Source of the DNA: Candidatus Krumholzibacteriia bacterium
GTDB lineage: Bacteria > Krumholzibacteriota > Krumholzibacteriia > Krumholzibacteriales > Krumholzibacteriaceae
NCBI GenBank assembly: GCA_963836185.1
Contig: CAWIIQ010000001.1
Span: 2,048,001-2,112,000 of the forward strand
Length of the DNA: 64,000 bases
Reading direction: 5' to 3'
A program made the translations under genes and the position numbers. Positions 1-64,000 of this stretch are shown here, in pieces (positions within the stretch are counted from its first letter, which is position 1; each line of letters begins with the position of its first letter). The notes beneath the pieces were generated by a model that was given only the letters and a program-made list of their open reading frames with translations, was not told where the DNA came from and made no database searches.

Positions 1-1506
1 CGGACCTGTCTGGTAGATCTCCATAGGGCTGTCTCCGGCAGCTATAATGGGCTCTGCCGCCAGTATGGCATCGGTCTGCACATAGAGGGATACCCCCTGG
101 CCCGATACAAATGGGAAAAGGGCCGCGAAAGCCATCTCCCTGTCAGACGAATTCCGCGGAGAAGCGAACCACCTGCTGACTTTCGCCCCCTCGTCATCGA
201 CAGCGTCTATCCTGAAGACCGCGCCCGCGCTGTCGGTCACACCCGTCCTGAAATACTGTCCCTCGCGCCGGGCACCGAGCTCTGTCCATCCGACTCCGCC
301 GTCGAAGGATTCAAATACACTGATATCTACATCGCCGCCGTCCGGGTCCCCGGCCGAGACGACGACTTCCGCCGCGGCCTCGAGCCTGCGGGCCATGGTT
401 ATCTCCGGAAGGTCATGTATGTAAAAATGGAATATCGCGCTCGACATGTTGCCCGCCGCGTCCCTTACCTTCAGGAGCCCGACGTGAAGCCCCTTCTGAA
501 GGGTCATCCCTGATTCCCTCTGCCCCGTATGCACGATGCCGGCCCCGGACCTGTCGCCCCTCGTCAACCCGCGCACGGGATAGAGCCTCAGGTAGCGGCC
601 CGCCGGCCCCTCGCCCCTGACATGATACTCGGCTGATATCTCGCCCGACTGCGAATATGAAAATAGTTCGTTTCTGACCGTGTAGAGGGCCTGCCCGTCT
701 ATTGCCAGCTCTATAGAAACAGGCGCCATCCTGTACCTGCCGTAACCCTGCTCATCCCATGTGGAAAGAGCGAAGCCGAACTCTCCATCGAGATGAAGTG
801 TGTCGGGCAGGATGAACCTCTTCGCGCCTGACGCCCTGAAATATCTCACTACCGGCAGGGGGCCGTCTTCAGTCACGCTTCCACCGCCGAGGGGGACTAC
901 CTCTAGGCCCGACACGATCGGAGGTACGATGTCGGGCAGTGAATAGATGTCGATGAGTGGATTAAGCGGTCTTTCGGCCTCGTCGCGCAGCTCGAAGTGC
1001 AGGTGCGGCGCGCTCGTCCCGGTCTCTCCGGAGAAGGCGACCGTATCGCCTACCTCGTAAGAATACGCCCCGTCGGGCAGCCGGAAGTCGCACCAGTTCG
1101 TCTCCCTGCGCACCCTGTAGTGCCACGCCAGCGAATCGACGGTCCTGTTGAACTGGTCGAGATGGGCGTATACGGCGGTGCGCCCGTCGGCGAGCTTGAT
1201 GTAGAGCGCCTTACCATACCCGGCGGCGCCTACCTTGACCCTGACAGCCTGCCCTTCCGATACGGCGAGGCACGGCATCCCGACAGCCCCGTACGAGCGA
1301 AGATCGATACCGGCATGATAGTGGCCGTCCCTGTATTCGCTGAAGCTCGAACTGAGGCGCCTGTTGCCGTGAAGGGGCCACAGGTAGACCTCGCCGTGAA
1401 CCGGCTCCGGCAGCGCCGGAAGCAGCGCCGCAGCTAGAAAGGCGACCACGGAAAGCTGCGAAAACAGCCCCCCGCGCAGGTTATAAGACACTCTCTTTCC
1501 AGACAT
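1..1506 (-). CDS. M23 family metallopeptidase (3' end runs off the window)
   Basis: Manual minus-strand translation from ATG at 1506: ...YLWPLHGNRRLSSSFSEYRDGHYHAGIDLR...GYGKALYI...YAHL...HLHFELRD (M23 HxxxD and HxH motifs). Absent from the ORF track because there is no stop in the window. Confidence 0.85.
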   Translation of the reverse strand, partial: MSGKRVSYNLRGGLFSQLSVVAFLAAALLPALPEPVHGEVYLWPLHGNRRLSSSFSEYRDGHYHAGIDLRSYGAVGMPCLAVSEGQAVRVKVGAAGYGKALYIKLADGRTAVYAHLDQFNRTVDSLAWHYRVRRETNWCDFRLPDGAYSYEVGDTVAFSGETGTSAPHLHFELRDEAERPLNPLIDIYSLPDIVPPIVSGLEVVPLGGGSVTEDGPLPVVRYFRASGAKRFILPDTLHLDGEFGFALSTWDEQGYGRYRMAPVSIELAIDGQALYTVRNELFSYSQSGEISAEYHVRGEGPAGRYLRLYPVRGLTRGDRSGAGIVHTGQRESGMTLQKGLHVGLLKVRDAAGNMSSAIFHFYIHDLPEITMARRLEAAAEVVVSAGDPDGGDVDISVFESFDGGVGWTELGARREGQYFRTGVTDSAGAVFRIDAVDDEGAKVSRWFASPRNSSDREMAFAALFPFVSGQGVSLYVQTDAILAAEPIIAAGDSPMEIYQTGP

Positions 1507-1652
1507 ATCCCGTGGAAACTACCACCGCCGGGACACAGGTGTCAACGCCGTTAAAAGATTTGCAAGCAGACAACATATTTGCTACCTTAATAGACTATGA
1601 CTGAATGATTTCTGGATATTCGACAAGTTTCGAAAGGACAGGGTAGCGGCAG

Positions 1653-3458
1653 ATGCTTAAACAATTGCGAGAGAATACGAAAACGATCCTGTGGATCGTC
1701 GTGGTGGCATTTGTGGTCTCGATCTTCGCCGTATGGGGTATGAACTACAGGAGCGGAGGCAGCGGGCAGCCCGGTGAAGAAAGCAATATCATCGGCTCGG
1801 TCGACGGCATCGAGCTGACCAGGCAGACTTACCAGAATAATACTCAGGAACTGTACAACAATATCAGGGCGCAGCGCGGAGATGAATACAGGCTGAGTGA
1901 CTCCGAGGGATACATGCTCAGGGAGCAGGCCTGGGAGATGGGGATCCAGAAGGCGCTCATCGCCCGCGAGATCGACAGGTTCGGTATCACCGTCACCGAT
2001 AACGAACTCGTGGCGTTCCTGCGCCGCAACCCCCACCCTTCCCTCAGGCAGATGTTCACTGACGAAGAGGGCAACTTCGACTACCAGGCTTACCTTCAGG
2101 CCCTGTCAAATCCAGACGCGGACTGGACAGAGCTCGAACGATGGGGCCGATCGATCATACCCGAGCTGAAGCTCGAGACGATGCTCTCCTCGCAGATCCA
2201 TGTTTCGGACAGGGAGATCCGCGAGAGGTTCAACAGGCAGAACACGAGGATCAACGCCCGTTACGTCAAGGTCCCCTTTGTCGAGGAGGACCCCCCGTAT
2301 GAGCCGTCCGACGCAGAGATATCGGTCCTGTTCGAGAAAAAGAAGGATGACTTCCTGACTCCCGAGAAGAGGGCGCTGAGGATGATCCGTATCGAGAAGG
2401 CCGCTACCGATCTCGATGAGCTCGATATCTTCGAGAGGATGAAAGAGCTTCGTGAAGAGCTCATGGACAACTATGAATTCTCCGAAGCCGCATTGCAGGA
2501 ATCGGACGATTACAACACTGCCCAGAAAGGCGGAGACCTCGGATTCTTCGGCCGGGGCGTAATGGACTCTCTCTTTACCGAGACGGCATTCGCCCTCGAG
2601 GTCGGAGAGATCAGTGAGCCGGTAAAAACGCAATACGGATATCATCTGATAAAGTTGGATGAGAAGACAGTCGAGGAAGGTGTGGAGAAGGTAAAGGCGA
2701 GCCATATCCTGATGCGGGTCGAGCCTGGATACGACACGATCGATTCACTGCGCACCCTGATCTCCGACCTGCGTGAGACGATCATCGAAAAGGGCCTCCC
2801 GGAAGCGGCCGCGGACTTCGGCCTCGAAGTCTCCGAGCCCGAACCTTTCGTCCAGGGCGCCTTCATCAAGGATCACGGCTATCTACCGCGTATCGTGAAC
2901 TTCGCTTTCAATAACGATATCGGCAAGGTCAGCAATACGCTGGAGACCGAGCAGTATGTCTATATAGTCGAGGTCATCGATATCATCGATGAGTCGACGA
3001 TGCCGCTCGAAGAGGCAAGGCCCGTGCTCGTGGAGCAGATCAGAACGGAGCGCAAGGAGAACGCGGCGCTGGCAACGGCTAAAGAGCTCCGCGAAAAAGC
3101 CGTCACAGGCGGAGACTTCGAGGCCGCGGCGCATTCGTTCGAGCTCGAGGTCGAAGAAACGACTCCGTTCACCGTCGAACAGACGATCCCGGGAATAGGG
3201 ATGGGAACCGGATTCGCCGTAGCGGCCTACGAGCTGCAGACCGGAAGGATCAGCCCCCCCGTCAAGGGTTACGATGAGTGGTTCGTCCTCCAGGTGACCG
3301 ACCGCCAGCCGGGCGAGCCTTCAGAGCTCGCCGCGCAGAGACAGGCGATCATGCAGCAGATCAGGCAGGAAAGCTCATCGCGCTTCCTCGCCCTCTGGTA
3401 CGACAAGCTGCGCCAGGACGCCGAAGTCGTCGATAACCGCGAGAGCACACTGAACTAG
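1653..3458 (+). CDS. ppiD: SurA/PpiD-type peptidyl-prolyl isomerase chaperone
   Basis: N-terminal TM anchor (MLKQLRENTKTILWIVVVAFVVSIF), SurA_N-like region, parvulin motif GGDLGFFGRG...GEISEPVKTQYGYHLIK. Confidence 0.85.
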   Translation: MLKQLRENTKTILWIVVVAFVVSIFAVWGMNYRSGGSGQPGEESNIIGSVDGIELTRQTYQNNTQELYNNIRAQRGDEYRLSDSEGYMLREQAWEMGIQKALIAREIDRFGITVTDNELVAFLRRNPHPSLRQMFTDEEGNFDYQAYLQALSNPDADWTELERWGRSIIPELKLETMLSSQIHVSDREIRERFNRQNTRINARYVKVPFVEEDPPYEPSDAEISVLFEKKKDDFLTPEKRALRMIRIEKAATDLDELDIFERMKELREELMDNYEFSEAALQESDDYNTAQKGGDLGFFGRGVMDSLFTETAFALEVGEISEPVKTQYGYHLIKLDEKTVEEGVEKVKASHILMRVEPGYDTIDSLRTLISDLRETIIEKGLPEAAADFGLEVSEPEPFVQGAFIKDHGYLPRIVNFAFNNDIGKVSNTLETEQYVYIVEVIDIIDESTMPLEEARPVLVEQIRTERKENAALATAKELREKAVTGGDFEAAAHSFELEVEETTPFTVEQTIPGIGMGTGFAVAAYELQTGRISPPVKGYDEWFVLQVTDRQPGEPSELAAQRQAIMQQIRQESSSRFLALWYDKLRQDAEVVDNRESTLN

Positions 3459-3482
3459 ATACCGTAAGGATAATATAGAGAA

Positions 3483-3508
3483 AGCCGGCCGGTGAAAACC
3501 GGCCGGCT
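3483..3508. terminator. GC-rich hairpin between convergent genes
   Basis: AGCCGGCCGGT-GAAA-ACCGGCCGGCT perfect stem just after the ppiD stop. Confidence 0.7.
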
Positions 3509-3564
3509 AAAGTCCACTCATCGCTTTCCGCATCGCGTCATCCCAGACCCCCCCGAACAGCACC

Positions 3565-4308
3565 CTAGAACTTCACTCCCGCTACGAGATATGAGATCTC
3601 AGCGTCAGGATTGAGGATGAATGCCAGGGACAACGGCAGCGAGAAACTATCTGTCATCTTTATGCTACGCTGCGCGCTGACACCGACATTGATGACGGCA
3701 AATTCCCCTGCGCTGTAAACGTCGGGATTCTCCCTGTTTCCGCCTGCCGCACCGAAGAATACCGTAAGCCCGGTCTCCCCCGCGGTGAAAGGGTAGTCGA
3801 TCTGGAAGTAGGTGCTGTTACCGGCATCGTTGTAAACGCCGACATACCCCGAGATGGTCATGGGGAATGACTTCGGCCCGGTAAGGGAAAGGCCGAGTTC
3901 AAGAGTATGGGCGCCGGGGTCGGGATCGCCGTTCGCATCGACCGCGTCATGATCGTTGAAATTGAATATGTCTATGCCGAGATATGGCAGGTAGTAATCG
4001 GTAAGGACCGCTCCGATCGATGCGCTGTTCTCGAACTCATAAGAATACCCCAGCCAGAAATCGATCTCGTTAAAGCTCTCTGCCTGTGTCGAGAGGGAAT
4101 AAGCACCCCAGACACCGAGCTCGAAACCGAAGTAAGAACAGGAGAGTGCGGGCTGTATAGATGGAGAGTCCCCGAAATCCATGCCGCGCCAGACATACCT
4201 GCTGTATAGATCCACACCGGTATCAACGGTGAATTTCTCCGAAGCCGCGGCCCCGAAGCTCTGGATGGTCAGCAGCAACACTACTGGAAAAATATATTTT
4301 CTCGACAT
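3565..4308 (-). CDS. TorF/TIGR02001-like outer-membrane beta-barrel
   Basis: Signal peptide, 'DLYSRYVWRGMDFGDSPSIQP', 'EIDFWLGY', C-terminal Phe. Confidence 0.7.
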   Translation of the reverse strand: MSRKYIFPVVLLLTIQSFGAAASEKFTVDTGVDLYSRYVWRGMDFGDSPSIQPALSCSYFGFELGVWGAYSLSTQAESFNEIDFWLGYSYEFENSASIGAVLTDYYLPYLGIDIFNFNDHDAVDANGDPDPGAHTLELGLSLTGPKSFPMTISGYVGVYNDAGNSTYFQIDYPFTAGETGLTVFFGAAGGNRENPDVYSAGEFAVINVGVSAQRSIKMTDSFSLPLSLAFILNPDAEISYLVAGVKF

Positions 4309-4322
4309 AGGTCTTCTTCTCA

Positions 4323-4721
4323 TCACTTCTCTTTCCTGTTTTCAGCGATCGCCTCATAGATCAGTATCGCCGTCAGCGAGCCCAGGGCGCTCGCCACAAT
4401 ATCGTACAGATCATACTGCGTGCTGGCTCCCCACATCGGCCTCAATTCCTCGACAGTCAACACCAGGAATACCATTATGGATCCTGAATAGACAAAAAGG
4501 CGGCCGCGATCCGGTTTCCTTGAAAGTACCCCGTTGACGGCAGCGAGACTTATCAGGAATGCGGCGAGAAAATTGGGAAGGCTTCCTGTGATGATCCCCA
4601 GAACAGGAGTATGCCCGTATGCGGGCCGCAAGAACTCCTTGTTGAATGTCACCAGCAGAAACAGCGCCGCGAAGAGGATAACGTTTGTCGCAAGGAGTCT
4701 TCTTCTGCTTTTCCAGTCCAT
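4323..4721 (-). CDS. small membrane protein (VanZ-like C-terminus)
   Basis: MDWKSRRR start, about 4 TM segments, 'EELRP...YDLYDIVASALG'. Confidence 0.6.
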   Translation of the reverse strand: MDWKSRRRLLATNVILFAALFLLVTFNKEFLRPAYGHTPVLGIITGSLPNFLAAFLISLAAVNGVLSRKPDRGRLFVYSGSIMVFLVLTVEELRPMWGASTQYDLYDIVASALGSLTAILIYEAIAENRKEK

Positions 4722-4723
4722 AA

Positions 4724-5218
4724 TCACCCCATCTGAAAACCCGGCATCCGTAGCACGAACCATATCACGGCCCCGTGGATCACCATCCCGGTAATCACGG
4801 CAAAAACTACAGCCCCCGGCGACATCAGGCGCCGCGACTTGATCACAACGATGAGACCCAGCGGAATGTACAGTATTACCCCGGTCAGCACGCCGGGGAC
4901 AAACGAACGGGTCATCACACATATGGCGGCATGCCATACACCGTTAGCCGCGAAGATCGTCGCTCCACTCACTACAGGCCACCGCCAGGCCGTCCATCTC
5001 ATCGAGGCCCATGCGGCGACGCACAGAATGACCGCGCCTACAAGGTTGCTGCCGAGAAACTCGGCAAGGGACCAGTCGACTCCTCCTCCGGCTGCCATCC
5101 ATTCCATCAGGCCATCTCCCCCGAATGCCTCTTCCACCACATGGACGATGAACGCCGCCGGCATAAGCCAGACCCATGCTCCCAACCTGTCACCGGTATT
5201 CTTATCGCTGGAGATCAT
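4724..5218 (-). CDS. HXXEE domain membrane protein
   Basis: 'HVVEE' motif, hydrophobic, 'NGVWH...PGVLTG'. Confidence 0.8.
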   Translation of the reverse strand: MISSDKNTGDRLGAWVWLMPAAFIVHVVEEAFGGDGLMEWMAAGGGVDWSLAEFLGSNLVGAVILCVAAWASMRWTAWRWPVVSGATIFAANGVWHAAICVMTRSFVPGVLTGVILYIPLGLIVVIKSRRLMSPGAVVFAVITGMVIHGAVIWFVLRMPGFQMG

Positions 5219-5679
5219 CTATCCGACCAGACAGCCAGCTCATTACCGTTCGGATCTTTGAAGTGAAAGCGCCGCCCTCCAGGGAACTCGAAAATCTCAA
5301 CGATGATCTTCCCGCCGTTTTCCCTGATCTGTGCCTCGATCCCTTCTAGATCGGTGGAATAGATCACTACCAGCGGATTGCCGGCCGGCACTTTCGCCGT
5401 CGTGGTGAACCCGCCTGTTATCCGCCCGTCGGTAAAGCTCACGTAGTCCGGTCCGTAGTCGGTGAACTCCCAGCCGAAGACCTCCGAGTAGAACCGTTTG
5501 ATCTCTGCTATATCCGTAGCCGGAAACTCGACGTAGTCGACCCGGCGGTCATGTTCTTCCTGGCTCATCAGTTCATCTCCCTTTGAGGTCTCACTGTCAC
5601 TTCCCGGACCTTCCGCGCATGCGAGAAAAGCCGACATCGTACATGCCAGCGCGCAGAGGACAAAGATCTTAGTAGCCAT
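5215..5679 (-). CDS. VOC/glyoxalase/bleomycin-resistance family protein
   Basis: 'DYVEFPATD...FYSEVFGW...GGRRFHFKDPNGNELAVWS'; possible signal-like N-extension. Confidence 0.85.
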   Translation of the reverse strand: MATKIFVLCALACTMSAFLACAEGPGSDSETSKGDELMSQEEHDRRVDYVEFPATDIAEIKRFYSEVFGWEFTDYGPDYVSFTDGRITGGFTTTAKVPAGNPLVVIYSTDLEGIEAQIRENGGKIIVEIFEFPGGRRFHFKDPNGNELAVWSDR

Positions 5680-5698
5680 GATAATAATCTCCTATACT

Positions 5699-6217
5699 TT
5701 AATATCGTCCCTCAAGAAGCTCGAGCCATTCACGGGAGCACCGGGGGACATACTCTTCGATGCTTCTCCGTTCCGTCCACTCCTGAATATCTTTCCGCAT
5801 AGCTGCCTCCGTACACAGAAAGGGCTCCCCGGGCCGGATGCCTACGCGCCACAGGTCAAGCCTGTCAGAGTCCCAGCAGGTCCGGACCGTGACGCTCCCC
5901 TCTGTAAGACCGCTCGTATGATGGACACAGGCATATTTCAGTTCCTCCATCTGGGCATCGGAAAGGTCCAGTTTCGCTCTGAGCTCTTCAGCCAGCCCTG
6001 CTCCGCGGCTTCCGTGGCCGGGATCTTGCCCCTCCCCTTCGCGGCGGGCGTCGTGAAAAAGAGCGAAGCATTCTATGACAGCCGGATCGGCCCCGTTATC
6101 CGCCGCGATCCTCATCCCTGTCTCGAGTACCCGCCCCCAGTGGGAGACTCCGTGTGTTCCCGTTAACGGAAGGGAATATCCCAGCAGTATCTCAAGGATC
6201 ACGTCAGGCTTGACCAA
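5699..6217 (-). CDS. HD-domain protein
   Basis: 'HGVSHWGRV...LFHD...HH...CWDSDRLDL'. Confidence 0.8.
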   Translation of the reverse strand: MVKPDVILEILLGYSLPLTGTHGVSHWGRVLETGMRIAADNGADPAVIECFALFHDARREGEGQDPGHGSRGAGLAEELRAKLDLSDAQMEELKYACVHHTSGLTEGSVTVRTCWDSDRLDLWRVGIRPGEPFLCTEAAMRKDIQEWTERRSIEEYVPRCSREWLELLEGRY

Positions 6218-6237
6218 TGCCGCTTGTCCCCCTTGCG

Positions 6238-6846
6238 CTAAATCTTCTTTACGACATACTCCAGCGCTTTTTTCCTTGGGCCGTCATGGCCCCTCTGCGG
6301 ATAGCCGAGCGGGATGACTGCCATAAACTCACCTCTCGCTTCTCCCAGAAAAGAGAGGACCTCATCCTTGATCAGATACAGTATGCCGAGCCACACACTC
6401 CCCAGCCCGAGCGAGGTCGCCGCGAGCAGAAGATTCTCTACCGCCGCTGCGGAACTCTGTATCTCCATCGTCCGGAAAAAATCTCCAGATTGATCGTGAT
6501 CAATATTGAACAACTCGATCCCATGGCGGATAAGCGTACCCGTGTTCATCACAGCGATAACGACCGGTGCGCTGAGAATGGTACGCGCCGCCATACGCAG
6601 GATCGCCGATGACGGCTTTGGGAAGTCGGAGGCTTTCCGGGAAACGAGTCGGGCCAGCTGCTGTCTCTTTTCATCCCGGATGACGATGAACCGCCAGGAT
6701 TGTTTGTTGTGCGCCGAAGGCGCCTGGTTGGCGGCGTCAAGGACAGCCTGGATATGTGAGTCTTCGACAGGCCTGTCCTGAAACTGGCGTATACTCCGCC
6801 TTAGATAGATCATCTTCAATGTCTCGTTCGCGGAATTGTCTTCCAT
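6238..6846 (-). CDS. nitroreductase family protein
   Basis: 'RRSIRQF...APSAHNKQSWRFIV...ENLLLAATSLGLGSVW...LGYP'. Confidence 0.9.
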   Translation of the reverse strand: MEDNSANETLKMIYLRRSIRQFQDRPVEDSHIQAVLDAANQAPSAHNKQSWRFIVIRDEKRQQLARLVSRKASDFPKPSSAILRMAARTILSAPVVIAVMNTGTLIRHGIELFNIDHDQSGDFFRTMEIQSSAAAVENLLLAATSLGLGSVWLGILYLIKDEVLSFLGEARGEFMAVIPLGYPQRGHDGPRKKALEYVVKKI

Positions 6847-6868
6847 ACCCTTCTCTCCGGGGCGATAC

Positions 6869-7609
6869 CTATCCCGTTTCTTTTTCGCGTATTCTATCGA
6901 TCGTCTCCTGTACCCCCGGCGTTTTCGATGAGATCCGTGTCGACGCTCCCTTCGCAAACCGGAAATCGCAGAGGGAACAGCCGTCTGCAAGCGTCTGCGT
7001 GCGGATAAGGCCCCAGCCCATTGCTTCACTCAAAGCGATGTCCGACATGCAGACGTACGGGGCGAACTCCTCTCCCCCGTGTTCCCTGACAAAGTCGTAG
7101 TTGCCGCACCCGATGTAATTGACGCCGTAGTCGAACCCGTCTCCATCGCCTACGAGATACTCGATCTCAAAGTCACCGAACCGGGCCCCCTGCGGCTGCC
7201 GTGCCCGCTTCGCCACGATCATCTTGACTAACCGGGAAAACATGAACCACCCCATAAGCGAGCGCTTCCACTTCGGGATTTCCGTCAGCCTCAGGCGCAG
7301 GGCCTCGTGGCACAGTTCCCACGCCTCCCCGGGCGGCCTGCCATATTTCTTCATCGCTTTGTAGGCTGCAAGCTCCTGGGCGGAAATAAGAAGAAAACTG
7401 TTGAGCATCCCCGCTCGCGGTCCCTTTATGAAAGGGATCTCAGGGATAAGTTTCTCATATTCCATCCGGGCATCACTCCGCAGCGTGCCGGCTGAATCTT
7501 CGCCATACCTGTCAATAAGTGAGGATTTTATCAGCTCGCAGGTCCTGTCGAAATCCTTAAGGAGTTTTTTTCTTCGCGCGTCATAGTAACCGACTATCTG
7601 ATCCGGCAT
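6869..7609 (-). CDS. L-2-amino-thiazoline-4-carboxylate hydrolase-like protein
   Basis: C-terminal 'YGVNYIGC...PYVCMSD...RTQTLADGCSLCDFRF'. Confidence 0.75.
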   Translation of the reverse strand: MPDQIVGYYDARRKKLLKDFDRTCELIKSSLIDRYGEDSAGTLRSDARMEYEKLIPEIPFIKGPRAGMLNSFLLISAQELAAYKAMKKYGRPPGEAWELCHEALRLRLTEIPKWKRSLMGWFMFSRLVKMIVAKRARQPQGARFGDFEIEYLVGDGDGFDYGVNYIGCGNYDFVREHGGEEFAPYVCMSDIALSEAMGWGLIRTQTLADGCSLCDFRFAKGASTRISSKTPGVQETIDRIREKETG

Positions 7610-7650
7610 ACCATCTACCTCTAATCACTCAGGTCTCAAATGAAACGGAC

Positions 7651-8142
7651 CTACTTGAAACGATCATCCGATTCACGTTCCGATACGGTCTTCCTTGCCT
7701 GTTCAAGCCATCCCGTGCGGATGACCTTAGGGCTGTCAAACTCCGGCACGTACGGTTTGATGTCAAGCAGCGGGGTCCCGTCAAGGATATCAACGTTCTG
7801 GATGTACAGCACGCCGTTTTCGACCCTGTCCAGCTGAACAACGGAAAGACCAATCTGGTTCGGACGCTTCGGAGCCCGGGTGGCAAAGAGTCCCCGCAGC
7901 TCCGAATCCATGAAAGGAACGACATGTAGGTTAAAGCCGCTGCTGCGGTCAAAATAAAAGAGAAGGATGATGTGTGAGAAGCCATCGAGATCTTTCAGCC
8001 CCGCCCGATACTCCTCGAATACCTCGACCGTGCCGTGAATATCTGCCGCGCCGGCTGGTTGCACAGGCATCCCCTCCGGCACGTTGAAAGGTGTGTGTAT
8101 GATCCCGATAGGCTTTACTTCAATCCTCATCGACTCCAGCAT
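7651..8142 (-). CDS. tsaA: TsaA/TrmO-like tRNA methyltransferase domain
   Basis: 'KPIGIIHTP...GLFATRAPKRPNQIGLS...DILDGTPLLDIKPY'. Confidence 0.85.
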   Translation of the reverse strand: MLESMRIEVKPIGIIHTPFNVPEGMPVQPAGAADIHGTVEVFEEYRAGLKDLDGFSHIILLFYFDRSSGFNLHVVPFMDSELRGLFATRAPKRPNQIGLSVVQLDRVENGVLYIQNVDILDGTPLLDIKPYVPEFDSPKVIRTGWLEQARKTVSERESDDRFK

Positions 8143-9560
8143 ACTGTCCTTTCCATACGATTCCGTCCTTTATAACGGTCTTTCCTCCCAGGAGCGCTTC
8201 AGGGCTTTTGAGCGGACTCTCATCGAAGATAACGAAGTGAGCTCTCTTACCCGGTTCGATCGATCCGAACCTGCTCGAGATCTCCATCACCTTCGCGCTT
8301 CCGTACGTGGCGATCTGAAGAACGGATGCCATTGAAAGGCCCGCGTCATGCAGCAGAAGCATCTCGGAAAGAACGGCCATTCCCGGATCCACCGTGTCCG
8401 ACCCGATGGCCAGCTGGACACCTTCCCTGTGCATGAGCGCCACGTACGAAGCCATCACGGCGTAGCCGCGTCTCGCGCGCTCCAGGTCCTCGCCGGCCCA
8501 GGCCGACGTATCGTCGAAATCGCCGATCGGGGGCGAATCGATCACTGTCAACCCCAGAGGCTTCGCGATGGCATGAAGGGTCGGTGTCACAGTAGCGCGG
8601 CTTTTCGACAGCCTCCTGATAAGCGCTGTCATGATCTCGTTCTCTTCGCCGATCTCGTTGAACTGCTCGGCAGTCGCCATGAAGAAGGCGCCGCGAGTGT
8701 CGCCCTCCAGGATCTCATGGATAGAGCGCAGGATGATAGCCTGAGCGGCCTCTCCCCCGAGAACTTCGGGAGCGAGAGTGAAGGCGTGCTCAAAATGTCT
8801 CAACCCGAGATCCAGCGCAGCTCCGATCGTGAAGATACCGCGGTCGATGTGCGCGAAAGGGACCATGTCGAGCTCGAGCGCCTCTCCCAGCGCGGCCCGG
8901 AACTCGGGCTCCCGGAGCCGCCAGTAGAGCTTAATATACCTGAATCCGGCGTCGTGGTACTGCCGGACCCGCTGCGCAGCCTCCAGCGTGTCTCGCACGA
9001 CCGCGTGGCCCTGATACGGTGTGCGCCCCTCCTCGTGTGAGACAAGAGCTCCACCGCATGGAAAGAAGTCCGGAGCGGAGGGGTCAGGTTCCATCCAGGC
9101 CTTCATCAGCGGCAGATAGCTCTCGCTCGACCCGGCATCCCGCACGACCGTCACGCCGAAAGGCAGATAAGCCTCCGAGAATACGCGGCGGTATCCGTGC
9201 TATGGAGTCGGGCGCCATGTTCAGGTCCGCGATTCCGCCGCCGCCGGCGTTGAACGATGTGGCCAGAACATCGATGAGGTGACCGTGGGTATCTATAAGT
9301 CCAGGTGTGAGCAGCCGCCCTCCGGCATCGATCACACGGCGGGCCCGCGAGCCCTCAAGCGACTCCGATCTCTGCACGTCCCTGATGACCCCGTCGACGA
9401 CGGAGACCGCCACCCCTTCCATCACGACGCCTCTGCGGGCATCAAAAAGCGTTGCGTTGGTTATAAGCAGATCGACATCGGCCGATGCCGCGTCGCAGGC
9501 GGCAAAAAGCAGGATTGCGATCACCACTGATACTGACCTTCGCACCATACTTCTCTTCAT
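8120..9560 (-). CDS. secreted amidohydrolase family protein (one frameshift near 9190)
   Basis: N-part in ORF 9084..10307 (signal peptide, 'DAGGRLLTPGLIDTHGH'); C-part in ORF 8120..9154 ('GSD','GSIEPGKRAHFV'). Confidence 0.75.
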
Positions 9561-9574
9561 CGCGATTTTATCAA

Positions 9575-9604
9575 GGTCGGCTCTGGTGCAGCGTCTCGTC
9601 AGAC
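9575..9604 (-). repeat. truncated attC remnant (R''-L'' only)
   Basis: Minus strand GTCTGAC-GAGACGCTGCACC resembles the attC start RYYYAAC-nnnnnGCTGCAGC and contains the stop of the upstream gene; no matching second half. Confidence 0.4.
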
Positions 9605-10307
9605 CTTCTGCATATGCACGCAGGTGAGCTGATGTTTTTCTTCCGCGGTGACTTTCTTCGGGGGTATGATCTGGTTCGCCCACCGTCCAATGCTCCCCTT
9701 CCCAGAACTGCCAGTACTCCTGCTCTATAACTGCGCCCCCATTATCCCTGACCCATTTATCCAGCTCACTTCGCGAGAATGATTGCGTGATATACGGTGA
9801 ATCCTGGCCGTAGCTTGAACCGGGCAGTTCATATACGTTTCTCACATAGCTTCTTTCGCTGTACGGACATGTCAATATGATATGACCACCGGGATTCAAC
9901 AGGGAAAACATGTTCCGGACAGCGCTGTCCGGGTTTTGGATATGTTCAAGCACGCTTACACACGTGATCAGGTCAAACGTGTCCGACAGATGAGTCTTGA
10001 CGATGTCGTCGTCGATGATGTGATAGTGCCGATTAAACATTCCAGAGGGCCAGTAGTCGCTGACATTATCCGCTGCCGTAACAAGGCATCCGCAATTGCG
10101 CATCAGGTGCGGAAGTGCGGTCAGGCCGGTACCCACATCCAGGACCGTACGCGGATAGATCTCCCCAAGTTTCCTGAAGACGAAACTGAACTCGACCGGC
10201 CTCTCGTTGAATCGCGTGAAAGTCTGGGTCCTGAATTCTTTTTTGCATTTCCACCGCGGATACGTATTGAGCAGGTATTTAACAGCGTTTTCTGCTGACT
10301 TCAGCAT
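9599..10307 (-). CDS. class I SAM-dependent methyltransferase (frameshift near 9675)
   Basis: 'VLDVGTG...FDLITCVSVLEH...LNPGG'; after a 1-nt shift it ends ...HQLTCVHMQKV* at 9599. Confidence 0.75.
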
Positions 10308-10343
10308 CTGGACTCTCCTTATGTGGCCGCATTAGTTCATTCC

Positions 10344-10715
10344 CTATCGATATGTATACCCGAACGGAGTCAGAGAAAGCACAGCCAGTTTGATGTGCTG
10401 CTTCGCGAATGGTATCCCAATTATAGTTATCGCGCACAGGACCCCGAAGATCACGTGTGTAGCCGCGATGTATATCCCCCCACACAGTATCCAGAGGATG
10501 TTCATTATGATAGACAGAGCACCCGGAGAAGGCTTGTTGAGAGATATCTCTTTGCCAAAGGGGAGAAGTGAGAGAAACGCCAGTTTCATCACCTGTATAC
10601 CGAAGGGTATCCCGATGATCGTAAGGCAGAGCACCAGGCCGCCGATGAGATACTCGAGGAACAGGAAGATCCCTCCTCCAAGCAAGATCCACAGTATGTT
10701 TCCGATCAGGCTCAT
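10344..10715 (-). CDS. yccF: YccF domain inner-membrane protein
   Basis: Two repeats of 'NILWIL.GG...TIIGIPF...PFG'. Confidence 0.85.
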   Translation of the reverse strand: MSLIGNILWILLGGGIFLFLEYLIGGLVLCLTIIGIPFGIQVMKLAFLSLLPFGKEISLNKPSPGALSIIMNILWILCGGIYIAATHVIFGVLCAITIIGIPFAKQHIKLAVLSLTPFGYTYR

Positions 10716-10742
10716 GATCCCTTCCTCCTCTAAACAGTGAAC

Positions 10743-11156
10743 TTAATACAGCTTCCTGATCCTTGCCGAACAGATCGGAGCAAGAGATGTTGTAATCAGC
10801 ACAAGCGCCCAGACTCTCCCACTGATCAGATCGTAATCCGAGAACAGCCTCTCCCACGAATGCCCGAACAGGTAGTGTCCCGCAAGGAACTCGAATGAGA
10901 CTGTCATCAGCAACCATAATATCCCGATTAGTATCGCTTTGCCATTACTATCAGGCGCTATCCACCTGATCAGCAGCCACGCCACAAGAAAAATGAGAGC
11001 GCACAGGGTTACAGTGCTGATTACATGGCCGGCGTATTCACCACTGACAGGAGCAATGAACGTGTTTCTGAGTATCCCGTTCAGAGTCGCTACGACCGAC
11101 AGAATCAGCCAGACGATTATTGCTCGAAAATACAATTCAAAGTCCTCTTCAGACAA
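10743..11156 (-). CDS. hypothetical 4-TM membrane protein
   Basis: Hydrophobic ORF co-oriented with the array, 'IGILWLLMTVSFEFLAGHY'. Confidence 0.65.
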   Translation of the reverse strand: MSEEDFELYFRAIIVWLILSVVATLNGILRNTFIAPVSGEYAGHVISTVTLCALIFLVAWLLIRWIAPDSNGKAILIGILWLLMTVSFEFLAGHYLFGHSWERLFSDYDLISGRVWALVLITTSLAPICSARIRKLY

Positions 11157-11196
11157 GGCACGTCGTCTATCAGGTAACTATGCTCGATGAGGGGCA

Positions 11197-11265
11197 GGCT
11201 GACATATGAACAGATCACAAGCAGACAACATAGTGCCGTTGTGATAAGCAGACGCACAGTTGTCC
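11197..11265 (-). repeat. possible highly degenerate attC
   Basis: Minus strand GGACAAC...ATCACAA/TTGTGAT inner inverted repeat...GTCAGCC, starting 7 nt after the stop of the upstream ORF. Confidence 0.3.
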
Positions 11266-11272
11266 TCTCTTT

Positions 11273-11661
11273 CTAGTCATCATCAAGTCCAAGCCACTTC
11301 CTGGCTTCTTCGATATTTCTGAAGACTTCGACTGTCAATGGTGAGTCCCGCAGTTCTGCGATCGTCTGATACATCCTCGCGAATCCGTACAGCAGGTCCG
11401 TACCAGCCACTATCGCCGATCTCATCCCGGCCAGTTTCTCGCTATTGGCAGTGTCTATCTGGATATTGCGCTCAAGAGAACTTGACGAGCCCTGGACCTC
11501 CTCGATGCCGGACAGATCGACCAGTTCCCGCACTCCCGGCTTGATCCGGGAATCAGCCGCGACAGCCTCCCCCTGATCCCTCAGGTCCTTGTCGGTCACT
11601 ACACCGAAGAGGCGCGTATACATGACGTTCTTCTCTTCTCATACGTATACTCTACAGACAT
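11273..11661 (-). CDS. hypothetical STAS/SEC14-like small protein (probable frameshift near 11635)
   Basis: 'ELVDLS...AIVAGTDLLYGFARMY...VFRNIEEARKWLG'; RBS plus ATG at 11661 is out of frame by one base. Confidence 0.6.
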
Positions 11662-11685
11662 CTCTCACCTCTAAGATAGATGTTT

Positions 11686-11898
11686 TCATTCTGTTATATC
11701 TCCAATCAAATTCTCGACCAGGTGCTCAAAGGTGGTCGGATCGACACCGATTCCACCCCGAAACGGGTCACTCAGTGCCAGAATACTGTAAGTCATCTCA
11801 ATCGCATGACCAAACACAAAAATGATTATACCTTTCTCTGTCATATTGTAGTGAATCTCCCCGAACAGCTCATCAACACTAGTACATGGGGTTTTCAT
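11686..11898 (-). CDS. small hypothetical protein or gene remnant
   Basis: 70-aa ORF filling the gap, no recognisable motif. Confidence 0.3.
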   Translation of the reverse strand: MKTPCTSVDELFGEIHYNMTEKGIIIFVFGHAIEMTYSILALSDPFRGGIGVDPTTFEHLVENLIGDITE

Positions 11899-12265
11899 TC
11901 ACTCTTGTCTTTGGAATCTGCTGCATCGAGTCCCAATGCTCGACGATTTTGCCGTGTTCATCAAACCGGAAGAAATCCATCGTCACATACTCATCGCCTC
12001 CGGGCCATACCTGGTGAGTGTGAAGCGCAACCAGATCGCCTTCTGCAACCGATCGCACAAATTCAATCGACTTTTCAGGATACTCTGATGCCATTCTCTC
12101 GAAGTATTCGATGAACGGCTCTGGCCCGTTGCCGACCAGCGGATTGTGCTGGATGTATTCTGCGCCCACGTACTTCTCGACAGCTTCTCGAGGAGACCCT
12201 TCATAGGCGGTCTTATAGAACGCGATGGCATTTCTCTTGTTTGCTTCAATATCCTGAGTCACCAT
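11879..12265 (-). CDS. SnoaL/NTF2-like protein
   Basis: 'YIQHNP...AEGDLV..H...DFFRFDEHGKIVEHWD'. Confidence 0.85.
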   Translation of the reverse strand: MVTQDIEANKRNAIAFYKTAYEGSPREAVEKYVGAEYIQHNPLVGNGPEPFIEYFERMASEYPEKSIEFVRSVAEGDLVALHTHQVWPGGDEYVTMDFFRFDEHGKIVEHWDSMQQIPKTRVNENPMY

Positions 12266-12729
12266 ACCCTCCAATGCATGATTGCCGAGAATAGTAATTT
12301 CGCACACCGGGGGTCAACAGGAGAAGGATGCATCAAGAATCCGTCGACAGCTGTGACATATTGGATTGGGCTTCTAAGACCAATCAGGAATCCTTGAACG
12401 GTCAACCAGGCTGCGAGCGTCACACCGAGCACCAGCGTTCCTGTCCATGCCCAATGATATGTTTTCGACGGGAATACAGACGCTGCCCATTTCCATCGGG
12501 GACAGACCAATAGCCCATAAATCAGTGCCAAAGTCGCTGTTCCCATAATAACCAGTAAGAATAGACCCGGCAGATGGTAATCAGATACTGGCAATTGGGG
12601 CAGTAACTCATTCAGCTGAAGCGATCTTCCCGAAGGATCGACCAGCATGGCAATGCCGCCATACAATCCACCCACACAGAGCAGAAGAAGCAGAAAAAGG
12701 ATTACCCAGATGGTCAAGGGGCGGCGCAT
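12259..12729 (-). CDS. hypothetical membrane protein (C-terminus possibly frameshifted)
   Basis: 'GGLYGGIAMLVDPSG...PGLFLLVIMG', hydrophobic. Confidence 0.65.
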   Translation of the reverse strand: MRRPLTIWVILFLLLLLCVGGLYGGIAMLVDPSGRSLQLNELLPQLPVSDYHLPGLFLLVIMGTATLALIYGLLVCPRWKWAASVFPSKTYHWAWTGTLVLGVTLAAWLTVQGFLIGLRSPIQYVTAVDGFLMHPSPVDPRCAKLLFSAIMHWRVW

Positions 12730-12824
12730 GCATGTATCCCCTGTTATATTTGACTTTTCTTTTTATTTCCGCCAGTATAGTCAGTCACAGGTAATCGAAT
12801 AATTTGTAATTATATAAGTAACAT

Positions 12825-13425
12825 ATGCCATTTCCATACTACAACAATCTAAGCGCGACCAAGAAAGAGTATTTACAGGAAAAGCGATGCCATAGATAGC
12901 ATTCCTGTCAAGGATCCGGACCGCATACACCCTGTGGCCATTAAACTCAAGAAGTCCCTTGAGGAGAATAAGCGCCGCGATGTAGCTAAGCATGCCTCTG
13001 AACTCTGCCGCCTGGTATGCAAGGGCCTCGACACAGAAGCACTCAGCGTAAAAATAAGCTCGAAGCGCCCATCAAGCGATACTGAAGAACTGCATGGCTT
13101 ATATGAGTGGGCAGAGGGGGAAACTCCTGTGCTTACTGTCTGGATGAAGACCGCCGTCAAGGGACAGGTGGTAGCGTTCAAATCATTCATCAGGACGGTA
13201 CTTCACGAACTCTGTCATCATTTGGACTACACTCACTTCGATCTTGATGACTCTTTCCACACAGAAGGCTTTTTTAAAAGAGAATCTTCTCTCTACAAAC
13301 AAATAGTCCCCATGGAGCTTCAAAAAAGTAAGCCAGATAAAAAGAAAGCCCCCCAAAAGAAGGCTGAAAGGCAAAAAAGTAAAGAGCCGGAACAAATGGA
13401 TCTTTTTAACGCTTGCTTCGCCTGA
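12825..13425 (+). CDS. SprT-like zinc metalloprotease (HExxH), inverted relative to the array; 1-nt shift near 12866
   Basis: 'LHGLY...RTVLHELCHHLDY...FHTEGF'; upstream ATG 12825 gives MPFPYYNNLS...IYRKSD after a frameshift. Confidence 0.7.
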
Positions 13426-13458
13426 AAAGTCGTTTCGTGCAGACCAGGCGCCCGCGGG

Positions 13459-14028
13459 TTATTGCTCCCGCGCTGCTTTCCGAAACAACCAGGCCGACAA
13501 AAGCCACAGCGCGGCGAAGAACCCGGTCGATACCAGGATATCCAGCGGCCAGGTCGGCCCCGTGGAGCCGAATCCGGCGATCAGCGCGATCACGGCGACC
13601 AACACCTGAGCGAGCGCCGTCGCGAACAACGCGCGTGCCATTCCATGGGGCCGGAAGCGCGCGATGATGGCACCGATGATTCCGACGGCGAGCACCCCGC
13701 CATACATCAAGTTGGCGTCGTCGTGCTCAGTCCCGATGATGCCAACGGCACCGTTCACCCAGACGAGGATAAATGCTGCCGCGAGCGCAACGCCGACGGC
13801 GGATCGGTACGCGGTATTGCCTGTCTTCCTCGCTGCCAGCTCATAGGTGACACCAGCGCCGACCAGGAGGGCGCCGAGGACAGCGAAATCGGTCACATCC
13901 CAGACGACTTGATCGGTGACCTGCATCGCGAACAGGGGCAGCAGCATTATGAGCGCTGCGGCGGCCCAGGCTGCTATCCTCCATCGGTTCCGGCGCCGTC
14001 TGCCACCGTTTTCCGTGTTTCCTGTCAT
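13459..14028 (-). CDS. hypothetical multi-TM membrane protein
   Basis: 'PLFAMQVTDQVVWD...WVNGAVGIIG...WLFRKAA'. Confidence 0.75.
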   Translation of the reverse strand: MTGNTENGGRRRRNRWRIAAWAAAALIMLLPLFAMQVTDQVVWDVTDFAVLGALLVGAGVTYELAARKTGNTAYRSAVGVALAAAFILVWVNGAVGIIGTEHDDANLMYGGVLAVGIIGAIIARFRPHGMARALFATALAQVLVAVIALIAGFGSTGPTWPLDILVSTGFFAALWLLSAWLFRKAAREQ

Positions 14029-14562
14029 CGCCTTGCCTCCGGTGATGCGTCTTGGCAGCCAGTCGCCATAAATGCCTCGTGAAACACCATGATGCCTTGT
14101 GGAATATTTTCACCTAACGGCAAGGCAAGGAATACTTCCTGTGGGATTCCTTCGTAAACCAACTCAGGATAATTTTTAAAAACCGAACTGTTTATAATAA
14201 TTCGGATCACCGACAAGAGCGCAACCCTGGGCGCCTAACTTTTTAAGCTGAGACAACCCTTCGTTAACAAGTGATTTCCCGATGCCTTGCTTTTGATACT
14301 CCGGCAAAACTGAAACCGGACCGAGGCCATACCAGCCTGTAGCGCCGTCAGAAATTGTTACAGGTGAAAAAGCAATATGCCCGATGACTTGCCCATCATT
14401 TTCTGCCACAAGGGAGATAGTCAAAACACCAGCTGCACGCAACGCATTTATTATGAAATGTTTAGTCTGGTTGCTGACTTGGACCGTCTCGAAGGCAGCT
14501 ATTGTTACCTGGGTTATTGCCTCAATACCTGCGATCGTTTCTTTTCTAATAATCATTTCCAT
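14025..14562 (-). CDS. YhbS-like GNAT N-acetyltransferase (frameshift at about 14176)
   Basis: 'GHIAFSPV...LGPVSVLPEYQKQGIG...LVGDPNYYKQFGF' continues in the next frame 'KNYPELVYEGIP...FHEAF'; break lies in a T5/A5 homopolymer. Confidence 0.8.
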
Positions 14563-14632
14563 ACTCCGGTTCCATTTCATAATTCTACCAGGATCCATAA
14601 TCGTCGTGGCCGGAGCTCTGAGTCATCTTGAA

Positions 14633-15031
14633 TCATGAATTGTTCAGATCCTCTGGCAAGCCCAGCCATGCCAGGGCGGCGTCCATGGCACGGAATACCA
14701 CAAAATTCCAATGCACAGAATCGGCAAGCACTTCATACATTCTGGCCAGACTGAAGGAGAGATCCTTTGTAGCCACAACGGCTACTTTTGTGCTTACTGT
14801 AATGCCGGTGAGTTTCTCTTCCACTGATTCAGCAAAACGAAGAAGTGCTTCAGGGCTCCTGGAGCTGCTGTGTGTTTCCCGTAAGTCAACCAACATGTTC
14901 ATCGGTGGTTTGAATGTATCGCTTTCAAAGAATGCTTTGTAGAAGGCAAGAAACTCGTCGTCCGGCACTCGCCCGGTATGCACAAAAACAACCAGTTTGT
15001 ATTCCGGTCTGACATGAGATTCAATGGTCAT
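14633..15031 (-). CDS. hypothetical STAS/SEC14-like small protein
   Basis: 'LVDLRE...VAVVATKDLSFSLARMY...VFRAMDAALAWLG'; same family as 11273-11661. Confidence 0.65.
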   Translation of the reverse strand: MTIESHVRPEYKLVVFVHTGRVPDDEFLAFYKAFFESDTFKPPMNMLVDLRETHSSSRSPEALLRFAESVEEKLTGITVSTKVAVVATKDLSFSLARMYEVLADSVHWNFVVFRAMDAALAWLGLPEDLNNS

Positions 15032-15068
15032 AAGTCCTCCTTATATGATCCTGACTTCGTAGAGTATT

Positions 15069-15363
15069 TCATTTCCTCGCCACAAGAATTACTTCACCGC
15101 AATATTTCCTTAGTCCTGGAAATAAGGCCAGCAAGATATTATCTGTTTTCTTTACAAGATACAGAAACCAACGAATGGGTGGAAATGTTAATCCGTTTCT
15201 AAAAATACGCTTACTCATAAAGAAAAGAGACATCAATTCAATGCTGTACATCAATCTTATAAGTCCTGGAGTCAAACGGCAGGCTGTCTTTTTATTCTAT
15301 GTCGTGCTCTTCACTTTCAATGCGTTCCCATTCCTCAGGAGATATATGGCTATTTTTTGTCAT
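15069..15363 (-). pseudogene. decayed gene remnant (possibly an internally deleted methyltransferase)
   Basis: ATG 15363 hits a stop after about 23 codons; C-terminal '...DNILLALFPGLRKYCGEVILVARK' resembles methyltransferase tails; AT-rich. Confidence 0.4.
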
Positions 15364-15396
15364 CTTGTGATTCCTTTCTTGATCTTTTTACATTCG

Positions 15397-15493
15397 ATCC
15401 ATTGTTCAGTTTCAGATGCGAAGACGATTGCCCGGCCCGTGCCCCGCAGTCGCCGTGACAGACAAGACAGGCAGCTGAAGGCAGAAGCTGGAT
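15397..15493 (-). repeat. degenerate attC (both core sites mutated)
   Basis: Internal GCCCCGCAGTCGCCGTGACAGACAAGAC nearly identical to attC 23283-23380; ends ATCCAGC / AATGGAT instead of RYYYAAC / GTTRRRY; 97 bp. Confidence 0.75.
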
Positions 15494-15497
15494 GACT

Positions 15498-16347
15498 TCA
15501 TTTCCTCTCAACAGATCTTGCTACAACGGCGAACTCATCAGCATCAGGATCATAAACCTTACCAGCAACATCACCCCAGATTTCAATTACCTGTAGCCCA
15601 CAACTATCGAATTCGCTCTTGACCTCTGATGGTTCAAAGCACTGAAGCCAATTGAAGACCTGACGCGTACGTTCCCTTTCGACTATGGTGTACTTGTCCA
15701 GTAATACTCGCTCTTTATCATATTTGAACTTATTGAGAAATCCATAATATTCATCCGGAGACCAGAATCCGTTGAGAAGATTCAACTCGTAGGTTGCACT
15801 CTCTTTGCGTCGGTCGAACATGTGTTCGAATAGACATCGAGAAGAACAGCTCCCCCATCAGCCAGTAACATACGGTATTTATTCAACATTAAAGAACGCT
15901 GATCACGATTGAGCGCGCAAAAGTCACACATGATCATTATGATCAGATCAAAGCGAGCAATCTGTGTCATAGCTTAGATAGTCCGCCTCGACGTATTCGA
16001 TATCCAGATTTTCATCTGCAGCCTTATCGCGGGCATATCGAAGCGAGTTGGCCGAAAAGTCAATTCCCGTGACTTTTGCACCGGCCTGAGCGAGGCGCTG
16101 TGCATATAACCCAGGCCCACATCCGAAATCTGCCACTCTGGATTCAGCAGTAAGCCCGAAATGCGACACGATCCACTCCACAGAACGTTCAATAAAAACA
16201 GGATTCCTCGATGCTGCCTCTATATTCTCATTCAGATGATACGAGAGCATCTGTTCCGATGTGTATGGATCGGTCCATAACTCTTGTGTTGTGTACTCCG
16301 AAAACGGTTCTAGGCCGTCTATTTACTTCATGTAAAAATTCGTACAA
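15498..16347 (-). pseudogene. class I SAM methyltransferase split into several frames
   Basis: 'VADFGCGPGLY...GIDFS' (15948-16250), 'IMCDFCAL' (15782-15970), C-terminus (15498-15821); frameshifts may be sequencing errors. Confidence 0.65.
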
Positions 16348-16366
16348 TTGGATCTCCCTTAATCGC

Positions 16367-16456
16367 AGCTAAAGTTCAGCTTAAGCAGCAGCGAGAAGCG
16401 CCGACAACAAGCTATGATCTAAAAACCTTTCTGTCTGTGTCTCCAACAAGGGGCAG
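16367..16456 (-). repeat. strongly degenerate attC
   Basis: Plus-strand AGCTAAA-GTTCAGCTTAAGCAGC resembles the family end GCCTAAC-GTGAGCTTCAGCTGC; lies between two cassette genes. Confidence 0.45.
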
Positions 16457-16459
16457 CCG

Positions 16460-17948
16460 TCACTTGATCTTCTTGGCCGGAATCTCCATGCCTTGGTAAA
16501 AGATGACCAGGCCGGTCACGGTGCCATCAGAATCTCGGCTGAAGGTGAAGTAATACGGCTTTCCGTCAATGAAGAATTCCGTCTCGGAGACGGCCATCAC
16601 GTCGTCCCAGTAGTTCCCGTCCCCGGACCCGACCAGACGTCCATCCTCAACCTTCAGGAAGATAGAATCCCCTGGCTGCACTTCATACTGCCCGGTGACG
16701 GCATCGAAGATCGAGGGATCGATCTTGACGGTCTTCCGCTCCGGCTCGGGTGTCGGTGGCGGAACCGAAGGGTCGAACGGCTGATACCCCAGCCATGTGA
16801 AGGGCGAACTCTGGTCACCGATCACTCGCTCGACGATCAGGTGAGCGATGCTCTCGAAGTTGGAACTATTGCTCAGGAGGACAACCCCGATCTTCTTGTC
16901 CAGGTAGGTGACCGTGTAGTTCTCCCAGCCGACATCGTGACCCGTGTGGAAGAACGCCCGCCCGAACTCGGTTTCGAACAGGCCCCACCCAAGTCCCCAG
17001 GCGAGATGAATGGTCTTGTTATCCTCCGTTGTTTCGCCCGCCAACGGGCCGAACATTCTTTTGGACAGCACCGGGACCTGAGGCGCGAACATCTGATCGA
17101 TCGAATCCTGCTCGAGACCCTCGCCACTCAGAACAGCAAGGAGTAGCCTCGCAAAGTCCGAGGCGGTGGTCAGCAAGGATCCGGCTGCGCTCGGTTTCGC
17201 GCCCCGGCTCTTCTTGATCCGTTTCTGTCGTTCCGTGTGCCCGTCGGCGTGGTTCGTTTCGAAAGCCGGCTCCCAGACATAGCTTGTGTGCGACATGTTC
17301 AACGGCATAAACAGACTCTCCCGGGCCAGTACATCCAGGGGCTTGCCCGTTATGTTCTCGACAACCATCTGCAGAAAGTGGAAACCCTTCGCCGCTGTAG
17401 CTGAACCGTTCGCCCGGTGGAAAGACGAACGTGAGTTCGCCTCCCTCCTACAGCAGGCGGAAATTGGGCCAGCCCGTGGTATGCGTCAACACACGGCGGG
17501 CCGTAATCTCCCGCATCCGAGGGTCATCCCTCAGATCCTCCCACTTCGGATACTCGCCGATGGGCCTGTCAAGGTAATCAACAAGGGGGCGATCCAACTC
17601 CAGCAATCCGTTCTCGACCAACTGCATGACCAGACAGGCAAAAGTCGGCTTGCTGAACGAGAGCCCGGGGAACACCGTCTCCCGATCCGGGACAAGTCCC
17701 GACGTACGGCTCTTCAGGCCCCACTCGTGCTCGTAGACTACATCGCCGTCGTTGATGATCGCCATCTGAAGGCCCATCACGCCGGCGTTATCCATCACCG
17801 CCGCGACATACTCTTCTATTTCACCTACGGAGACGTAGCTGTCGTCGATCCGCCTGATCTGCTGCCTGCCTGCATCGACCGTGCGCGAGTCGCATGCCCA
17901 TAACATCGCAGTGACAAGCAGCATGGGAATAAGGAGCATGGCTCTCAT
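16460..17948 (-). CDS. serine hydrolase (beta-lactamase/AmpC-like) lipoprotein with C-terminal DUF3471-like domain; frameshifts at 17370-17450
   Basis: Lipobox LWAC, SxxK (SFSK), LTHTTG, YSG, 'FFHTG'. Confidence 0.75.
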
Positions 17949-17993
17949 GAATTCTTTCTCCGATCCGAAACGAGCGGGATTACACTTTCGACA

Positions 17994-18093
17994 GCACATC
18001 GTTCAGCTTCAGCTGCGGTCGCCAGGCTGGCGCGGTGGGTGCCCCGCAGCCGCCGTGACAGCCAAGACCGCCAGTTGCATGCGAGGGTTAGGC
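17994..18093 (-). repeat. attC (R' core mutated GTT->GAT)
   Basis: Minus: GCCTAAC-CCTCGCATGCAACTG...CAGCTGAAGCTGAAC-GATGTGC; 100 bp family member. Confidence 0.8.
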
Positions 18094-18097
18094 CTAC

Positions 18098-18529
18098 TTA
18101 AACCCTCTTGGGACGGAGAAACGCTACAACACCAAACGTTATTCCAACAAGAATATCCACTGCCGCACAGATAAATAGAATTGTCGATATACTTTGCATC
18201 GACGGGCCGTGAGATCGGTATGCTGAGGCCGCGTCGACAAGCGCTAATCCCAACATCAGAACAACGAATCCGACTACAACAAGACCAGATGTCGAGGCCC
18301 AACTTCGTTCCTTTGACACAATAACTATAACCGCACAAGCAGTTGCTGCAACTAGGGTTAAACTAAAATTCACCCAGAATGCCGGCACGGCTCTATTTGG
18401 ATTGGCACCAGGAGAGTTGTCAGACTTGATCCCTGGGATCACACTCAGCGCCAATAATATGGCAACCAAGACGAGAAGAATCGTACAGCCCAGCAGCATT
18501 CGTCTGCTCGACTTGAGGTTCATCTTCAT
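18098..18529 (-). CDS. hypothetical 4-TM membrane protein (cassette)
   Basis: GGAGG RBS, hydrophobic ORF bounded by attCs. Confidence 0.7.
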   Translation of the reverse strand: MKMNLKSSRRMLLGCTILLVLVAILLALSVIPGIKSDNSPGANPNRAVPAFWVNFSLTLVAATACAVIVIVSKERSWASTSGLVVVGFVVLMLGLALVDAASAYRSHGPSMQSISTILFICAAVDILVGITFGVVAFLRPKRV

Positions 18530-18564
18530 AATTTCCTCCAAATCATGATCTCATTCCCAACTGG

Positions 18565-18660
18565 GCCAAACGTCTGTTTCAGCTGCGACAAGGCTGGCGA
18601 GCCGGTTGCCCTGCAAGCGGCATGATAGTCGCAGTCGTCAGCTGCATGCGATAGTTAGGT
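18565..18660 (-). repeat. attC
   Basis: Minus: ACCTAAC-TATCGCATGCAGCTG...CAGCTGAAACAGAC-GTTTGGC; 96 bp. Confidence 0.85.
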
Positions 18661-18678
18661 TGTGTGTCTCCATCTCTT

Positions 18679-19272
18679 TTACCTGCGATCGTGTATACGT
18701 GGCACGAACCGCGGAACCTTTTTTTTGTACTCAATATATCTCGTGCCGAAACGAGCCGTAAGTTCACGTTCCTCAAGCACTGCTATGACGAAGATCATCA
18801 CCACGTAGACGCCCCACAGAAGGTAGAGTATCAGGTAGTTGGTCAGAAGTGCCATCGCCGCAATCGCTAAAGTCATCGCGACGAACCTTGGATGCCTCAT
18901 GTGCGAGTACACTCCATCCTCCACGAGGTTTCCAGGTTCATCCGGGGAGATCTCTGACAGTCCGAATGCCATCGTCTTAGGAACCCGGCGGTAGACCAGA
19001 ATGTTGAGGTACGAAGAGCCCGCTATAAGAATACACGACACACAAGCCAACGGCCAGCGGAAGCCGTATCGAACGTGTAAGAGTGGATTGCGTACCAAAT
19101 ACATGCCCAGCATGACCAAGATAGTAGATGCGGCAACAATGAGCATGCTCCCGGTTGATCCCAGGCGCCGCCAGAATGAGACTAAAGAATGCAGCAGCAC
19201 CCACGCTATCAGAGTTGCTGGAACAGTGATGAGCGTAAGGAGCGCAAGGTAGTAGAGCACACTATCCTGCAT
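18679..19272 (-). CDS. isoprenylcysteine carboxyl methyltransferase/PEMT family membrane protein (cassette)
   Basis: 'LVEDGVYSHMRHP...EERELTARFG..Y..YKKKVPRFVP'. Confidence 0.85.
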   Translation of the reverse strand: MQDSVLYYLALLTLITVPATLIAWVLLHSLVSFWRRLGSTGSMLIVAASTILVMLGMYLVRNPLLHVRYGFRWPLACVSCILIAGSSYLNILVYRRVPKTMAFGLSEISPDEPGNLVEDGVYSHMRHPRFVAMTLAIAAMALLTNYLILYLLWGVYVVMIFVIAVLEERELTARFGTRYIEYKKKVPRFVPRIHDRR

Positions 19273-19314
19273 CGGCTTTTATACCTCTCAAATGCCAGTT
19301 CGCCATGTGTCGCA

Positions 19315-19411
19315 ACCTAACGTTGGCTCCACCTGCAAAGACGATTGGCGCGGACAGTGCGCAAGCAGGGTACGTGACAAACGGCTTTGTGGGTGCAAGC
19401 TCTTGTCAGGT
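19315..19411 (-). repeat. attC (R'' = ACCTGAC, contains TGA stop)
   Basis: Minus: ACCTGAC-AAGAGCTTGCACC...GCAGGTGGAGCCAAC-GTTAGGT; 97 bp. Confidence 0.8.
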
Positions 19412-20047
19412 CGTTTCCTTCGCTCCTTCGAGATAGACGGCGTCCATCGAAAAATCTTCCACCGGCTCGACAACACATCGGATGATCGCGAACCCGGCTT
19501 CTTGTGCCCATGTCGCCATTTCGTTGCTGCAGTATCTGAGAGCAACAATGTCCGACTCGTCTCCGTAGTCGATAGCCCCGCTGCCCTCCCACGTCGCGAC
19601 AACAAGCTGCCCACCGGGTCCCAGGATCCGATACCACTCACGGAAGGCCAACTCAACACCCTCGGAATCCAGGTGGTGCAGTGCAAAGAAATTCAGGACC
19701 GCGCTGCTTGATCCGAGACCAACTGCGGACAGGTCGCGCATGTCACCGACGACAAGCTGCGCATTAGGCCCGAGCTTCTCCCCAGCAATTGATACCATGC
19801 GCGGCGACAGATCTATTCCCAAGAGCGGGCGATTACTATCGTAGCGCTCGTGGTACATGGAGAGCATATGCCCCGAGCCACAGGCGGTATCGACAACTGC
19901 GCCCGGTATATTCGCAATGCGATCACGCAGGCGCCCCAAAATGTCGGCATAGACTGGAAGGCCTATTTCCGCGTCCATCATCTGCGCGTACGAGTCCGCC
20001 GTTTCCTCATATATTTTGCGTACTTCATTTGTGGGCGATGGCTGCAT
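19406..20047 (-). CDS. class I SAM-dependent methyltransferase (cassette)
   Basis: 'VVDTACGSG...GIDLSPRM...GDMRDL...ILGPGG'. Confidence 0.85.
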   Translation of the reverse strand: MQPSPTNEVRKIYEETADSYAQMMDAEIGLPVYADILGRLRDRIANIPGAVVDTACGSGHMLSMYHERYDSNRPLLGIDLSPRMVSIAGEKLGPNAQLVVGDMRDLSAVGLGSSSAVLNFFALHHLDSEGVELAFREWYRILGPGGQLVVATWEGSGAIDYGDESDIVALRYCSNEMATWAQEAGFAIIRCVVEPVEDFSMDAVYLEGAKETT

Positions 20048-20060
20048 GATTTTCCAGTCG

Positions 20061-20156
20061 ACCTAACGTCAGCTTCAGCTGCGACAAGGCTGGCGGGCCG
20101 GTTGCTCCGCAAGCGGCATGACAGCCGTAGTCGCCAGCTGCAAGCAGTGGTTAAGT
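20061..20156 (-). repeat. attC
   Basis: Minus: ACTTAAC-CACTGCTTGCAGCTG...CAGCTGAAGCTGAC-GTTAGGT; 96 bp. Confidence 0.9.
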
Positions 20157-20162
20157 GGTGCC

Positions 20163-20381
20163 CTAATTCTTGGACTGGCGCACGCACCACATGATCGCAA
20201 GCACTGCGCCTAGAACGCATCCGGCCCCGAACACCATGCCTAAAAAGACGGCGTGAGGTAAAGTAAGCCGCCAGAACAATACGTTAGTTTCCACAGGCTG
20301 AAAGTTCTGCAAGACGATTATGGCACCAAGTACACCTAATACGATCGCAACGATCATCTTGGCGCGTGATGGTCCTGTCAT
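20163..20381 (-). CDS. LapA-family (DUF1049) small membrane protein (cassette)
   Basis: 'IIVLQNFQPV...FW..TLP' two-TM pattern; GAGGGG RBS. Confidence 0.7.
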   Translation of the reverse strand: MTGPSRAKMIVAIVLGVLGAIIVLQNFQPVETNVLFWRLTLPHAVFLGMVFGAGCVLGAVLAIMWCVRQSKN

Positions 20382-20416
20382 ATTCCCCTCCTATTTGAGG
20401 CCCATAGTAAATATCC

Positions 20417-20479
20417 ACTTAACGCTCCCCCTCAGCGGCGCGCCGCAAGCGGCGCGTCCGCTGCAGCGGGTTGTTAGGC
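20417..20479 (-). repeat. short 63-bp attC of a different family
   Basis: Minus: GCCTAAC-AACCCGCTGCAGCGG...CCGCTGAGGGGGAGC-GTTAAGT with central CGCGCCGC-AA-GCGGCGCG hairpin. Confidence 0.9.
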
Positions 20480-20523
20480 CGCACCGCCACTGCGGGAACT
20501 TGGCAGCGTGATTTCGCCATTCC

Positions 20524-20925
20524 TCAGTTCTCTTGCATCGCTCCAAATCCCGTATCGTCCGCCTCGTGCATGTCGGGGACGTTGATGGCGTGCTCGCCCA
20601 GCCATTGGTTCACCTCGACTCGCTGGAAGCGTCCCTTGGCCCCGACAAGGAACCGGATCAGCTGACCGGGTTTGGCTGGCAGTACCCGGCCTTCCTTCAC
20701 CACGATGGTGCCGTTGACGATCACAAAGGGGATGCCGACCGGCGGCAGCCCGTTCTCGCCCTCCTTGTAGGTCGCGCGGGCAGCGACGGTGGACGGGTCA
20801 AACAGCGTCAGATCGGCAACCTCCCCGACCTGCACGCGTCCGCGCTCCTTCATCGCATCCAGCCCGGTGTCCCCCAGGTGCTTGGCGGTCCAGTAGCTCA
20901 ACTGCGCCAGGGTGAACCCTTGCCT
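20524..20925 (-). pseudogene. C-terminal fragment of N-acyl-D-amino-acid deacylase-like amidohydrolase
   Basis: 'RGRVQVGEVADLTLFDP...GIPFVIVNG.IVV..G' with no N-terminal domain or RBS. Confidence 0.7.
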
Positions 20926-20968
20926 TCTTGCATAAGCGTGGCCATCATCAGGGCAAAAACCATGAAAC

Positions 20969-22408
20969 CTATTCCTCACGACGGAAAATCCGGTGCTGCA
21001 TGCTAAGGAACGCCGGCTTTCCAGACTTGTCACGCAGCAACTGACCAACCGTTCCCCGGAAGGGACCATCTGTCATGATAACCATGTCTTTACCCGCGCT
21101 ACTCATCGAAATCGGGGGAGGGTTCTCATAAACTTTCATTCCTCCTAATGGTTTGTATAAACGCTCAGCCATGAGCTGGTCGTTGTCAAAATAGAGTTTG
21201 TAGTCTTCATTATCCCCTAACCAAAGACCTTCGAAAGGTTCAAGGGAACTACGATCTGCAGTGATTGCAACTAAGGGTATTTTCTCAATATCTAAATACT
21301 TTTTGAGAGCCAGTGCGATTACCGCATCGTACACCTCAATACCACGGTCGCTGTTCGTAAGAACAACAATCCCAAATTTCTTATCCGGTGCAAACAGCAT
21401 CTTGGCGGTAGCCCCTCCCGACCGACCGGCATGAAAAACGGTTCGCACACCGCCGATATCCTCAACGAACCACGCAACGCCGGTGTGTTCACTCAGCTCG
21501 CCTTCGACCAAGGGACTGTGCGCCAGGTCCAGCAACTTTGGAGACAACAGTTGACTGCCGTCCTTGTCCTTACCGTCAAACTGAAATTGCATCCACTTCA
21601 TCATATCACTGACATTACTGAGTATGGCTCCGGCCGGATAGACGCTGCGCGGAAAAGGCGCAAAGCTGACCTGAGGTTCGGACGTCCCGTCATATACTCC
21701 GGCATGGCCAACAGCAAAGCGGTCTGCCATTAGTTCCGCCATGAAGAAGGAGGTGTGCGTCATGCCCAGGGGCAGAAACAACTCGTCCTTAACTTTTTGT
21801 TCATAAGATTTTGCACGGCTTACGCCTTGAATGAGACGTCCTGCAATGATGTAGTTGTTATTGTTGTAGGCCCAGACCTCGCCATAAGGTGTGCGTTGTG
21901 GTAGGAATCGAAAAGACCGCACGGCCTTCTCCAAGGCATCTTCCCCCGAACTGGGATCCTCAAAGTAGTCGCCTTGCCAGCCAGTCCGGTGCTGGAAAAG
22001 GTCGATGACCTTCGCCTTTTCTGAAGCCTCTCTATCCAGGACCGAAAACTCCGGGAGATACTTCCGAACCGGGGCTTCGAGGTCGAGCTCTCCGCGTTCT
22101 GCCATTTTAAGAACCACCGTGGCCGTAAAGGGCTTTGTCGTGGAACCGATATAAAACACGGTGTTTTCAGTGACAGCCTGAGGATCGTCAAGATTGGTAA
22201 TGCCGATGCCGGCCATTTGGACCTTGCCATCGTGAATGATCCCAATGGCTATACCTGGGACTTTGATCTCGTCCATGAGCCGCTGAGCTTCGCTCTTGAT
22301 TTCCTCAAACCTCGTGTCCAGGTTTTCCTGTGCAAATGCCTGTTGGACTGTCATCAATGACGAGACTATTACAGTAAAAAACAGTGCCATGTTTCGTTTC
22401 ATTGTCAT
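20969..22408 (-). CDS. secreted serine hydrolase, beta-lactamase/AmpC-like (cassette)
   Basis: AAGGAG RBS, signal peptide (AFA), STTK, YNN, HAG motifs. Confidence 0.85.
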   Translation of the reverse strand: MTMKRNMALFFTVIVSSLMTVQQAFAQENLDTRFEEIKSEAQRLMDEIKVPGIAIGIIHDGKVQMAGIGITNLDDPQAVTENTVFYIGSTTKPFTATVVLKMAERGELDLEAPVRKYLPEFSVLDREASEKAKVIDLFQHRTGWQGDYFEDPSSGEDALEKAVRSFRFLPQRTPYGEVWAYNNNNYIIAGRLIQGVSRAKSYEQKVKDELFLPLGMTHTSFFMAELMADRFAVGHAGVYDGTSEPQVSFAPFPRSVYPAGAILSNVSDMMKWMQFQFDGKDKDGSQLLSPKLLDLAHSPLVEGELSEHTGVAWFVEDIGGVRTVFHAGRSGGATAKMLFAPDKKFGIVVLTNSDRGIEVYDAVIALALKKYLDIEKIPLVAITADRSSLEPFEGLWLGDNEDYKLYFDNDQLMAERLYKPLGGMKVYENPPPISMSSAGKDMVIMTDGPFRGTVGQLLRDKSGKPAFLSMQHRIFRREE

Positions 22409-22458
22409 CTTGGGTTCTCCTTCTTTGATGTTGCTCTGGTTTGGGTCTTTCTCTTTTA

Positions 22459-22555
22459 GCCTAACGTGAGCTTCAGCTGCGGGCGCCGGCTGGCGCGGCG
22501 GGTGCTCAGCAGCCGCCGTGACGACCAAGACCGTCAGCTGCAAGCAGAGTTAGGA
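22459..22555 (-). repeat. attC
   Basis: Minus: TCCTAAC (contains TAA stop)-TCTGCTTGCAGCTG...CAGCTGAAGCTCAC-GTTAGGC; 97 bp. Confidence 0.9.
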
Positions 22556-23278
22556 TGTTGCCTTTTCTATTCTCACACCCTTTATCAGAAGCCACAGACA
22601 AAGTGACAGTTCTCCGACAAGTGGTGCAATATATATTGGTGCTATGCCCCCTGTATAGTCTGGCCAGAGAAATAGCGTAAAGCTACCAATCACATACCCT
22701 ATTCCCGCAGCATACATGAGAATGCCTAATATCTTTGGGAAATACTCAGAATTGGACAGCAAATAGCCAAGAAACAGACAATGAAGACCAAAGAACACTA
22801 GGCCAAGATCATACCCATGTTTGTGAATATTCAGGAACATCAAAGCTATTGAATTTAGCTGTGATGAGTCAAGAGAACTGAGATAGTCAGTGCCTTTGAG
22901 AACAATCAAAGCCGCAAAGTAATTCAGCAGGTTCACACCATAGATCGCTGTTCCAGTCAGCCTGAATCCCGCTGAAACGAGGGAACCTGTTTTGCTCACA
23001 GACCTAAGCAGAATATACAGCATTATGGCTACAACCACATCACAGAGGAATATTACCAGGTCACAGGCGAAACCAACTCGAAACAAACTTTCAGAAGCTA
23101 GAATGTTGTTTGCAGTCGCAGCAGCATCACCATGCACGATCAGGCTTCCCCGGACGAATACTTCGCTGAAGAGGCCAAAACCGATGATTATCAAGTATAA
23201 GACACCTGTGATCCGGGCATATGTCACAGTGGACATCTCAGATAGACGTGTCATCATATCCCCCTCCTTCCAATCCAT
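22550..23278 (-). CDS. DUF4386 family membrane protein (cassette)
   Basis: 'ARITGVLYL...GDAAATANNILASE..FR...GLVFFG...GELSLCLWLLIKG'. Confidence 0.8.
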   Translation of the reverse strand: MDWKEGDMMTRLSEMSTVTYARITGVLYLIIIGFGLFSEVFVRGSLIVHGDAAATANNILASESLFRVGFACDLVIFLCDVVVAIMLYILLRSVSKTGSLVSAGFRLTGTAIYGVNLLNYFAALIVLKGTDYLSSLDSSQLNSIALMFLNIHKHGYDLGLVFFGLHCLFLGYLLSNSEYFPKILGILMYAAGIGYVIGSFTLFLWPDYTGGIAPIYIAPLVGELSLCLWLLIKGVRIEKATS

Positions 23279-23282
23279 ATCA

Positions 23283-23380
23283 TCCTAACGTGAGCTTCAG
23301 CTGCGGTCGCCGGCTGGCGCGGCGGGTGCCCCGCAGTCGCTGTGACAGACAAGACCGTCAGCTGCAAGCGTGGGTTAGAC
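23283..23380 (-). repeat. attC of first cassette
   Basis: Minus: GTCTAAC-CCACGCTTGCAGCTG...CAGCTGAAGCTCAC-GTTAGGA; 98 bp. Confidence 0.9.
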
Positions 23381-23412
23381 CGTTCTTTTATCTCATACTT
23401 CTGTCAACTAGG

Positions 23413-23817
23413 TTAAAACTTCTGAACCCTAAAATTGAGCGTTCCACTGTATTGACTAAGCACAAGGCGAATCTGCCAGGTACCGGAAGATCCGGTTAAC
23501 GTTGTATCATTCAAGCTTGGTACAAGGATCTTGTCGTAAACAGTCACGTCTCCTGCATCTTTGATTATCAGTCGCGCTGTTCCGTACGTAGTTGAAGTCG
23601 AGTGATTGACTGTGGCCTGTGTTCCAGTGTTGTTCCAATCATAGGGTAGAGTAGCAGTCCGGTTTATGACTCCGGTTGCTTGCAATTGAAAATTGTCAGT
23701 CACATTTGTCACTTCAGGTTGAAATGGAGCCAGAGGATCATCGGAACATTGGTAAAATGTAGGAACACCGATAACGACGAGCAGGAATATTACTGTTTTA
23801 AAAGTGATGCGTTTCAT
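23413..23817 (-). CDS. hypothetical exported/lipoprotein (first cassette)
   Basis: Signal-like N-terminus with Cys (YQCSDD), beta-rich, AT-rich. Confidence 0.7.
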   Translation of the reverse strand: MKRITFKTVIFLLVVIGVPTFYQCSDDPLAPFQPEVTNVTDNFQLQATGVINRTATLPYDWNNTGTQATVNHSTSTTYGTARLIIKDAGDVTVYDKILVPSLNDTTLTGSSGTWQIRLVLSQYSGTLNFRVQKF

Positions 23818-23845
23818 TGGATTCCTTTCTATTCTAGCTCTAGCG

Positions 23846-23870
23846 GTCTAACGTTATGTCTGTTGAACTA
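23846..23870 (-). other. attI recombination site (crossover G|TTAGAC at 23852)
   Basis: Minus GTTAGAC is complementary to R'' GTCTAAC of the first attC but is not preceded by an attC arm; lies next to intI. Confidence 0.8.
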
Positions 23871-23925
23871 GGGTATTGGATATGACTGCGTGGGTGACTA
23901 TGTATCCAATTTCTAGTTCTGGTTT

Positions 23926-23960
23926 ATTATCTCATCAGTTTCCCAAAAATCAACAGCTTA
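23926..23960 (-). promoter_or_regulatory. candidate Pc promoter overlapped by an IHF consensus
   Basis: Minus TTGATT-N16-(TGa)GATAAT; plus AATCAACAGCTTA at 23948-23960 matches WATCAANNNNTTR exactly. Confidence 0.4.
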
Positions 23961-24030
23961 TCTGAAATACCTGGTGTGGCGGGTCAGGGATAGGCTGCAA
24001 TATCTGTTTCGTAAATACTTTTTCTTATTG

Positions 24031-25063
24031 CTACATATCATCCAGAGGGCTCCTAACTCCCCTCCCTCCCCGGTTCAGGACGTGCGTGTAGATCATCGTC
24101 GCAGTGACATCCCGGTGCCCCAGGAGTTCCTGGATAGTCCTTATATCGTAGCCGTTCTCGAGAAGACGCGTCGCGAAGGAATGCCTGAAGGTATGGCAGG
24201 TCGCGTGCTTCGCAATTCCGGCGGCACGGACAGCTTCTTTTACCGCTCTCTGGAGGACCGTCTCATGCAGGTGGTGACGCCTGTACTCACCCGTCTCACC
24301 ATCCCTGTAGAACCTCGTAGCCGGGAACACCCACTGCCATCCCCATTCCCGTGATGCTCCGGGGTATTTTCGGCTCAACGCATCGGGCAGGGCGACCGAA
24401 CCGCGTCCCCTCTTGATATCTTTCCCGTGCTGTTCCCGGACCCGGGAGAGATGTTCCCTGAGACGATCCTTCAGGGTGAGCGGGAGAAGTGTCATCCTGT
24501 CCTTGTTCCCCTTCCCGCTCCTGACTGTGATCTCGCCTCGCTCGAAATCAAGGTCCTTTATCCTCAGCCCGGCGCATTCCGGCAGTCTCATTCCCGAACC
24601 ATAGAGCAGCGACGCCATAAGTCGCGGGGTCCCCTGCATGCGGCTCAGGACTTCCCGCGCTTCGCTATGAGTCAGGACGACCGGGAGCTTCTGAGGCCTC
24701 TTCGCCCTAACGATGCCGTCGAGCCATCCGAGATCGATTTTCAGCACATCCTTGTAGAGAAACAGTATCGCGCTTAGAGCCTGGTTCTGGGTGGAAGCGC
24801 TCACCTTTCTCTCCGTCGCAAGGTGCGAGAGGAACCGGGTCACATCTTCCTCTCCAAGTTCCAGGGATGTCTTTCCCGTTGAAGATGATGAATCGCTTGA
24901 TCCATCTCCTGTACGAATCCTCCGTCCTGCGGCTGTAATGTCTGCCTTGATGGCATACTGACCTGGTCGAGGAGTCTGATCAGTTCCAGGAGTTTGATCT
25001 GGGCGATCTGAGTGGATCCGGGGATCTTTTCTCGCGGACATACGACAGGCCTGTATCCGGCAT
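24031..25063 (-). CDS. intI: integron integrase (N-terminal region carries several 1-nt deletions)
   Basis: Tyrosine recombinase motifs GMRL..C, GKGNKDR, HTFRHS, LGH, TMIYTH plus the integron-specific insertion '[10 protein letters not shown]...W.WVFP...RRHHL'; N-terminus [22 protein letters not shown] recoverable across frames. Confidence 0.95.
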
Positions 25064-25103
25064 CTTCTCTCTCCTGGTTGTAGTGGAGTCCCCCGACAGG
25101 AAG

Positions 25104-25132
25104 ATTTTATTCTTTGTATGGTCGCACGTCAA
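25104..25132 (-). promoter_or_regulatory. sigma70-type intI promoter
   Basis: TTGACG-N17-TAAAAT upstream of AGGAGA RBS and ATG 25063. Confidence 0.65.
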
Positions 25133-25165
25133 GGAGCGGATAAGTCAGAAACAGGACGATCCATG

Positions 25166-25200
25166 AAAAAGGCCGGATGAAATATACCATCCGGCCTTTT
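25166..25200. terminator. intrinsic (bidirectional-looking) terminator after tatA
   Basis: AAAAA-GGCCGGATG-loop-CATCCGGCC-TTTT. Confidence 0.85.
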
Positions 25201-25227
25201 CATTTGCTTTACTGAACCTCGAGGCTC

Positions 25228-25456
25228 TCAGCCCTGCTTGTCGTCCTCGTCTTCTGTGATCTCTTTCGTCTGTCGCCTGGATCTCGTCCTTCACGTCGGC
25301 TGAGGCTTTCTTGAACTTGCGCATCGATTTTCCGATGGCCTCCGCCACTTCGGGGAGCCTGCGCGGCCCGAAGAAGATAAGGATGATGGCGAGGATGATC
25401 AGAAGCTCGGACCAGCCGAGCGGGCCTATCAGCATGAATTGCGGTAATGAAAACAT
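25228..25456 (-). CDS. tatA: twin-arginine translocase TatA/E (3' frameshift likely; true stop about 25228)
   Basis: 'LGWSELLIILAIILIFFGPRRLPEVAEAIGKSMRKFKKA'. Confidence 0.9.
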
Positions 25457-25470
25457 CTTTATCCTGCCTC

Positions 25471-25740
25471 CTAGCAGTACATCCTCAGCATGAATGCCAC
25501 TACGATGATCCCGAGGACGCTGACCAGATTGACCTTGAGCGTAAATCCAATGGTGAACGTAAATACTATCATATCGAGGTGCGCGGGTCCGACACGGAAT
25601 TCCTTGCCCGAGACGAAAAGTTCGCGGATCACGTTTCCCTCGGGGAGAAGCAGGCCGATCACTTCGCCGACCACGCTTCCAAGGACCACTCCTAGAAAGA
25701 AAACGAGAGCTATCATTCCTATTCGTCTCTTAGTGTGCAA
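25471..25740 (-). CDS. DUF4321-like small membrane protein
   Basis: 'GSVVGEVIG...LDMIVFTFTIG..LKVNLVSVLG'. Confidence 0.7.
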   Translation of the reverse strand: MHTKRRIGMIALVFFLGVVLGSVVGEVIGLLLPEGNVIRELFVSGKEFRVGPAHLDMIVFTFTIGFTLKVNLVSVLGIIVVAFMLRMYC

Positions 25741-25777
25741 TCCGTCACCTCCGTCAAATCAATGTAACATCAATCGG

Positions 25778-26206
25778 TCAGGGCTGCAACCTGAGCCTTT
25801 CCCTGTCCCAGCCGATTATGAGGGTGGCGTCGATCCGGGGCCGCTCCTGGATCTGGATGATGACCCTCGAGACTCCGAGCCTTCTCGAGAGCCTCTTCAT
25901 CAGCTCGGGGTTCCCCTTCCTGTCTACCAGGACCGTCTCCCTGTAGTCGAAACGCTGCGCGTTCCCCTCTATCAGAACGTCTATCCCCATGCTGCGCAGC
26001 TTCATCGTCACGTCCCTGGCCACACCGGGCTCCCCCGTGCCGTTGAGGACCTCTATCTGGAAGGGTTCCTCCGGGACCGACAGGTTCCTTCCTATCCCCG
26101 ACCATCTCACGGCGATCGAGAAGGCCATCAGTAGAAGGGCCAGGACGATTATCACCGCCGCCGGGGCGATCGATCTCTTCTTTTTTTTCTTCTTCTTCGC
26201 GGCCAT
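25778..26206 (-). CDS. LytR C-terminal domain protein
   Basis: TM then 'IEVLNGTGEPGVA...GNA...DATLIIGWD'. Confidence 0.8.
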   Translation of the reverse strand: MAAKKKKKKKRSIAPAAVIIVLALLLMAFSIAVRWSGIGRNLSVPEEPFQIEVLNGTGEPGVARDVTMKLRSMGIDVLIEGNAQRFDYRETVLVDRKGNPELMKRLSRRLGVSRVIIQIQERPRIDATLIIGWDRERLRLQP

Positions 26207-26209
26207 TCC

Positions 26210-26698
26210 TCAGGGCCCCTGTTCGAAATAAGGGCGAAGCTTCTTCCACGATCCTTCCAGTTCCTCGGAGACGACCCTTGTCTCGGCAAGCGCCGTCATG
26301 AAGTTCGTATCGCCCGTCCACCTCGGGACGAGGTGGAAATGGATGTGCCCCACTATCCCCGCACCGCCGCTCTCGCCCCTGTTCACCCCTATGTTCATGC
26401 CCTGCGGAGCGTATGCCTCCTCGAGAGCCTTCTCGCAGAGGGCGAGATACTCGATGAGCTCGGCTCCCTCCTCGGGCGTTATATCCTGAAGACTTCCGAT
26501 ATGGCGGTTGGCTACTATCATCACGTGGCCGTTGGTATATGGAAAGGTGTTGAGGATGACGAACCAGTGTGCGCCTCTCTTGAGTATGCCGACGAGGGCT
26601 TCGTCCTCCTCCTTCCGGATATCGCAGAAGAGGCAGCCGCCGGTCTTCTCCATCGTGAAATACCTGCTCCTCCAGGGGGCGTACACTCTATCGATCAC
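26210..26698 (-). CDS. HIT family hydrolase (Ap4A phosphorylase-like)
   Basis: 'APWR..Y','CLFC','LN.FPY.NGH','HIHFHLVPRW.GDTNFM'. Confidence 0.9.
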   Translation of the reverse strand: MIDRVYAPWRSRYFTMEKTGGCLFCDIRKEEDEALVGILKRGAHWFVILNTFPYTNGHVMIVANRHIGSLQDITPEEGAELIEYLALCEKALEEAYAPQGMNIGVNRGESGGAGIVGHIHFHLVPRWTGDTNFMTALAETRVVSEELEGSWKKLRPYFEQGP

Positions 26699-27450
26699 CC
26701 TTCATCATCCTTTCGGCCAATGCCAGCTGGTCCCGGTCGTTTATACCCATCACCTCGTCGGCGTTCTCTATCTTGAATACGGCGACCCTTAGGCCATCGT
26801 TGCGCAGTATCCCCATCACATCTGTGAGGTAGTACTCTCCCTGGACGTTAGTAGTATCGACCTTTTCGAGCGCCGAAAAGAGGATATCGCTGTCGAAGCA
26901 GAACATCCCGCTGTTGTACTCGCCTATCCTTCGCTGCTTCTTCCGTAGCGTCCTTGTGTTCGACGATACCGAGGAGGTCGCCCTTGTCGTCCCTGAGTAT
27001 CCTCCCGTAACCGGAGGCGTCCTCCACCTCCGCCGACATGACCGTGGCCGATGCACCCGATTCCCCGTGGAAACGGAGGAAGGCGGCGAGAGTGCTCTTC
27101 TCAAGCAGGGGGGTATCCCCCGTAAGGACCATGATCGTCCCTTCGAAGCCCTCCAGCGCCGGCCTGGCCTGCATGACAGCGTGGCCCGTTCCAAGGCGTT
27201 CGCTCTGCAGGGCGAAGGTGAGGCCCCTGTTGACGGAATCGTCGCCTGAGAGACGCTGCTTTACCGCCTCAGCCTGGTGCCCGACTACGACCACTGTTCG
27301 CGAGGGCGATACCTCGCTGAGCGCGTTGAGCACGTGCACGATCATCGGGTACCCGTTTATCTCGTGGAGGACCTTCGCCAGGTCCGATTTCATCCTCGTC
27401 CCTTCGCCCGCGGCGAGGATTACCGCGGCGACAGCGCCTTCACCATTCAT
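26688..27450 (-). CDS. glmU: GlmU-like nucleotidyltransferase, N-terminal domain only (frameshift near 26940)
   Basis: 'ILAAGEGTRMKS..KVLH','LGTGHAV','GYGRI', then 'EYNSG...QGEYYLTD...GIND' in the other frame. Confidence 0.8.
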
Positions 27451-28354
27451 ATCTGCTCCATTCGGGAAATTCCAGAAGCGTCTCGGCCGGCCCGTCCGGG
27501 CTGATCCTGATCGCCATGTTGTCTATCAGTCTCGTTGTTCCGAGCCTCCCCGCCGCGGCGAGGAGGATGGTCCCCTCGGCCGATTTTACCGGCTGAAGGG
27601 TCGCTCCGTCCACGCATTCGACATAATCTATCTCGAAACCTGCTTCGGTCATCGAGGTCTTTACCATGCTTATAAGTTTCGCCGCGTCTTTCTCGCCATT
27701 TCGGACAGCTTCGGCTGCTTTCAACAGCCCCGAGCGCATTGCCGGCGCGCTGCTTCTCTCCCCGGGGGACAGGTACCTGTTTCGCGAGCTCATCGCGAGG
27801 CCGTCCTCCTCCCTGACCGTCGGGCCCAGGAATATCCTGACCGGGAAGTCGAGGTCGGCGGCCATCCTCTGGATGATCACGGCCTGCTGCGCGTCCTTCT
27901 GGCCGAAGAAGGCGTAGTCGGGGCCGATTATATTAAACAGCTTCGCTACGACGAGGAGCACCCCGTCGAAATGGCCGGGCCTCGAGGCGCCGCAGAGGTG
28001 GTCGCCGAGGCCTGATATGCTGACAGTGGTGCTGTCCGAGTCTTTGTACAGGGAGTCCTTTTCGGGCATGAACAGGAGATCGCAGCCGAGCTGCTCGAGG
28101 ATCCGCGTGTCCTCTTCCTCTGTCCTGGGGTACTTGTCGAGGTCCTCCCCCTCACCGAACTGCTTCGGGTTGACGAAGAGGGATACCACGGTGAAGTCGG
28201 AGTGCTCGAGCGACATCTTCACGAGGCTGATGTGCCCCTCGTGGAGTGCGCCCATCGTGGGGACGAGGCCGACGCTGAGTCCTTTCCGTCTTACACCGGA
28301 GAGGATCCCGGCGGCCTCAGCGGCCGATGTTGCCTTTTTCATCTTCCGGGTCAT
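27440..28354 (-). CDS. panC: pantoate--beta-alanine ligase
   Basis: 'VPTMGALHEGH','RPGHFDGV','FGQKD','GLAMSSRN','RLIDN'. Confidence 0.95.
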   Translation of the reverse strand: MTRKMKKATSAAEAAGILSGVRRKGLSVGLVPTMGALHEGHISLVKMSLEHSDFTVVSLFVNPKQFGEGEDLDKYPRTEEEDTRILEQLGCDLLFMPEKDSLYKDSDSTTVSISGLGDHLCGASRPGHFDGVLLVVAKLFNIIGPDYAFFGQKDAQQAVIIQRMAADLDFPVRIFLGPTVREEDGLAMSSRNRYLSPGERSSAPAMRSGLLKAAEAVRNGEKDAAKLISMVKTSMTEAGFEIDYVECVDGATLQPVKSAEGTILLAAAGRLGTTRLIDNMAIRISPDGPAETLLEFPEWSRYEW

Positions 28355-29183
28355 CGGACGTTCCCTTCTTCTTCTCGGCGGAGTAGCTGTGCTCCATCCC
28401 GGGGAACGATCCGTCCTTGACGTCTTTTACATACGCGGAGACAGCGCCCCGTATCTTCTCGCCGAGCTCCTCGTACATCTTGACGAACTTCGGGAGCGGT
28501 TCGTCGTATATACCGAGCATATCCTGTATCACGAGCACCTGGCCGTCGCAGTGAGGGCCGGCGCCGATGCCTATCGTAGCTATCGATATCGATTCTGTTA
28601 TCCTCTGTGCCAGCTGCCAGGGGATCCCTTCGAGGACTATCGCGAAACAGCCCGCCTTTTCGAGCGCCTTCGCGTCGCTTATCAGCATGTCCGCGGACTC
28701 GCGGTCCTTTCCCTGGATCCTGTATCCGCCGAACTCGTGGAGCGACTGGGGGGTCAGGCCGAGATGGCCGACCACGGGGATCGATGCCTGGACTATCGCC
28801 TCTATGACCGGCACATAGCGCTCGCCGCCCTCGAGCTTGACAGACTGCGCGCCGCCCTCCTTGACGAGCCTTCCGGCGTTTCTCACGGCGTCCTCGACGC
28901 TCGCCTGGTACGACATGAAAGGCATGTCCCCTACCACGATCGCTCTGGGCTTCGCTCTCGTGACGGCCTTGAGATGATGTATTATCTCCTCCATCGTCAC
29001 CGGAAGGGTGTTCTCGTACCCCATGATGACCATTCCGAGAGAATCGCCTACGAGGATGAAATCTACGCCGGTCTCGTCGATCAGTTTCGTCGAGAGATAG
29101 TCGTACGATGTGATCGCCGCTATCTTCTCGCCGTTCTTCTTCATCTTCAGAAGAGTCGTCTTCGTGACCTTGTCCTTCATCAC
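28317..29183 (-). CDS. panB: 3-methyl-2-oxobutanoate hydroxymethyltransferase
   Basis: 'LVGDSLGM','DMPFMSY','KLEGG','GHLGLTPQ','GIGAG..CDGQVLV'. Confidence 0.97.
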   Translation of the reverse strand: MMKDKVTKTTLLKMKKNGEKIAAITSYDYLSTKLIDETGVDFILVGDSLGMVIMGYENTLPVTMEEIIHHLKAVTRAKPRAIVVGDMPFMSYQASVEDAVRNAGRLVKEGGAQSVKLEGGERYVPVIEAIVQASIPVVGHLGLTPQSLHEFGGYRIQGKDRESADMLISDAKALEKAGCFAIVLEGIPWQLAQRITESISIATIGIGAGPHCDGQVLVIQDMLGIYDEPLPKFVKMYEELGEKIRGAVSAYVKDVKDGSFPGMEHSYSAEKKKGTSDDPEDEKGNIGR

Positions 29184-29890
29184 AGATCGCCTTCCCAGGA
29201 AGGCACGTAATATTGTGTGCCTTCGAACTTCTCCGAGATCCTCGAGAAGAAATCGTCGAGGTGGTCCCGGTTGGCAGTGAAATCGAGCCGGTCAGTATTT
29301 ACTATCAGAAGGGGCGATTCGTCGTAGTGAAAGAAGAAATGATTGAACGCCTCGTTGAGCCCGCTGATATATTCGTCGCTTATATTCTTTTCGAAAGACC
29401 TGCCCCTTTTAAGGATCCTCTGCATGAGGACCTCGGTATCGGCCTGCAGGTAGATGACGAGGTCGGGCCTTACTATCCTGCCCTCGAGAAGAGAGTGCAT
29501 CCTGTTGTACAGGACGAGCTCGTCGTCACCCAGGACAGCGTGGGCATAGATCCTGTCCTTCGCGAAGAGGTAGTCAGCGACCATCAGATCGGTGAAGAGG
29601 TCCTGCTGGGCGATCTCGGTCTGCTGCCTGTACCTGTTAAGAAGAAAGAAGATCTGCGCCTGGAAAGCATATCCGCCCATATCGCCGTAGAACTTCTCGA
29701 TGAAGGGATTGTCGTCGACTTCCTCGAGAAAGAGCCGCGAGCCGGTCTCCTCGGCGAGGAGCCTCGCTACGGTCGTCTTTCCCGCTCCGATATTCCCCTC
29801 GATGGCGATATACCTTATACCCGAGCCGTCAAGTCTGCTGCTGAGGTCTTCCATGCGCCCTACCGTAGTCAAAAAGCGTTCGGAAGTCAA
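29180..29890 (-). CDS. deoxynucleoside kinase
   Basis: 'IAIEGNIGAGKTT','PDLVIYLQA','RI.KRGR.FE'. Confidence 0.9.
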   Translation of the reverse strand: MTSERFLTTVGRMEDLSSRLDGSGIRYIAIEGNIGAGKTTVARLLAEETGSRLFLEEVDDNPFIEKFYGDMGGYAFQAQIFFLLNRYRQQTEIAQQDLFTDLMVADYLFAKDRIYAHAVLGDDELVLYNRMHSLLEGRIVRPDLVIYLQADTEVLMQRILKRGRSFEKNISDEYISGLNEAFNHFFFHYDESPLLIVNTDRLDFTANRDHLDDFFSRISEKFEGTQYYVPSWEGDL

Positions 29891-29901
29891 TATCTACCTG
29901 T

Positions 29902-30462
29902 TTACAAGGACTTCCGGCGTATCCTGCCCCGAAATGAGATTCTCTCGACCCTGCCGGCGGCCTCCTTCGCCTCCGCCGCTTCAGCGGCCGTGCGGCCGTC
30001 CGGCAGCCTCAGCTCCGGTTCCAGCTCGGCCAGCGGCGCAAGTACGAAGAGTCTCTCCAGGAAGCGCGGATGAGGGATCTCGAGGTCGGCCTCGCCGATC
30101 CTGCTCTCCCCGAAGAGGATAATATCGACGTCCAGGGGCCTGTCTCCCGCTCTGCCTTCCGGAGCCCTTCCTGCCTCTCTCTCCAGTCCCTGCCCCAGGG
30201 CGAGGAGGGTACGCGGGTCAAGAGTCGTCTCGATGATCATCACCACGTTGACGAAGGAACGGGAGTATCCCTCGCCCTGCGGAGCAGTCTCGTAAAGGGA
30301 GCTCAGTCGCGCCGAGGCTACTCCTGCCGAGGAGGCGATCCGTCCGGCGGCCGCAAGGACGGACCTTTCCCTCTCCCCCGTATTAGATCCGAGAGAGAGG
30401 ACCGCCTTTACGGCGGGCCAGCCGTCAGGCTTTCCGTTCGACAACGACTGCGACATGATCAA
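29902..30462 (-). CDS. folK: 2-amino-4-hydroxy-6-hydroxymethyldihydropteridine pyrophosphokinase
   Basis: 'LSLGSN.G','SSLYETAP','R.LD.DI','IPHPR...R.FVL.PL'; start uncertain. Confidence 0.9.
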   Translation of the reverse strand: MIMSQSLSNGKPDGWPAVKAVLSLGSNTGERERSVLAAAGRIASSAGVASARLSSLYETAPQGEGYSRSFVNVVMIIETTLDPRTLLALGQGLEREAGRAPEGRAGDRPLDVDIILFGESRIGEADLEIPHPRFLERLFVLAPLAELEPELRLPDGRTAAEAAEAKEAAGRVERISFRGRIRRKSL

Positions 30463-30787
30463 GATTGTTGGGGAATGGAAGGGTAAGCTTCCTGATGGTG
30501 GTCTTCACCCTTGACGCGGGGAAATTACCGAGGAGTTCGCGGCAGATCGCGTCGGCGAGGGTCTCGAGAAGGTTGAACCTGTTCTTCTCGACAGTCTCCA
30601 TGATCTTCGAGTAGACCCTCTCGTAGTTTATCGTGTCTTCCAGGGCATCGGTGACGCAGGCCTTTGTGAAATCGCTCCAGAACTCGACATCGAGCTCGAG
30701 TTTCTGGCCCACCTCCCGCTCCATTGAAGATACGCCGTAATATCCGAAGACGGTGATTCCTGACAGGACTATCTTTTCTTCAAGCAA
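30425..30787 (-). CDS. folB: dihydroneopterin aldolase
   Basis: 'FGYYGV...E...GQ...D','DTINY','LLETLA'; TTG start after GGAGG. Confidence 0.85.
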   Translation of the reverse strand: MLEEKIVLSGITVFGYYGVSSMEREVGQKLELDVEFWSDFTKACVTDALEDTINYERVYSKIMETVEKNRFNLLETLADAICRELLGNFPASRVKTTIRKLTLPFPNNLDHVAVVVERKA

Positions 30788-30804
30788 CCTTCGACCTCCG
30801 GCTT

Positions 30805-31971
30805 TTACAGGGGAGATGCGCCGAGCTCTTCGAGCTTCCGGCATGCTTTGAGGATTGTATCGTCAGGAGCTGTGATTGACAACCTGAAATACCCCTCGCC
30901 GTGTTCTCCGAAGCCTGTCCCCGGAGTGGCGACGATCCCCGTCTCCTCGAGGAGTTTCCCGCAATATTCTATCGATGAACCGCCGCCGGGCACCTCGATC
31001 CAGAAATAGAATGTCGCCTCCGGCAAGGTGAAGGCAAATCCGCCCTTTTCGAGGCTCGCTGCAAGGGTATCGCGCCTCTTCCTGAATATGTCGATTATCC
31101 GGCCTGTGATCTCATCGAACCCGGTCTCGAGAGCGGAAGCCGCCGCTGCCTGGATAGCGCTGAAGACGCCGGAGTCCACGTTGGCCTTGAGACGGGCAAG
31201 TGCCGAGATTACGCGGGGCGAGCCTATGGCGAATCCGATCCTCCATCCCGTTATCGCGAATGTCTTGGAAAAAGAAAAGAGCTCTATGTACTCGATGCCC
31301 CTCTCTTTCGCCAGCGGAAAAAGCGCCGGCTGCCTCGAACTGTATGATATCTCGCTGTAGGCCGCGTCGTTGACCAGTAACAACTCGTTCTCTCCGCAGA
31401 ACTTGATGGCATCCTCGAACTGATCGTTTTCGGCTGTTGCCGCGGTGGGATTATTCGGATAGTTGAGAAATACCAGCCGTGCTCTCTCGAGGTCTGCCGG
31501 ATCGATCTCATCGAACCTCGGGAAAAAGCCGTTTTCCTTCAACAGTGGCATCTTGACGGTGTCCGCGCCCGCGAAGACGGCCGATGAATTGTACACGGGA
31601 TAACCCGGATCAGGTATCAGCACTACATCCCCGGGATCGACGGTCGCCAGCGGCAGGTGGCCTATTGCTTCCTTGCTGCCTATCGTCACGAGGATCTCGT
31701 CGGTATCGAGCGATACCCCGTAATGATCCCTCGACCAGGCCCTGACAGCCTCTATGAGAATTGGCAGCCCCCTGTCGGAGGGGTACCTGTGGTACTCGAG
31801 CTTATTGAGGGAACCTGTCAGGGTATCGATGAGCTCAGGCGGGGCCCCCAGGTCGGGATCGCCTATGCCGAGATCGAGGACCTCCCTGCCGGACCGCGCA
31901 TACTCTGCCTTTTTCCGGTCGATCTCGACGAAAAGATAGGGAGGTAGTCTTTTCAGCCTGTCGGACTGCAT
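30805..31971 (-). CDS. dapL: LL-diaminopimelate aminotransferase-like class I/II aminotransferase
   Basis: 'RL..LPPYLF','LGIGDPD','GSKEAI','LNYPNNPT','DAAYSE','SFSKT...TGWRIG'. Confidence 0.75.
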   Translation of the reverse strand: MQSDRLKRLPPYLFVEIDRKKAEYARSGREVLDLGIGDPDLGAPPELIDTLTGSLNKLEYHRYPSDRGLPILIEAVRAWSRDHYGVSLDTDEILVTIGSKEAIGHLPLATVDPGDVVLIPDPGYPVYNSSAVFAGADTVKMPLLKENGFFPRFDEIDPADLERARLVFLNYPNNPTAATAENDQFEDAIKFCGENELLLVNDAAYSEISYSSRQPALFPLAKERGIEYIELFSFSKTFAITGWRIGFAIGSPRVISALARLKANVDSGVFSAIQAAAASALETGFDEITGRIIDIFRKRRDTLAASLEKGGFAFTLPEATFYFWIEVPGGGSSIEYCGKLLEETGIVATPGTGFGEHGEGYFRLSITAPDDTILKACRKLEELGASPL

Positions 31972-32001
31972 CGTGCTTCGACCTGATCCTCTCCCGCCAC
32001 C

Positions 32002-33726
32002 TTACTCGTGGCTGTAGAAAAGGATGATGTCTTTGCCCGGATAATTGACATCGTCGAGCACGGGGAACGGCGCGTAGATCCCCATGTCGTCCTCGGTGAA
32101 CATTGTCCGCATCCAGGTATAGTCTATAGCACTCGGCTCGCGAGCGCTGATCCACGGCACCGTCCCGGATGCATATGCCCACATGCCCGAAGTCAGGTCA
32201 ACGACGATAAGAGATGACCAGGAATCGACCTCACTCTTGCCCTTGCGGACCAGCCTGAACGAGATCTGCGGTTCAGCGAGATTGTGGTTCCAGTTCACCC
32301 CGTATATACCGTCAGTCGAAAGCTCTTTCACAAAAACGGGATTCGGATTGACGGCTCCCCCCGCGGAGACGAGATAAATACCCATATCGTTCACGGCGGC
32401 AAGCTGGGATCCGTCGGGAGCCCATGTGAATTCCGTCACATTTTCGATGCCGTTCACGACCGCGACTACTTCACTGGCGTAATCGAAGAAGACGATCTCT
32501 CCGAGTGAGATGAACGAAAGGAAATCCGACGCGGGATTCCACTCGAATACCGTATTCTCGCTTACCGATACTCCGGCCTGCTCGAATATTCCGGTGCTTT
32601 GATCGACCATCAACGCGCGGCGCTGAAGAGTGTCGGGAGCTCCACCGACCATGGGGATGAGACAGGGCTCGAAAACGCCTGTCGTATCGACGTAGTACAG
32701 GATATTGTCCTCTGAGGGCGTGAACATCGGCATAATGTTCTGGAAGTAGCGATATTTCCAGTACGAGTTCGACCCGGAGATCACTAACGCCGAATCGAGA
32801 CTCGTGGTCACGGTATACCAGGAACCTCCGCCGGCCAGCTCATCCCAGTAGACGATATTGAAGAGATCCTTTGTCCCGTCACCAGCCATGCCGGCAAACT
32901 GATATCTCCAGACTGCCTTGCTCCCGTACTGATTCGTCTTGGGATACCTGTGCTGATTCTTTCTGAAGATCCCTGACCCACCAGGATCGGAGCTGGCGTT
33001 AGTCGGGTTGGCGAACTGCAGGGGGAACTTCCATACATTCATCCTCTGCTGCCTTATCCCCAGGTAATACGCGGTAACGAAGGATCCGTATATCGCTGAA
33101 GCGCCGGTCGAGTAATCAAACTCGTATGACCCCCCATCAGTATCTTCTCCAGTATCAGTGAACTTTGTGATGCTGCCACCGGTCATCTTGAATATCGCCC
33201 AGCCAATGAAGTTATTGTTTCTCGGCCCGTAATTCCCTTCTTCAGCCGCGAAATAAAAAGCATTGTCAATGATCTTCGGCCATACACTCGCTTTTTTCCC
33301 TGTATCGATATACTCGAACTCCCTTACCATGATCAGGGAGATCGAAGTATCAGGTGCGGCGTCGGTCAGACTGGCGACACACCTGATCGGGTATGCGCCG
33401 TATTCCATTGGAGCGACCCAACGCACCGTTATTCCCTGGTCCTCGACGAGTTCTCCGTCTTCGGAGGTCCACCTGTATGCCGCCCAGTTGCCGCACCCTT
33501 CGCCCGTGGCCTGAACAGTCAGCACGGTCGTATCCCCCGGGGTCGGAGTGAGTGGATTGGAGATGATGATATTGGTCGTGACAGACGGGTCGCAAGCCGA
33601 TCCGACATCTACCGGATCATCCTCGCAACCGCTCAGGACCATTAACGAAGTCGTAATGCTGAGAACGAAAATCCATGCCGACAGTCTCTTCCACCGCTTC
33701 AAATCGAACCTCCAGGTCTGTCTCAT
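32002..33726 (-). CDS. hypothetical lipoprotein (PKD/Ig-like N-part, TolB-like repeats)
   Basis: Lipobox LSGC, 'YRWTSEDG...VRWVAP', 'FTWAPDGSQLA'. Confidence 0.7.
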   Translation of the reverse strand: MRQTWRFDLKRWKRLSAWIFVLSITTSLMVLSGCEDDPVDVGSACDPSVTTNIIISNPLTPTPGDTTVLTVQATGEGCGNWAAYRWTSEDGELVEDQGITVRWVAPMEYGAYPIRCVASLTDAAPDTSISLIMVREFEYIDTGKKASVWPKIIDNAFYFAAEEGNYGPRNNNFIGWAIFKMTGGSITKFTDTGEDTDGGSYEFDYSTGASAIYGSFVTAYYLGIRQQRMNVWKFPLQFANPTNASSDPGGSGIFRKNQHRYPKTNQYGSKAVWRYQFAGMAGDGTKDLFNIVYWDELAGGGSWYTVTTSLDSALVISGSNSYWKYRYFQNIMPMFTPSEDNILYYVDTTGVFEPCLIPMVGGAPDTLQRRALMVDQSTGIFEQAGVSVSENTVFEWNPASDFLSFISLGEIVFFDYASEVVAVVNGIENVTEFTWAPDGSQLAAVNDMGIYLVSAGGAVNPNPVFVKELSTDGIYGVNWNHNLAEPQISFRLVRKGKSEVDSWSSLIVVDLTSGMWAYASGTVPWISAREPSAIDYTWMRTMFTEDDMGIYAPFPVLDDVNYPGKDIILFYSHE

Positions 33727-33850
33727 TTACTTTCAATCTTTCCACGGCAGAGCGGAGCCGCGGGGAAAAAATCCATGATGCGATATATCTTTGTGTACCT
33801 GAGTTAAAATATGAATGTACGGAGTCAAATTCAAGCGAATTCTAGCAGAA

Positions 33851-33882
33851 GGGGCGCCTCGGCCATACGGCCGTGGCGCCCC
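33851..33882 (-). terminator. hairpin downstream of groEL
   Basis: GGGGCGCC-T-CGGCC-ATAC-GGCCG-T-GGCGCCCC. Confidence 0.7.
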
Positions 33883-33905
33883 GTAAAGAGCAAGATGGCG
33901 GAAAC

Positions 33906-35567
<1,662 letters not shown>

Positions 35568-35855
35568 CTAGAGGACAGCGAGGATATCGCTTTCCCTCAA
35601 TATGAGATACTCTTTGTCGTTTACTGTGATCTCGGTCCCCGAATACTTGCCGTAAAGGACCTTGTCGCCCTTCTTCACTTCGAGAGGGATCCTCTCGCCG
35701 GTCGTCTCGTTGAGACGGCCCTTTCCTACGGCTATGATCTCGCCCTCCTGGGGCTTTTCCTTCGCGGTATCGGGGATGATGATCCCGCCCTTCTTGACCT
35801 CGATCGGATCCATCGGCTTAACGATAACCCTGTCAGCCAGAGGAGTGATCTTCAT
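35568..35855 (-). CDS. groS: co-chaperonin GroES
   Basis: 'PLADRV','[13 protein letters not shown]','LRESDILA'. Confidence 0.99.
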
Positions 35856-35910
35856 CTCGACCTCCTTTTTTGTGTTACAAGAAACCTGTTAGTTATTTAT
35901 TAACCACCTG

Positions 35911-35937
35911 TTAGCACTCGATATATCCGAGTGCCAA
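35911..35937. promoter_or_regulatory. CIRCE element (HrcA operator)
   Basis: TTAGCACTC-N9-GAGTGCCAA, one mismatch to consensus, upstream of groES. Confidence 0.92.
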
Positions 35938-35948
35938 AATGAGCCAGT

Positions 35949-35977
35949 AATATACTCCCAAGCGGACATTTTATCAA
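35949..35977 (-). promoter_or_regulatory. sigma70 promoter of groESL
   Basis: TTGATA-N17-TATATT just upstream of CIRCE. Confidence 0.6.
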
Positions 35978-36014
35978 GAGAAAATTTGCGGGATTCTGGA
36001 CGTAGTATGTGTGT

Positions 36015-36761
36015 CTATCCGAACTGCCTGTTATACAGGCAGTTAAGGCCCTCCAGCACGAGGTCGGGAACAATGACGGGGCTGGGATGGAACAAATGCC
36101 GCAGCATCGAGATCACCCCGCCCGTAAGAAATATCTCGGGGTCCGCATCATGAAAGCAGGAGTATGAGTGGCTAACGAGACTCTTTATGCCGGCCTGGTA
36201 GACGGTAGCCACACCGGACCATATCGCCGATTCGGTGTCATATCCGGGAGGATCGAAATCATCCGGGAAATCTTCATCGACCGGTATCAGCGGCAGGGCC
36301 GAGGTCCTCTCACTCAGCGAGCGGAGCATCATCTCCAGACCGGGCATGATCGCTCCCCCCTTGAAGACACCTCCCATAAGGCTGTCAACCGTTACAGCCG
36401 AGCCGGCATCGACGATCACGGCATCCGTCACACCGCGCTCCATGACGGCAGCCACGGCGCAGAGCCTGTCCGGACCGGCGGTCTCGGGCTTCAATATTCC
36501 AAGCTCGAACGGCCAGGGCGAATCGTACGCGGCGAACACTATTCTCTCTACGCCCGCGGATTTCAGTGTATCCCTGCAGAGGCCGTTCCACTCACGGACA
36601 ACACTTGAAATCACCACACCTTCCGGATCCGAATCAGACACCCAGGCCCTGATATCCTCCGCGGTACCCTCGGCCCTCCAGTGCGTGACGATCCTCCCGT
36701 CCTCGATCAATGATCCCTTGAGCGAGTTGTTCCCCCTGTCCATGGCCAGCACCCTGCTCAT
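36015..36761 (-). CDS. coaX: type III pantothenate kinase
   Basis: 'MDRGNNSLK','GPDR','VDAGSAVTVD','GGAIMPG','LTGG','LVLEGL'. Confidence 0.9.
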   Translation of the reverse strand: MSRVLAMDRGNNSLKGSLIEDGRIVTHWRAEGTAEDIRAWVSDSDPEGVVISSVVREWNGLCRDTLKSAGVERIVFAAYDSPWPFELGILKPETAGPDRLCAVAAVMERGVTDAVIVDAGSAVTVDSLMGGVFKGGAIMPGLEMMLRSLSERTSALPLIPVDEDFPDDFDPPGYDTESAIWSGVATVYQAGIKSLVSHSYSCFHDADPEIFLTGGVISMLRHLFHPSPVIVPDLVLEGLNCLYNRQFG

Positions 36762-37543
36762 AGCTCTGCTTCCTTCCGGAGTGAGACGTCGCCCGAAGAG
36801 TATACCCTCTCTCCCTCTTCCGTTTCCAGCCTGAGAAACCCGTCAGCCGTGACCCCGGCGATGCTGCCGCTGATCTTCTCTCCCCCGGCATCGAGGGTGA
36901 CCACCTCACCCTTCCACAGCATACGGCTCTCCATCTCGAAGCTCATCGGGCCGAAACCGTCCCTCTCCCAGATCTCGTAGCTCGAAGTGAATTCCCTGAG
37001 AAGGCCGGCGAGCAGCTCTCCCCTGTCGAATCTCCTGCCCGTTATCATCCTCAGTGAGACGGCCGTATCGGCCAGTGCGCCAGGAAAAGAGCCCTCGCTG
37101 TCGTTGACGTCGAGCCCCATCCCGATCACTACGCTCTCTCCCTTCGACTCGGCCAGTATCCCGGCGATCTTCCTGCCGCCGATCCAGATGTCGTTCGGCC
37201 ACTTTATCATCGCGCCGTCGCAGATTCCGTCGAGCGTTCTGAGTGTGGAGAGAGCAAGAAGGGCCGTCAGTGTCTCGGAGCTTCGCGCTGGCCTCAGTAT
37301 CACCGAGAAGACGAGAGAGCCACCCTCGCTCGAGTACCAGTCACGGCCTTTCCTTCCGCGCCCCGCGGTCTGCTCCGCCGCGACGATTACGGTGCCTTCG
37401 CGGGCTCCAGCTTCGGCGATCCGGGAGGCGGCCGAATTCGTCGAATCGACCGACTCGAAACAGATCACGGTGTGGCCTATCCTCTCGCCCCCAAGGAGCT
37501 TCGCTATCGCGGCTGGGTGCAGGTCCATGATACCAGTATTCAT
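36758..37543 (-). CDS. birA: biotin--[acetyl-CoA-carboxylase] ligase (no HTH)
   Basis: 'DSTN','QTAGRGR.GR.W','KWPND','KIAGIL'. Confidence 0.92.
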   Translation of the reverse strand: MNTGIMDLHPAAIAKLLGGERIGHTVICFESVDSTNSAASRIAEAGAREGTVIVAAEQTAGRGRKGRDWYSSEGGSLVFSVILRPARSSETLTALLALSTLRTLDGICDGAMIKWPNDIWIGGRKIAGILAESKGESVVIGMGLDVNDSEGSFPGALADTAVSLRMITGRRFDRGELLAGLLREFTSSYEIWERDGFGPMSFEMESRMLWKGEVVTLDAGGEKISGSIAGVTADGFLRLETEEGERVYSSGDVSLRKEAEL

Positions 37544-38388
37544 ACACTCGTCTCTTCCACGAGGAGCGACATGTCGAGAGAGGGCGCGGAAGCGGTGATC
37601 GAACCAGTCGATAAAAAGTCCACTCCCTCGATCGCGTACTCGCCGACATTCTCCAGTGTGATCCCCCCCGACACCTCTATCTCTGGTATACGCTCCCAAG
37701 TCCGGACGGCGGCGACAGCCTCGCGGATCCGCCCGGGGGTGAAATTATCCAGCATTACCCTGGCCGGCGGCATCGTGGAGAGAGCCTGAAGTTCACCGAG
37801 GTCGCGCACCTCTATTTCGCATCCGGCGAGGAATTCCCCCAGCCTCTCGAGGGCCGCTTCGATGCCCCCCGCGGCTGCGATATGGTTCTCTTTGACGAGT
37901 ATGTACGACGCGAGGTCATGACGGTGGTTCTGACCCCCGCCGTGAGAGACCGCCATCTTCTCGACCGCACGCATCCCCGGCGTCGTCTTTCTCGTATCGA
38001 GTATGCGCACGCCCGCAGCCGAGACCTTCTCGACGAACGATGCCGTCAGCGTCGCTATCCCCGAGAGATGGCAGAGGAAATTCAGCGCGGTGCGCTCACC
38101 TGAGAGGATCTGTCCGAGCGGCCCGGAAAGACGAGCTACCAGCGTTCCGGGAGTGACGGCACAGCCGTCGGGTACGGAAGGCTCCCAGGACACATCTCCG
38201 CCCAGCTGGCGGAAGACCTCGGCCGCGCATTCCTGGCCGGATATGATCCCCGTTCCCTTCGATATGATACCCGCCCTGCCCGCAAGCGAATCCGGGACGA
38301 GAAGCCTCGTCGTAGCGTCCGCCGCTGCCTCGTCCTCAGCGAGAGCCGCCGCTACGCTTCGTTCGATCTCCTGCCTGAGTCCTTCCAC
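37540..38388 (-). CDS. nadC: nicotinate-nucleotide diphosphorylase (carboxylating)
   Basis: 'ERTALNFL','DTRKTTPG.R','KENH','MLDNF','SGGI'. Confidence 0.95.
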
Positions 38389-40391
38389 TCCCTCTCCTCC
38401 TGCTCGTGTTCATCCTTATCTCCTCTATCCTGTCCCTGAGGCTGGCCGCCTTCTCGAAGTTCAGAGCCTCCGCCTCGCGAAGCATATCCTTCTCGAGGCT
38501 CGCGATCAGCCTCGGATCGTCGTTTCCATCTGGCAGCAGGACCTCATCCGCTCCTTCCCTGACCATCCCCGCTATTCCCTTGGCGTCAGCCACGGATGTC
38601 GTCAGCCGCACCTCCTCGATCGACTTTACGATCGATCGGGGCGTTATACCGTGCTCGAGATTGTACTCTATCTGTTTTTCCCTGCGCCTGTTCGTCTCGT
38701 CGATCGCTCTCGCCATCGATCCGGTGACACGGTCAGCGTAGAATATCACCTTGCCGTTTATATTTCTCGCGGCTCTCCCGGCCGTCTGGATCAGGGAGGT
38801 CCGGGACCTTAGGAAGCCCTCCTTGTCGGCATCGAGAACGGCGACAAGAGTCACTTCAGGCAGATCGAGCCCTTCCCTGAGCAGGTTTATCCCGACCAGG
38901 ACGTCGAATTCACCGTACCTCAGGTCCCTCAGTATCTCTACGCGATCGAGAGCGTCGATGTCGCTGTGCAGGTATCTCACCTTGACTTCGAGCCCGGACA
39001 GGTACGTCGTCAGGTCCTCCGACATCCTTTTGGTAAGTGTCGTTACCAGGGCCCTCTCTCCGCGTTCGACCGTCTTCCTTATCTCCGAGAGAAGGTCGTC
39101 AACCTGTCCAGTCACTGGCCTCACGTCGATAACCGGGTCGATCAAGGCCAGTCGGGCGGACTATCTGCTCTACCACCTCTCCTCCGCATCTTCCCAGCTC
39201 GAAATCACCCGGCGTAGCGGAGACATATATGAAATTGTCAATGATCGACTCGAACTCGTCATAGGTCAGCGGCCTGTTGTCGAGAGCCGACGGGAGCCTG
39301 AAGCCGTGCTCGACGAGAGTCCGTTTGCGGCTCCTGTCCCCGTTGTACATCGCCCCTATCTGGGGGACCGTCACGTGCGACTCATCTATCACTACGAGGA
39401 AATCGCCGAGGAAATAGTCGATAAGGGTAGCCGGCCTCTCACCCTGTTTTCTCCCCGCGAAATATCTCGAGTAGTTCTCTATCCCGGTACAGTAACCGAC
39501 CTCCTTCATCATCTCGATGTCATAGGTCGTCCTCGTGAGCAGCCTCCTGGCCTCGAGGTCCAGCCCCGCCCTCTTGAGATCCGCTATACCTTTTGTCAGG
39601 TCCTTCTCTATAGCTCCGATCGCCTTGTCTATCCCTTCCTGCGAGACTACGAAATGCGACGAGGGGTAGACGGTGAGCGTCGGGACCTCCCTGAGGATCT
39701 CCCCGGTAAGCGGGTGGACGACGGTGATCCTCTCGATCTCGTCGTCGAACATCTCGATCCTTATGGCCTCTTCCATATATGCCGGGCGGAGCTCGATCGT
39801 ATCTCCCCTTACCCTGAAGGTGCCTCTCGCGAAATCGATGTCGTTCCTCGAGTATCTGAGCTTGACGAGTTTTCTGAGCAGGTCGTCCCTGCTGTATTCC
39901 TTCCCCGATTCCACACTGAATGTCATCCGCCGGAACTCCTCCGGCGAACCGAGCCCGTATATGCAGGAAACGCTCGCCACGACTATCACGTCGCGCCTTG
40001 TCATGAGCGACCCTGTCGCGCGCAGCCTCATCCGGTCGATGTCCTCGTTGATAGAGACATCCTTCTCTATATACGTGTCAGTGGAGGGGATAAACGCCTC
40101 GGGCTGGTAATAGTCGTAATAGCTGATAAAATATTCGACCGCGTTATTCGGAAAGAACGACCGCAGCTCGCCGTAGAGCTGGGCCGCCAGCGTCTTGTTG
40201 TGCGAGATGATAAGGGCCGGCCTCTCGCACTTCGCTATTACATTGGCGATCGTGAAGGTCTTGCCGGAGCCCGTGACGCCGAGGAGTGTCTGGTGCTTCG
40301 CCCCCTCGTCGATCCCGGCGAGGAGCTGCTCAACGGCCTGGGGCTGGTCGCCGGTGAGATCGAATTCCGATTCGAGCTGGAAAAGAGACAT
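38336..40391 (-). CDS. uvrB: excinuclease ABC subunit B (frameshift near 39145)
   Basis: 'GDQP.A','GVTGSGKT','DESH','FRLPSA.DNRPL','RPTGL' then 'DP.I.VRP','[10 protein letters not shown]','QTAGRAARN'. Confidence 0.95.
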
Positions 40392-40403
40392 CGCGCCGTC
40401 CGG

Positions 40404-41354
40404 TCACCTGTCACGGGATATGGTTATGTCGCGGGGCAGCCTGCCCTCGACGATCGGCACTTCGTAAGGCCTCCCGTCGAGTTCTATGGTGAAGCCCTCG
40501 GTCTTTCCGATCTTCCTTATGTAAAAAGATTCGTTAGAGGTGAAGACCCTCCACTCACCCGCCTCGAGGATGAAATCGTCCTCCACCGTGACCAGTCCGG
40601 TGTCGGTCTGATTGTAGATTATCAGGTCGAACCAGATCCTCTCCTCAGCCGTTATGCGGAGACTCATCTCTCCCGCGGCTGGGGGGTCCGCCTCAGACTC
40701 CTGTCGCGGGCGGGCGGGCGGCTGCTGTTCCCGCACGACTTCATCTACCGGGACATCAGCGGAATCATCCACCGGGACCTCTGCCTCAACGGTCTCTCCG
40801 CCCGGATCAGTGCCGGCCTCCTGTCCCGCTTCGGTCTTTGCCGGCACGGGATCGGCACTCTCTTCATTTCCGCCGAAGACCTTCCAGAGGATGATGATCG
40901 CCGCGACGAGCAGTATGACGGGGACCACGAACTTCCTGACCAGGTGAGGAGAGTCGAGTTTCTCTTCCACGACCTCTTCCTCTATCTCCCAGAGATCCCC
41001 CTTGCTCTTGTGCGTCTGCCCCGTCTGGACCTCGTATTTATTGATGAGCTGCGCCGGATCGAGGCCGAGAATCTGGCCGTATGCCTTCAGGAAACCGGTC
41101 GCGTAGACCTTCGCGGGGATCGCCTCGAAGTTATCCGTCTCGAGGTACTGCAGGGTGCCTACCGGGATCTTCGACTCCTGGCTGATCGATTCCAGGGTCA
41201 GCCCCTTTATCTCGCGGGCGGCCAGGAGCAGCTCTCCGACCGTCTCCTCGCCCCCGAGTTCCACCTGTTCAGGCTCCGGGACGCCGCCTGTCACTTCCGG
41301 CCCATCACCGGGCAATTCCAGCTGGCCGCCGGGCTTTTCATTCTCTTCCGTCAA
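40404..41354 (-). CDS. rodZ: RodZ-like HTH/TM/DUF4115 protein
   Basis: N-terminal HTH ('ARE.KGLTLE...LE...F..IP..VY..GFLK.Y'), TM, acidic linker, C-domain. Confidence 0.75.
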   Translation of the reverse strand: MTEENEKPGGQLELPGDGPEVTGGVPEPEQVELGGEETVGELLLAAREIKGLTLESISQESKIPVGTLQYLETDNFEAIPAKVYATGFLKAYGQILGLDPAQLINKYEVQTGQTHKSKGDLWEIEEEVVEEKLDSPHLVRKFVVPVILLVAAIIILWKVFGGNEESADPVPAKTEAGQEAGTDPGGETVEAEVPVDDSADVPVDEVVREQQPPARPRQESEADPPAAGEMSLRITAEERIWFDLIIYNQTDTGLVTVEDDFILEAGEWRVFTSNESFYIRKIGKTEGFTIELDGRPYEVPIVEGRLPRDITISRDR

Positions 41355-44047
41355 CCGAGGTCCTCCAGAATCCTTTCCAGCCTCTTCCTGCGGTCCTCCA
41401 TCTCCCCGAACCTCTCCTTCTCCCTGTCCACGACATCCGCCGGCGCCCGCTGGATGAATTTTTCGTCTTCGAGCCGTTTACCTATCTTACCGCATTCCAG
41501 GGCGAGTTTCTCTATTTCCTTTCCGAGGCGCTCCTTTTCCGCTCCGATATCGACGATGCCTCCAAGCGGCAGGTAGATCTCGAGGCGGGACAGGCCGGCC
41601 GCGGCGCTTCCCGCAGGCTTGGCCGCTCCATCGGCAACCGTCAGCTCGCTGATCCCCGCCATCAGCATGATCTGGCTCTCGAACCTTCCTATGCTGGCTG
41701 AGAGACCTTTCCCTTCCTCCGTATTGATCACTACCGTGACCTTCTGCGTATGCGGCATATTGAAACTCTGCCTGAGATTTCTCGTGGCTGTCACTATCTC
41801 CATCATCAATGAGACGTCTGCATCGAGCACCGTGTCGCGCATCCCGGCGGGCATCCCCTTGAAGGAGAATCCTGCCAGAAGGGAAGGCTCCGGTGAGAGC
41901 ATGCTCCATATCTCCTCGCTAATAAAGGGCATTATCGGGTGGAGCATCAGCATCGAGGCGCCGAGTACGGTCCTCGCCGTCAGGGCAGCGCCCCTCGCCC
42001 TCTCGCCTCCGCCGCGAAGAGCTGGTTTCGAGAACTCGAGGTACCAGTCACAGAACTCGTGCCAGAAGAATTCGTATATCGTCTTCGAGGCCTCATCGAA
42101 CCTGTACGAATCGAGCGCCGCAGAGTATTCCTCCATCCTGGCGGCCAGCCTGCTGGCGATCCACTCGTCCTCCCAGCCCGCCTCGAAGCTTCCCGAAGGC
42201 CGCTCTCCGTACAGTATCTCGAACAGACCGGTCAGGCGGTGGCTCTCACCTCCGGTCTCTTCCTGGCCGAAGAGGGTCTCGCCCTCCTCCTGCGACAGCA
42301 CGAACCTAGCCGCGTTCCATATCTTGTTGGCGAAATGCTTCCCGACATCGACCTTCTTCTCGTCGAAGAGAAGGTCCTGCCCCGGGGGCGACAGCATCAT
42401 AAGCGAGAACCTGAAGGCATCCGCCCCGTGAGTGTCGATGATGTCGACCATGTCGGGCGAATTGCCGAGCGACTTGCTCATCTTGCGGCCCTGCGTGTCC
42501 CTCACTATCCCCGTGATATATACATCGGAAAATGGTATCTCGCCGCGGAACTCGAGCGAGGCCATTACCATCCTCGCGACCCAGAAGAAGATGATGTCCC
42601 CGCCCGTGACGAGGACGTCTGTCGGATGGAACTTCTTCAGGTCGGCCGTCTCATCCGGCCAGCCCATCGGGGAGAATGTCCAGAGCCATGAGGAGAACCA
42701 GGTGTCGAGGACGTCATCGTCCTGTCTTATCTCCTTCGATCCGCACCCGGTGCACTCCGGCGGATCGTCACGCGAGACGATCTCGATCCCGCAGGCGTCG
42801 CAATACCAGACCGGGATCCTGTGCCCCCACCAGAGCTGCCGCGAAATGCACCAGTCCCTGATATTCTCCATCCAGCTGAGGTAGATGTTCTTCCATCTCT
42901 CGGGGTAAAAGACCGTCTCGCCTTTCCTGACGACATCGATCGCGGGAGCGGCGAGGCTGTCCATCTTCAGGAACCACTGCTTCGATACGTAAGGCTCTAT
43001 CACCTTGCCGCACCGGTCATGATGCCCGACGGCATGGCGGTAATCCTCTATCTCCTTTAGAAGGCCCTGCTTTTTCAACTCGTCGAGGACCCTGTCGCGT
43101 GCCTCGAATATGTCTAGGCCGGCGTAAGGGCCCGCTTTGTCGTTCATGACGCCGCTTGAATCGATCACGACGAACGGATCGAACCCGTGCCTGAGGCCGA
43201 TCTCGAAATCGGTCGCGTCGTGCGCCGGTGTGACCTTTAGGAATCCCGTGCCGAACTCAGGATCTACCGCTTCATCGAGGATGATCGGGATCTCGCGTCC
43301 GGTCAGCGGGAGGCGGACCATCTTACCCTCGAGCTCCTTCGCCTTCTCGTGCTCCGGGCTCATCGCGACGGCGACATCGCCGAGCATCGTCTCGGGCCTT
43401 GTCGTGCCTACAACGACCTCCCCGCTGCCGTCGGCGAACGGGTAGGCTATATACCAGAGTTTCGAGTCTTCCTCGCGGAATTCGACTTCCTCATCGCTTA
43501 TCGCGGTCCCGCAGTTGGGGCACCAGTTGACTATATACCTTCCGCGATAAATCAGCCCCTTCTCGTGGAGGCGGACGAAGATCTCCCGCACCGCCTTCGA
43601 GACCCCCGGATCGAGAGTGAACGCCTCTCGTGACCAGTCGAGCGAAGCGCCGAGGCGGCCGAGCTGCCCGACTATCCTGCCGTGATATTTTTCCTTCCAG
43701 CTCCAGCATTCCTCGAGGAACTTCTCCCTGCCCAGTTCTACTCTCGTAGTCCCTTTTTCTGCGAGGGAGCGTTCAACGACATTCTGCGTAGCTATACCGG
43801 CATGATCTGTCCCGCTGAGCCAGAGGACCTCGTTTCCGCTGATCCTCTTCCACCTGCAAAGGATATCCTGGACGGTCGTACCGAGCGCGTGCCCGACGGT
43901 AAGCATCCCCGTAACATTGGGAGGCGGGAGTATTATGCTGTATCCGGGGGCGTCCGAGGCATCATCGGCGGTAAATACACCTGCGTCCGACCATGCCTCA
44001 CTCCATTTATTCTCAATATCACCTGGCTTGTAAACCTTCTCGAGCAT
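41351..44047 (-). CDS. valS: valine--tRNA ligase
   Basis: 'PPPNVTG.L.VGHA','DWCISRQLWWGH','KMSKSLGN'. Confidence 0.98.
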   Translation of the reverse strand: MLEKVYKPGDIENKWSEAWSDAGVFTADDASDAPGYSIILPPPNVTGMLTVGHALGTTVQDILCRWKRISGNEVLWLSGTDHAGIATQNVVERSLAEKGTTRVELGREKFLEECWSWKEKYHGRIVGQLGRLGASLDWSREAFTLDPGVSKAVREIFVRLHEKGLIYRGRYIVNWCPNCGTAISDEEVEFREEDSKLWYIAYPFADGSGEVVVGTTRPETMLGDVAVAMSPEHEKAKELEGKMVRLPLTGREIPIILDEAVDPEFGTGFLKVTPAHDATDFEIGLRHGFDPFVVIDSSGVMNDKAGPYAGLDIFEARDRVLDELKKQGLLKEIEDYRHAVGHHDRCGKVIEPYVSKQWFLKMDSLAAPAIDVVRKGETVFYPERWKNIYLSWMENIRDWCISRQLWWGHRIPVWYCDACGIEIVSRDDPPECTGCGSKEIRQDDDVLDTWFSSWLWTFSPMGWPDETADLKKFHPTDVLVTGGDIIFFWVARMVMASLEFRGEIPFSDVYITGIVRDTQGRKMSKSLGNSPDMVDIIDTHGADAFRFSLMMLSPPGQDLLFDEKKVDVGKHFANKIWNAARFVLSQEEGETLFGQEETGGESHRLTGLFEILYGERPSGSFEAGWEDEWIASRLAARMEEYSAALDSYRFDEASKTIYEFFWHEFCDWYLEFSKPALRGGGERARGAALTARTVLGASMLMLHPIMPFISEEIWSMLSPEPSLLAGFSFKGMPAGMRDTVLDADVSLMMEIVTATRNLRQSFNMPHTQKVTVVINTEEGKGLSASIGRFESQIMLMAGISELTVADGAAKPAGSAAAGLSRLEIYLPLGGIVDIGAEKERLGKEIEKLALECGKIGKRLEDEKFIQRAPADVVDREKERFGEMEDRRKRLERILEDLG

Positions 44048-44121
44048 TCTCTCTCCTTGCCGTGCGGCCTGATGTCCTCGGGAATATGACAATCTAACAC
44101 AGCTTACGGCACCGGTCAATA

Positions 44122-44943
44122 TCAGCCATTAATGGCGAACCATATAAGGAAGGCGGTCCCCGCCGGTATCAGATACCAGGAGAAGCGGTGAAGACTGCCT
44201 TTGCCGAGTATCCAGACGAGCAGCCTGAGGGCCGCGTAACCGCTTACGAAGGCGACCGCCGCGGAAGCGACGAGCATTGCTGTCTCGCCTCCGCTGAGCG
44301 TCCCTCCCGCCGATATCGACTCGAGCAGAAGCGCGCCGAGTATTGCGGGGATAGAGAGCAGGAACGAGAACTCCGCCGCGGCGGAGAAGCCGAGCCCACA
44401 GATCAGGGCCGTCGTTATCGTCCACCCGCTCCGTGAGCAGCCGGGCAGGATCGCTACCGCCTGCGCGAGACCGATGAGGATCGCAATCTTCCAGTTTATC
44501 GCGGATGATCCATTCCTCCCCCTCGAGAGGAGAAGGAAGAGTCCCGTCGCTATGAGACATGCCGCCGCGAGAAGGGGCGAGCCGAACGAGGCCGTCACCG
44601 GCCCGCGAAGCGTAAGGCCGACGAAGGCGGCGGGGATAGATCCGAGGGCGATCAACCCTATATAGGCTATGTCATCCCTGACCGCCCCTTCCGCCCTGAA
44701 TCCCGAACCGATCCAGGCGAACAGTGAACGGGCAAGTCCGGTGAGGCGCTTCCCATAATATACGATCACCGCGCCGAGCGTACCCGCATGGACCGCTACT
44801 TCGAAGAGTACGTTCTCGCCCGAGCCGCCAGCGCCGAGAAGGGCGCCGCCGAGCACAAGATGACCGGAAGAGCTTACCGGCAGAAACTCCGTTATGCCCT
44901 GCACTATCGCGAGGACGATCATCGATATCAGTTCACCGTGCAT
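44122..44943 (-). CDS. uppP: undecaprenyl-diphosphate phosphatase
   Basis: 'QGITEFLPVSSSGHL','PG.SRSG.T','AEFSFLLSIPA'. Confidence 0.93.
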   Translation of the reverse strand: MHGELISMIVLAIVQGITEFLPVSSSGHLVLGGALLGAGGSGENVLFEVAVHAGTLGAVIVYYGKRLTGLARSLFAWIGSGFRAEGAVRDDIAYIGLIALGSIPAAFVGLTLRGPVTASFGSPLLAAACLIATGLFLLLSRGRNGSSAINWKIAILIGLAQAVAILPGCSRSGWTITTALICGLGFSAAAEFSFLLSIPAILGALLLESISAGGTLSGGETAMLVASAAVAFVSGYAALRLLVWILGKGSLHRFSWYLIPAGTAFLIWFAING

Positions 44944-44955
44944 CTATCCATCCTT

Positions 44956-45771
44956 TTATCCGAGATAAAACGCCAGGACGCCGAAGAACATGCCGAGCTT
45001 GAGAAGCAGGCTCACGACCGACGGCGACCTTCTCTTCAGGCACAGCACGCATGATACAACAAGTACCGGCAGGACCGAAACCAGCATCGTGACGAGATAC
45101 GCCCTTCCATACAGGCCCTTTATCCAGGGAGCGGGGATAGCGGCAGCAAGAAGCGCGAAGATGACCGCCGCCACGGTCAGAGCGCGTCCCGGCCCCGATA
45201 TGACCGGAACGGTCCTCGCGCCGCATCTGCGGTCTCCCTCGATGTCCTCGGTGTCCTTTACCAGTTCCCTGCCCATCACGAAGAAGAATGTGAACAGGGC
45301 GGGGACGGCGCCGGCGGGCATATCTCCGTGAGCGAACGCTCCGAGAAGAAACGCGCTCGAGACCACAGCCGCGACGAGAAGGTTCCCGGCGAGGTATATC
45401 CTCTTCGCCTTCCATGAGTATATATGCAGGAGGACTGCCCAGACGGCGATCCACAGCGCCTGCCGGGGTGGGAGCCGCGTCAGGCAGAGGGCCAGGGCCG
45501 CGAGCAGGACGAAGTAGAGGGCTATGGCGGCGCGCGGCGCGACGCCTCCCGAAGGAATCGGCCTTCGGGGCTTGTTGATGGCGTCTATGTCCCGGTCGAA
45601 CCAGTCGTTGATCACGTTGCCCGCGGCTGTCGCGAGCGCTGTCGACAGGAGCAGGCAGAGGGGCCATCCCTCTCTTCCGCCCGCGAGGAAATAGCCCACG
45701 GCTACGGAGAGAACTGCCGCAGCGATATTGTGCGGCCTGATTATCAGAAATGTCTTGAGAAGACTCAGCAT
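44956..45771 (-). CDS. UbiA prenyltransferase, DGGGP-synthase-like
   Basis: 'GNVINDWFDRDIDAINKP.RPIPSG' and 'RELVKDTEDIEGD...G..T.P'. Confidence 0.8.
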   Translation of the reverse strand: MLSLLKTFLIIRPHNIAAAVLSVAVGYFLAGGREGWPLCLLLSTALATAAGNVINDWFDRDIDAINKPRRPIPSGGVAPRAAIALYFVLLAALALCLTRLPPRQALWIAVWAVLLHIYSWKAKRIYLAGNLLVAAVVSSAFLLGAFAHGDMPAGAVPALFTFFFVMGRELVKDTEDIEGDRRCGARTVPVISGPGRALTVAAVIFALLAAAIPAPWIKGLYGRAYLVTMLVSVLPVLVVSCVLCLKRRSPSVVSLLLKLGMFFGVLAFYLG

Positions 45772-47306
45772 CAGAAATCCCAGAGAAGTGAGAGGTGAGC
45801 GAATCCTTCGTCCCGGTCATCGCCGCCGCCGGATGCCTCGGCGATCCCGCCCATCGCGTCGATGTACGATCCATGCCCGAGATCGATCCTGAGCCCGGCC
45901 GCATATATCCGCTGATCCTTCACTTCGCCGCTGGGAAACTCTGGATCGGGGTCCTCTCCCCATTCCCACTGCCTCATGTCGTTGCCCTCTCCCCTTCTGA
46001 TCCAGGTGCCTTCGAACGAAAGAAGCGCCCTCGGATGAACGGGAGTGGCTATCCTGAGCAGCCACCTGTCGGCATCCGGCCCGAGCTGGTCCCCCAGTAT
46101 CGTATTGACCGACTTGTCCCCGTTCCCCGTGACATAGGCGGTGAGCAGGCTGTCCTTGTGTGAGTATGTATAGATATCGATCTTCGTGTACGAGGCACGC
46201 ATCTCGACGTCGTGTCCCCATGGCATGACAAGCGCGTCGGCACGGACCGTCCACCCCAGTTTGTTCGGAGCCGGAGGATCGCTCTCGTACTGGACATCGT
46301 CCATGAGAAACTCGCCCGAAAGTATCAGTCCCCTGGTCACCGGCACCCTGAGATCGACTGACCAGAGGATGTTGTCGTCCTCTTTCTCATTGTACTGGTT
46401 GGCGTAGAAGGCGCCGAACGGAACGAGATAGGCCCAGTCGAGATCCCTGCCCGTATAGAGGACCGTCTCGCTGATGCCGGCATATATCCGCGCCGGCAGC
46501 CTGATCTCGAGCCTGTGCCCGGCGAGTTTTCTCGGAACGTATGAATCAAGAGCGGCCTGGAACATCCTCAGGGTGAACCTGCCCATCGATATGTCGAAGG
46601 CGAGATGATCGTGCGAACGCGCCGTCGACGACATCAGGAGTCCAATCGGCCCGAGCGGCCCCCACTGAATGTAGTCCCTCCCGAGCTGCAGCCTCCATCT
46701 CCTGCCGGCGAACGCGACATACCCCCGTTCGTACTCCGATGTAAGGCCGCGCCAGTCCTTCACTCTCGGGTATTCTTCCTCGCCCTCCCTTTCCGGCCCC
46801 ATCCTTATGATGTAGTCCGTCTCGATCGTCACCGCACCGCCCATCCCGAGAAGGAATGTCGGGATGAGAAGACCGTTCACCTCGCCGTCGTCATACTCGA
46901 CCCGCTTGACCAGCGCTCCACCCGCGGCGAGATCGATGGAAAAGAAACGCTTTCCTTCCCTCATCGTCCATACCGGGTGGTCCTCCCTTTTCTCCGGTGA
47001 GTTCTCCATCCCCTGGAACTCGCCGCGAAGCCTTCCGAGAAAGAACTCCTGCCTCGGCGTGAGATCGACATCGCCGTCCTTCATCGACTGCAGGATACGG
47101 TCGACGTACGATTCGACCTCTGACCTCGAATAGGGAGAAGCCGGATCGAGATCGACGAGCCCGAGTGTCTGGAAGGATCTCAGCGCGGGATAGACCCAGC
47201 TGCGCGGCGGGATAGTCTCATCGGATGAATAAACGGGCGCCGGCGCCGTGAGCAGGAAGGCGGCCGCGACAACCAATGCTGCGGGGATCGAGATGCGGGA
47301 CGTCAT
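45771..47306 (-). CDS. capsule assembly Wzi-like outer-membrane protein
   Basis: Signal peptide, 'P.SRSEV','GRD...WGP','GHRLE','SETVLY', terminal Phe. Confidence 0.7.
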   Translation of the reverse strand: MTSRISIPAALVVAAAFLLTAPAPVYSSDETIPPRSWVYPALRSFQTLGLVDLDPASPYSRSEVESYVDRILQSMKDGDVDLTPRQEFFLGRLRGEFQGMENSPEKREDHPVWTMREGKRFFSIDLAAGGALVKRVEYDDGEVNGLLIPTFLLGMGGAVTIETDYIIRMGPEREGEEEYPRVKDWRGLTSEYERGYVAFAGRRWRLQLGRDYIQWGPLGPIGLLMSSTARSHDHLAFDISMGRFTLRMFQAALDSYVPRKLAGHRLEIRLPARIYAGISETVLYTGRDLDWAYLVPFGAFYANQYNEKEDDNILWSVDLRVPVTRGLILSGEFLMDDVQYESDPPAPNKLGWTVRADALVMPWGHDVEMRASYTKIDIYTYSHKDSLLTAYVTGNGDKSVNTILGDQLGPDADRWLLRIATPVHPRALLSFEGTWIRRGEGNDMRQWEWGEDPDPEFPSGEVKDQRIYAAGLRIDLGHGSYIDAMGGIAEASGGGDDRDEGFAHLSLLWDF

Positions 47307-48460
47307 TCGGCGGGATGTCCCTGTTCCAGGGCTGTTTCGAGAGATATGCCGGCTGCCATGCGGTAACACTCGCGCGCCTTTCTCTTGTCATCCTGCTTCT
47401 CGTACGATATTCCGAGATCGAAACTGACCTTGGTGTCGTCCGGGTTGATCTCGGCCGCTTTCTTGAAATACTCGATCGCCTTCTCGGGCTGCTCGAGCCT
47501 GTTTAAACATGCGCCGACATAGTAGAGGATCGTGGCGTTGCCCGGGTTTAGCCTGGCGGCCTGCTCGAGGTACTTCAGCGACCTGCCATAGACTCCCTTG
47601 CGGTAATATATCAATCCAAGGTAGAAGAGAGCGCTCACATTGTCGTTCTCGAGCTTGATGATCCTGCTGAATTCGCTGATAGCGTCATCGTACATATTCT
47701 CTTTAACCAGGGCCAGGCCGAGATTGTAGCGTCCCTCGACGGAAGAGGGATCTATCTCGAGGCCGATCCTGAATTCCTTGATGGCCTGTTCCTTGTCCCC
47801 TTCCTCTCCGTAGAGCGCTCCGAGGTTGAAATGCGCGTCCGCGTTGCGGGGATTGTGCTGCACCGCCTTGCGAAACTGCTGCAGCGCTGCGTTGCGGCGC
47901 CCCGAGAGATCGAGGATATATCCGAGATTGGTATAAGATTTCGAATGTGTTGGATCGGTCGCGATCGCCTGCCTGTACATCTTCTCGGCATCGGCATACC
48001 TGCGGCTCTTCGTGAAAGCGACGCCGAGACGATAATAGCATTCGGGATTTTCGGGCTCCCTCTCGATCGCCTTTACATGAAAACGGACTGCCTCGTCGAA
48101 ACGGCCCTGCAGTTCGAGGAGCCTTCCCATCCTGTACAGCGGAAGAGCCTCCGTGTCACCCATCCCGTCGATCCGCCTGTACCCCTCGAGAGCGAGCTCG
48201 TACTTGCCCATCCTCTCGAACATGTTGCACGCCTCGAGGATCTCATCCTCGTCGGCGTCGACATGGATGATCACGTCGCGGAGGCAGGCCTCCGCCCTCG
48301 GGCTGTTTCTTTTACGGAGATAGAGATCGGCAAGCTCGAGGACCTCCTCGATATCCGCCTCTCCCAGAGATGATTTCCTTTTCAGGCGAGCTATCTCCCT
48401 GCTCTCTTCCCGTACCTCGCCCCTCGTAAACTCGAGAAGCTTCTCCCAGCGCAGGCCCAT
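47303..48460 (-). CDS. tetratricopeptide repeat protein
   Basis: Multiple 34-aa TPR units ('AHFNLGALY','YNLGLAL'). Confidence 0.85.
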   Translation of the reverse strand: MGLRWEKLLEFTRGEVREESREIARLKRKSSLGEADIEEVLELADLYLRKRNSPRAEACLRDVIIHVDADEDEILEACNMFERMGKYELALEGYRRIDGMGDTEALPLYRMGRLLELQGRFDEAVRFHVKAIEREPENPECYYRLGVAFTKSRRYADAEKMYRQAIATDPTHSKSYTNLGYILDLSGRRNAALQQFRKAVQHNPRNADAHFNLGALYGEEGDKEQAIKEFRIGLEIDPSSVEGRYNLGLALVKENMYDDAISEFSRIIKLENDNVSALFYLGLIYYRKGVYGRSLKYLEQAARLNPGNATILYYVGACLNRLEQPEKAIEYFKKAAEINPDDTKVSFDLGISYEKQDDKRKARECYRMAAGISLETALEQGHPAE

Positions 48461-48589
48461 ACGCTACCCCCTGAAGGAAATCCGATCGATGCATGCTCCC
48501 GGCAACAGGCTAGAACAAGGCGACGGTGCCTGTCAAGTATCATCGGGGCTATATTTTACGGGAAACTTACGAAGTCAGGAAAATCGTGA

Positions 48590-49225
48590 TCAGAAATATA
48601 GAGAGAGAGTCAGGCTCAGTGAGGCGAACCAGGCCGTGTTGACGATCTCGCCATCGAGGTCGAAGTAGTTGTAGCTGACGGTCCCGCCGATCGCCGAGTT
48701 GTTCGAGATCCAGAAGTCGTACCCGAGCTCGCCCAGGTACCCGATCCCCCAGTCATCGATCCGCTCGCCGTGCTCCTGCTTTCCGCCCTCTTCGACGGGG
48801 ATGACCGCCGTTCCGGCCCATCCTGTTCCAGCGGCGGCCCTCAGGTAGAGCCCCCCCCACGGGCCTTCAGGGTTCCCGGGGAACCATGCCAGCCCGAGGG
48901 TAAAGTCCTGTAGCGATCTGCGGATCTTTGCGTCCTCTATCTCGATGTCACCGTACTCGTCGAACTCGAGGATCCATGCCTGGTAGTTGGCGCTGACCAT
49001 GAAGTGCTGTCCGAGCATCCTTCCGAAACGTATCTGAGGAACGGCGCCCTGGCGATAGTTCCTGTCGACCCCGTCCTTATCGTCGAAATCACCCTGTCCG
49101 ATCCCGATCCCGACATTGAACATCCAGGGTTTGCGCTCACTATACTTCAGCGCCAACGCCCCGCTGGACATAGCGGCGACAAAGAGAGAAACGAACAGCA
49201 ATATGAATATCATCCTTCGACTCAT
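48590..49225 (-). CDS. outer-membrane beta-barrel protein
   Basis: Signal peptide, alternating beta strands, ends LSLYF. Confidence 0.65.
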   Translation of the reverse strand: MSRRMIFILLFVSLFVAAMSSGALALKYSERKPWMFNVGIGIGQGDFDDKDGVDRNYRQGAVPQIRFGRMLGQHFMVSANYQAWILEFDEYGDIEIEDAKIRRSLQDFTLGLAWFPGNPEGPWGGLYLRAAAGTGWAGTAVIPVEEGGKQEHGERIDDWGIGYLGELGYDFWISNNSAIGGTVSYNYFDLDGEIVNTAWFASLSLTLSLYF

Positions 49226-49333
49226 GGGCGCATTTTAGCCCCGGGCCGCTCGATGATGCAAGCAATATAAAACAAAAAGAGAAAAAAACGCCGGACGGAA
49301 GAATATGACTTTACAACATAGAGTGATGACCAT

Positions 49334-50743
49334 ATGATTAGCGCCATGAAAACTGCAAAATATATCGCTGTCCCGGGAGTGGCTCTCGCTCTCCTTATAT
49401 CGCTCGCTCTCCCGGTGGCTTCCGCTCCGGCGGCCGACAAGCCGGACACCCTCAGGACGCCGAAAGATTTCTATTCCGATTACAGGTTCATCAGGACCTC
49501 AGGATTAGTCGTACTTGTCAACATCGCCCAGACAATGTTCGGCCAGTACATCATGGAGCCGGACGGCAGCGGGTTCAGGGTAACATGGGATTCGATCGAG
49601 GAGAACTTCAAGGCCGGGATGGAATGGGACGACAACACCTTCAACGCCAACAACTGGCGCCACCCCTACCAGGGCGGGATGTATTACACTGCCGCAAGAG
49701 GGAACGGGTACGACTTCTACCAGTCTGGCGCCTTCGCGTTCGCGGGCGCCTGGCTCTGGGAATACACCGGAGAGAGGCACCACCCCGCATATAACGACTG
49801 GATAAATACCGCCGTCGGCGGCATGATCTTCGGTGAAGCTCTCTATCGCCTCTCCGACATGGTGATCGATAATACCGCCAGGGGTGGCGGAAGGACGGGC
49901 CGCGAGATAGGCGCCTTCCTTATCGCCCCGACACGCGGCCTCAACAGGCTGATCACAGGCGAGGCATTCGCCGTTCACGAGAATCCCCCGGATGCGAAGC
50001 CTTCAGCGTTCCACGGAAGTTTCAAGGTCGGGCTGAGGGTCCTCGGAGAGGAACGCCTCTGGAACGCCTCCAAGACGAAGGTCTTTCTCGGGGCAAGCAT
50101 GTTCTACAACGACAAGCTGGAAACGGTCGGCGGGAAACCATTCGACTACTTCGACATGCACTTCCAGCTCAACTTCCAGAACGCTCCGCACCAGATCGGG
50201 CTGTTTAATATCAACGGCCTCCTCTATTCCTGGGACAAGGGCGGCTCGGAGACATCGGAGAGCAGGATCAATACTTACCTGCACATGACGTATGTCGACA
50301 ACGAGGCGTACACCTATGGCGGCCAGAGCCTTTCGGCCTCGTATCTCAAGCGGTGGGGTTTAGGCAACAGGTTCGAGCACCAGTTCGAAACGAGTTTCGA
50401 GGCGATCATCCTCGGGGCCTCGAAGTCGGACTACTTCAATCTCTCGAACAGGGAGTACGATTACGGGCCGGGACTCGGGCTCAGGGCCTTCTACACACTG
50501 ATGGCTTCCGACAAAGCCGCGCTGACAGCCTTTTACAGGGGCTCGTGGATCCACTCGATCAACGGGACTGTGGCCGATCACTGGGACAACTTCCTGGGGT
50601 TCACGACGGCTGTCACCCTCAAGGACTGGTTCAAACTCGGCGCCGACTACTATTACTACCGCTCGCAGCGCTACTACAAAGACTACGACGATGTCACGGC
50701 GAAAAACCCGCAGCTCTCGGTCTACCTCGACTGGACCTTCTGA
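49334..50743 (+). CDS. DUF3943 domain outer-membrane protein
   Basis: 'WDD..F..N...HPYQG..YY.AAR.NG...WEY..E..HP..ND...T..GG...GE'. Confidence 0.8.
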   Translation: MISAMKTAKYIAVPGVALALLISLALPVASAPAADKPDTLRTPKDFYSDYRFIRTSGLVVLVNIAQTMFGQYIMEPDGSGFRVTWDSIEENFKAGMEWDDNTFNANNWRHPYQGGMYYTAARGNGYDFYQSGAFAFAGAWLWEYTGERHHPAYNDWINTAVGGMIFGEALYRLSDMVIDNTARGGGRTGREIGAFLIAPTRGLNRLITGEAFAVHENPPDAKPSAFHGSFKVGLRVLGEERLWNASKTKVFLGASMFYNDKLETVGGKPFDYFDMHFQLNFQNAPHQIGLFNINGLLYSWDKGGSETSESRINTYLHMTYVDNEAYTYGGQSLSASYLKRWGLGNRFEHQFETSFEAIILGASKSDYFNLSNREYDYGPGLGLRAFYTLMASDKAALTAFYRGSWIHSINGTVADHWDNFLGFTTAVTLKDWFKLGADYYYYRSQRYYKDYDDVTAKNPQLSVYLDWTF

Positions 50744-50744
50744 T

Positions 50745-51620
50745 GTGAAGGATAACCTGCCTAGACTTACACTCTGCACTATCCTGTCCATACTGCTGTC
50801 CACCTCCGCGACGTGGTCCGCCCCGAAGGAAGACGGCGCCTTCTTCCCCCCTCCCGCACGCAACCATGTCACATTCTGGGGGCACGCCTGCTGCTATATC
50901 GATGTCGACGGATTCGGGATCGTCACCGATCCCGTCTTCACGGGCAGATATTTATTCAGGCGCAGGAAGATACCGGTGCCTCCTCTCCAGTCCCGGTCAG
51001 ACACCCGCCTGATACTCGTCTCGCACGCTCACATGGACCATCTCGACAAGGAGACGATCGCGATGTTCCCCGATTCAGCAAGAGTACTCTGCCCGTGGAC
51101 CGTGGCGGGATACATCGAGGAAATGGGCAGGGATTTCACGGTCATGCGTCCAGGCGATATATTCGAGTACCCCGGCGGAAAGGTCGTCGCCGTCGAGGCG
51201 GATCATCCCGGCAAAAGGTACGCCCTGAGAAAAGGCCGCGAGGACGACGCTATCGGATTCATCATCACGACGCCTTATGGAAATGTCTACTACACCGGTG
51301 ACACGGGATATTTCGAGGGAATGATCGATATAGGTATCAGGTGGAAGCCCGATATCGCGATCATGAACATCACTCCCCACCTCAAGGGCGGCAGGGCCGT
51401 CAGGGCAGTCTGGGCCACCAGAGCGGAAGCGGTGATACCGGTCCATTTCGGCGCCTACGACTACATCCTCTTCGGCCCGCTGAAGAGCCCGCGGGGATAT
51501 GACGATATTGCGGAGATGATAAGCGAGCAGGCCGTGCTGCTGCAGCCCGGTGAGAGCCTTTCTCTGGAGAGGGAAGTCCGGAAGGCGTCGGTTCAGAAGC
51601 CGAATCCGCGCCTCGAATGA
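50745..51620 (+). CDS. MBL-fold metallo-hydrolase (NAPE-PLD/UlaG-like)
   Basis: 'WGHA','TDPVF','SHAHMDHLD','GDTGY','PVHFG'; GTG start. Confidence 0.85.
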   Translation: MKDNLPRLTLCTILSILLSTSATWSAPKEDGAFFPPPARNHVTFWGHACCYIDVDGFGIVTDPVFTGRYLFRRRKIPVPPLQSRSDTRLILVSHAHMDHLDKETIAMFPDSARVLCPWTVAGYIEEMGRDFTVMRPGDIFEYPGGKVVAVEADHPGKRYALRKGREDDAIGFIITTPYGNVYYTGDTGYFEGMIDIGIRWKPDIAIMNITPHLKGGRAVRAVWATRAEAVIPVHFGAYDYILFGPLKSPRGYDDIAEMISEQAVLLQPGESLSLEREVRKASVQKPNPRLE

Positions 51621-52063
51621 TACGGGTTGAGGTAGCTGCCCTGCATGTACTGAAGCCTGACCATGAAATTGTCGCTCGGCCGCCATGTCATGTTGAAATT
51701 CGGGATGAATATCTGGTAGTCGTTCATCCCGTCGCCACCCATCATGTATGAGCCGACCCCTACATCCCAGTTGAGAGTGACGGAGCTGCCGAGCCGGTAG
51801 CTGAAGTGGCCCATGTAGTACCCCATACCGACATCACCGAACCCTTTCGAGGCAGCGTATGAGAATCCCACCGAGCTGTGGAAGTTCAGGCCGGGTATCC
51901 TGAGGAAACCGGCCTTCGAGTCGACGGGATTGAGGTAGTCGTCAAATACGCTCTGCTCCCCGGCCGCGGTATTCGTCGTCTGCTGCGCGTTCATCCGGCC
52001 AGGGAAAAGGGCGAGCGCTATCAGGATCGTTATGAAAGAGGCTGTTCTCATCGCTGTGCTCAC
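51593..52063 (-). CDS. hypothetical exported protein
   Basis: Signal peptide, beta-rich Gly/Tyr sequence. Confidence 0.6.
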   Translation of the reverse strand: MSTAMRTASFITILIALALFPGRMNAQQTTNTAAGEQSVFDDYLNPVDSKAGFLRIPGLNFHSSVGFSYAASKGFGDVGMGYYMGHFSYRLGSSVTLNWDVGVGSYMMGGDGMNDYQIFIPNFNMTWRPSDNFMVRLQYMQGSYLNPYHSRRGFGF

Positions 52064-52422
52064 TGGCCGGATCTGTCGAGGAGTTCCCTGATCTTTTCCT
52101 TAAGGGAAGTCAGGTCGACCGACTTCACAATATAGGCGTCGGCCGCCCATGTCTGGAAGTTGTCCTTGAAGTCGGAATAGGCTGAATTGATTATTACGGG
52201 CAGGTCCTTACGGCGCTCGACTATCTGTATCAGCGCGTCTATGCCGCTCTCGTCACCGAGTTTCATGTCGAGTATCATCAGGTCGGGCGTCTCTTTTTCG
52301 ACCGAATCGATCGCTTCGGCGACCGTCCCGGCCGAGACGGTCTCGTACCCATCCCTCTCCAGCTCTTCGCTGTAGAGTCTCCTGACATTTATCTCGTCGT
52401 CTACAATGAGGATCTTCGCCAT
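52060..52422 (-). CDS. single-domain response regulator
   Basis: 'ILIVDDE','LD MKL' phospho-Asp, 'SAY','KS.D'. Confidence 0.9.
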   Translation of the reverse strand: MAKILIVDDEINVRRLYSEELERDGYETVSAGTVAEAIDSVEKETPDLMILDMKLGDESGIDALIQIVERRKDLPVIINSAYSDFKDNFQTWAADAYIVKSVDLTSLKEKIRELLDRSGQ

Positions 52423-52527
52423 CGGTTCCCCCGTATAAAAAACCGCGATTCAGCCGAATCCCGGTTATATCATCGTCATAAATTGTACAACGGTCAAGTG
52501 CTTTTGTTCCGCCTGTCACGAAGCCGG

Positions 52528-53715
52528 TCAGCCGGAATGGACCTTTATATCGAGTATCACCTTGACCGGGACCTCGCTGCGTATCTCTTCCTCGGAGAGC
52601 TCGATAGGGACAGTCACCATTTTGGCGGGACGTTCCTCGTTTGCTTCCGCTGAAACAGGCGCCTCATCTTCGGCCTTCTCCGGTGCTTTTTCAGCGAAAC
52701 TGACGAGCGGATCGTTTATGAACTTTTCCTGCTCTGCCTCTTCGACTTTTTCCTCGACGGCCTTCTTCTCTACGGCCTTTTTCTCCAGAGCTACAGCGAC
52801 ACTCGCCTCTTCCCCGGTCTCCACCTCTGCGGGGGCATTGCCGTTATCCCCCAGCTCGACCATGTGCCCGTACTCCTCGTACCCATCCCTCTCCATTCCG
52901 AGGTCCTCAGCCGATTCGGCACTTTCAGCGTCTTCTTTAAGAACGTGATCTACAAACTCAGAGACAGACTCGTGCTCCTCTTCTCTCTCCTCTGCGTAAC
53001 CTGAAGTCTCGCTCTCGCCTGCCTCTGAGTCGATACCCTTTGACGCGCCCTGCGCGACGACCTCTACATCGACCGGTCCGCCGCTCGGGCTGACGTTATC
53101 GCTTCCGTCCTTGACTGTACTCTTGTCGTTGAGCTCATGTCTCAGCTTCTTGAAGACGAGCTTCGCTATTCCTTCAAAAGTCTCGTATACTCCTCTGCCA
53201 TCCGTTGCTACCGCCTCGAACGAAGGGGTCTTCCATGTGTTGAGTTCCTCGTCGAGGACTTTCTTATCCATGCATCCCGGCACATCCCTCTTGTTGTACT
53301 GCATCACCCAGGGAGTGCTTGCGAGCGACATGCCTATCTCGTTGAGGTTCTCCTCGAGATTACCGAGGCTCTCCCTGTCATCATCGAGGCAGCCGGGAGA
53401 CGAATCGGCGACGAATACGAGGGCGTCGACACCCTTCAGCACGAGTTTCCTCGTCGCGTTGTAGTATACCTGTCCCGGAACGGTATAGAGCAGGAACCTT
53501 ACCTTGAGGCCGCCAAGCTCTCCTACCTCGATCGGAAGGAAATCGAAGAAAAGCGTCCTGTCGGTACGCGTCTTCATCGAGACCATCTTGCCCTTGTTCT
53601 CGCGCGGGAGTTTCGAATACATGTATTCGAGGTTTGTCGTCTTCCCGCTCAGCCCCGGGCCGTAATATACGACCTTAATATTTACTTCTCCGCCAGCGTA
53701 ATTATAGACAGCCAT
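52528..53715 (-). CDS. mglA: MglA-family small GTPase with about 200-aa acidic C-terminal extension
   Basis: 'KVVYYGPGLSGKTTNL','RTLFFD','YTVPGQ','FVADS','QYNKRD'. Confidence 0.85.
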   Translation of the reverse strand: MAVYNYAGGEVNIKVVYYGPGLSGKTTNLEYMYSKLPRENKGKMVSMKTRTDRTLFFDFLPIEVGELGGLKVRFLLYTVPGQVYYNATRKLVLKGVDALVFVADSSPGCLDDDRESLGNLEENLNEIGMSLASTPWVMQYNKRDVPGCMDKKVLDEELNTWKTPSFEAVATDGRGVYETFEGIAKLVFKKLRHELNDKSTVKDGSDNVSPSGGPVDVEVVAQGASKGIDSEAGESETSGYAEEREEEHESVSEFVDHVLKEDAESAESAEDLGMERDGYEEYGHMVELGDNGNAPAEVETGEEASVAVALEKKAVEKKAVEEKVEEAEQEKFINDPLVSFAEKAPEKAEDEAPVSAEANEERPAKMVTVPIELSEEEIRSEVPVKVILDIKVHSG

Positions 53716-53875
53716 TGTAAGCCACTCCTTGTAATAGCCGGGGCGGGCTCCCGTCCCGCTCACCTGGTGTACATACACGGAAGCAGAATCCGGAGCAGGC
53801 TAAACTTCAGTAGAGCTAGGGTGTTCACTTCATGATCAAGTCAGGGAAGCGCCAACCCCGGCAGGAATGCAGACC

Positions 53876-53890
53876 GCAAGGAGTGTGCCA
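53876..53890 (-). promoter_or_regulatory. sigma54 (-24/-12) promoter upstream of mglA
   Basis: Minus strand TGGCAC-ACTCC-TTGC, exact consensus spacing. Confidence 0.7.
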
Positions 53891-53961
53891 CAGAAACATT
53901 ATCAGGAATTTTTTTAACACGTTATCATTACAACGGTTAACAACCACAAAGGGGGGGCATG

Positions 53962-53994
53962 AAAAACGCCCTCTCCCGATAATGAGAGAGGGCG
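53962..53994 (-). terminator. intrinsic terminator
   Basis: CGCCCTCTC/GAGAGGGCG stem followed by a T-run on the minus strand. Confidence 0.6.
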
Positions 53995-54059
53995 CTGTAA
54001 ACTGCAAGTTACACTGCTACGCTGTCGAAGAGAGGCACGGCCCCTTCTTCAGACGGCTG

Positions 54060-54404
54060 TCAGTCCTGGCATTCAGCTCCGTCGCAGCTGTACGTGAGGC
54101 TGGTAGTACTGCCTTCCGAAACCGAAATCTGGTCCGTCCAGCAGACATATATATCGCCGTACATAGCGTTGCTGCGCATGTAAAGGTTATACGTTCCGGG
54201 AGCGAGCGGAAAAAAGGCCGATTCCTCGGATGAAGCTATGCCCTGGTATTCATCCTCGACAAACACCCAGACTCCGAATGTGAGACAATCCCTGAAAGTG
54301 ACCTTGATCCCTGTAGGCGTGACTTCCTGTGTGTCGTCCGAACATCCCGCCAGCAGCACCGGCATAAGAGCCAGTATCAATATTACGGCACCGAGCTGCC
54401 TCAT
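54060..54404 (-). CDS. small lipoprotein, hypothetical
   Basis: GGGAGG RBS, lipobox LAGC. Confidence 0.7.
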   Translation of the reverse strand: MRQLGAVILILALMPVLLAGCSDDTQEVTPTGIKVTFRDCLTFGVWVFVEDEYQGIASSEESAFFPLAPGTYNLYMRSNAMYGDIYVCWTDQISVSEGSTTSLTYSCDGAECQD

Positions 54405-54519
54405 CTGAACCTCCCTTTATATCTTTTCGAATGGATCACCGGGCAATCAGACGCCCTTGACCTGAGGGAAATCTAACAAATGACAGTCAGTGCGACAAGT
54501 GAAAAACGGGCAGTCTGTG

Positions 54520-54942
54520 TTATGTCTTCAAGAGTTTCGACCCGCACCAGGGGCAGAAATTGTACTTCTCGCTGACCGAGTGCCCGCACCCGCACAGGAT
54601 GGCGGGACCCCCGTCTTCATCCGTCTCGACGGATATGGAGCTGAAGCAGCATTTTTTAAGCTCGTCATAGAGCTCCTGGGCCTTGGGCAGCACGAACTCA
54701 TATTCCTTGCCCGAGCAGACTATCACGCGGGGATGGAGGTCGCCTCCCTCGATGCGGACATCATCCACAGTAGCGAGGTCGATTGAAACCCCTTTCATTC
54801 CGAAAGAGGAATCGAGATGGGATACCTGGAAGTTGAGCCGGCAATCGGTCAGCTCAAGGACTCCCCGTGCAGCGATAAGCCGGCTGACGTAATAAATCGC
54901 TTTTTGCATGAACAGGGTCGTTTCCGTGCATACCTGCAACAT
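54520..54942 (-). CDS. PH/GRAM-like domain plus C-terminal zinc ribbon protein
   Basis: 'G.L.LT..RL.F' and 'CGCG...FCPWCG'. Confidence 0.55.
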   Translation of the reverse strand: MLQVCTETTLFMQKAIYYVSRLIAARGVLELTDCRLNFQVSHLDSSFGMKGVSIDLATVDDVRIEGGDLHPRVIVCSGKEYEFVLPKAQELYDELKKCCFSSISVETDEDGGPAILCGCGHSVSEKYNFCPWCGSKLLKT

Positions 54943-55040
54943 TTTACCTCCATCAATGTGACCTGCCCGGTTATTGCCAGAAACGTGCCATTTCAAACAC
55001 TTGACAGTCCGCCGAATCGGGGAATATCCTCTTTGGCGTT

Positions 55041-55892
55041 GTGAAAGTAACAGGAACTACAGCATTCAGAGTCACGGCGGCAGTCCTGGACACCCTTCCA
55101 GGGCGGGTCCGCAGCCTGGCCGCCGATGTCTCGGCCCTGGGCTCCTTCTGCCTGGCCGCGAAAAAGAGACGCAATGTGCGCTCCAACCTCTCCGTAGTCG
55201 GCGCTTCACTCTCGAGTGGAAAGGTGTACGGCATCTTCAGGAATCATTCGATGAACCTAATCGAGATGTTCACTTCCTCGCGATGGGATGGTGACGAGAT
55301 AAAGGACCGCGTCGATTTCCCGTCCAGGAAGATCCTCGACGAGGCCCTCGCGGCGGGAAAGGGAGCGATCCTCGCGACGGGCCATATCGGCAACTGGGAA
55401 CTCCCGGGCCTTCTTCTAGGCTCACTGGGATATCCTCTCAGCGTTGTCGCCGGCGAGCAGATGAATTCTCTTCTCACCGGCTCGGTCAAGCTCGCCAAGG
55501 AAGAAAAAGGGATCGAGGTCATCGGCCCCGGACAGTCGTACAGAAAACTCTACCGCATCCTGAAGGCAGGAGGCCTCGTCGCCCTGCTGATCGATGGAGA
55601 TATCTTCGAGGGAGGCATTCCTGTCGAACTCTTCGGCAGGGAGGTCAATCTCCCGCGCGGAGCCGCAAGGCTCGCCATGAGTACCGGCGCTCCCGTTCTG
55701 GGCGCCTGTAGCAGGAGGATCAGAGACGACCTTTCCAGGGTGACCATGGAGACTCTGATAGCTCCTGGCGAGGCCGCCAGGATCGGCGAGACCGCCTCAC
55801 AGGAAAGGATTTTCCCGGCGATCGAGGGCTATATACGCGAAAACTCTGACCAGTGGTGCATATTCAGGAGATTCTGGAAGGATACCGCATGA
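55041..55892 (+). CDS. LpxL/PatA-family lysophospholipid acyltransferase
   Basis: 'GKGAIL..GHIGNWE','V.LL.D','G..V.LFG','DQW'. Confidence 0.85.
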   Translation: MKVTGTTAFRVTAAVLDTLPGRVRSLAADVSALGSFCLAAKKRRNVRSNLSVVGASLSSGKVYGIFRNHSMNLIEMFTSSRWDGDEIKDRVDFPSRKILDEALAAGKGAILATGHIGNWELPGLLLGSLGYPLSVVAGEQMNSLLTGSVKLAKEEKGIEVIGPGQSYRKLYRILKAGGLVALLIDGDIFEGGIPVELFGREVNLPRGAARLAMSTGAPVLGACSRRIRDDLSRVTMETLIAPGEAARIGETASQERIFPAIEGYIRENSDQWCIFRRFWKDTA

Positions 55893-57052
55893 AGATAGGT
55901 ATCGTGACCCAATCATATTACCCGAAGCCGGGCGGCGTCACCGAAGTCGTACACCATACTGCGACCGAGCTTCGCACGCTCGGACACGATGTGACGATCA
56001 TAACGACCAGGTACGATGGCAGCAGGAAGAGAGAGCCGGGAGTGATCAGGATCGGCAGAAACATCCTCTTCCCCGCAAACGGAGCCTGGACCAATGTGAC
56101 CGCGGGATGGCGCCTGCGGCGAAAGCTCGAGGAGATCTTCCGCACGGAGCGGTTCGACATCATCCAGACACACTGCCCCCTCGTCCCGACTCTGCCGGCC
56201 CTGACCCTTCTCGCCGACAGGTATGGAGCGAAACTCGTCGGCACCTTCCATGCCGCGGCGGAGAAGAACTTCATGTACGCTCTCCTTCGCCCCCTCGTCG
56301 AATGGGGAGCAGGCCACCTCGATCACAGGACAGCAGTCTCGGAGCCATGCAGGGATTTCGTCTCGAAATACTTTCCGGGAGAGTACGAGATCGTCCCGAA
56401 CGGGATAGACTCGGCGCGGTTTCATCCAGGCATCGCCCCCGTCGAGGGCCTCAGGGACGGCAAACTCAACATCCTCTTCGTAGGAAGGATGGACAGGCGC
56501 AAGGGCCTCCCCTATCTCTTCAAGGCGCTGCCGATCATACAAAGGTCGCTCCCCCGTCTTGTAAGGCTTATTCTCGTCGGCGAAGGAAGCCTCCGCCGTA
56601 AGGTGATGCCGAGACCGATCAACCTCGGAGGTGCCGAGATCATGGCTGTCGGGCGGGTCGATGCCGAGCTGCTGCCGAGATATTACGCCTCTTCCGACAT
56701 CTTCTGCGCCCCGGCGACGGGCAGGGAGAGCTTCGGAATAGTCCTTCTCGAGGCGATGGCGGCAGGGGTACCGATCGTCGCCTCAGACATCCCGGGATTC
56801 CGGAAGGTCGTCAAAAGAGGAACAGACGGGATACTTGTAGCTCCCGGCTCCCCTGCTGAGATCGCCGATGCCGTGGTGAGAATAGCATCTGACCTCGCCA
56901 TGGCAGGGAGGATGACCGCCGCCGGACGCGAGAAAGCCCTCACCTACGACTGGAGCTCGGTCACCGTCAGGCTTGAGGAGTGCTTCCGAAACGTACTTCA
57001 CGGCAGACATGATCGCGCCCCCGATATTCCGGAACAGGTGAAGACCAGATGA
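55889..57052 (+). CDS. GT4 glycosyltransferase, PimA-like
   Basis: 'MKIGIV...PGGV','FVGR...RKG','ESFGIVLLEAMAAG.P.VASDI'. Confidence 0.85.
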   Translation: MKIGIVTQSYYPKPGGVTEVVHHTATELRTLGHDVTIITTRYDGSRKREPGVIRIGRNILFPANGAWTNVTAGWRLRRKLEEIFRTERFDIIQTHCPLVPTLPALTLLADRYGAKLVGTFHAAAEKNFMYALLRPLVEWGAGHLDHRTAVSEPCRDFVSKYFPGEYEIVPNGIDSARFHPGIAPVEGLRDGKLNILFVGRMDRRKGLPYLFKALPIIQRSLPRLVRLILVGEGSLRRKVMPRPINLGGAEIMAVGRVDAELLPRYYASSDIFCAPATGRESFGIVLLEAMAAGVPIVASDIPGFRKVVKRGTDGILVAPGSPAEIADAVVRIASDLAMAGRMTAAGREKALTYDWSSVTVRLEECFRNVLHGRHDRAPDIPEQVKTR

Positions 57053-58331
57053 GCGTCGAGCCGGCCGGAAAGAGCGGGCCGGGAGAAGCGACATTCACGG
57101 CTATCTCCGGCGCCTTGTTCACGATGTTCTGGGTTGCCCAGGCAGTCTCTCTCTTCGGTGACAGGCTGAACAACTTCTCTCTCGTCGCGCTCGTCAACAG
57201 GTTCTCCGACGATCCGTCGATGCAGCTCTCAGGGATCTACGCGGCGATGTACCTTCCCGTCTTCATACTCGCCCCGGCGGCCGGTGTGATCGTCGACAGG
57301 CTGAGCAAGAAGTGGGTGCTCGCCGCGACCGACCTGGTCCGCGGGCTGCTCGTCCTGCTGATACCGGTCGCTTTCTCGGCTACAGGAAGCTTTATCCCCG
57401 TCATGGCGGTCGTTTTCATCATCTCGACCGGAAACCTGCTCTTTCTGCCGGCGAAAGCGGGGCTCCTTCCCGAGATCGTACCTCCTGAAAAACTCGTAAA
57501 GGTCAATTCGATCCTTTGGATAGCCGGTATCGCCGGCGTCGTGGGGGGGTTTCTCGGCGGGGGTGTCATCTTCGACTATTTCTCATGGGAGGCCTGCTTT
57601 CATCTCGATGGCGCTACCTATCTGCTCTCGGCCGTTCTGCTGACAGTCATCGCTTTGCGTCTGCCGGCCACTGGCGGGCAGACAGACTTGGATGACCGCC
57701 CGGACAGTGATGCCCGCAAGGGATTCTGGCACTCTGCGGCAGAAGGTCTTGCCGAGATCAGAGGAAATCGCTCCCTGATCGCTCCTCTCAGCGTGCAGGC
57801 GCTGATCTTTTTCGGCGCGGGAGGGTTCTCGGTCCTCGCCGTCGCTCTGGTGAGAGAGGTCTCGAAGGAGGGCAGTTCGATGGGGCTTGCCGTCGCCGGC
57901 CTTTCCGCCGGGGCCGGGATGGCCGCAGGTTCGGTCCTTGCCCACCGCCTGGGACAGAAGGCCGGACGGCTCGCTGAAAGCGTTCTCTTCCTTCTCTTCG
58001 CCCCTGCCGCTGCGACGGTCGCATTCTCGGACTCGCTGATCGTGACTTCTGCCGGCATGTTCATCGCGGGCCTTGCCGCCACCCCCCTCTTCATCATCTC
58101 GGAGTCTCAGCTCCAGGCAAGGATCCCCCCGGCCTTCGCGGCCGTGTCTTCTCATTGAGAGAGATACTGACAAGGAGCCTTTTCCTCGCATCCTCCTTTC
58201 TGATGAGTTTTCTGGGCAGAATGTCCGGTAAAGGGGTCATGCTGCTGCTGCTTGGCCTTTTTCTTGCAATCTTCGGAATGATCCGGGTCATCTTGTCCGG
58301 GTCCGGGCGTACCGATAACAATAACCGCTGA
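57049..58331 (+). CDS. MFS transporter (frameshift near 58130)
   Basis: 'AQAVSLFGD','AG.IVDRL.KK..L...DL.RG'; continues 'RGRVFSLRE...' to a stop at 58331. Confidence 0.8.
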
Positions 58332-58342
58332 CGGGAGAAGCA

Positions 58343-58783
58343 ATGGAGATCACCGAGAAGATCCTCAGGGAAGTCTTTCACCGCCTTGTAAATATGGAGC
58401 CGGAAGACGAACTGTTCGAGAGGCTCAACGGCGTCATAAACGGGATGATGGACAAGTTCAAGGATACCTTCGATCTCGATACCGTACAGAGGCAGAACAC
58501 CTTCCGTGCGATAATATGCTCGATGTTCGTGCACGGCTGGGGCATCGGTATGCACCCCTTCAACAACCCCGACAGGAACCTCGACGAGAGGCCGATAGAG
58601 GTCCGTGTCAGCAAGGATATCCTGATCCCGATGGAGAATATCAAGGCTCTCCGATACGTCAAGAAGGACGAGGACGGCCGTGTCAAGAAGGTCCTCTTCG
58701 AGCCCGACCAGAACGAACGTATCCGCGGGCAGATAGACAATCTCCTCGACAAGATAGCTACTGAGAAATGGGGAGAGAAGTAA
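58343..58783 (+). CDS. hypothetical protein
   Basis: Host-like codon usage, GGGAG RBS. Confidence 0.7.
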   Translation: MEITEKILREVFHRLVNMEPEDELFERLNGVINGMMDKFKDTFDLDTVQRQNTFRAIICSMFVHGWGIGMHPFNNPDRNLDERPIEVRVSKDILIPMENIKALRYVKKDEDGRVKKVLFEPDQNERIRGQIDNLLDKIATEKWGEK

Positions 58784-58798
58784 AACGGCGCGGGATGA

Positions 58799-59614
58799 TC
58801 AGTCGTTGAGCTTCTCGAGCTCTATCAACCTTCCACCCTCTTTGAATTCGACGGAATCCATCAGTTCCTTGAGCAGGTATATCCCCCTGCCTGAACCCTT
58901 GTAGATATTCTCCTGCTCCGTGGGATCGGAGACCTCGTCGGGAATGAATCCGTCTCCCTGGTCCTCGATCTGGATTCGTATGCGCCGGTTGCTGATGTAG
59001 ATACGTACACGGACCTTGAGATCCTCGTCGGACTTGTTGCCATGTACGATCGCGTTGCTGAGGGCCTCGTCGACGACCATGGGAAGATTGACCCGGCTCT
59101 CCTCGGGTGGAAATCCGAACTCGGCAGACAGAAAGGAGATCAGCCGGTTCACCCCGAGGATACGCGAGAGCTTGCTCGGTACGACGAAGTTCAGGCTTAC
59201 GTCTCCCTCCCTGATCAGCTCATTGTTGCGGGGAAACGGTATCCCCCGGTCACCGCCGTGGCGCAGCACGCCCTGGACATCGGCCCTGCTGAACGGAGGC
59301 GTGATGATCCCGTCTATTCCCATCGAGATATAGGTGAGGTATGCCCTCTCATCGCATTCGCCCGTCACTATGTAGAGTGGCGATTCGATCATCGTAAGCC
59401 GCAGCTGTCTCGTCTTGGCTGGGTCGAGCTTGCCGGAGGGAAGAAAGAGAAGGAGATTCGGGTTCCCCTCCTTGACCGACTGCAGTCCCTTGAAGAATCG
59501 GGGAAAGGTCTTGAAAACCCCTACCTCGACATCCTCGGGGAGGCGTGCCTCGGCAAAGAATTGATCATGCAGCGCGGGCTGCAGATTGAGTATATACAAC
59601 GAAAGATTATTCAC
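58799..59614 (-). CDS. degenerate receiver plus RsbW-like HATPase (anti-sigma/Ser kinase) protein
   Basis: 'EALSNAIVHGN','IEDQGDGF','GRGIYL...MD.V.F...G'. Confidence 0.8.
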   Translation of the reverse strand: MNNLSLYILNLQPALHDQFFAEARLPEDVEVGVFKTFPRFFKGLQSVKEGNPNLLLFLPSGKLDPAKTRQLRLTMIESPLYIVTGECDERAYLTYISMGIDGIITPPFSRADVQGVLRHGGDRGIPFPRNNELIREGDVSLNFVVPSKLSRILGVNRLISFLSAEFGFPPEESRVNLPMVVDEALSNAIVHGNKSDEDLKVRVRIYISNRRIRIQIEDQGDGFIPDEVSDPTEQENIYKGSGRGIYLLKELMDSVEFKEGGRLIELEKLND

Positions 59615-59630
59615 ATCCGCCCGGGTATCG

Positions 59631-60230
59631 TTAGAATACCTGCTGCCCGTCGGCGAGTATCTGGTTAAGAGCCGTCCGGAAATACTCACTCGACTCGGTC
59701 ACTTCAGAACCGATCTTCTCCTTGTAGGCCTCCCAGGCCTTCTTTATCTCGGGACCCAGCACGGTCATCAGGTCACCGCTGGCGAGGCCGCGGTCCCGCT
59801 TCTCCTGATTGTACACGAGGATATCGCTCACAAAGACGCGCGCAAGTCTTTTAGCCCTTTCGCGTTTCTTCTTCATCTCGGGCGTCTCCTCGACCGTCTG
59901 CTCGACGGCGGGCTGCGCCTCGGAAGCGGGCACCTCGTTACCCATGATCTCGACCTCTGTATCCATGGCCGCGGGTTCGGGCTCTGTCATGACAGCCGCC
60001 ACTCGCTGCTGCTCCGGAGCGGCCCATCCACCCGAAGGAGCCTCAGCCAGGGGAACGCCCGTGGCGTATTCATTGGTCGTGATCTCGATATCGGGATCGA
60101 TAGACACCGGAGGCGGGGTGAGTCTCCATACGAACCGGCACTTAGGGCACCTGACCCTGATTCCCGCTGTGGGTACCTTCTCGTCCCCGAGCATGTATTT
60201 CGTCGAGCATCCGTCACAGGTGACGATCAT
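59631..60230 (-). CDS. MJ0042-type zinc-ribbon protein with C-terminal RomX-like helical domain
   Basis: 'CDGC.TKY...VRCPKC'; C-terminal 'AKRLARVFVSDILVYN...FRTALNQIL'. Confidence 0.7.
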   Translation of the reverse strand: MIVTCDGCSTKYMLGDEKVPTAGIRVRCPKCRFVWRLTPPPVSIDPDIEITTNEYATGVPLAEAPSGGWAAPEQQRVAAVMTEPEPAAMDTEVEIMGNEVPASEAQPAVEQTVEETPEMKKKRERAKRLARVFVSDILVYNQEKRDRGLASGDLMTVLGPEIKKAWEAYKEKIGSEVTESSEYFRTALNQILADGQQVF

Positions 60231-60280
60231 TTCTACCGATCCTCCATCCCTCGTACCGAGCAGGCCGCAATTTTGATCCG

Positions 60281-60829
60281 TCAGAGTCCGAGTTCCTTCG
60301 ATATCGATCTCATAGCGACGAGTGATATCTCGAGAAATTCGTGCAGATCAAGACCCAGCTCGCTACAACTTGCAATCGCCTCACGGTTTGCGCCTGCGGC
60401 AAACCTCTTTTCCTTGTAACGCTTCCCCACGAATTCGGCGTCCGTTTCAGCCAGTTTCTTCGATGGGTGCATCAGGGCTGAAGCAACAATCAAGCCAGTA
60501 ACCGGATCTGCGGCGTATATCGCCTTATCCATTTCAGTGTCCCGCCCGGCCTTGTCGCAATGGGCGAGAATCGCGTGCCGGACCTCCCCGGGCAGGTCCG
60601 CGCCCTCTAACAGGTCTATAGTCACGCATCCGTGATTTTCCGGATCCTCGAAGGTACGCTCATAGTCAAGATCGTGAAGGAGGCCGGCCATCCCCCAGAC
60701 ATCGGGATCGCCTCCATAACGAGGTGCAAGAGAACGCATTATGATTTCAACGGCGAGTACGTGTTTGACGAGGTTCTTCTTCCCGAGATGTGTGTTTACC
60801 ATCTCCATCGCTTCTTCGCGCGTTATCAA
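60281..60829 (-). CDS. HDIG/HD-domain phosphohydrolase
   Basis: 'TREEA...H...VE..M','GLLHDLDY','H','AIL.H','D...GLI','FAAGANRE'. Confidence 0.85.
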   Translation of the reverse strand: MITREEAMEMVNTHLGKKNLVKHVLAVEIIMRSLAPRYGGDPDVWGMAGLLHDLDYERTFEDPENHGCVTIDLLEGADLPGEVRHAILAHCDKAGRDTEMDKAIYAADPVTGLIVASALMHPSKKLAETDAEFVGKRYKEKRFAAGANREAIASCSELGLDLHEFLEISLVAMRSISKELGL

Positions 60830-60859
60830 ACCGTCCCCTTTCCCTTTACAGGCTGCCGG

Positions 60860-63001
60860 TCAGCCGATATCGGCCAGTTCCATCCTGCCCCTATAATACC
60901 GCCGGAAATAATCCGCAACAACCCTGTTTTCAGGCGACTCGAGCCCCGGGTCCTCCGAGAGGAGTCTCCCGCTCTCCTCCCAGGACATCTGGACAAGATC
61001 ATTGTCGCTCAGCGGATTGATCAGCCTGAACGATGGATATCCCGATTGTCGCGTCCCCCATACCTCCCCGGGCCCGCGCATCTCCAGGTCTATCTCCGCC
61101 ACGCGGAACCCGTCCACTGTAGACGCGAACAACTCGAGCCTCTGACGCGCCTTTCCGGCTGTGTCCTCATCGATGAGAAGGTAACAGATCCCCTCTGATC
61201 CGCTCCTTCCGATCCTCCCCCTGAGCTGGTGAAGCTGGGCCAGGCCGAACCGTTCGGGATGATTGATCAGCAGCATGGAGGCGTTCGGAATATCGACGCC
61301 GACCTCTATCACAGTCGTAGTAACGAGTCCCAGGATCTCTCCCGCGCGGAACATCGATATCGCCTTCATCTTCTCCTCGAAACTCATCCTGCCATGGAGC
61401 AGTCCCAGGGGAAAACCGGAGAATTCCTCGGCCGAGAGACGTTCGAACTCCTCGGTGGCGGCCTTCAGCTCCATGCTCTCGCTCTCCTCTACCAGGGGAT
61501 AAAGGATGAATGCCTGTCTTCCCTCGCTCATATCGGAGCGCACCGATCGATAGACCGATTCTGATGCCCCCGTCGGCACCAGTTCGGTCCTGACCTTCCT
61601 GCTGCCGAACGGCATCTCGTCAATGATCGAAAGGTCGAGGTCACCGTAGACAGTCTGCGCCAGGCTCCTCGGTATCGGAGTAGCGGTCATCACCAGGAAA
61701 TGCGGAAGTATGTCTCCGGAACCGAGTGTCGCTCTCTGCCGCACCCCGAACCTGTGCTGCTCGTCGATAACGGCCAGGCCGAGCTGTCTGAACGTTATTG
61801 CTTCCTGTATCAGAGCGTGCGTGCCCACGACGAGATCGATCTCCCCCGAAGCGAGCTTTTTCTGTATACTTTTCTTTTCCGCCTGTCTCATCGAGCCGAG
61901 GAGCAGAGCGCTCGTGACATCGAGCCCTGAGAGGTATTTCTCTATTTTCATCGCGTGCTGCTGGGCGAGGATCTCGGTCGGAGCCATCATCGCGGCCTGA
62001 TGCCCCGCGCCGACGGCGAGAAGCATCGATGCAAGCCCTACGACCGTCTTTCCCGATCCGACATCTCCCTGGAGAAGTCTCGACAACCCTTTCTCACTCT
62101 CGACATCGGCCCTTATCTCTTTAAGCACCCTCTTCTGCGCCCCCGTCAGGGAGAAGGGAAGGTTCTCGAGAAATCGCCTCGCAAGGCTGTGCGGAGGCTC
62201 GATCCCGGGCCTTTTCTTCCCCTCGCGCACGAGGATCCGCCTCTCCCTTATCAGGAGGTGAAGAAAGAAGACCTCCTCGAACTTGAGCCTTCTGACAGCC
62301 TCATCGCGCCCCGCCTCATCTTCGGGATAGTGGATCTGGCCGAGCGCCTCCTCCCTGCCTGTCAGGCCCATCTCCGAGATGATCCGGGGCGGGAGGTTCT
62401 CCGGTATCATCCCGCTCGCGCGCTCGAGTGCCGCCTTTACTATCCTCCTCATCATCCTCTGTGAGATCCCCGCTGTCAGGGGATAAACGGGCGCGATCCT
62501 GCCGGCGTGAAGAAGCTGTTCGTCCTCACCGCCTCCAGTGATCTCCCACTCGGGCGCAGCCATCTGCTTCGTGTCCCTGTAAAGCTTGACCTGCCCACTC
62601 GCAATCACTTTCGAACCTTTGCGGAAATACTTTTCAAGATAGGGCTGGTTGAAAAAGACGAGCTGCAGGGCCCCTGTGCCGTCATCGATGGCGACGGTCA
62701 GCATGCTCCTGCGGGGGCCGAGCCTTCGCGAATGAGCGGTGAGGATCTCGCCGCTGACCGTGACCGTCTCCCCCGGAGAGGCCGATCCGATAGAAACGAG
62801 GCTGCTCCGGTCGTAATATCCCCTTGGATAATGCCTTATAAGATCGTCTACCGTCTCGATCCCCATCCTGGAGAGATGTTTCTGGCGTGCCGGGCCGACA
62901 CCCTTGAGATACTGGCTGCTCATCCCGAGTATCTTTTCTTCTCTCTTTTCACTGGCCATAAATCGCTTGCTTTCGAGGGGGTTATCCTCTAAATTAAACA
63001 C
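60860..63001 (-). CDS. recG: ATP-dependent DNA helicase RecG
   Basis: 'LKGVGP','[10 protein letters not shown]','[10 protein letters not shown]','[10 protein letters not shown]','[10 protein letters not shown]'. Confidence 0.97.
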
Positions 63002-63027
63002 TCGCTTACATGAAGCGGAGGAGTATC

Positions 63028-63225
63028 ATGAGCAGAGTCTGCGCGATATGCGGAAAAAAGCCGATGACGGGACACAACGTCAGCCACGCCCATAATCTTA
63101 CAAACCGCCGCTGGCTGCCGAATCTTCAGAAGATCCGTGTCGAGATAGACGGCAAAACGAAAAAGACCTACGTCTGCACGCAGTGCATCAAGGGCGGAGC
63201 GGCCAAGAAGGTAACTAAAAGCTAG
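63028..63225 (+). CDS. rpmB: 50S ribosomal protein L28 (Zn-binding form)
   Basis: '[17 protein letters not shown]...T.RRWLPNLQ...CTQC'. Confidence 0.95.
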
Positions 63226-63269
63226 TGCCCTGCCCCCTTTCGACGCCGGTCTCTTTTCAATCGATATCA

Positions 63270-63300
63270 ACTGGCCGGGAAACCCTGTTTCCCGGCCAGT
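63270..63300. terminator. hairpin between convergent rpmB and OMP gene
   Basis: ACTGGCCGGGAAAC-CCT-GTTTCCCGGCCAGT. Confidence 0.75.
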
Positions 63301-63336
63301 CATCGTATTGATCTGCAGTGCGGTCACAACCGCTTC

Positions 63337-63909
63337 CTATCCGCCGATATTCCACGAGACCCCGAAGTTGAAGCTCCAGTAGTACTGTGTCTCATCAGCA
63401 TAGACGGCATGGTACTCAGGCTCGATGAAGAGCATTCCCATACCCTCGTAACCAGTGAGGAAAGCGATCCCGGCTCCCAGGGAAGCGCCCCCTGCGCTCT
63501 TCTGGCCGAGCTCCCCCTTGAAATCTCCACCGTAGCTGTATGACCCGCCCCGCAGGACCGCATACGGGCGGTATCTCGATTCCTTCAGAAACATATATGT
63601 GATACCGATATCTATCGGCATGAGATTTCCGTTGATGCTGACCGCATCGGTGATCTCCTTCTCGCCGAAGTTGTGATAGGCGAACCTGCCGCTCATGAGC
63701 AGACCGTCCGTTATCCAGTAGCCTATCCCGAACCCTACCCCTAAACCTGCTTCCGCGATCTCTGTCAGGTCACCTGTCGGAACATTGACGCTCAGTGGTA
63801 TCGAGAGCCAGTAGGTCCCCTTCTGTGCGGATACTCCGGAGGAAGATGCCGCAAGTACTGTCAACGCGATGACCAGAATCGCTGCTTTCCTCATCTCTAC
63901 TCCTTCCAT
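63337..63909 (-). CDS. outer-membrane beta-barrel (OmpA/OmpW-like) protein
   Basis: Signal peptide, 'P.GD','RPY','GAGI','FNFGVSW'. Confidence 0.7.
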   Translation of the reverse strand: MEGVEMRKAAILVIALTVLAASSSGVSAQKGTYWLSIPLSVNVPTGDLTEIAEAGLGVGFGIGYWITDGLLMSGRFAYHNFGEKEITDAVSINGNLMPIDIGITYMFLKESRYRPYAVLRGGSYSYGGDFKGELGQKSAGGASLGAGIAFLTGYEGMGMLFIEPEYHAVYADETQYYWSFNFGVSWNIGG

Positions 63910-64000
63910 GCATAGGTGGGATCTCTGTTAACTTGCGAGGATATTATAAACATCGGCGGCGTATCACTCAACAGCTTTAATCTATCTATCGATAGCGGCC

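Follow-up and report, generated by a model that had tools for sequence, protein, structure and literature searches.

Reverse integrons have been described in several publications (PMC3607928, PMC3575428, PMC4909258, PMC6557892), whose available sections know the type from Treponema denticola and also list Chlorobium phaeobacteroides and Blastopirellula marina. For the attI site of Treponema, putative DR1 and DR2 elements (PMC7691350) and a Pc promoter have already been described. In the accessible parts of two further sources, the reverse group is called paraphyletic (PMC4889954) or a sub-clade (PMC8352920). The attI1 site of class 1 integrons is given as a sequence of 65 bp with the elements L, R, DR1 and DR2, and the DRs favour recombination between attI and attC (PMC8946536, in part); portions of PMC3146285 and PMC9024848 provide integron background. 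A literature search for integrons in Krumholzibacteriota gave only an unrelated study.

The locus described here lies in a 64 kb stretch of DNA (the window, to which all positions refer). Taken as a whole, our working proposal that it is a chromosomal reverse integron of Krumholzibacteriota, with intI, attI and the cassettes on one strand, is very probably correct. The co-oriented layout of intI, attI and attC is a direct observation: the minus strand carries intI, then the attI crossover 179 nt further on, then eight attC-like sites (Table 1). The reverse layout itself is already known, and the system belongs to the known reverse integrons. The analysis suggests that the new element is an extended attI with motifs at fixed spacing, which is testable.

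Table 1. Features of the integron locus; promoters, motifs and protein-binding sites are predictions.
Feature	Position	Strand	Remarks
Terminator-like hairpin between tatA and the intI promoter	25167..25200		T-runs on both sides; similar in G001, G003, G004
Predicted PintI, TTGACG-17-TAAAAT	25104..25132	-	10/12 consensus
intI, integron integrase gene	24031..25063	-	five single-base frame losses in first ~200 nt; catalytic 3' 276 codons intact
Motif A, GCAG-n2-TATC, predicted accessory protein-binding site	23989..23998	-	147 nt before crossover (about -146)
IHF-consensus site, exact	23948..23960	+	about -108; overlaps -35 box of weak Pc candidate
Weak Pc candidate, TTGATT-16-TG-GATAAT	23926..23953	-	9/12; equalled by 17% of spacer shuffles
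Motif C (TTGGATAC), L-box-like	23902..23909	-	-58
Motif D, GCAG-n3-TATC	23879..23889	-	-38; imperfect inverted pair with C
attI core	23846..23864	-	L box 23864-23858, 5-nt spacer, R box 23852-23846, crossover G|TT 23852/23851
Cassette 1, 134-aa protein, no Pfam family	23289..23851	-	attC 23283-23380
Cassette 2, DUF4386 protein	22465..23288	-	attC 22459-22555
Cassette 3, serine-hydrolase (PF00144) gene and amidohydrolase-like fragment	20423..22464	-	attC 20417-20479
Cassette 4, LapA-domain protein	20067..20422	-	attC 20061-20156
Cassette 5, SAM methyltransferase	19321..20066	-	attC 19315-19411
Cassette 6, PEMT/ICMT-like methyltransferase	18571..19320	-	attC 18565-18660
Cassette 7, small protein of no family	18000..18570	-	attC 17994-18093, R' box damaged
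Eroded distal array	3565..17999	-	degenerate attC 15397-15493; mostly co-oriented small genes up to ppiD-like gene

The attC sites were identified with a covariance model built from 15 sites (six from the window and nine from relatives), which was adopted because a model-free attC finder missed degenerate sites and produced false matches in GC-rich DNA. The model detects eight sites between 15397 and 23380, six of which were part of its training alignment, and the minus strand scores best for all eight, in agreement with the initial annotation, which had all cassettes reading leftward. It had also named attC sites on the tatA side of intI as evidence against the layout, and the model finds none there in the 64 kb window. 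The cassettes are bounded by R''-L''-L'-R' attC hairpins with the extrahelical bases on the bottom strand. These bottom strands fold with two extrahelical bases, and their quality declines away from intI: six of the eight reach z-scores of -2.2 to -5.4, and the two distal, degenerate ones only -1.7 and -0.2. The covariation of the attC stems was not equalled in any of 500 shuffles. The core-site match is 7/7 for cassettes 1 to 4, 6/7 for cassette 5, 7/7 for cassette 6 and 6/7 for cassette 7; the eighth site matches at 3/7. Most attC sites of the window (e.g., the one at 23283-23380) have a C as the first extrahelical base on the bottom strand; a figure legend of PMC5371416 describes the conserved first extrahelical base as G.

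Cassette 1 also sits behind an attC in other metagenomes, and the look-alikes of its protein are all unnamed. On the model for class C beta-lactamases, the hydrolase of cassette 3 reaches 106 bits, below the cut-off of 415. PADLOC gave nothing beyond a generic methyltransferase match for 18 array proteins, Rfam had no match within the window, and no transposase was found among 51 scanned ORFs. A second array was not found in the genome when 150 of 1340 candidates were scored, two weak matches having E-values of 0.05-0.08. Within the eroded part, a plus-strand ORF (12934-13425, in 12873-13425) runs against the minus-strand array. Since the attC sites of kin genomes point at the same ppiD-like gene, the array is taken to be about 20 kb long, with seven intact cassettes followed by an eroded part. 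It occupies a fixed chromosomal locus, the tatA side being kept in G001, G003 and G004 and the ppiD side in G004 and G006.

The assembly is error-prone and an inverted class 1 integron is on record (PMC4889954, in its available part), so that the co-orientation might be ascribed to an assembly inversion or to a recent local rearrangement of a canonical integron; this is, however, vanishingly improbable. A single short-read contig of a close relative (X4, 1349 nt) covers the DNA between the intI promoter region and the attI crossover, at which it ends, and contigs overlapping it extend into tatA. The order tatA-intI-attI is common to G001, G003 and G004. In the same-genus genomes G004 and G006, attC sites adjoin and point at the ppiD-like gene that terminates the run of small genes in the window, with the same attC direction, and the pattern holds phylum-wide. 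Independent short-read contigs and same-genus genomes thus retain both array ends; the assembly inversion was rejected on these grounds and the layout is real.

The annotated span of intI, leftward from 25063 to 24031, is correct with regard to the strand, the start and the identity as an integrase; it is, however, not one continuous frame in this assembly, and the frameshifts in its 5' part had been missed. The ATG at 25063 coincides with the start of an intact relative of 358 aa (P0122/P0001), and the 276 codons at the 3' end (24034-24861, minus strand) reach 418 bits on the profile TIGR02249 (cut-off 265). VchIntIA is the best solved-structure match of the integrase (E 8e-76), with an alignment that runs through the IntI-specific insertion, and the identity to IntI1 is 57% over the catalytic part. 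The integrases P0001-P0027 carry a variable N-terminal extension of 20-45 aa with a short conserved hydrophobic-VRE motif before the usual integrase start. In comparison with the X4 contig, single bases are lost near 24863, 24872, 24942 and 24954, and a fifth frame change lies near 25026; the intact protein P0122 (358 aa) is on a contig of the same length as the X4 contig. Run X10 shows the same four extra bases as X4, but is not independent of it because both come from the same study.

The frameshifts in the 5' part of intI are likely to be consensus errors of the assembly, and likelier so than the result of decay. Compared with a same-genus genome, this assembly has frameshifts in 39 of 181 conserved genes (0.30 per kb; none in seven control genes), and a second method found 42 of 207 affected, with a uvrB-like gene and tatA among the frameshifted genes. 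As about one fifth of the conserved genes are affected, pseudogene calls from this genome are unreliable. Split genes in the window are found at 25145-25456 (tatA), 26691-27450, 38339-40400 (uvrB-like), 16460-17999 and 15498-16250. That the integrase is a true pseudogene on the same platform, and the array frozen and eroding, is less likely. It would fit the clustering of the five lesions within about 200 nt, which are deletions only, four of them inside about 95 nt, unlike the error background of the assembly, which consists mostly of insertions (42 vs. 11) with at most two events per 170 nt. A proline follows the catalytic R-L in the integrase of the window, where relatives have S or L, and attC quality drops beyond cassette 6. 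Kin genomes also carry a broken intI (split in G006, with stops in G036, G051, G058 and G111), and integrase inactivation is stated to be common, at 43-46% (PMC3108266, in the part available). On the other hand, the catalytic part of 828 nt is free of stops and frameshifts and shares 93% identity with the intact relative. Lesions from random decay would be scattered over the gene, and all four located losses are shortened runs of identical bases, in an assembly with this frequency of frameshifts. Consensus errors remain the preferred reading.

The initial annotation had assigned the integrase to an inverted clade. In a quick tree of 100 rows, from which seven short rows were dropped, the window falls into a clade of 30 rows (SH-aLRT 96) with 16 reverse and no canonical loci, and the lone Treponema sp. 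row lies outside of it. In a careful tree of 50 rows, the bootstrap of which had not converged, the Treponema row joins the clade of the window (95/91), which then comprises 25 rows with 21 reverse and no canonical loci. A single clade of all reverse rows was not rejected (p-AU 0.139). Treponema was represented by one Treponema sp. sequence (L083) and not by T. denticola; its locus has a co-oriented attC 3' of intI. The membership in a purely co-oriented clade thus holds in both trees, whereas the link to Treponema is found in one and missing in the other.

The integrases of the same-family genomes G020 and G024 are identical to database proteins labelled Krumholzibacteria or Krumholzibacteriota, and by way of these kin a member of this phylum is the most likely host of the integron. 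In the phylum, 92 of 208 genomes contain an IntI match. Among 26 intI loci searched in kin, all 11 with an attC match at E<0.05 have the attC sites 3' of intI and co-oriented. A further 18 loci of the phylum yielded three with co-oriented 3' attC sites and two with degenerate attC-like matches on the 5' side. In these two, L250 (3225-3325) and L252 (471-544), the attC-like remnants lie upstream of intI on the opposite strand, and an attI-like end is also present on the 3' side. Two genomes have two intI matches each, mostly partial (G027, L036 and L037; G026, L014 and L024), and in G027 co-oriented attC matches lie downstream of each. A contig break lies no more than 1.6 kb from intI on its 3' side in 34 of 46 cases and on its 5' side in 4 of 39, a count that used 85 of 94 rows after removal of the own genome and of eight truncated or partial matches. 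Beyond the phylum, 30 of 80 GTDB loci from many phyla could be classified, 12 as reverse and 18 as canonical. Of 80 metagenome relatives, all 37 that were classifiable are reverse, although this set includes near-duplicates and many members with short 5' flanks. The cultured bacterium Gemmatirosa kalamazoonensis (L259), which belongs to the same clade, has a reverse array with eight attC matches. The layout therefore looks common across Krumholzibacteriota; the description as a minority clade is right in naming a known type, but with 12 of 30 GTDB loci and 37 of 37 metagenome relatives the reverse form is not rare outside Proteobacteria.

The attI site had been placed about 180 bp beyond the 3' end of intI, and it is found there: GTTAGAC (23852-23846, minus strand) lies 179 nt past the stop codon and is the exact complement of the R'' box in the attC of cassette 1 (7/7). 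In an alignment of ten related spacers, conservation stops at G|TT, and the contigs of relatives diverge at the crossover. Across 34 spacers, the core has an A at -8 in 32 and a C at -14 in 26. The crossover expected in L008, L012 and L024 reads G|ATGGCGCGG and is followed by a common GC-rich palindromic non-coding element, possibly a mobile element targeting attI. In the loci L016, L017, L233, L237, L240 and L251, the DNA directly 3' of intI holds genes that resemble toxin-antitoxin or small regulator genes and have a promoter of their own, and by eye no attI-like spacer is present in the first 350 nt.

Further motifs lie between the core and the end of intI. Motif A occurs at -144 to -148 in eight of ten family spacers, at -155 and thus one helical turn farther in G003, and in degenerate form in G001. 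Motif C is found at -58 to -60 in eight and motif D at -38/-39 in seven of the ten, and as the three motifs were defined on related sequences, kinship inflates their conservation. Measured from the crossover, the positions of the motifs are fixed; measured from the stop codon, the distance to A ranges from about 30 to 185 nt. An exact match to the IHF consensus lies at -107 to -109 in five of the ten family spacers, which are five of the seven closest; the other five and most of the wider phylum lack it. When the bases of the seven closest spacers were shuffled 2000 times, at most three had an IHF match, although these kin are not independent. The positions specified by the consensus differ in 4 of 63 cells vs. 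8 of 28 at free positions. The held-out metagenome loci L200, L201 and L212, which represent one platform sequence with about 70% IntI identity, also contain motif A followed 37 nt later by an exact IHF site, and the distance from A to D is 107 nt in L219. In L200 and L201, the spacers are identical up to about 170 nt past the stop codon and then continue into two different versions of C, D and the core, which suggests an exchange or duplication of the proximal attI.

Motif C resembles the L box of attI (xxGATAC in G001, G003 and G004), and C and D sit close to where attI1 has DR2 and DR1; for these reasons, both are read as putative accessory IntI sites. Among the tetramers 3' of intI, GATA/TATC shows the strongest enrichment in 24 reverse loci and is outside the top seven in 17 canonical loci. 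These patterns in the DNA somewhat favour an attI that extends over about 150 bp and includes A, C and D as accessory IntI sites. That an IHF-type protein bends the DNA at -108 and brings A towards the core is a more tentative suggestion; three genes of the IHF/HU family are present in the genome, their proteins scoring below all curated cut-offs. C and D could instead form a DNA or RNA hairpin beside attI, which is improbable: they fold in the window with z-scores of -3.3 and -4.7 as DNA, but only 77% of the cells pair across ten relatives and the covariation equals that of shuffled columns (225 of 500 as high), and the hairpin was rejected on this ground.

The intI promoter TTGACG-N17-TAAAAT noted in the initial annotation could be located, and six relatives (G001, G004, G013, G020, G016 and G025) retain its predicted -35 and -10 boxes, while the spacer between them has diverged. 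No terminator was found in 33 of 34 spacers between intI and attI, which makes read-through possible. It is reasonably probable, judged from these sequence features, that PintI transcripts run through attI into cassette 1, where they may be topped up by the weak Pc. On the sense strand, 9 of 34 spacers reach a promoter match of 9/12 compared with 3.4 expected, and on the antisense strand two; as 17% of shuffles equal the candidate of the window, a separate Pc is weakly supported. The spacer motifs might accordingly be viewed as a transcription-control module for Pc outside the recombination site, with a regulator on A, C and D and IHF over the -35 box, a reading that we regard as somewhat doubtful. 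It would account for the overlap of the IHF-consensus site with TTGATT and for the modest enrichment of sigma-70-like matches, and a Pc cloned from reverse integrons of the Treponema type shows activity in E. coli (PMC6557892, in the section available). However, the motifs keep a fixed distance to the crossover, whereas the position of the best promoter match varies between -49 and -168, the likeness of C to the L box and the DR-like positions of C and D point to the recombination site, and a -35 box leaves the conserved TAA beyond TTGATT unexplained. A sigma-54 reading of the spacer was dropped, as by eye no GG-n10-GC is present at C. Accessory IntI sites are still the favoured interpretation of A, C and D.

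Both lexA and recA are present in the genome. No E. coli-type LexA box was detected at PintI or in the spacer, and the repeat that is conserved upstream of lexA in this lineage is absent from both when up to two mismatches are allowed. This direct repeat, TTCGG-n6-TTCGG, lies over the lexA promoter (G000:C1:830540-830565 and L122-L144), is kept in most kin and is a candidate LexA box of the phylum, although it is absent before recA. SOS control of the integrase is not supported, because the repeat is missing from PintI and the spacer; it is missing before recA too. Judged by GC skew and dnaA, intI and the cassettes lie on the inferred leading strand, and leading-strand orientation is reported to limit excision in sedentary integrons (PMC5371416, in part).

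In the proposed mechanism, provided that living cells have an intact integrase, it would place cassettes into the G|TT site 179 nt past its own stop codon. Following known integron chemistry, IntI would recombine the folded bottom strand of attC with the double-stranded attI, and new cassettes would thus enter beside the platform while old ones erode towards ppiD. At its most speculative, and rather unlikely as a complete picture, attI in the reverse integrons of this clade would be an attP-like site of about 150 bp with phased accessory IntI sites and an IHF bend, in which the complex lies in the path of the transcript and results in an SOS-independent self-control of integrase and cassette expression.

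In Krumholzibacteriota the reverse form appears to be the normal one, and it also appears common in Acidobacteriota, Gemmatimonadota and neighbours; its label as a minority would therefore reflect sampling bias. PCR designs that presume a divergent intI would miss reverse integrons, and G. kalamazoonensis offers a cultured carrier of such an array from the same clade. For integrons other than those of classes 1-3, attI is poorly defined, and the fixed-phase site of 150 bp with an IHF consensus provides exact bases for mutation. IHF sites have reportedly been found in the promoter region of class 1 integrons, which would lower the novelty of the IHF site. No architectural host protein for attI recombination and nothing on point regarding IHF and attI was found in the literature searched, and the term IHF does not occur in a review on host factors (PMC8946536).

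Like the reverse integrons of the Treponema type, the locus has an intI that is transcribed towards attI and co-oriented with the cassettes, a spacer of about 200 nt that holds attI, and a PintI without an E. coli-type LexA box (PMC3607928, PMC7691350 and PMC6557892, in their available sections). It differs from them by its phylum, by an integrase identity of only about 49% to L083 and by accessory motifs, among which are one copy in inverted orientation, a distal one at -146 and an IHF-consensus site; no description of these three elements in a reverse attI was found, although earlier accounts may describe accessory sites. Archaeal integrons belong to another domain and are likened here by description only; they also have a putative attI that directly follows intI and shows the canonical insertion point (PMC9668308, in part). 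With sedentary integrons such as that of Vibrio cholerae (VchIntIA, PDB 2A3V), the system shares one chromosomal copy at a fixed locus, a homogeneous attC family and attC sites whose bottom strands belong to the inferred leading-strand template, an orientation given for 25 of 30 such integrons in the accessible part of PMC5371416. The V. cholerae integron, in contrast, has a divergent intI, far larger arrays and an attIA without direct repeats. Class 1 integrons differ by a divergent intI, by a LexA-controlled PintI that interferes with Pc and by an attI1 that is less than half as long and has two direct accessory sites. The core of attI1, however, has the same arrangement of an L box, a 5-nt spacer and an R box with G|TT, and accessory repeats lie upstream of it at similar distances.
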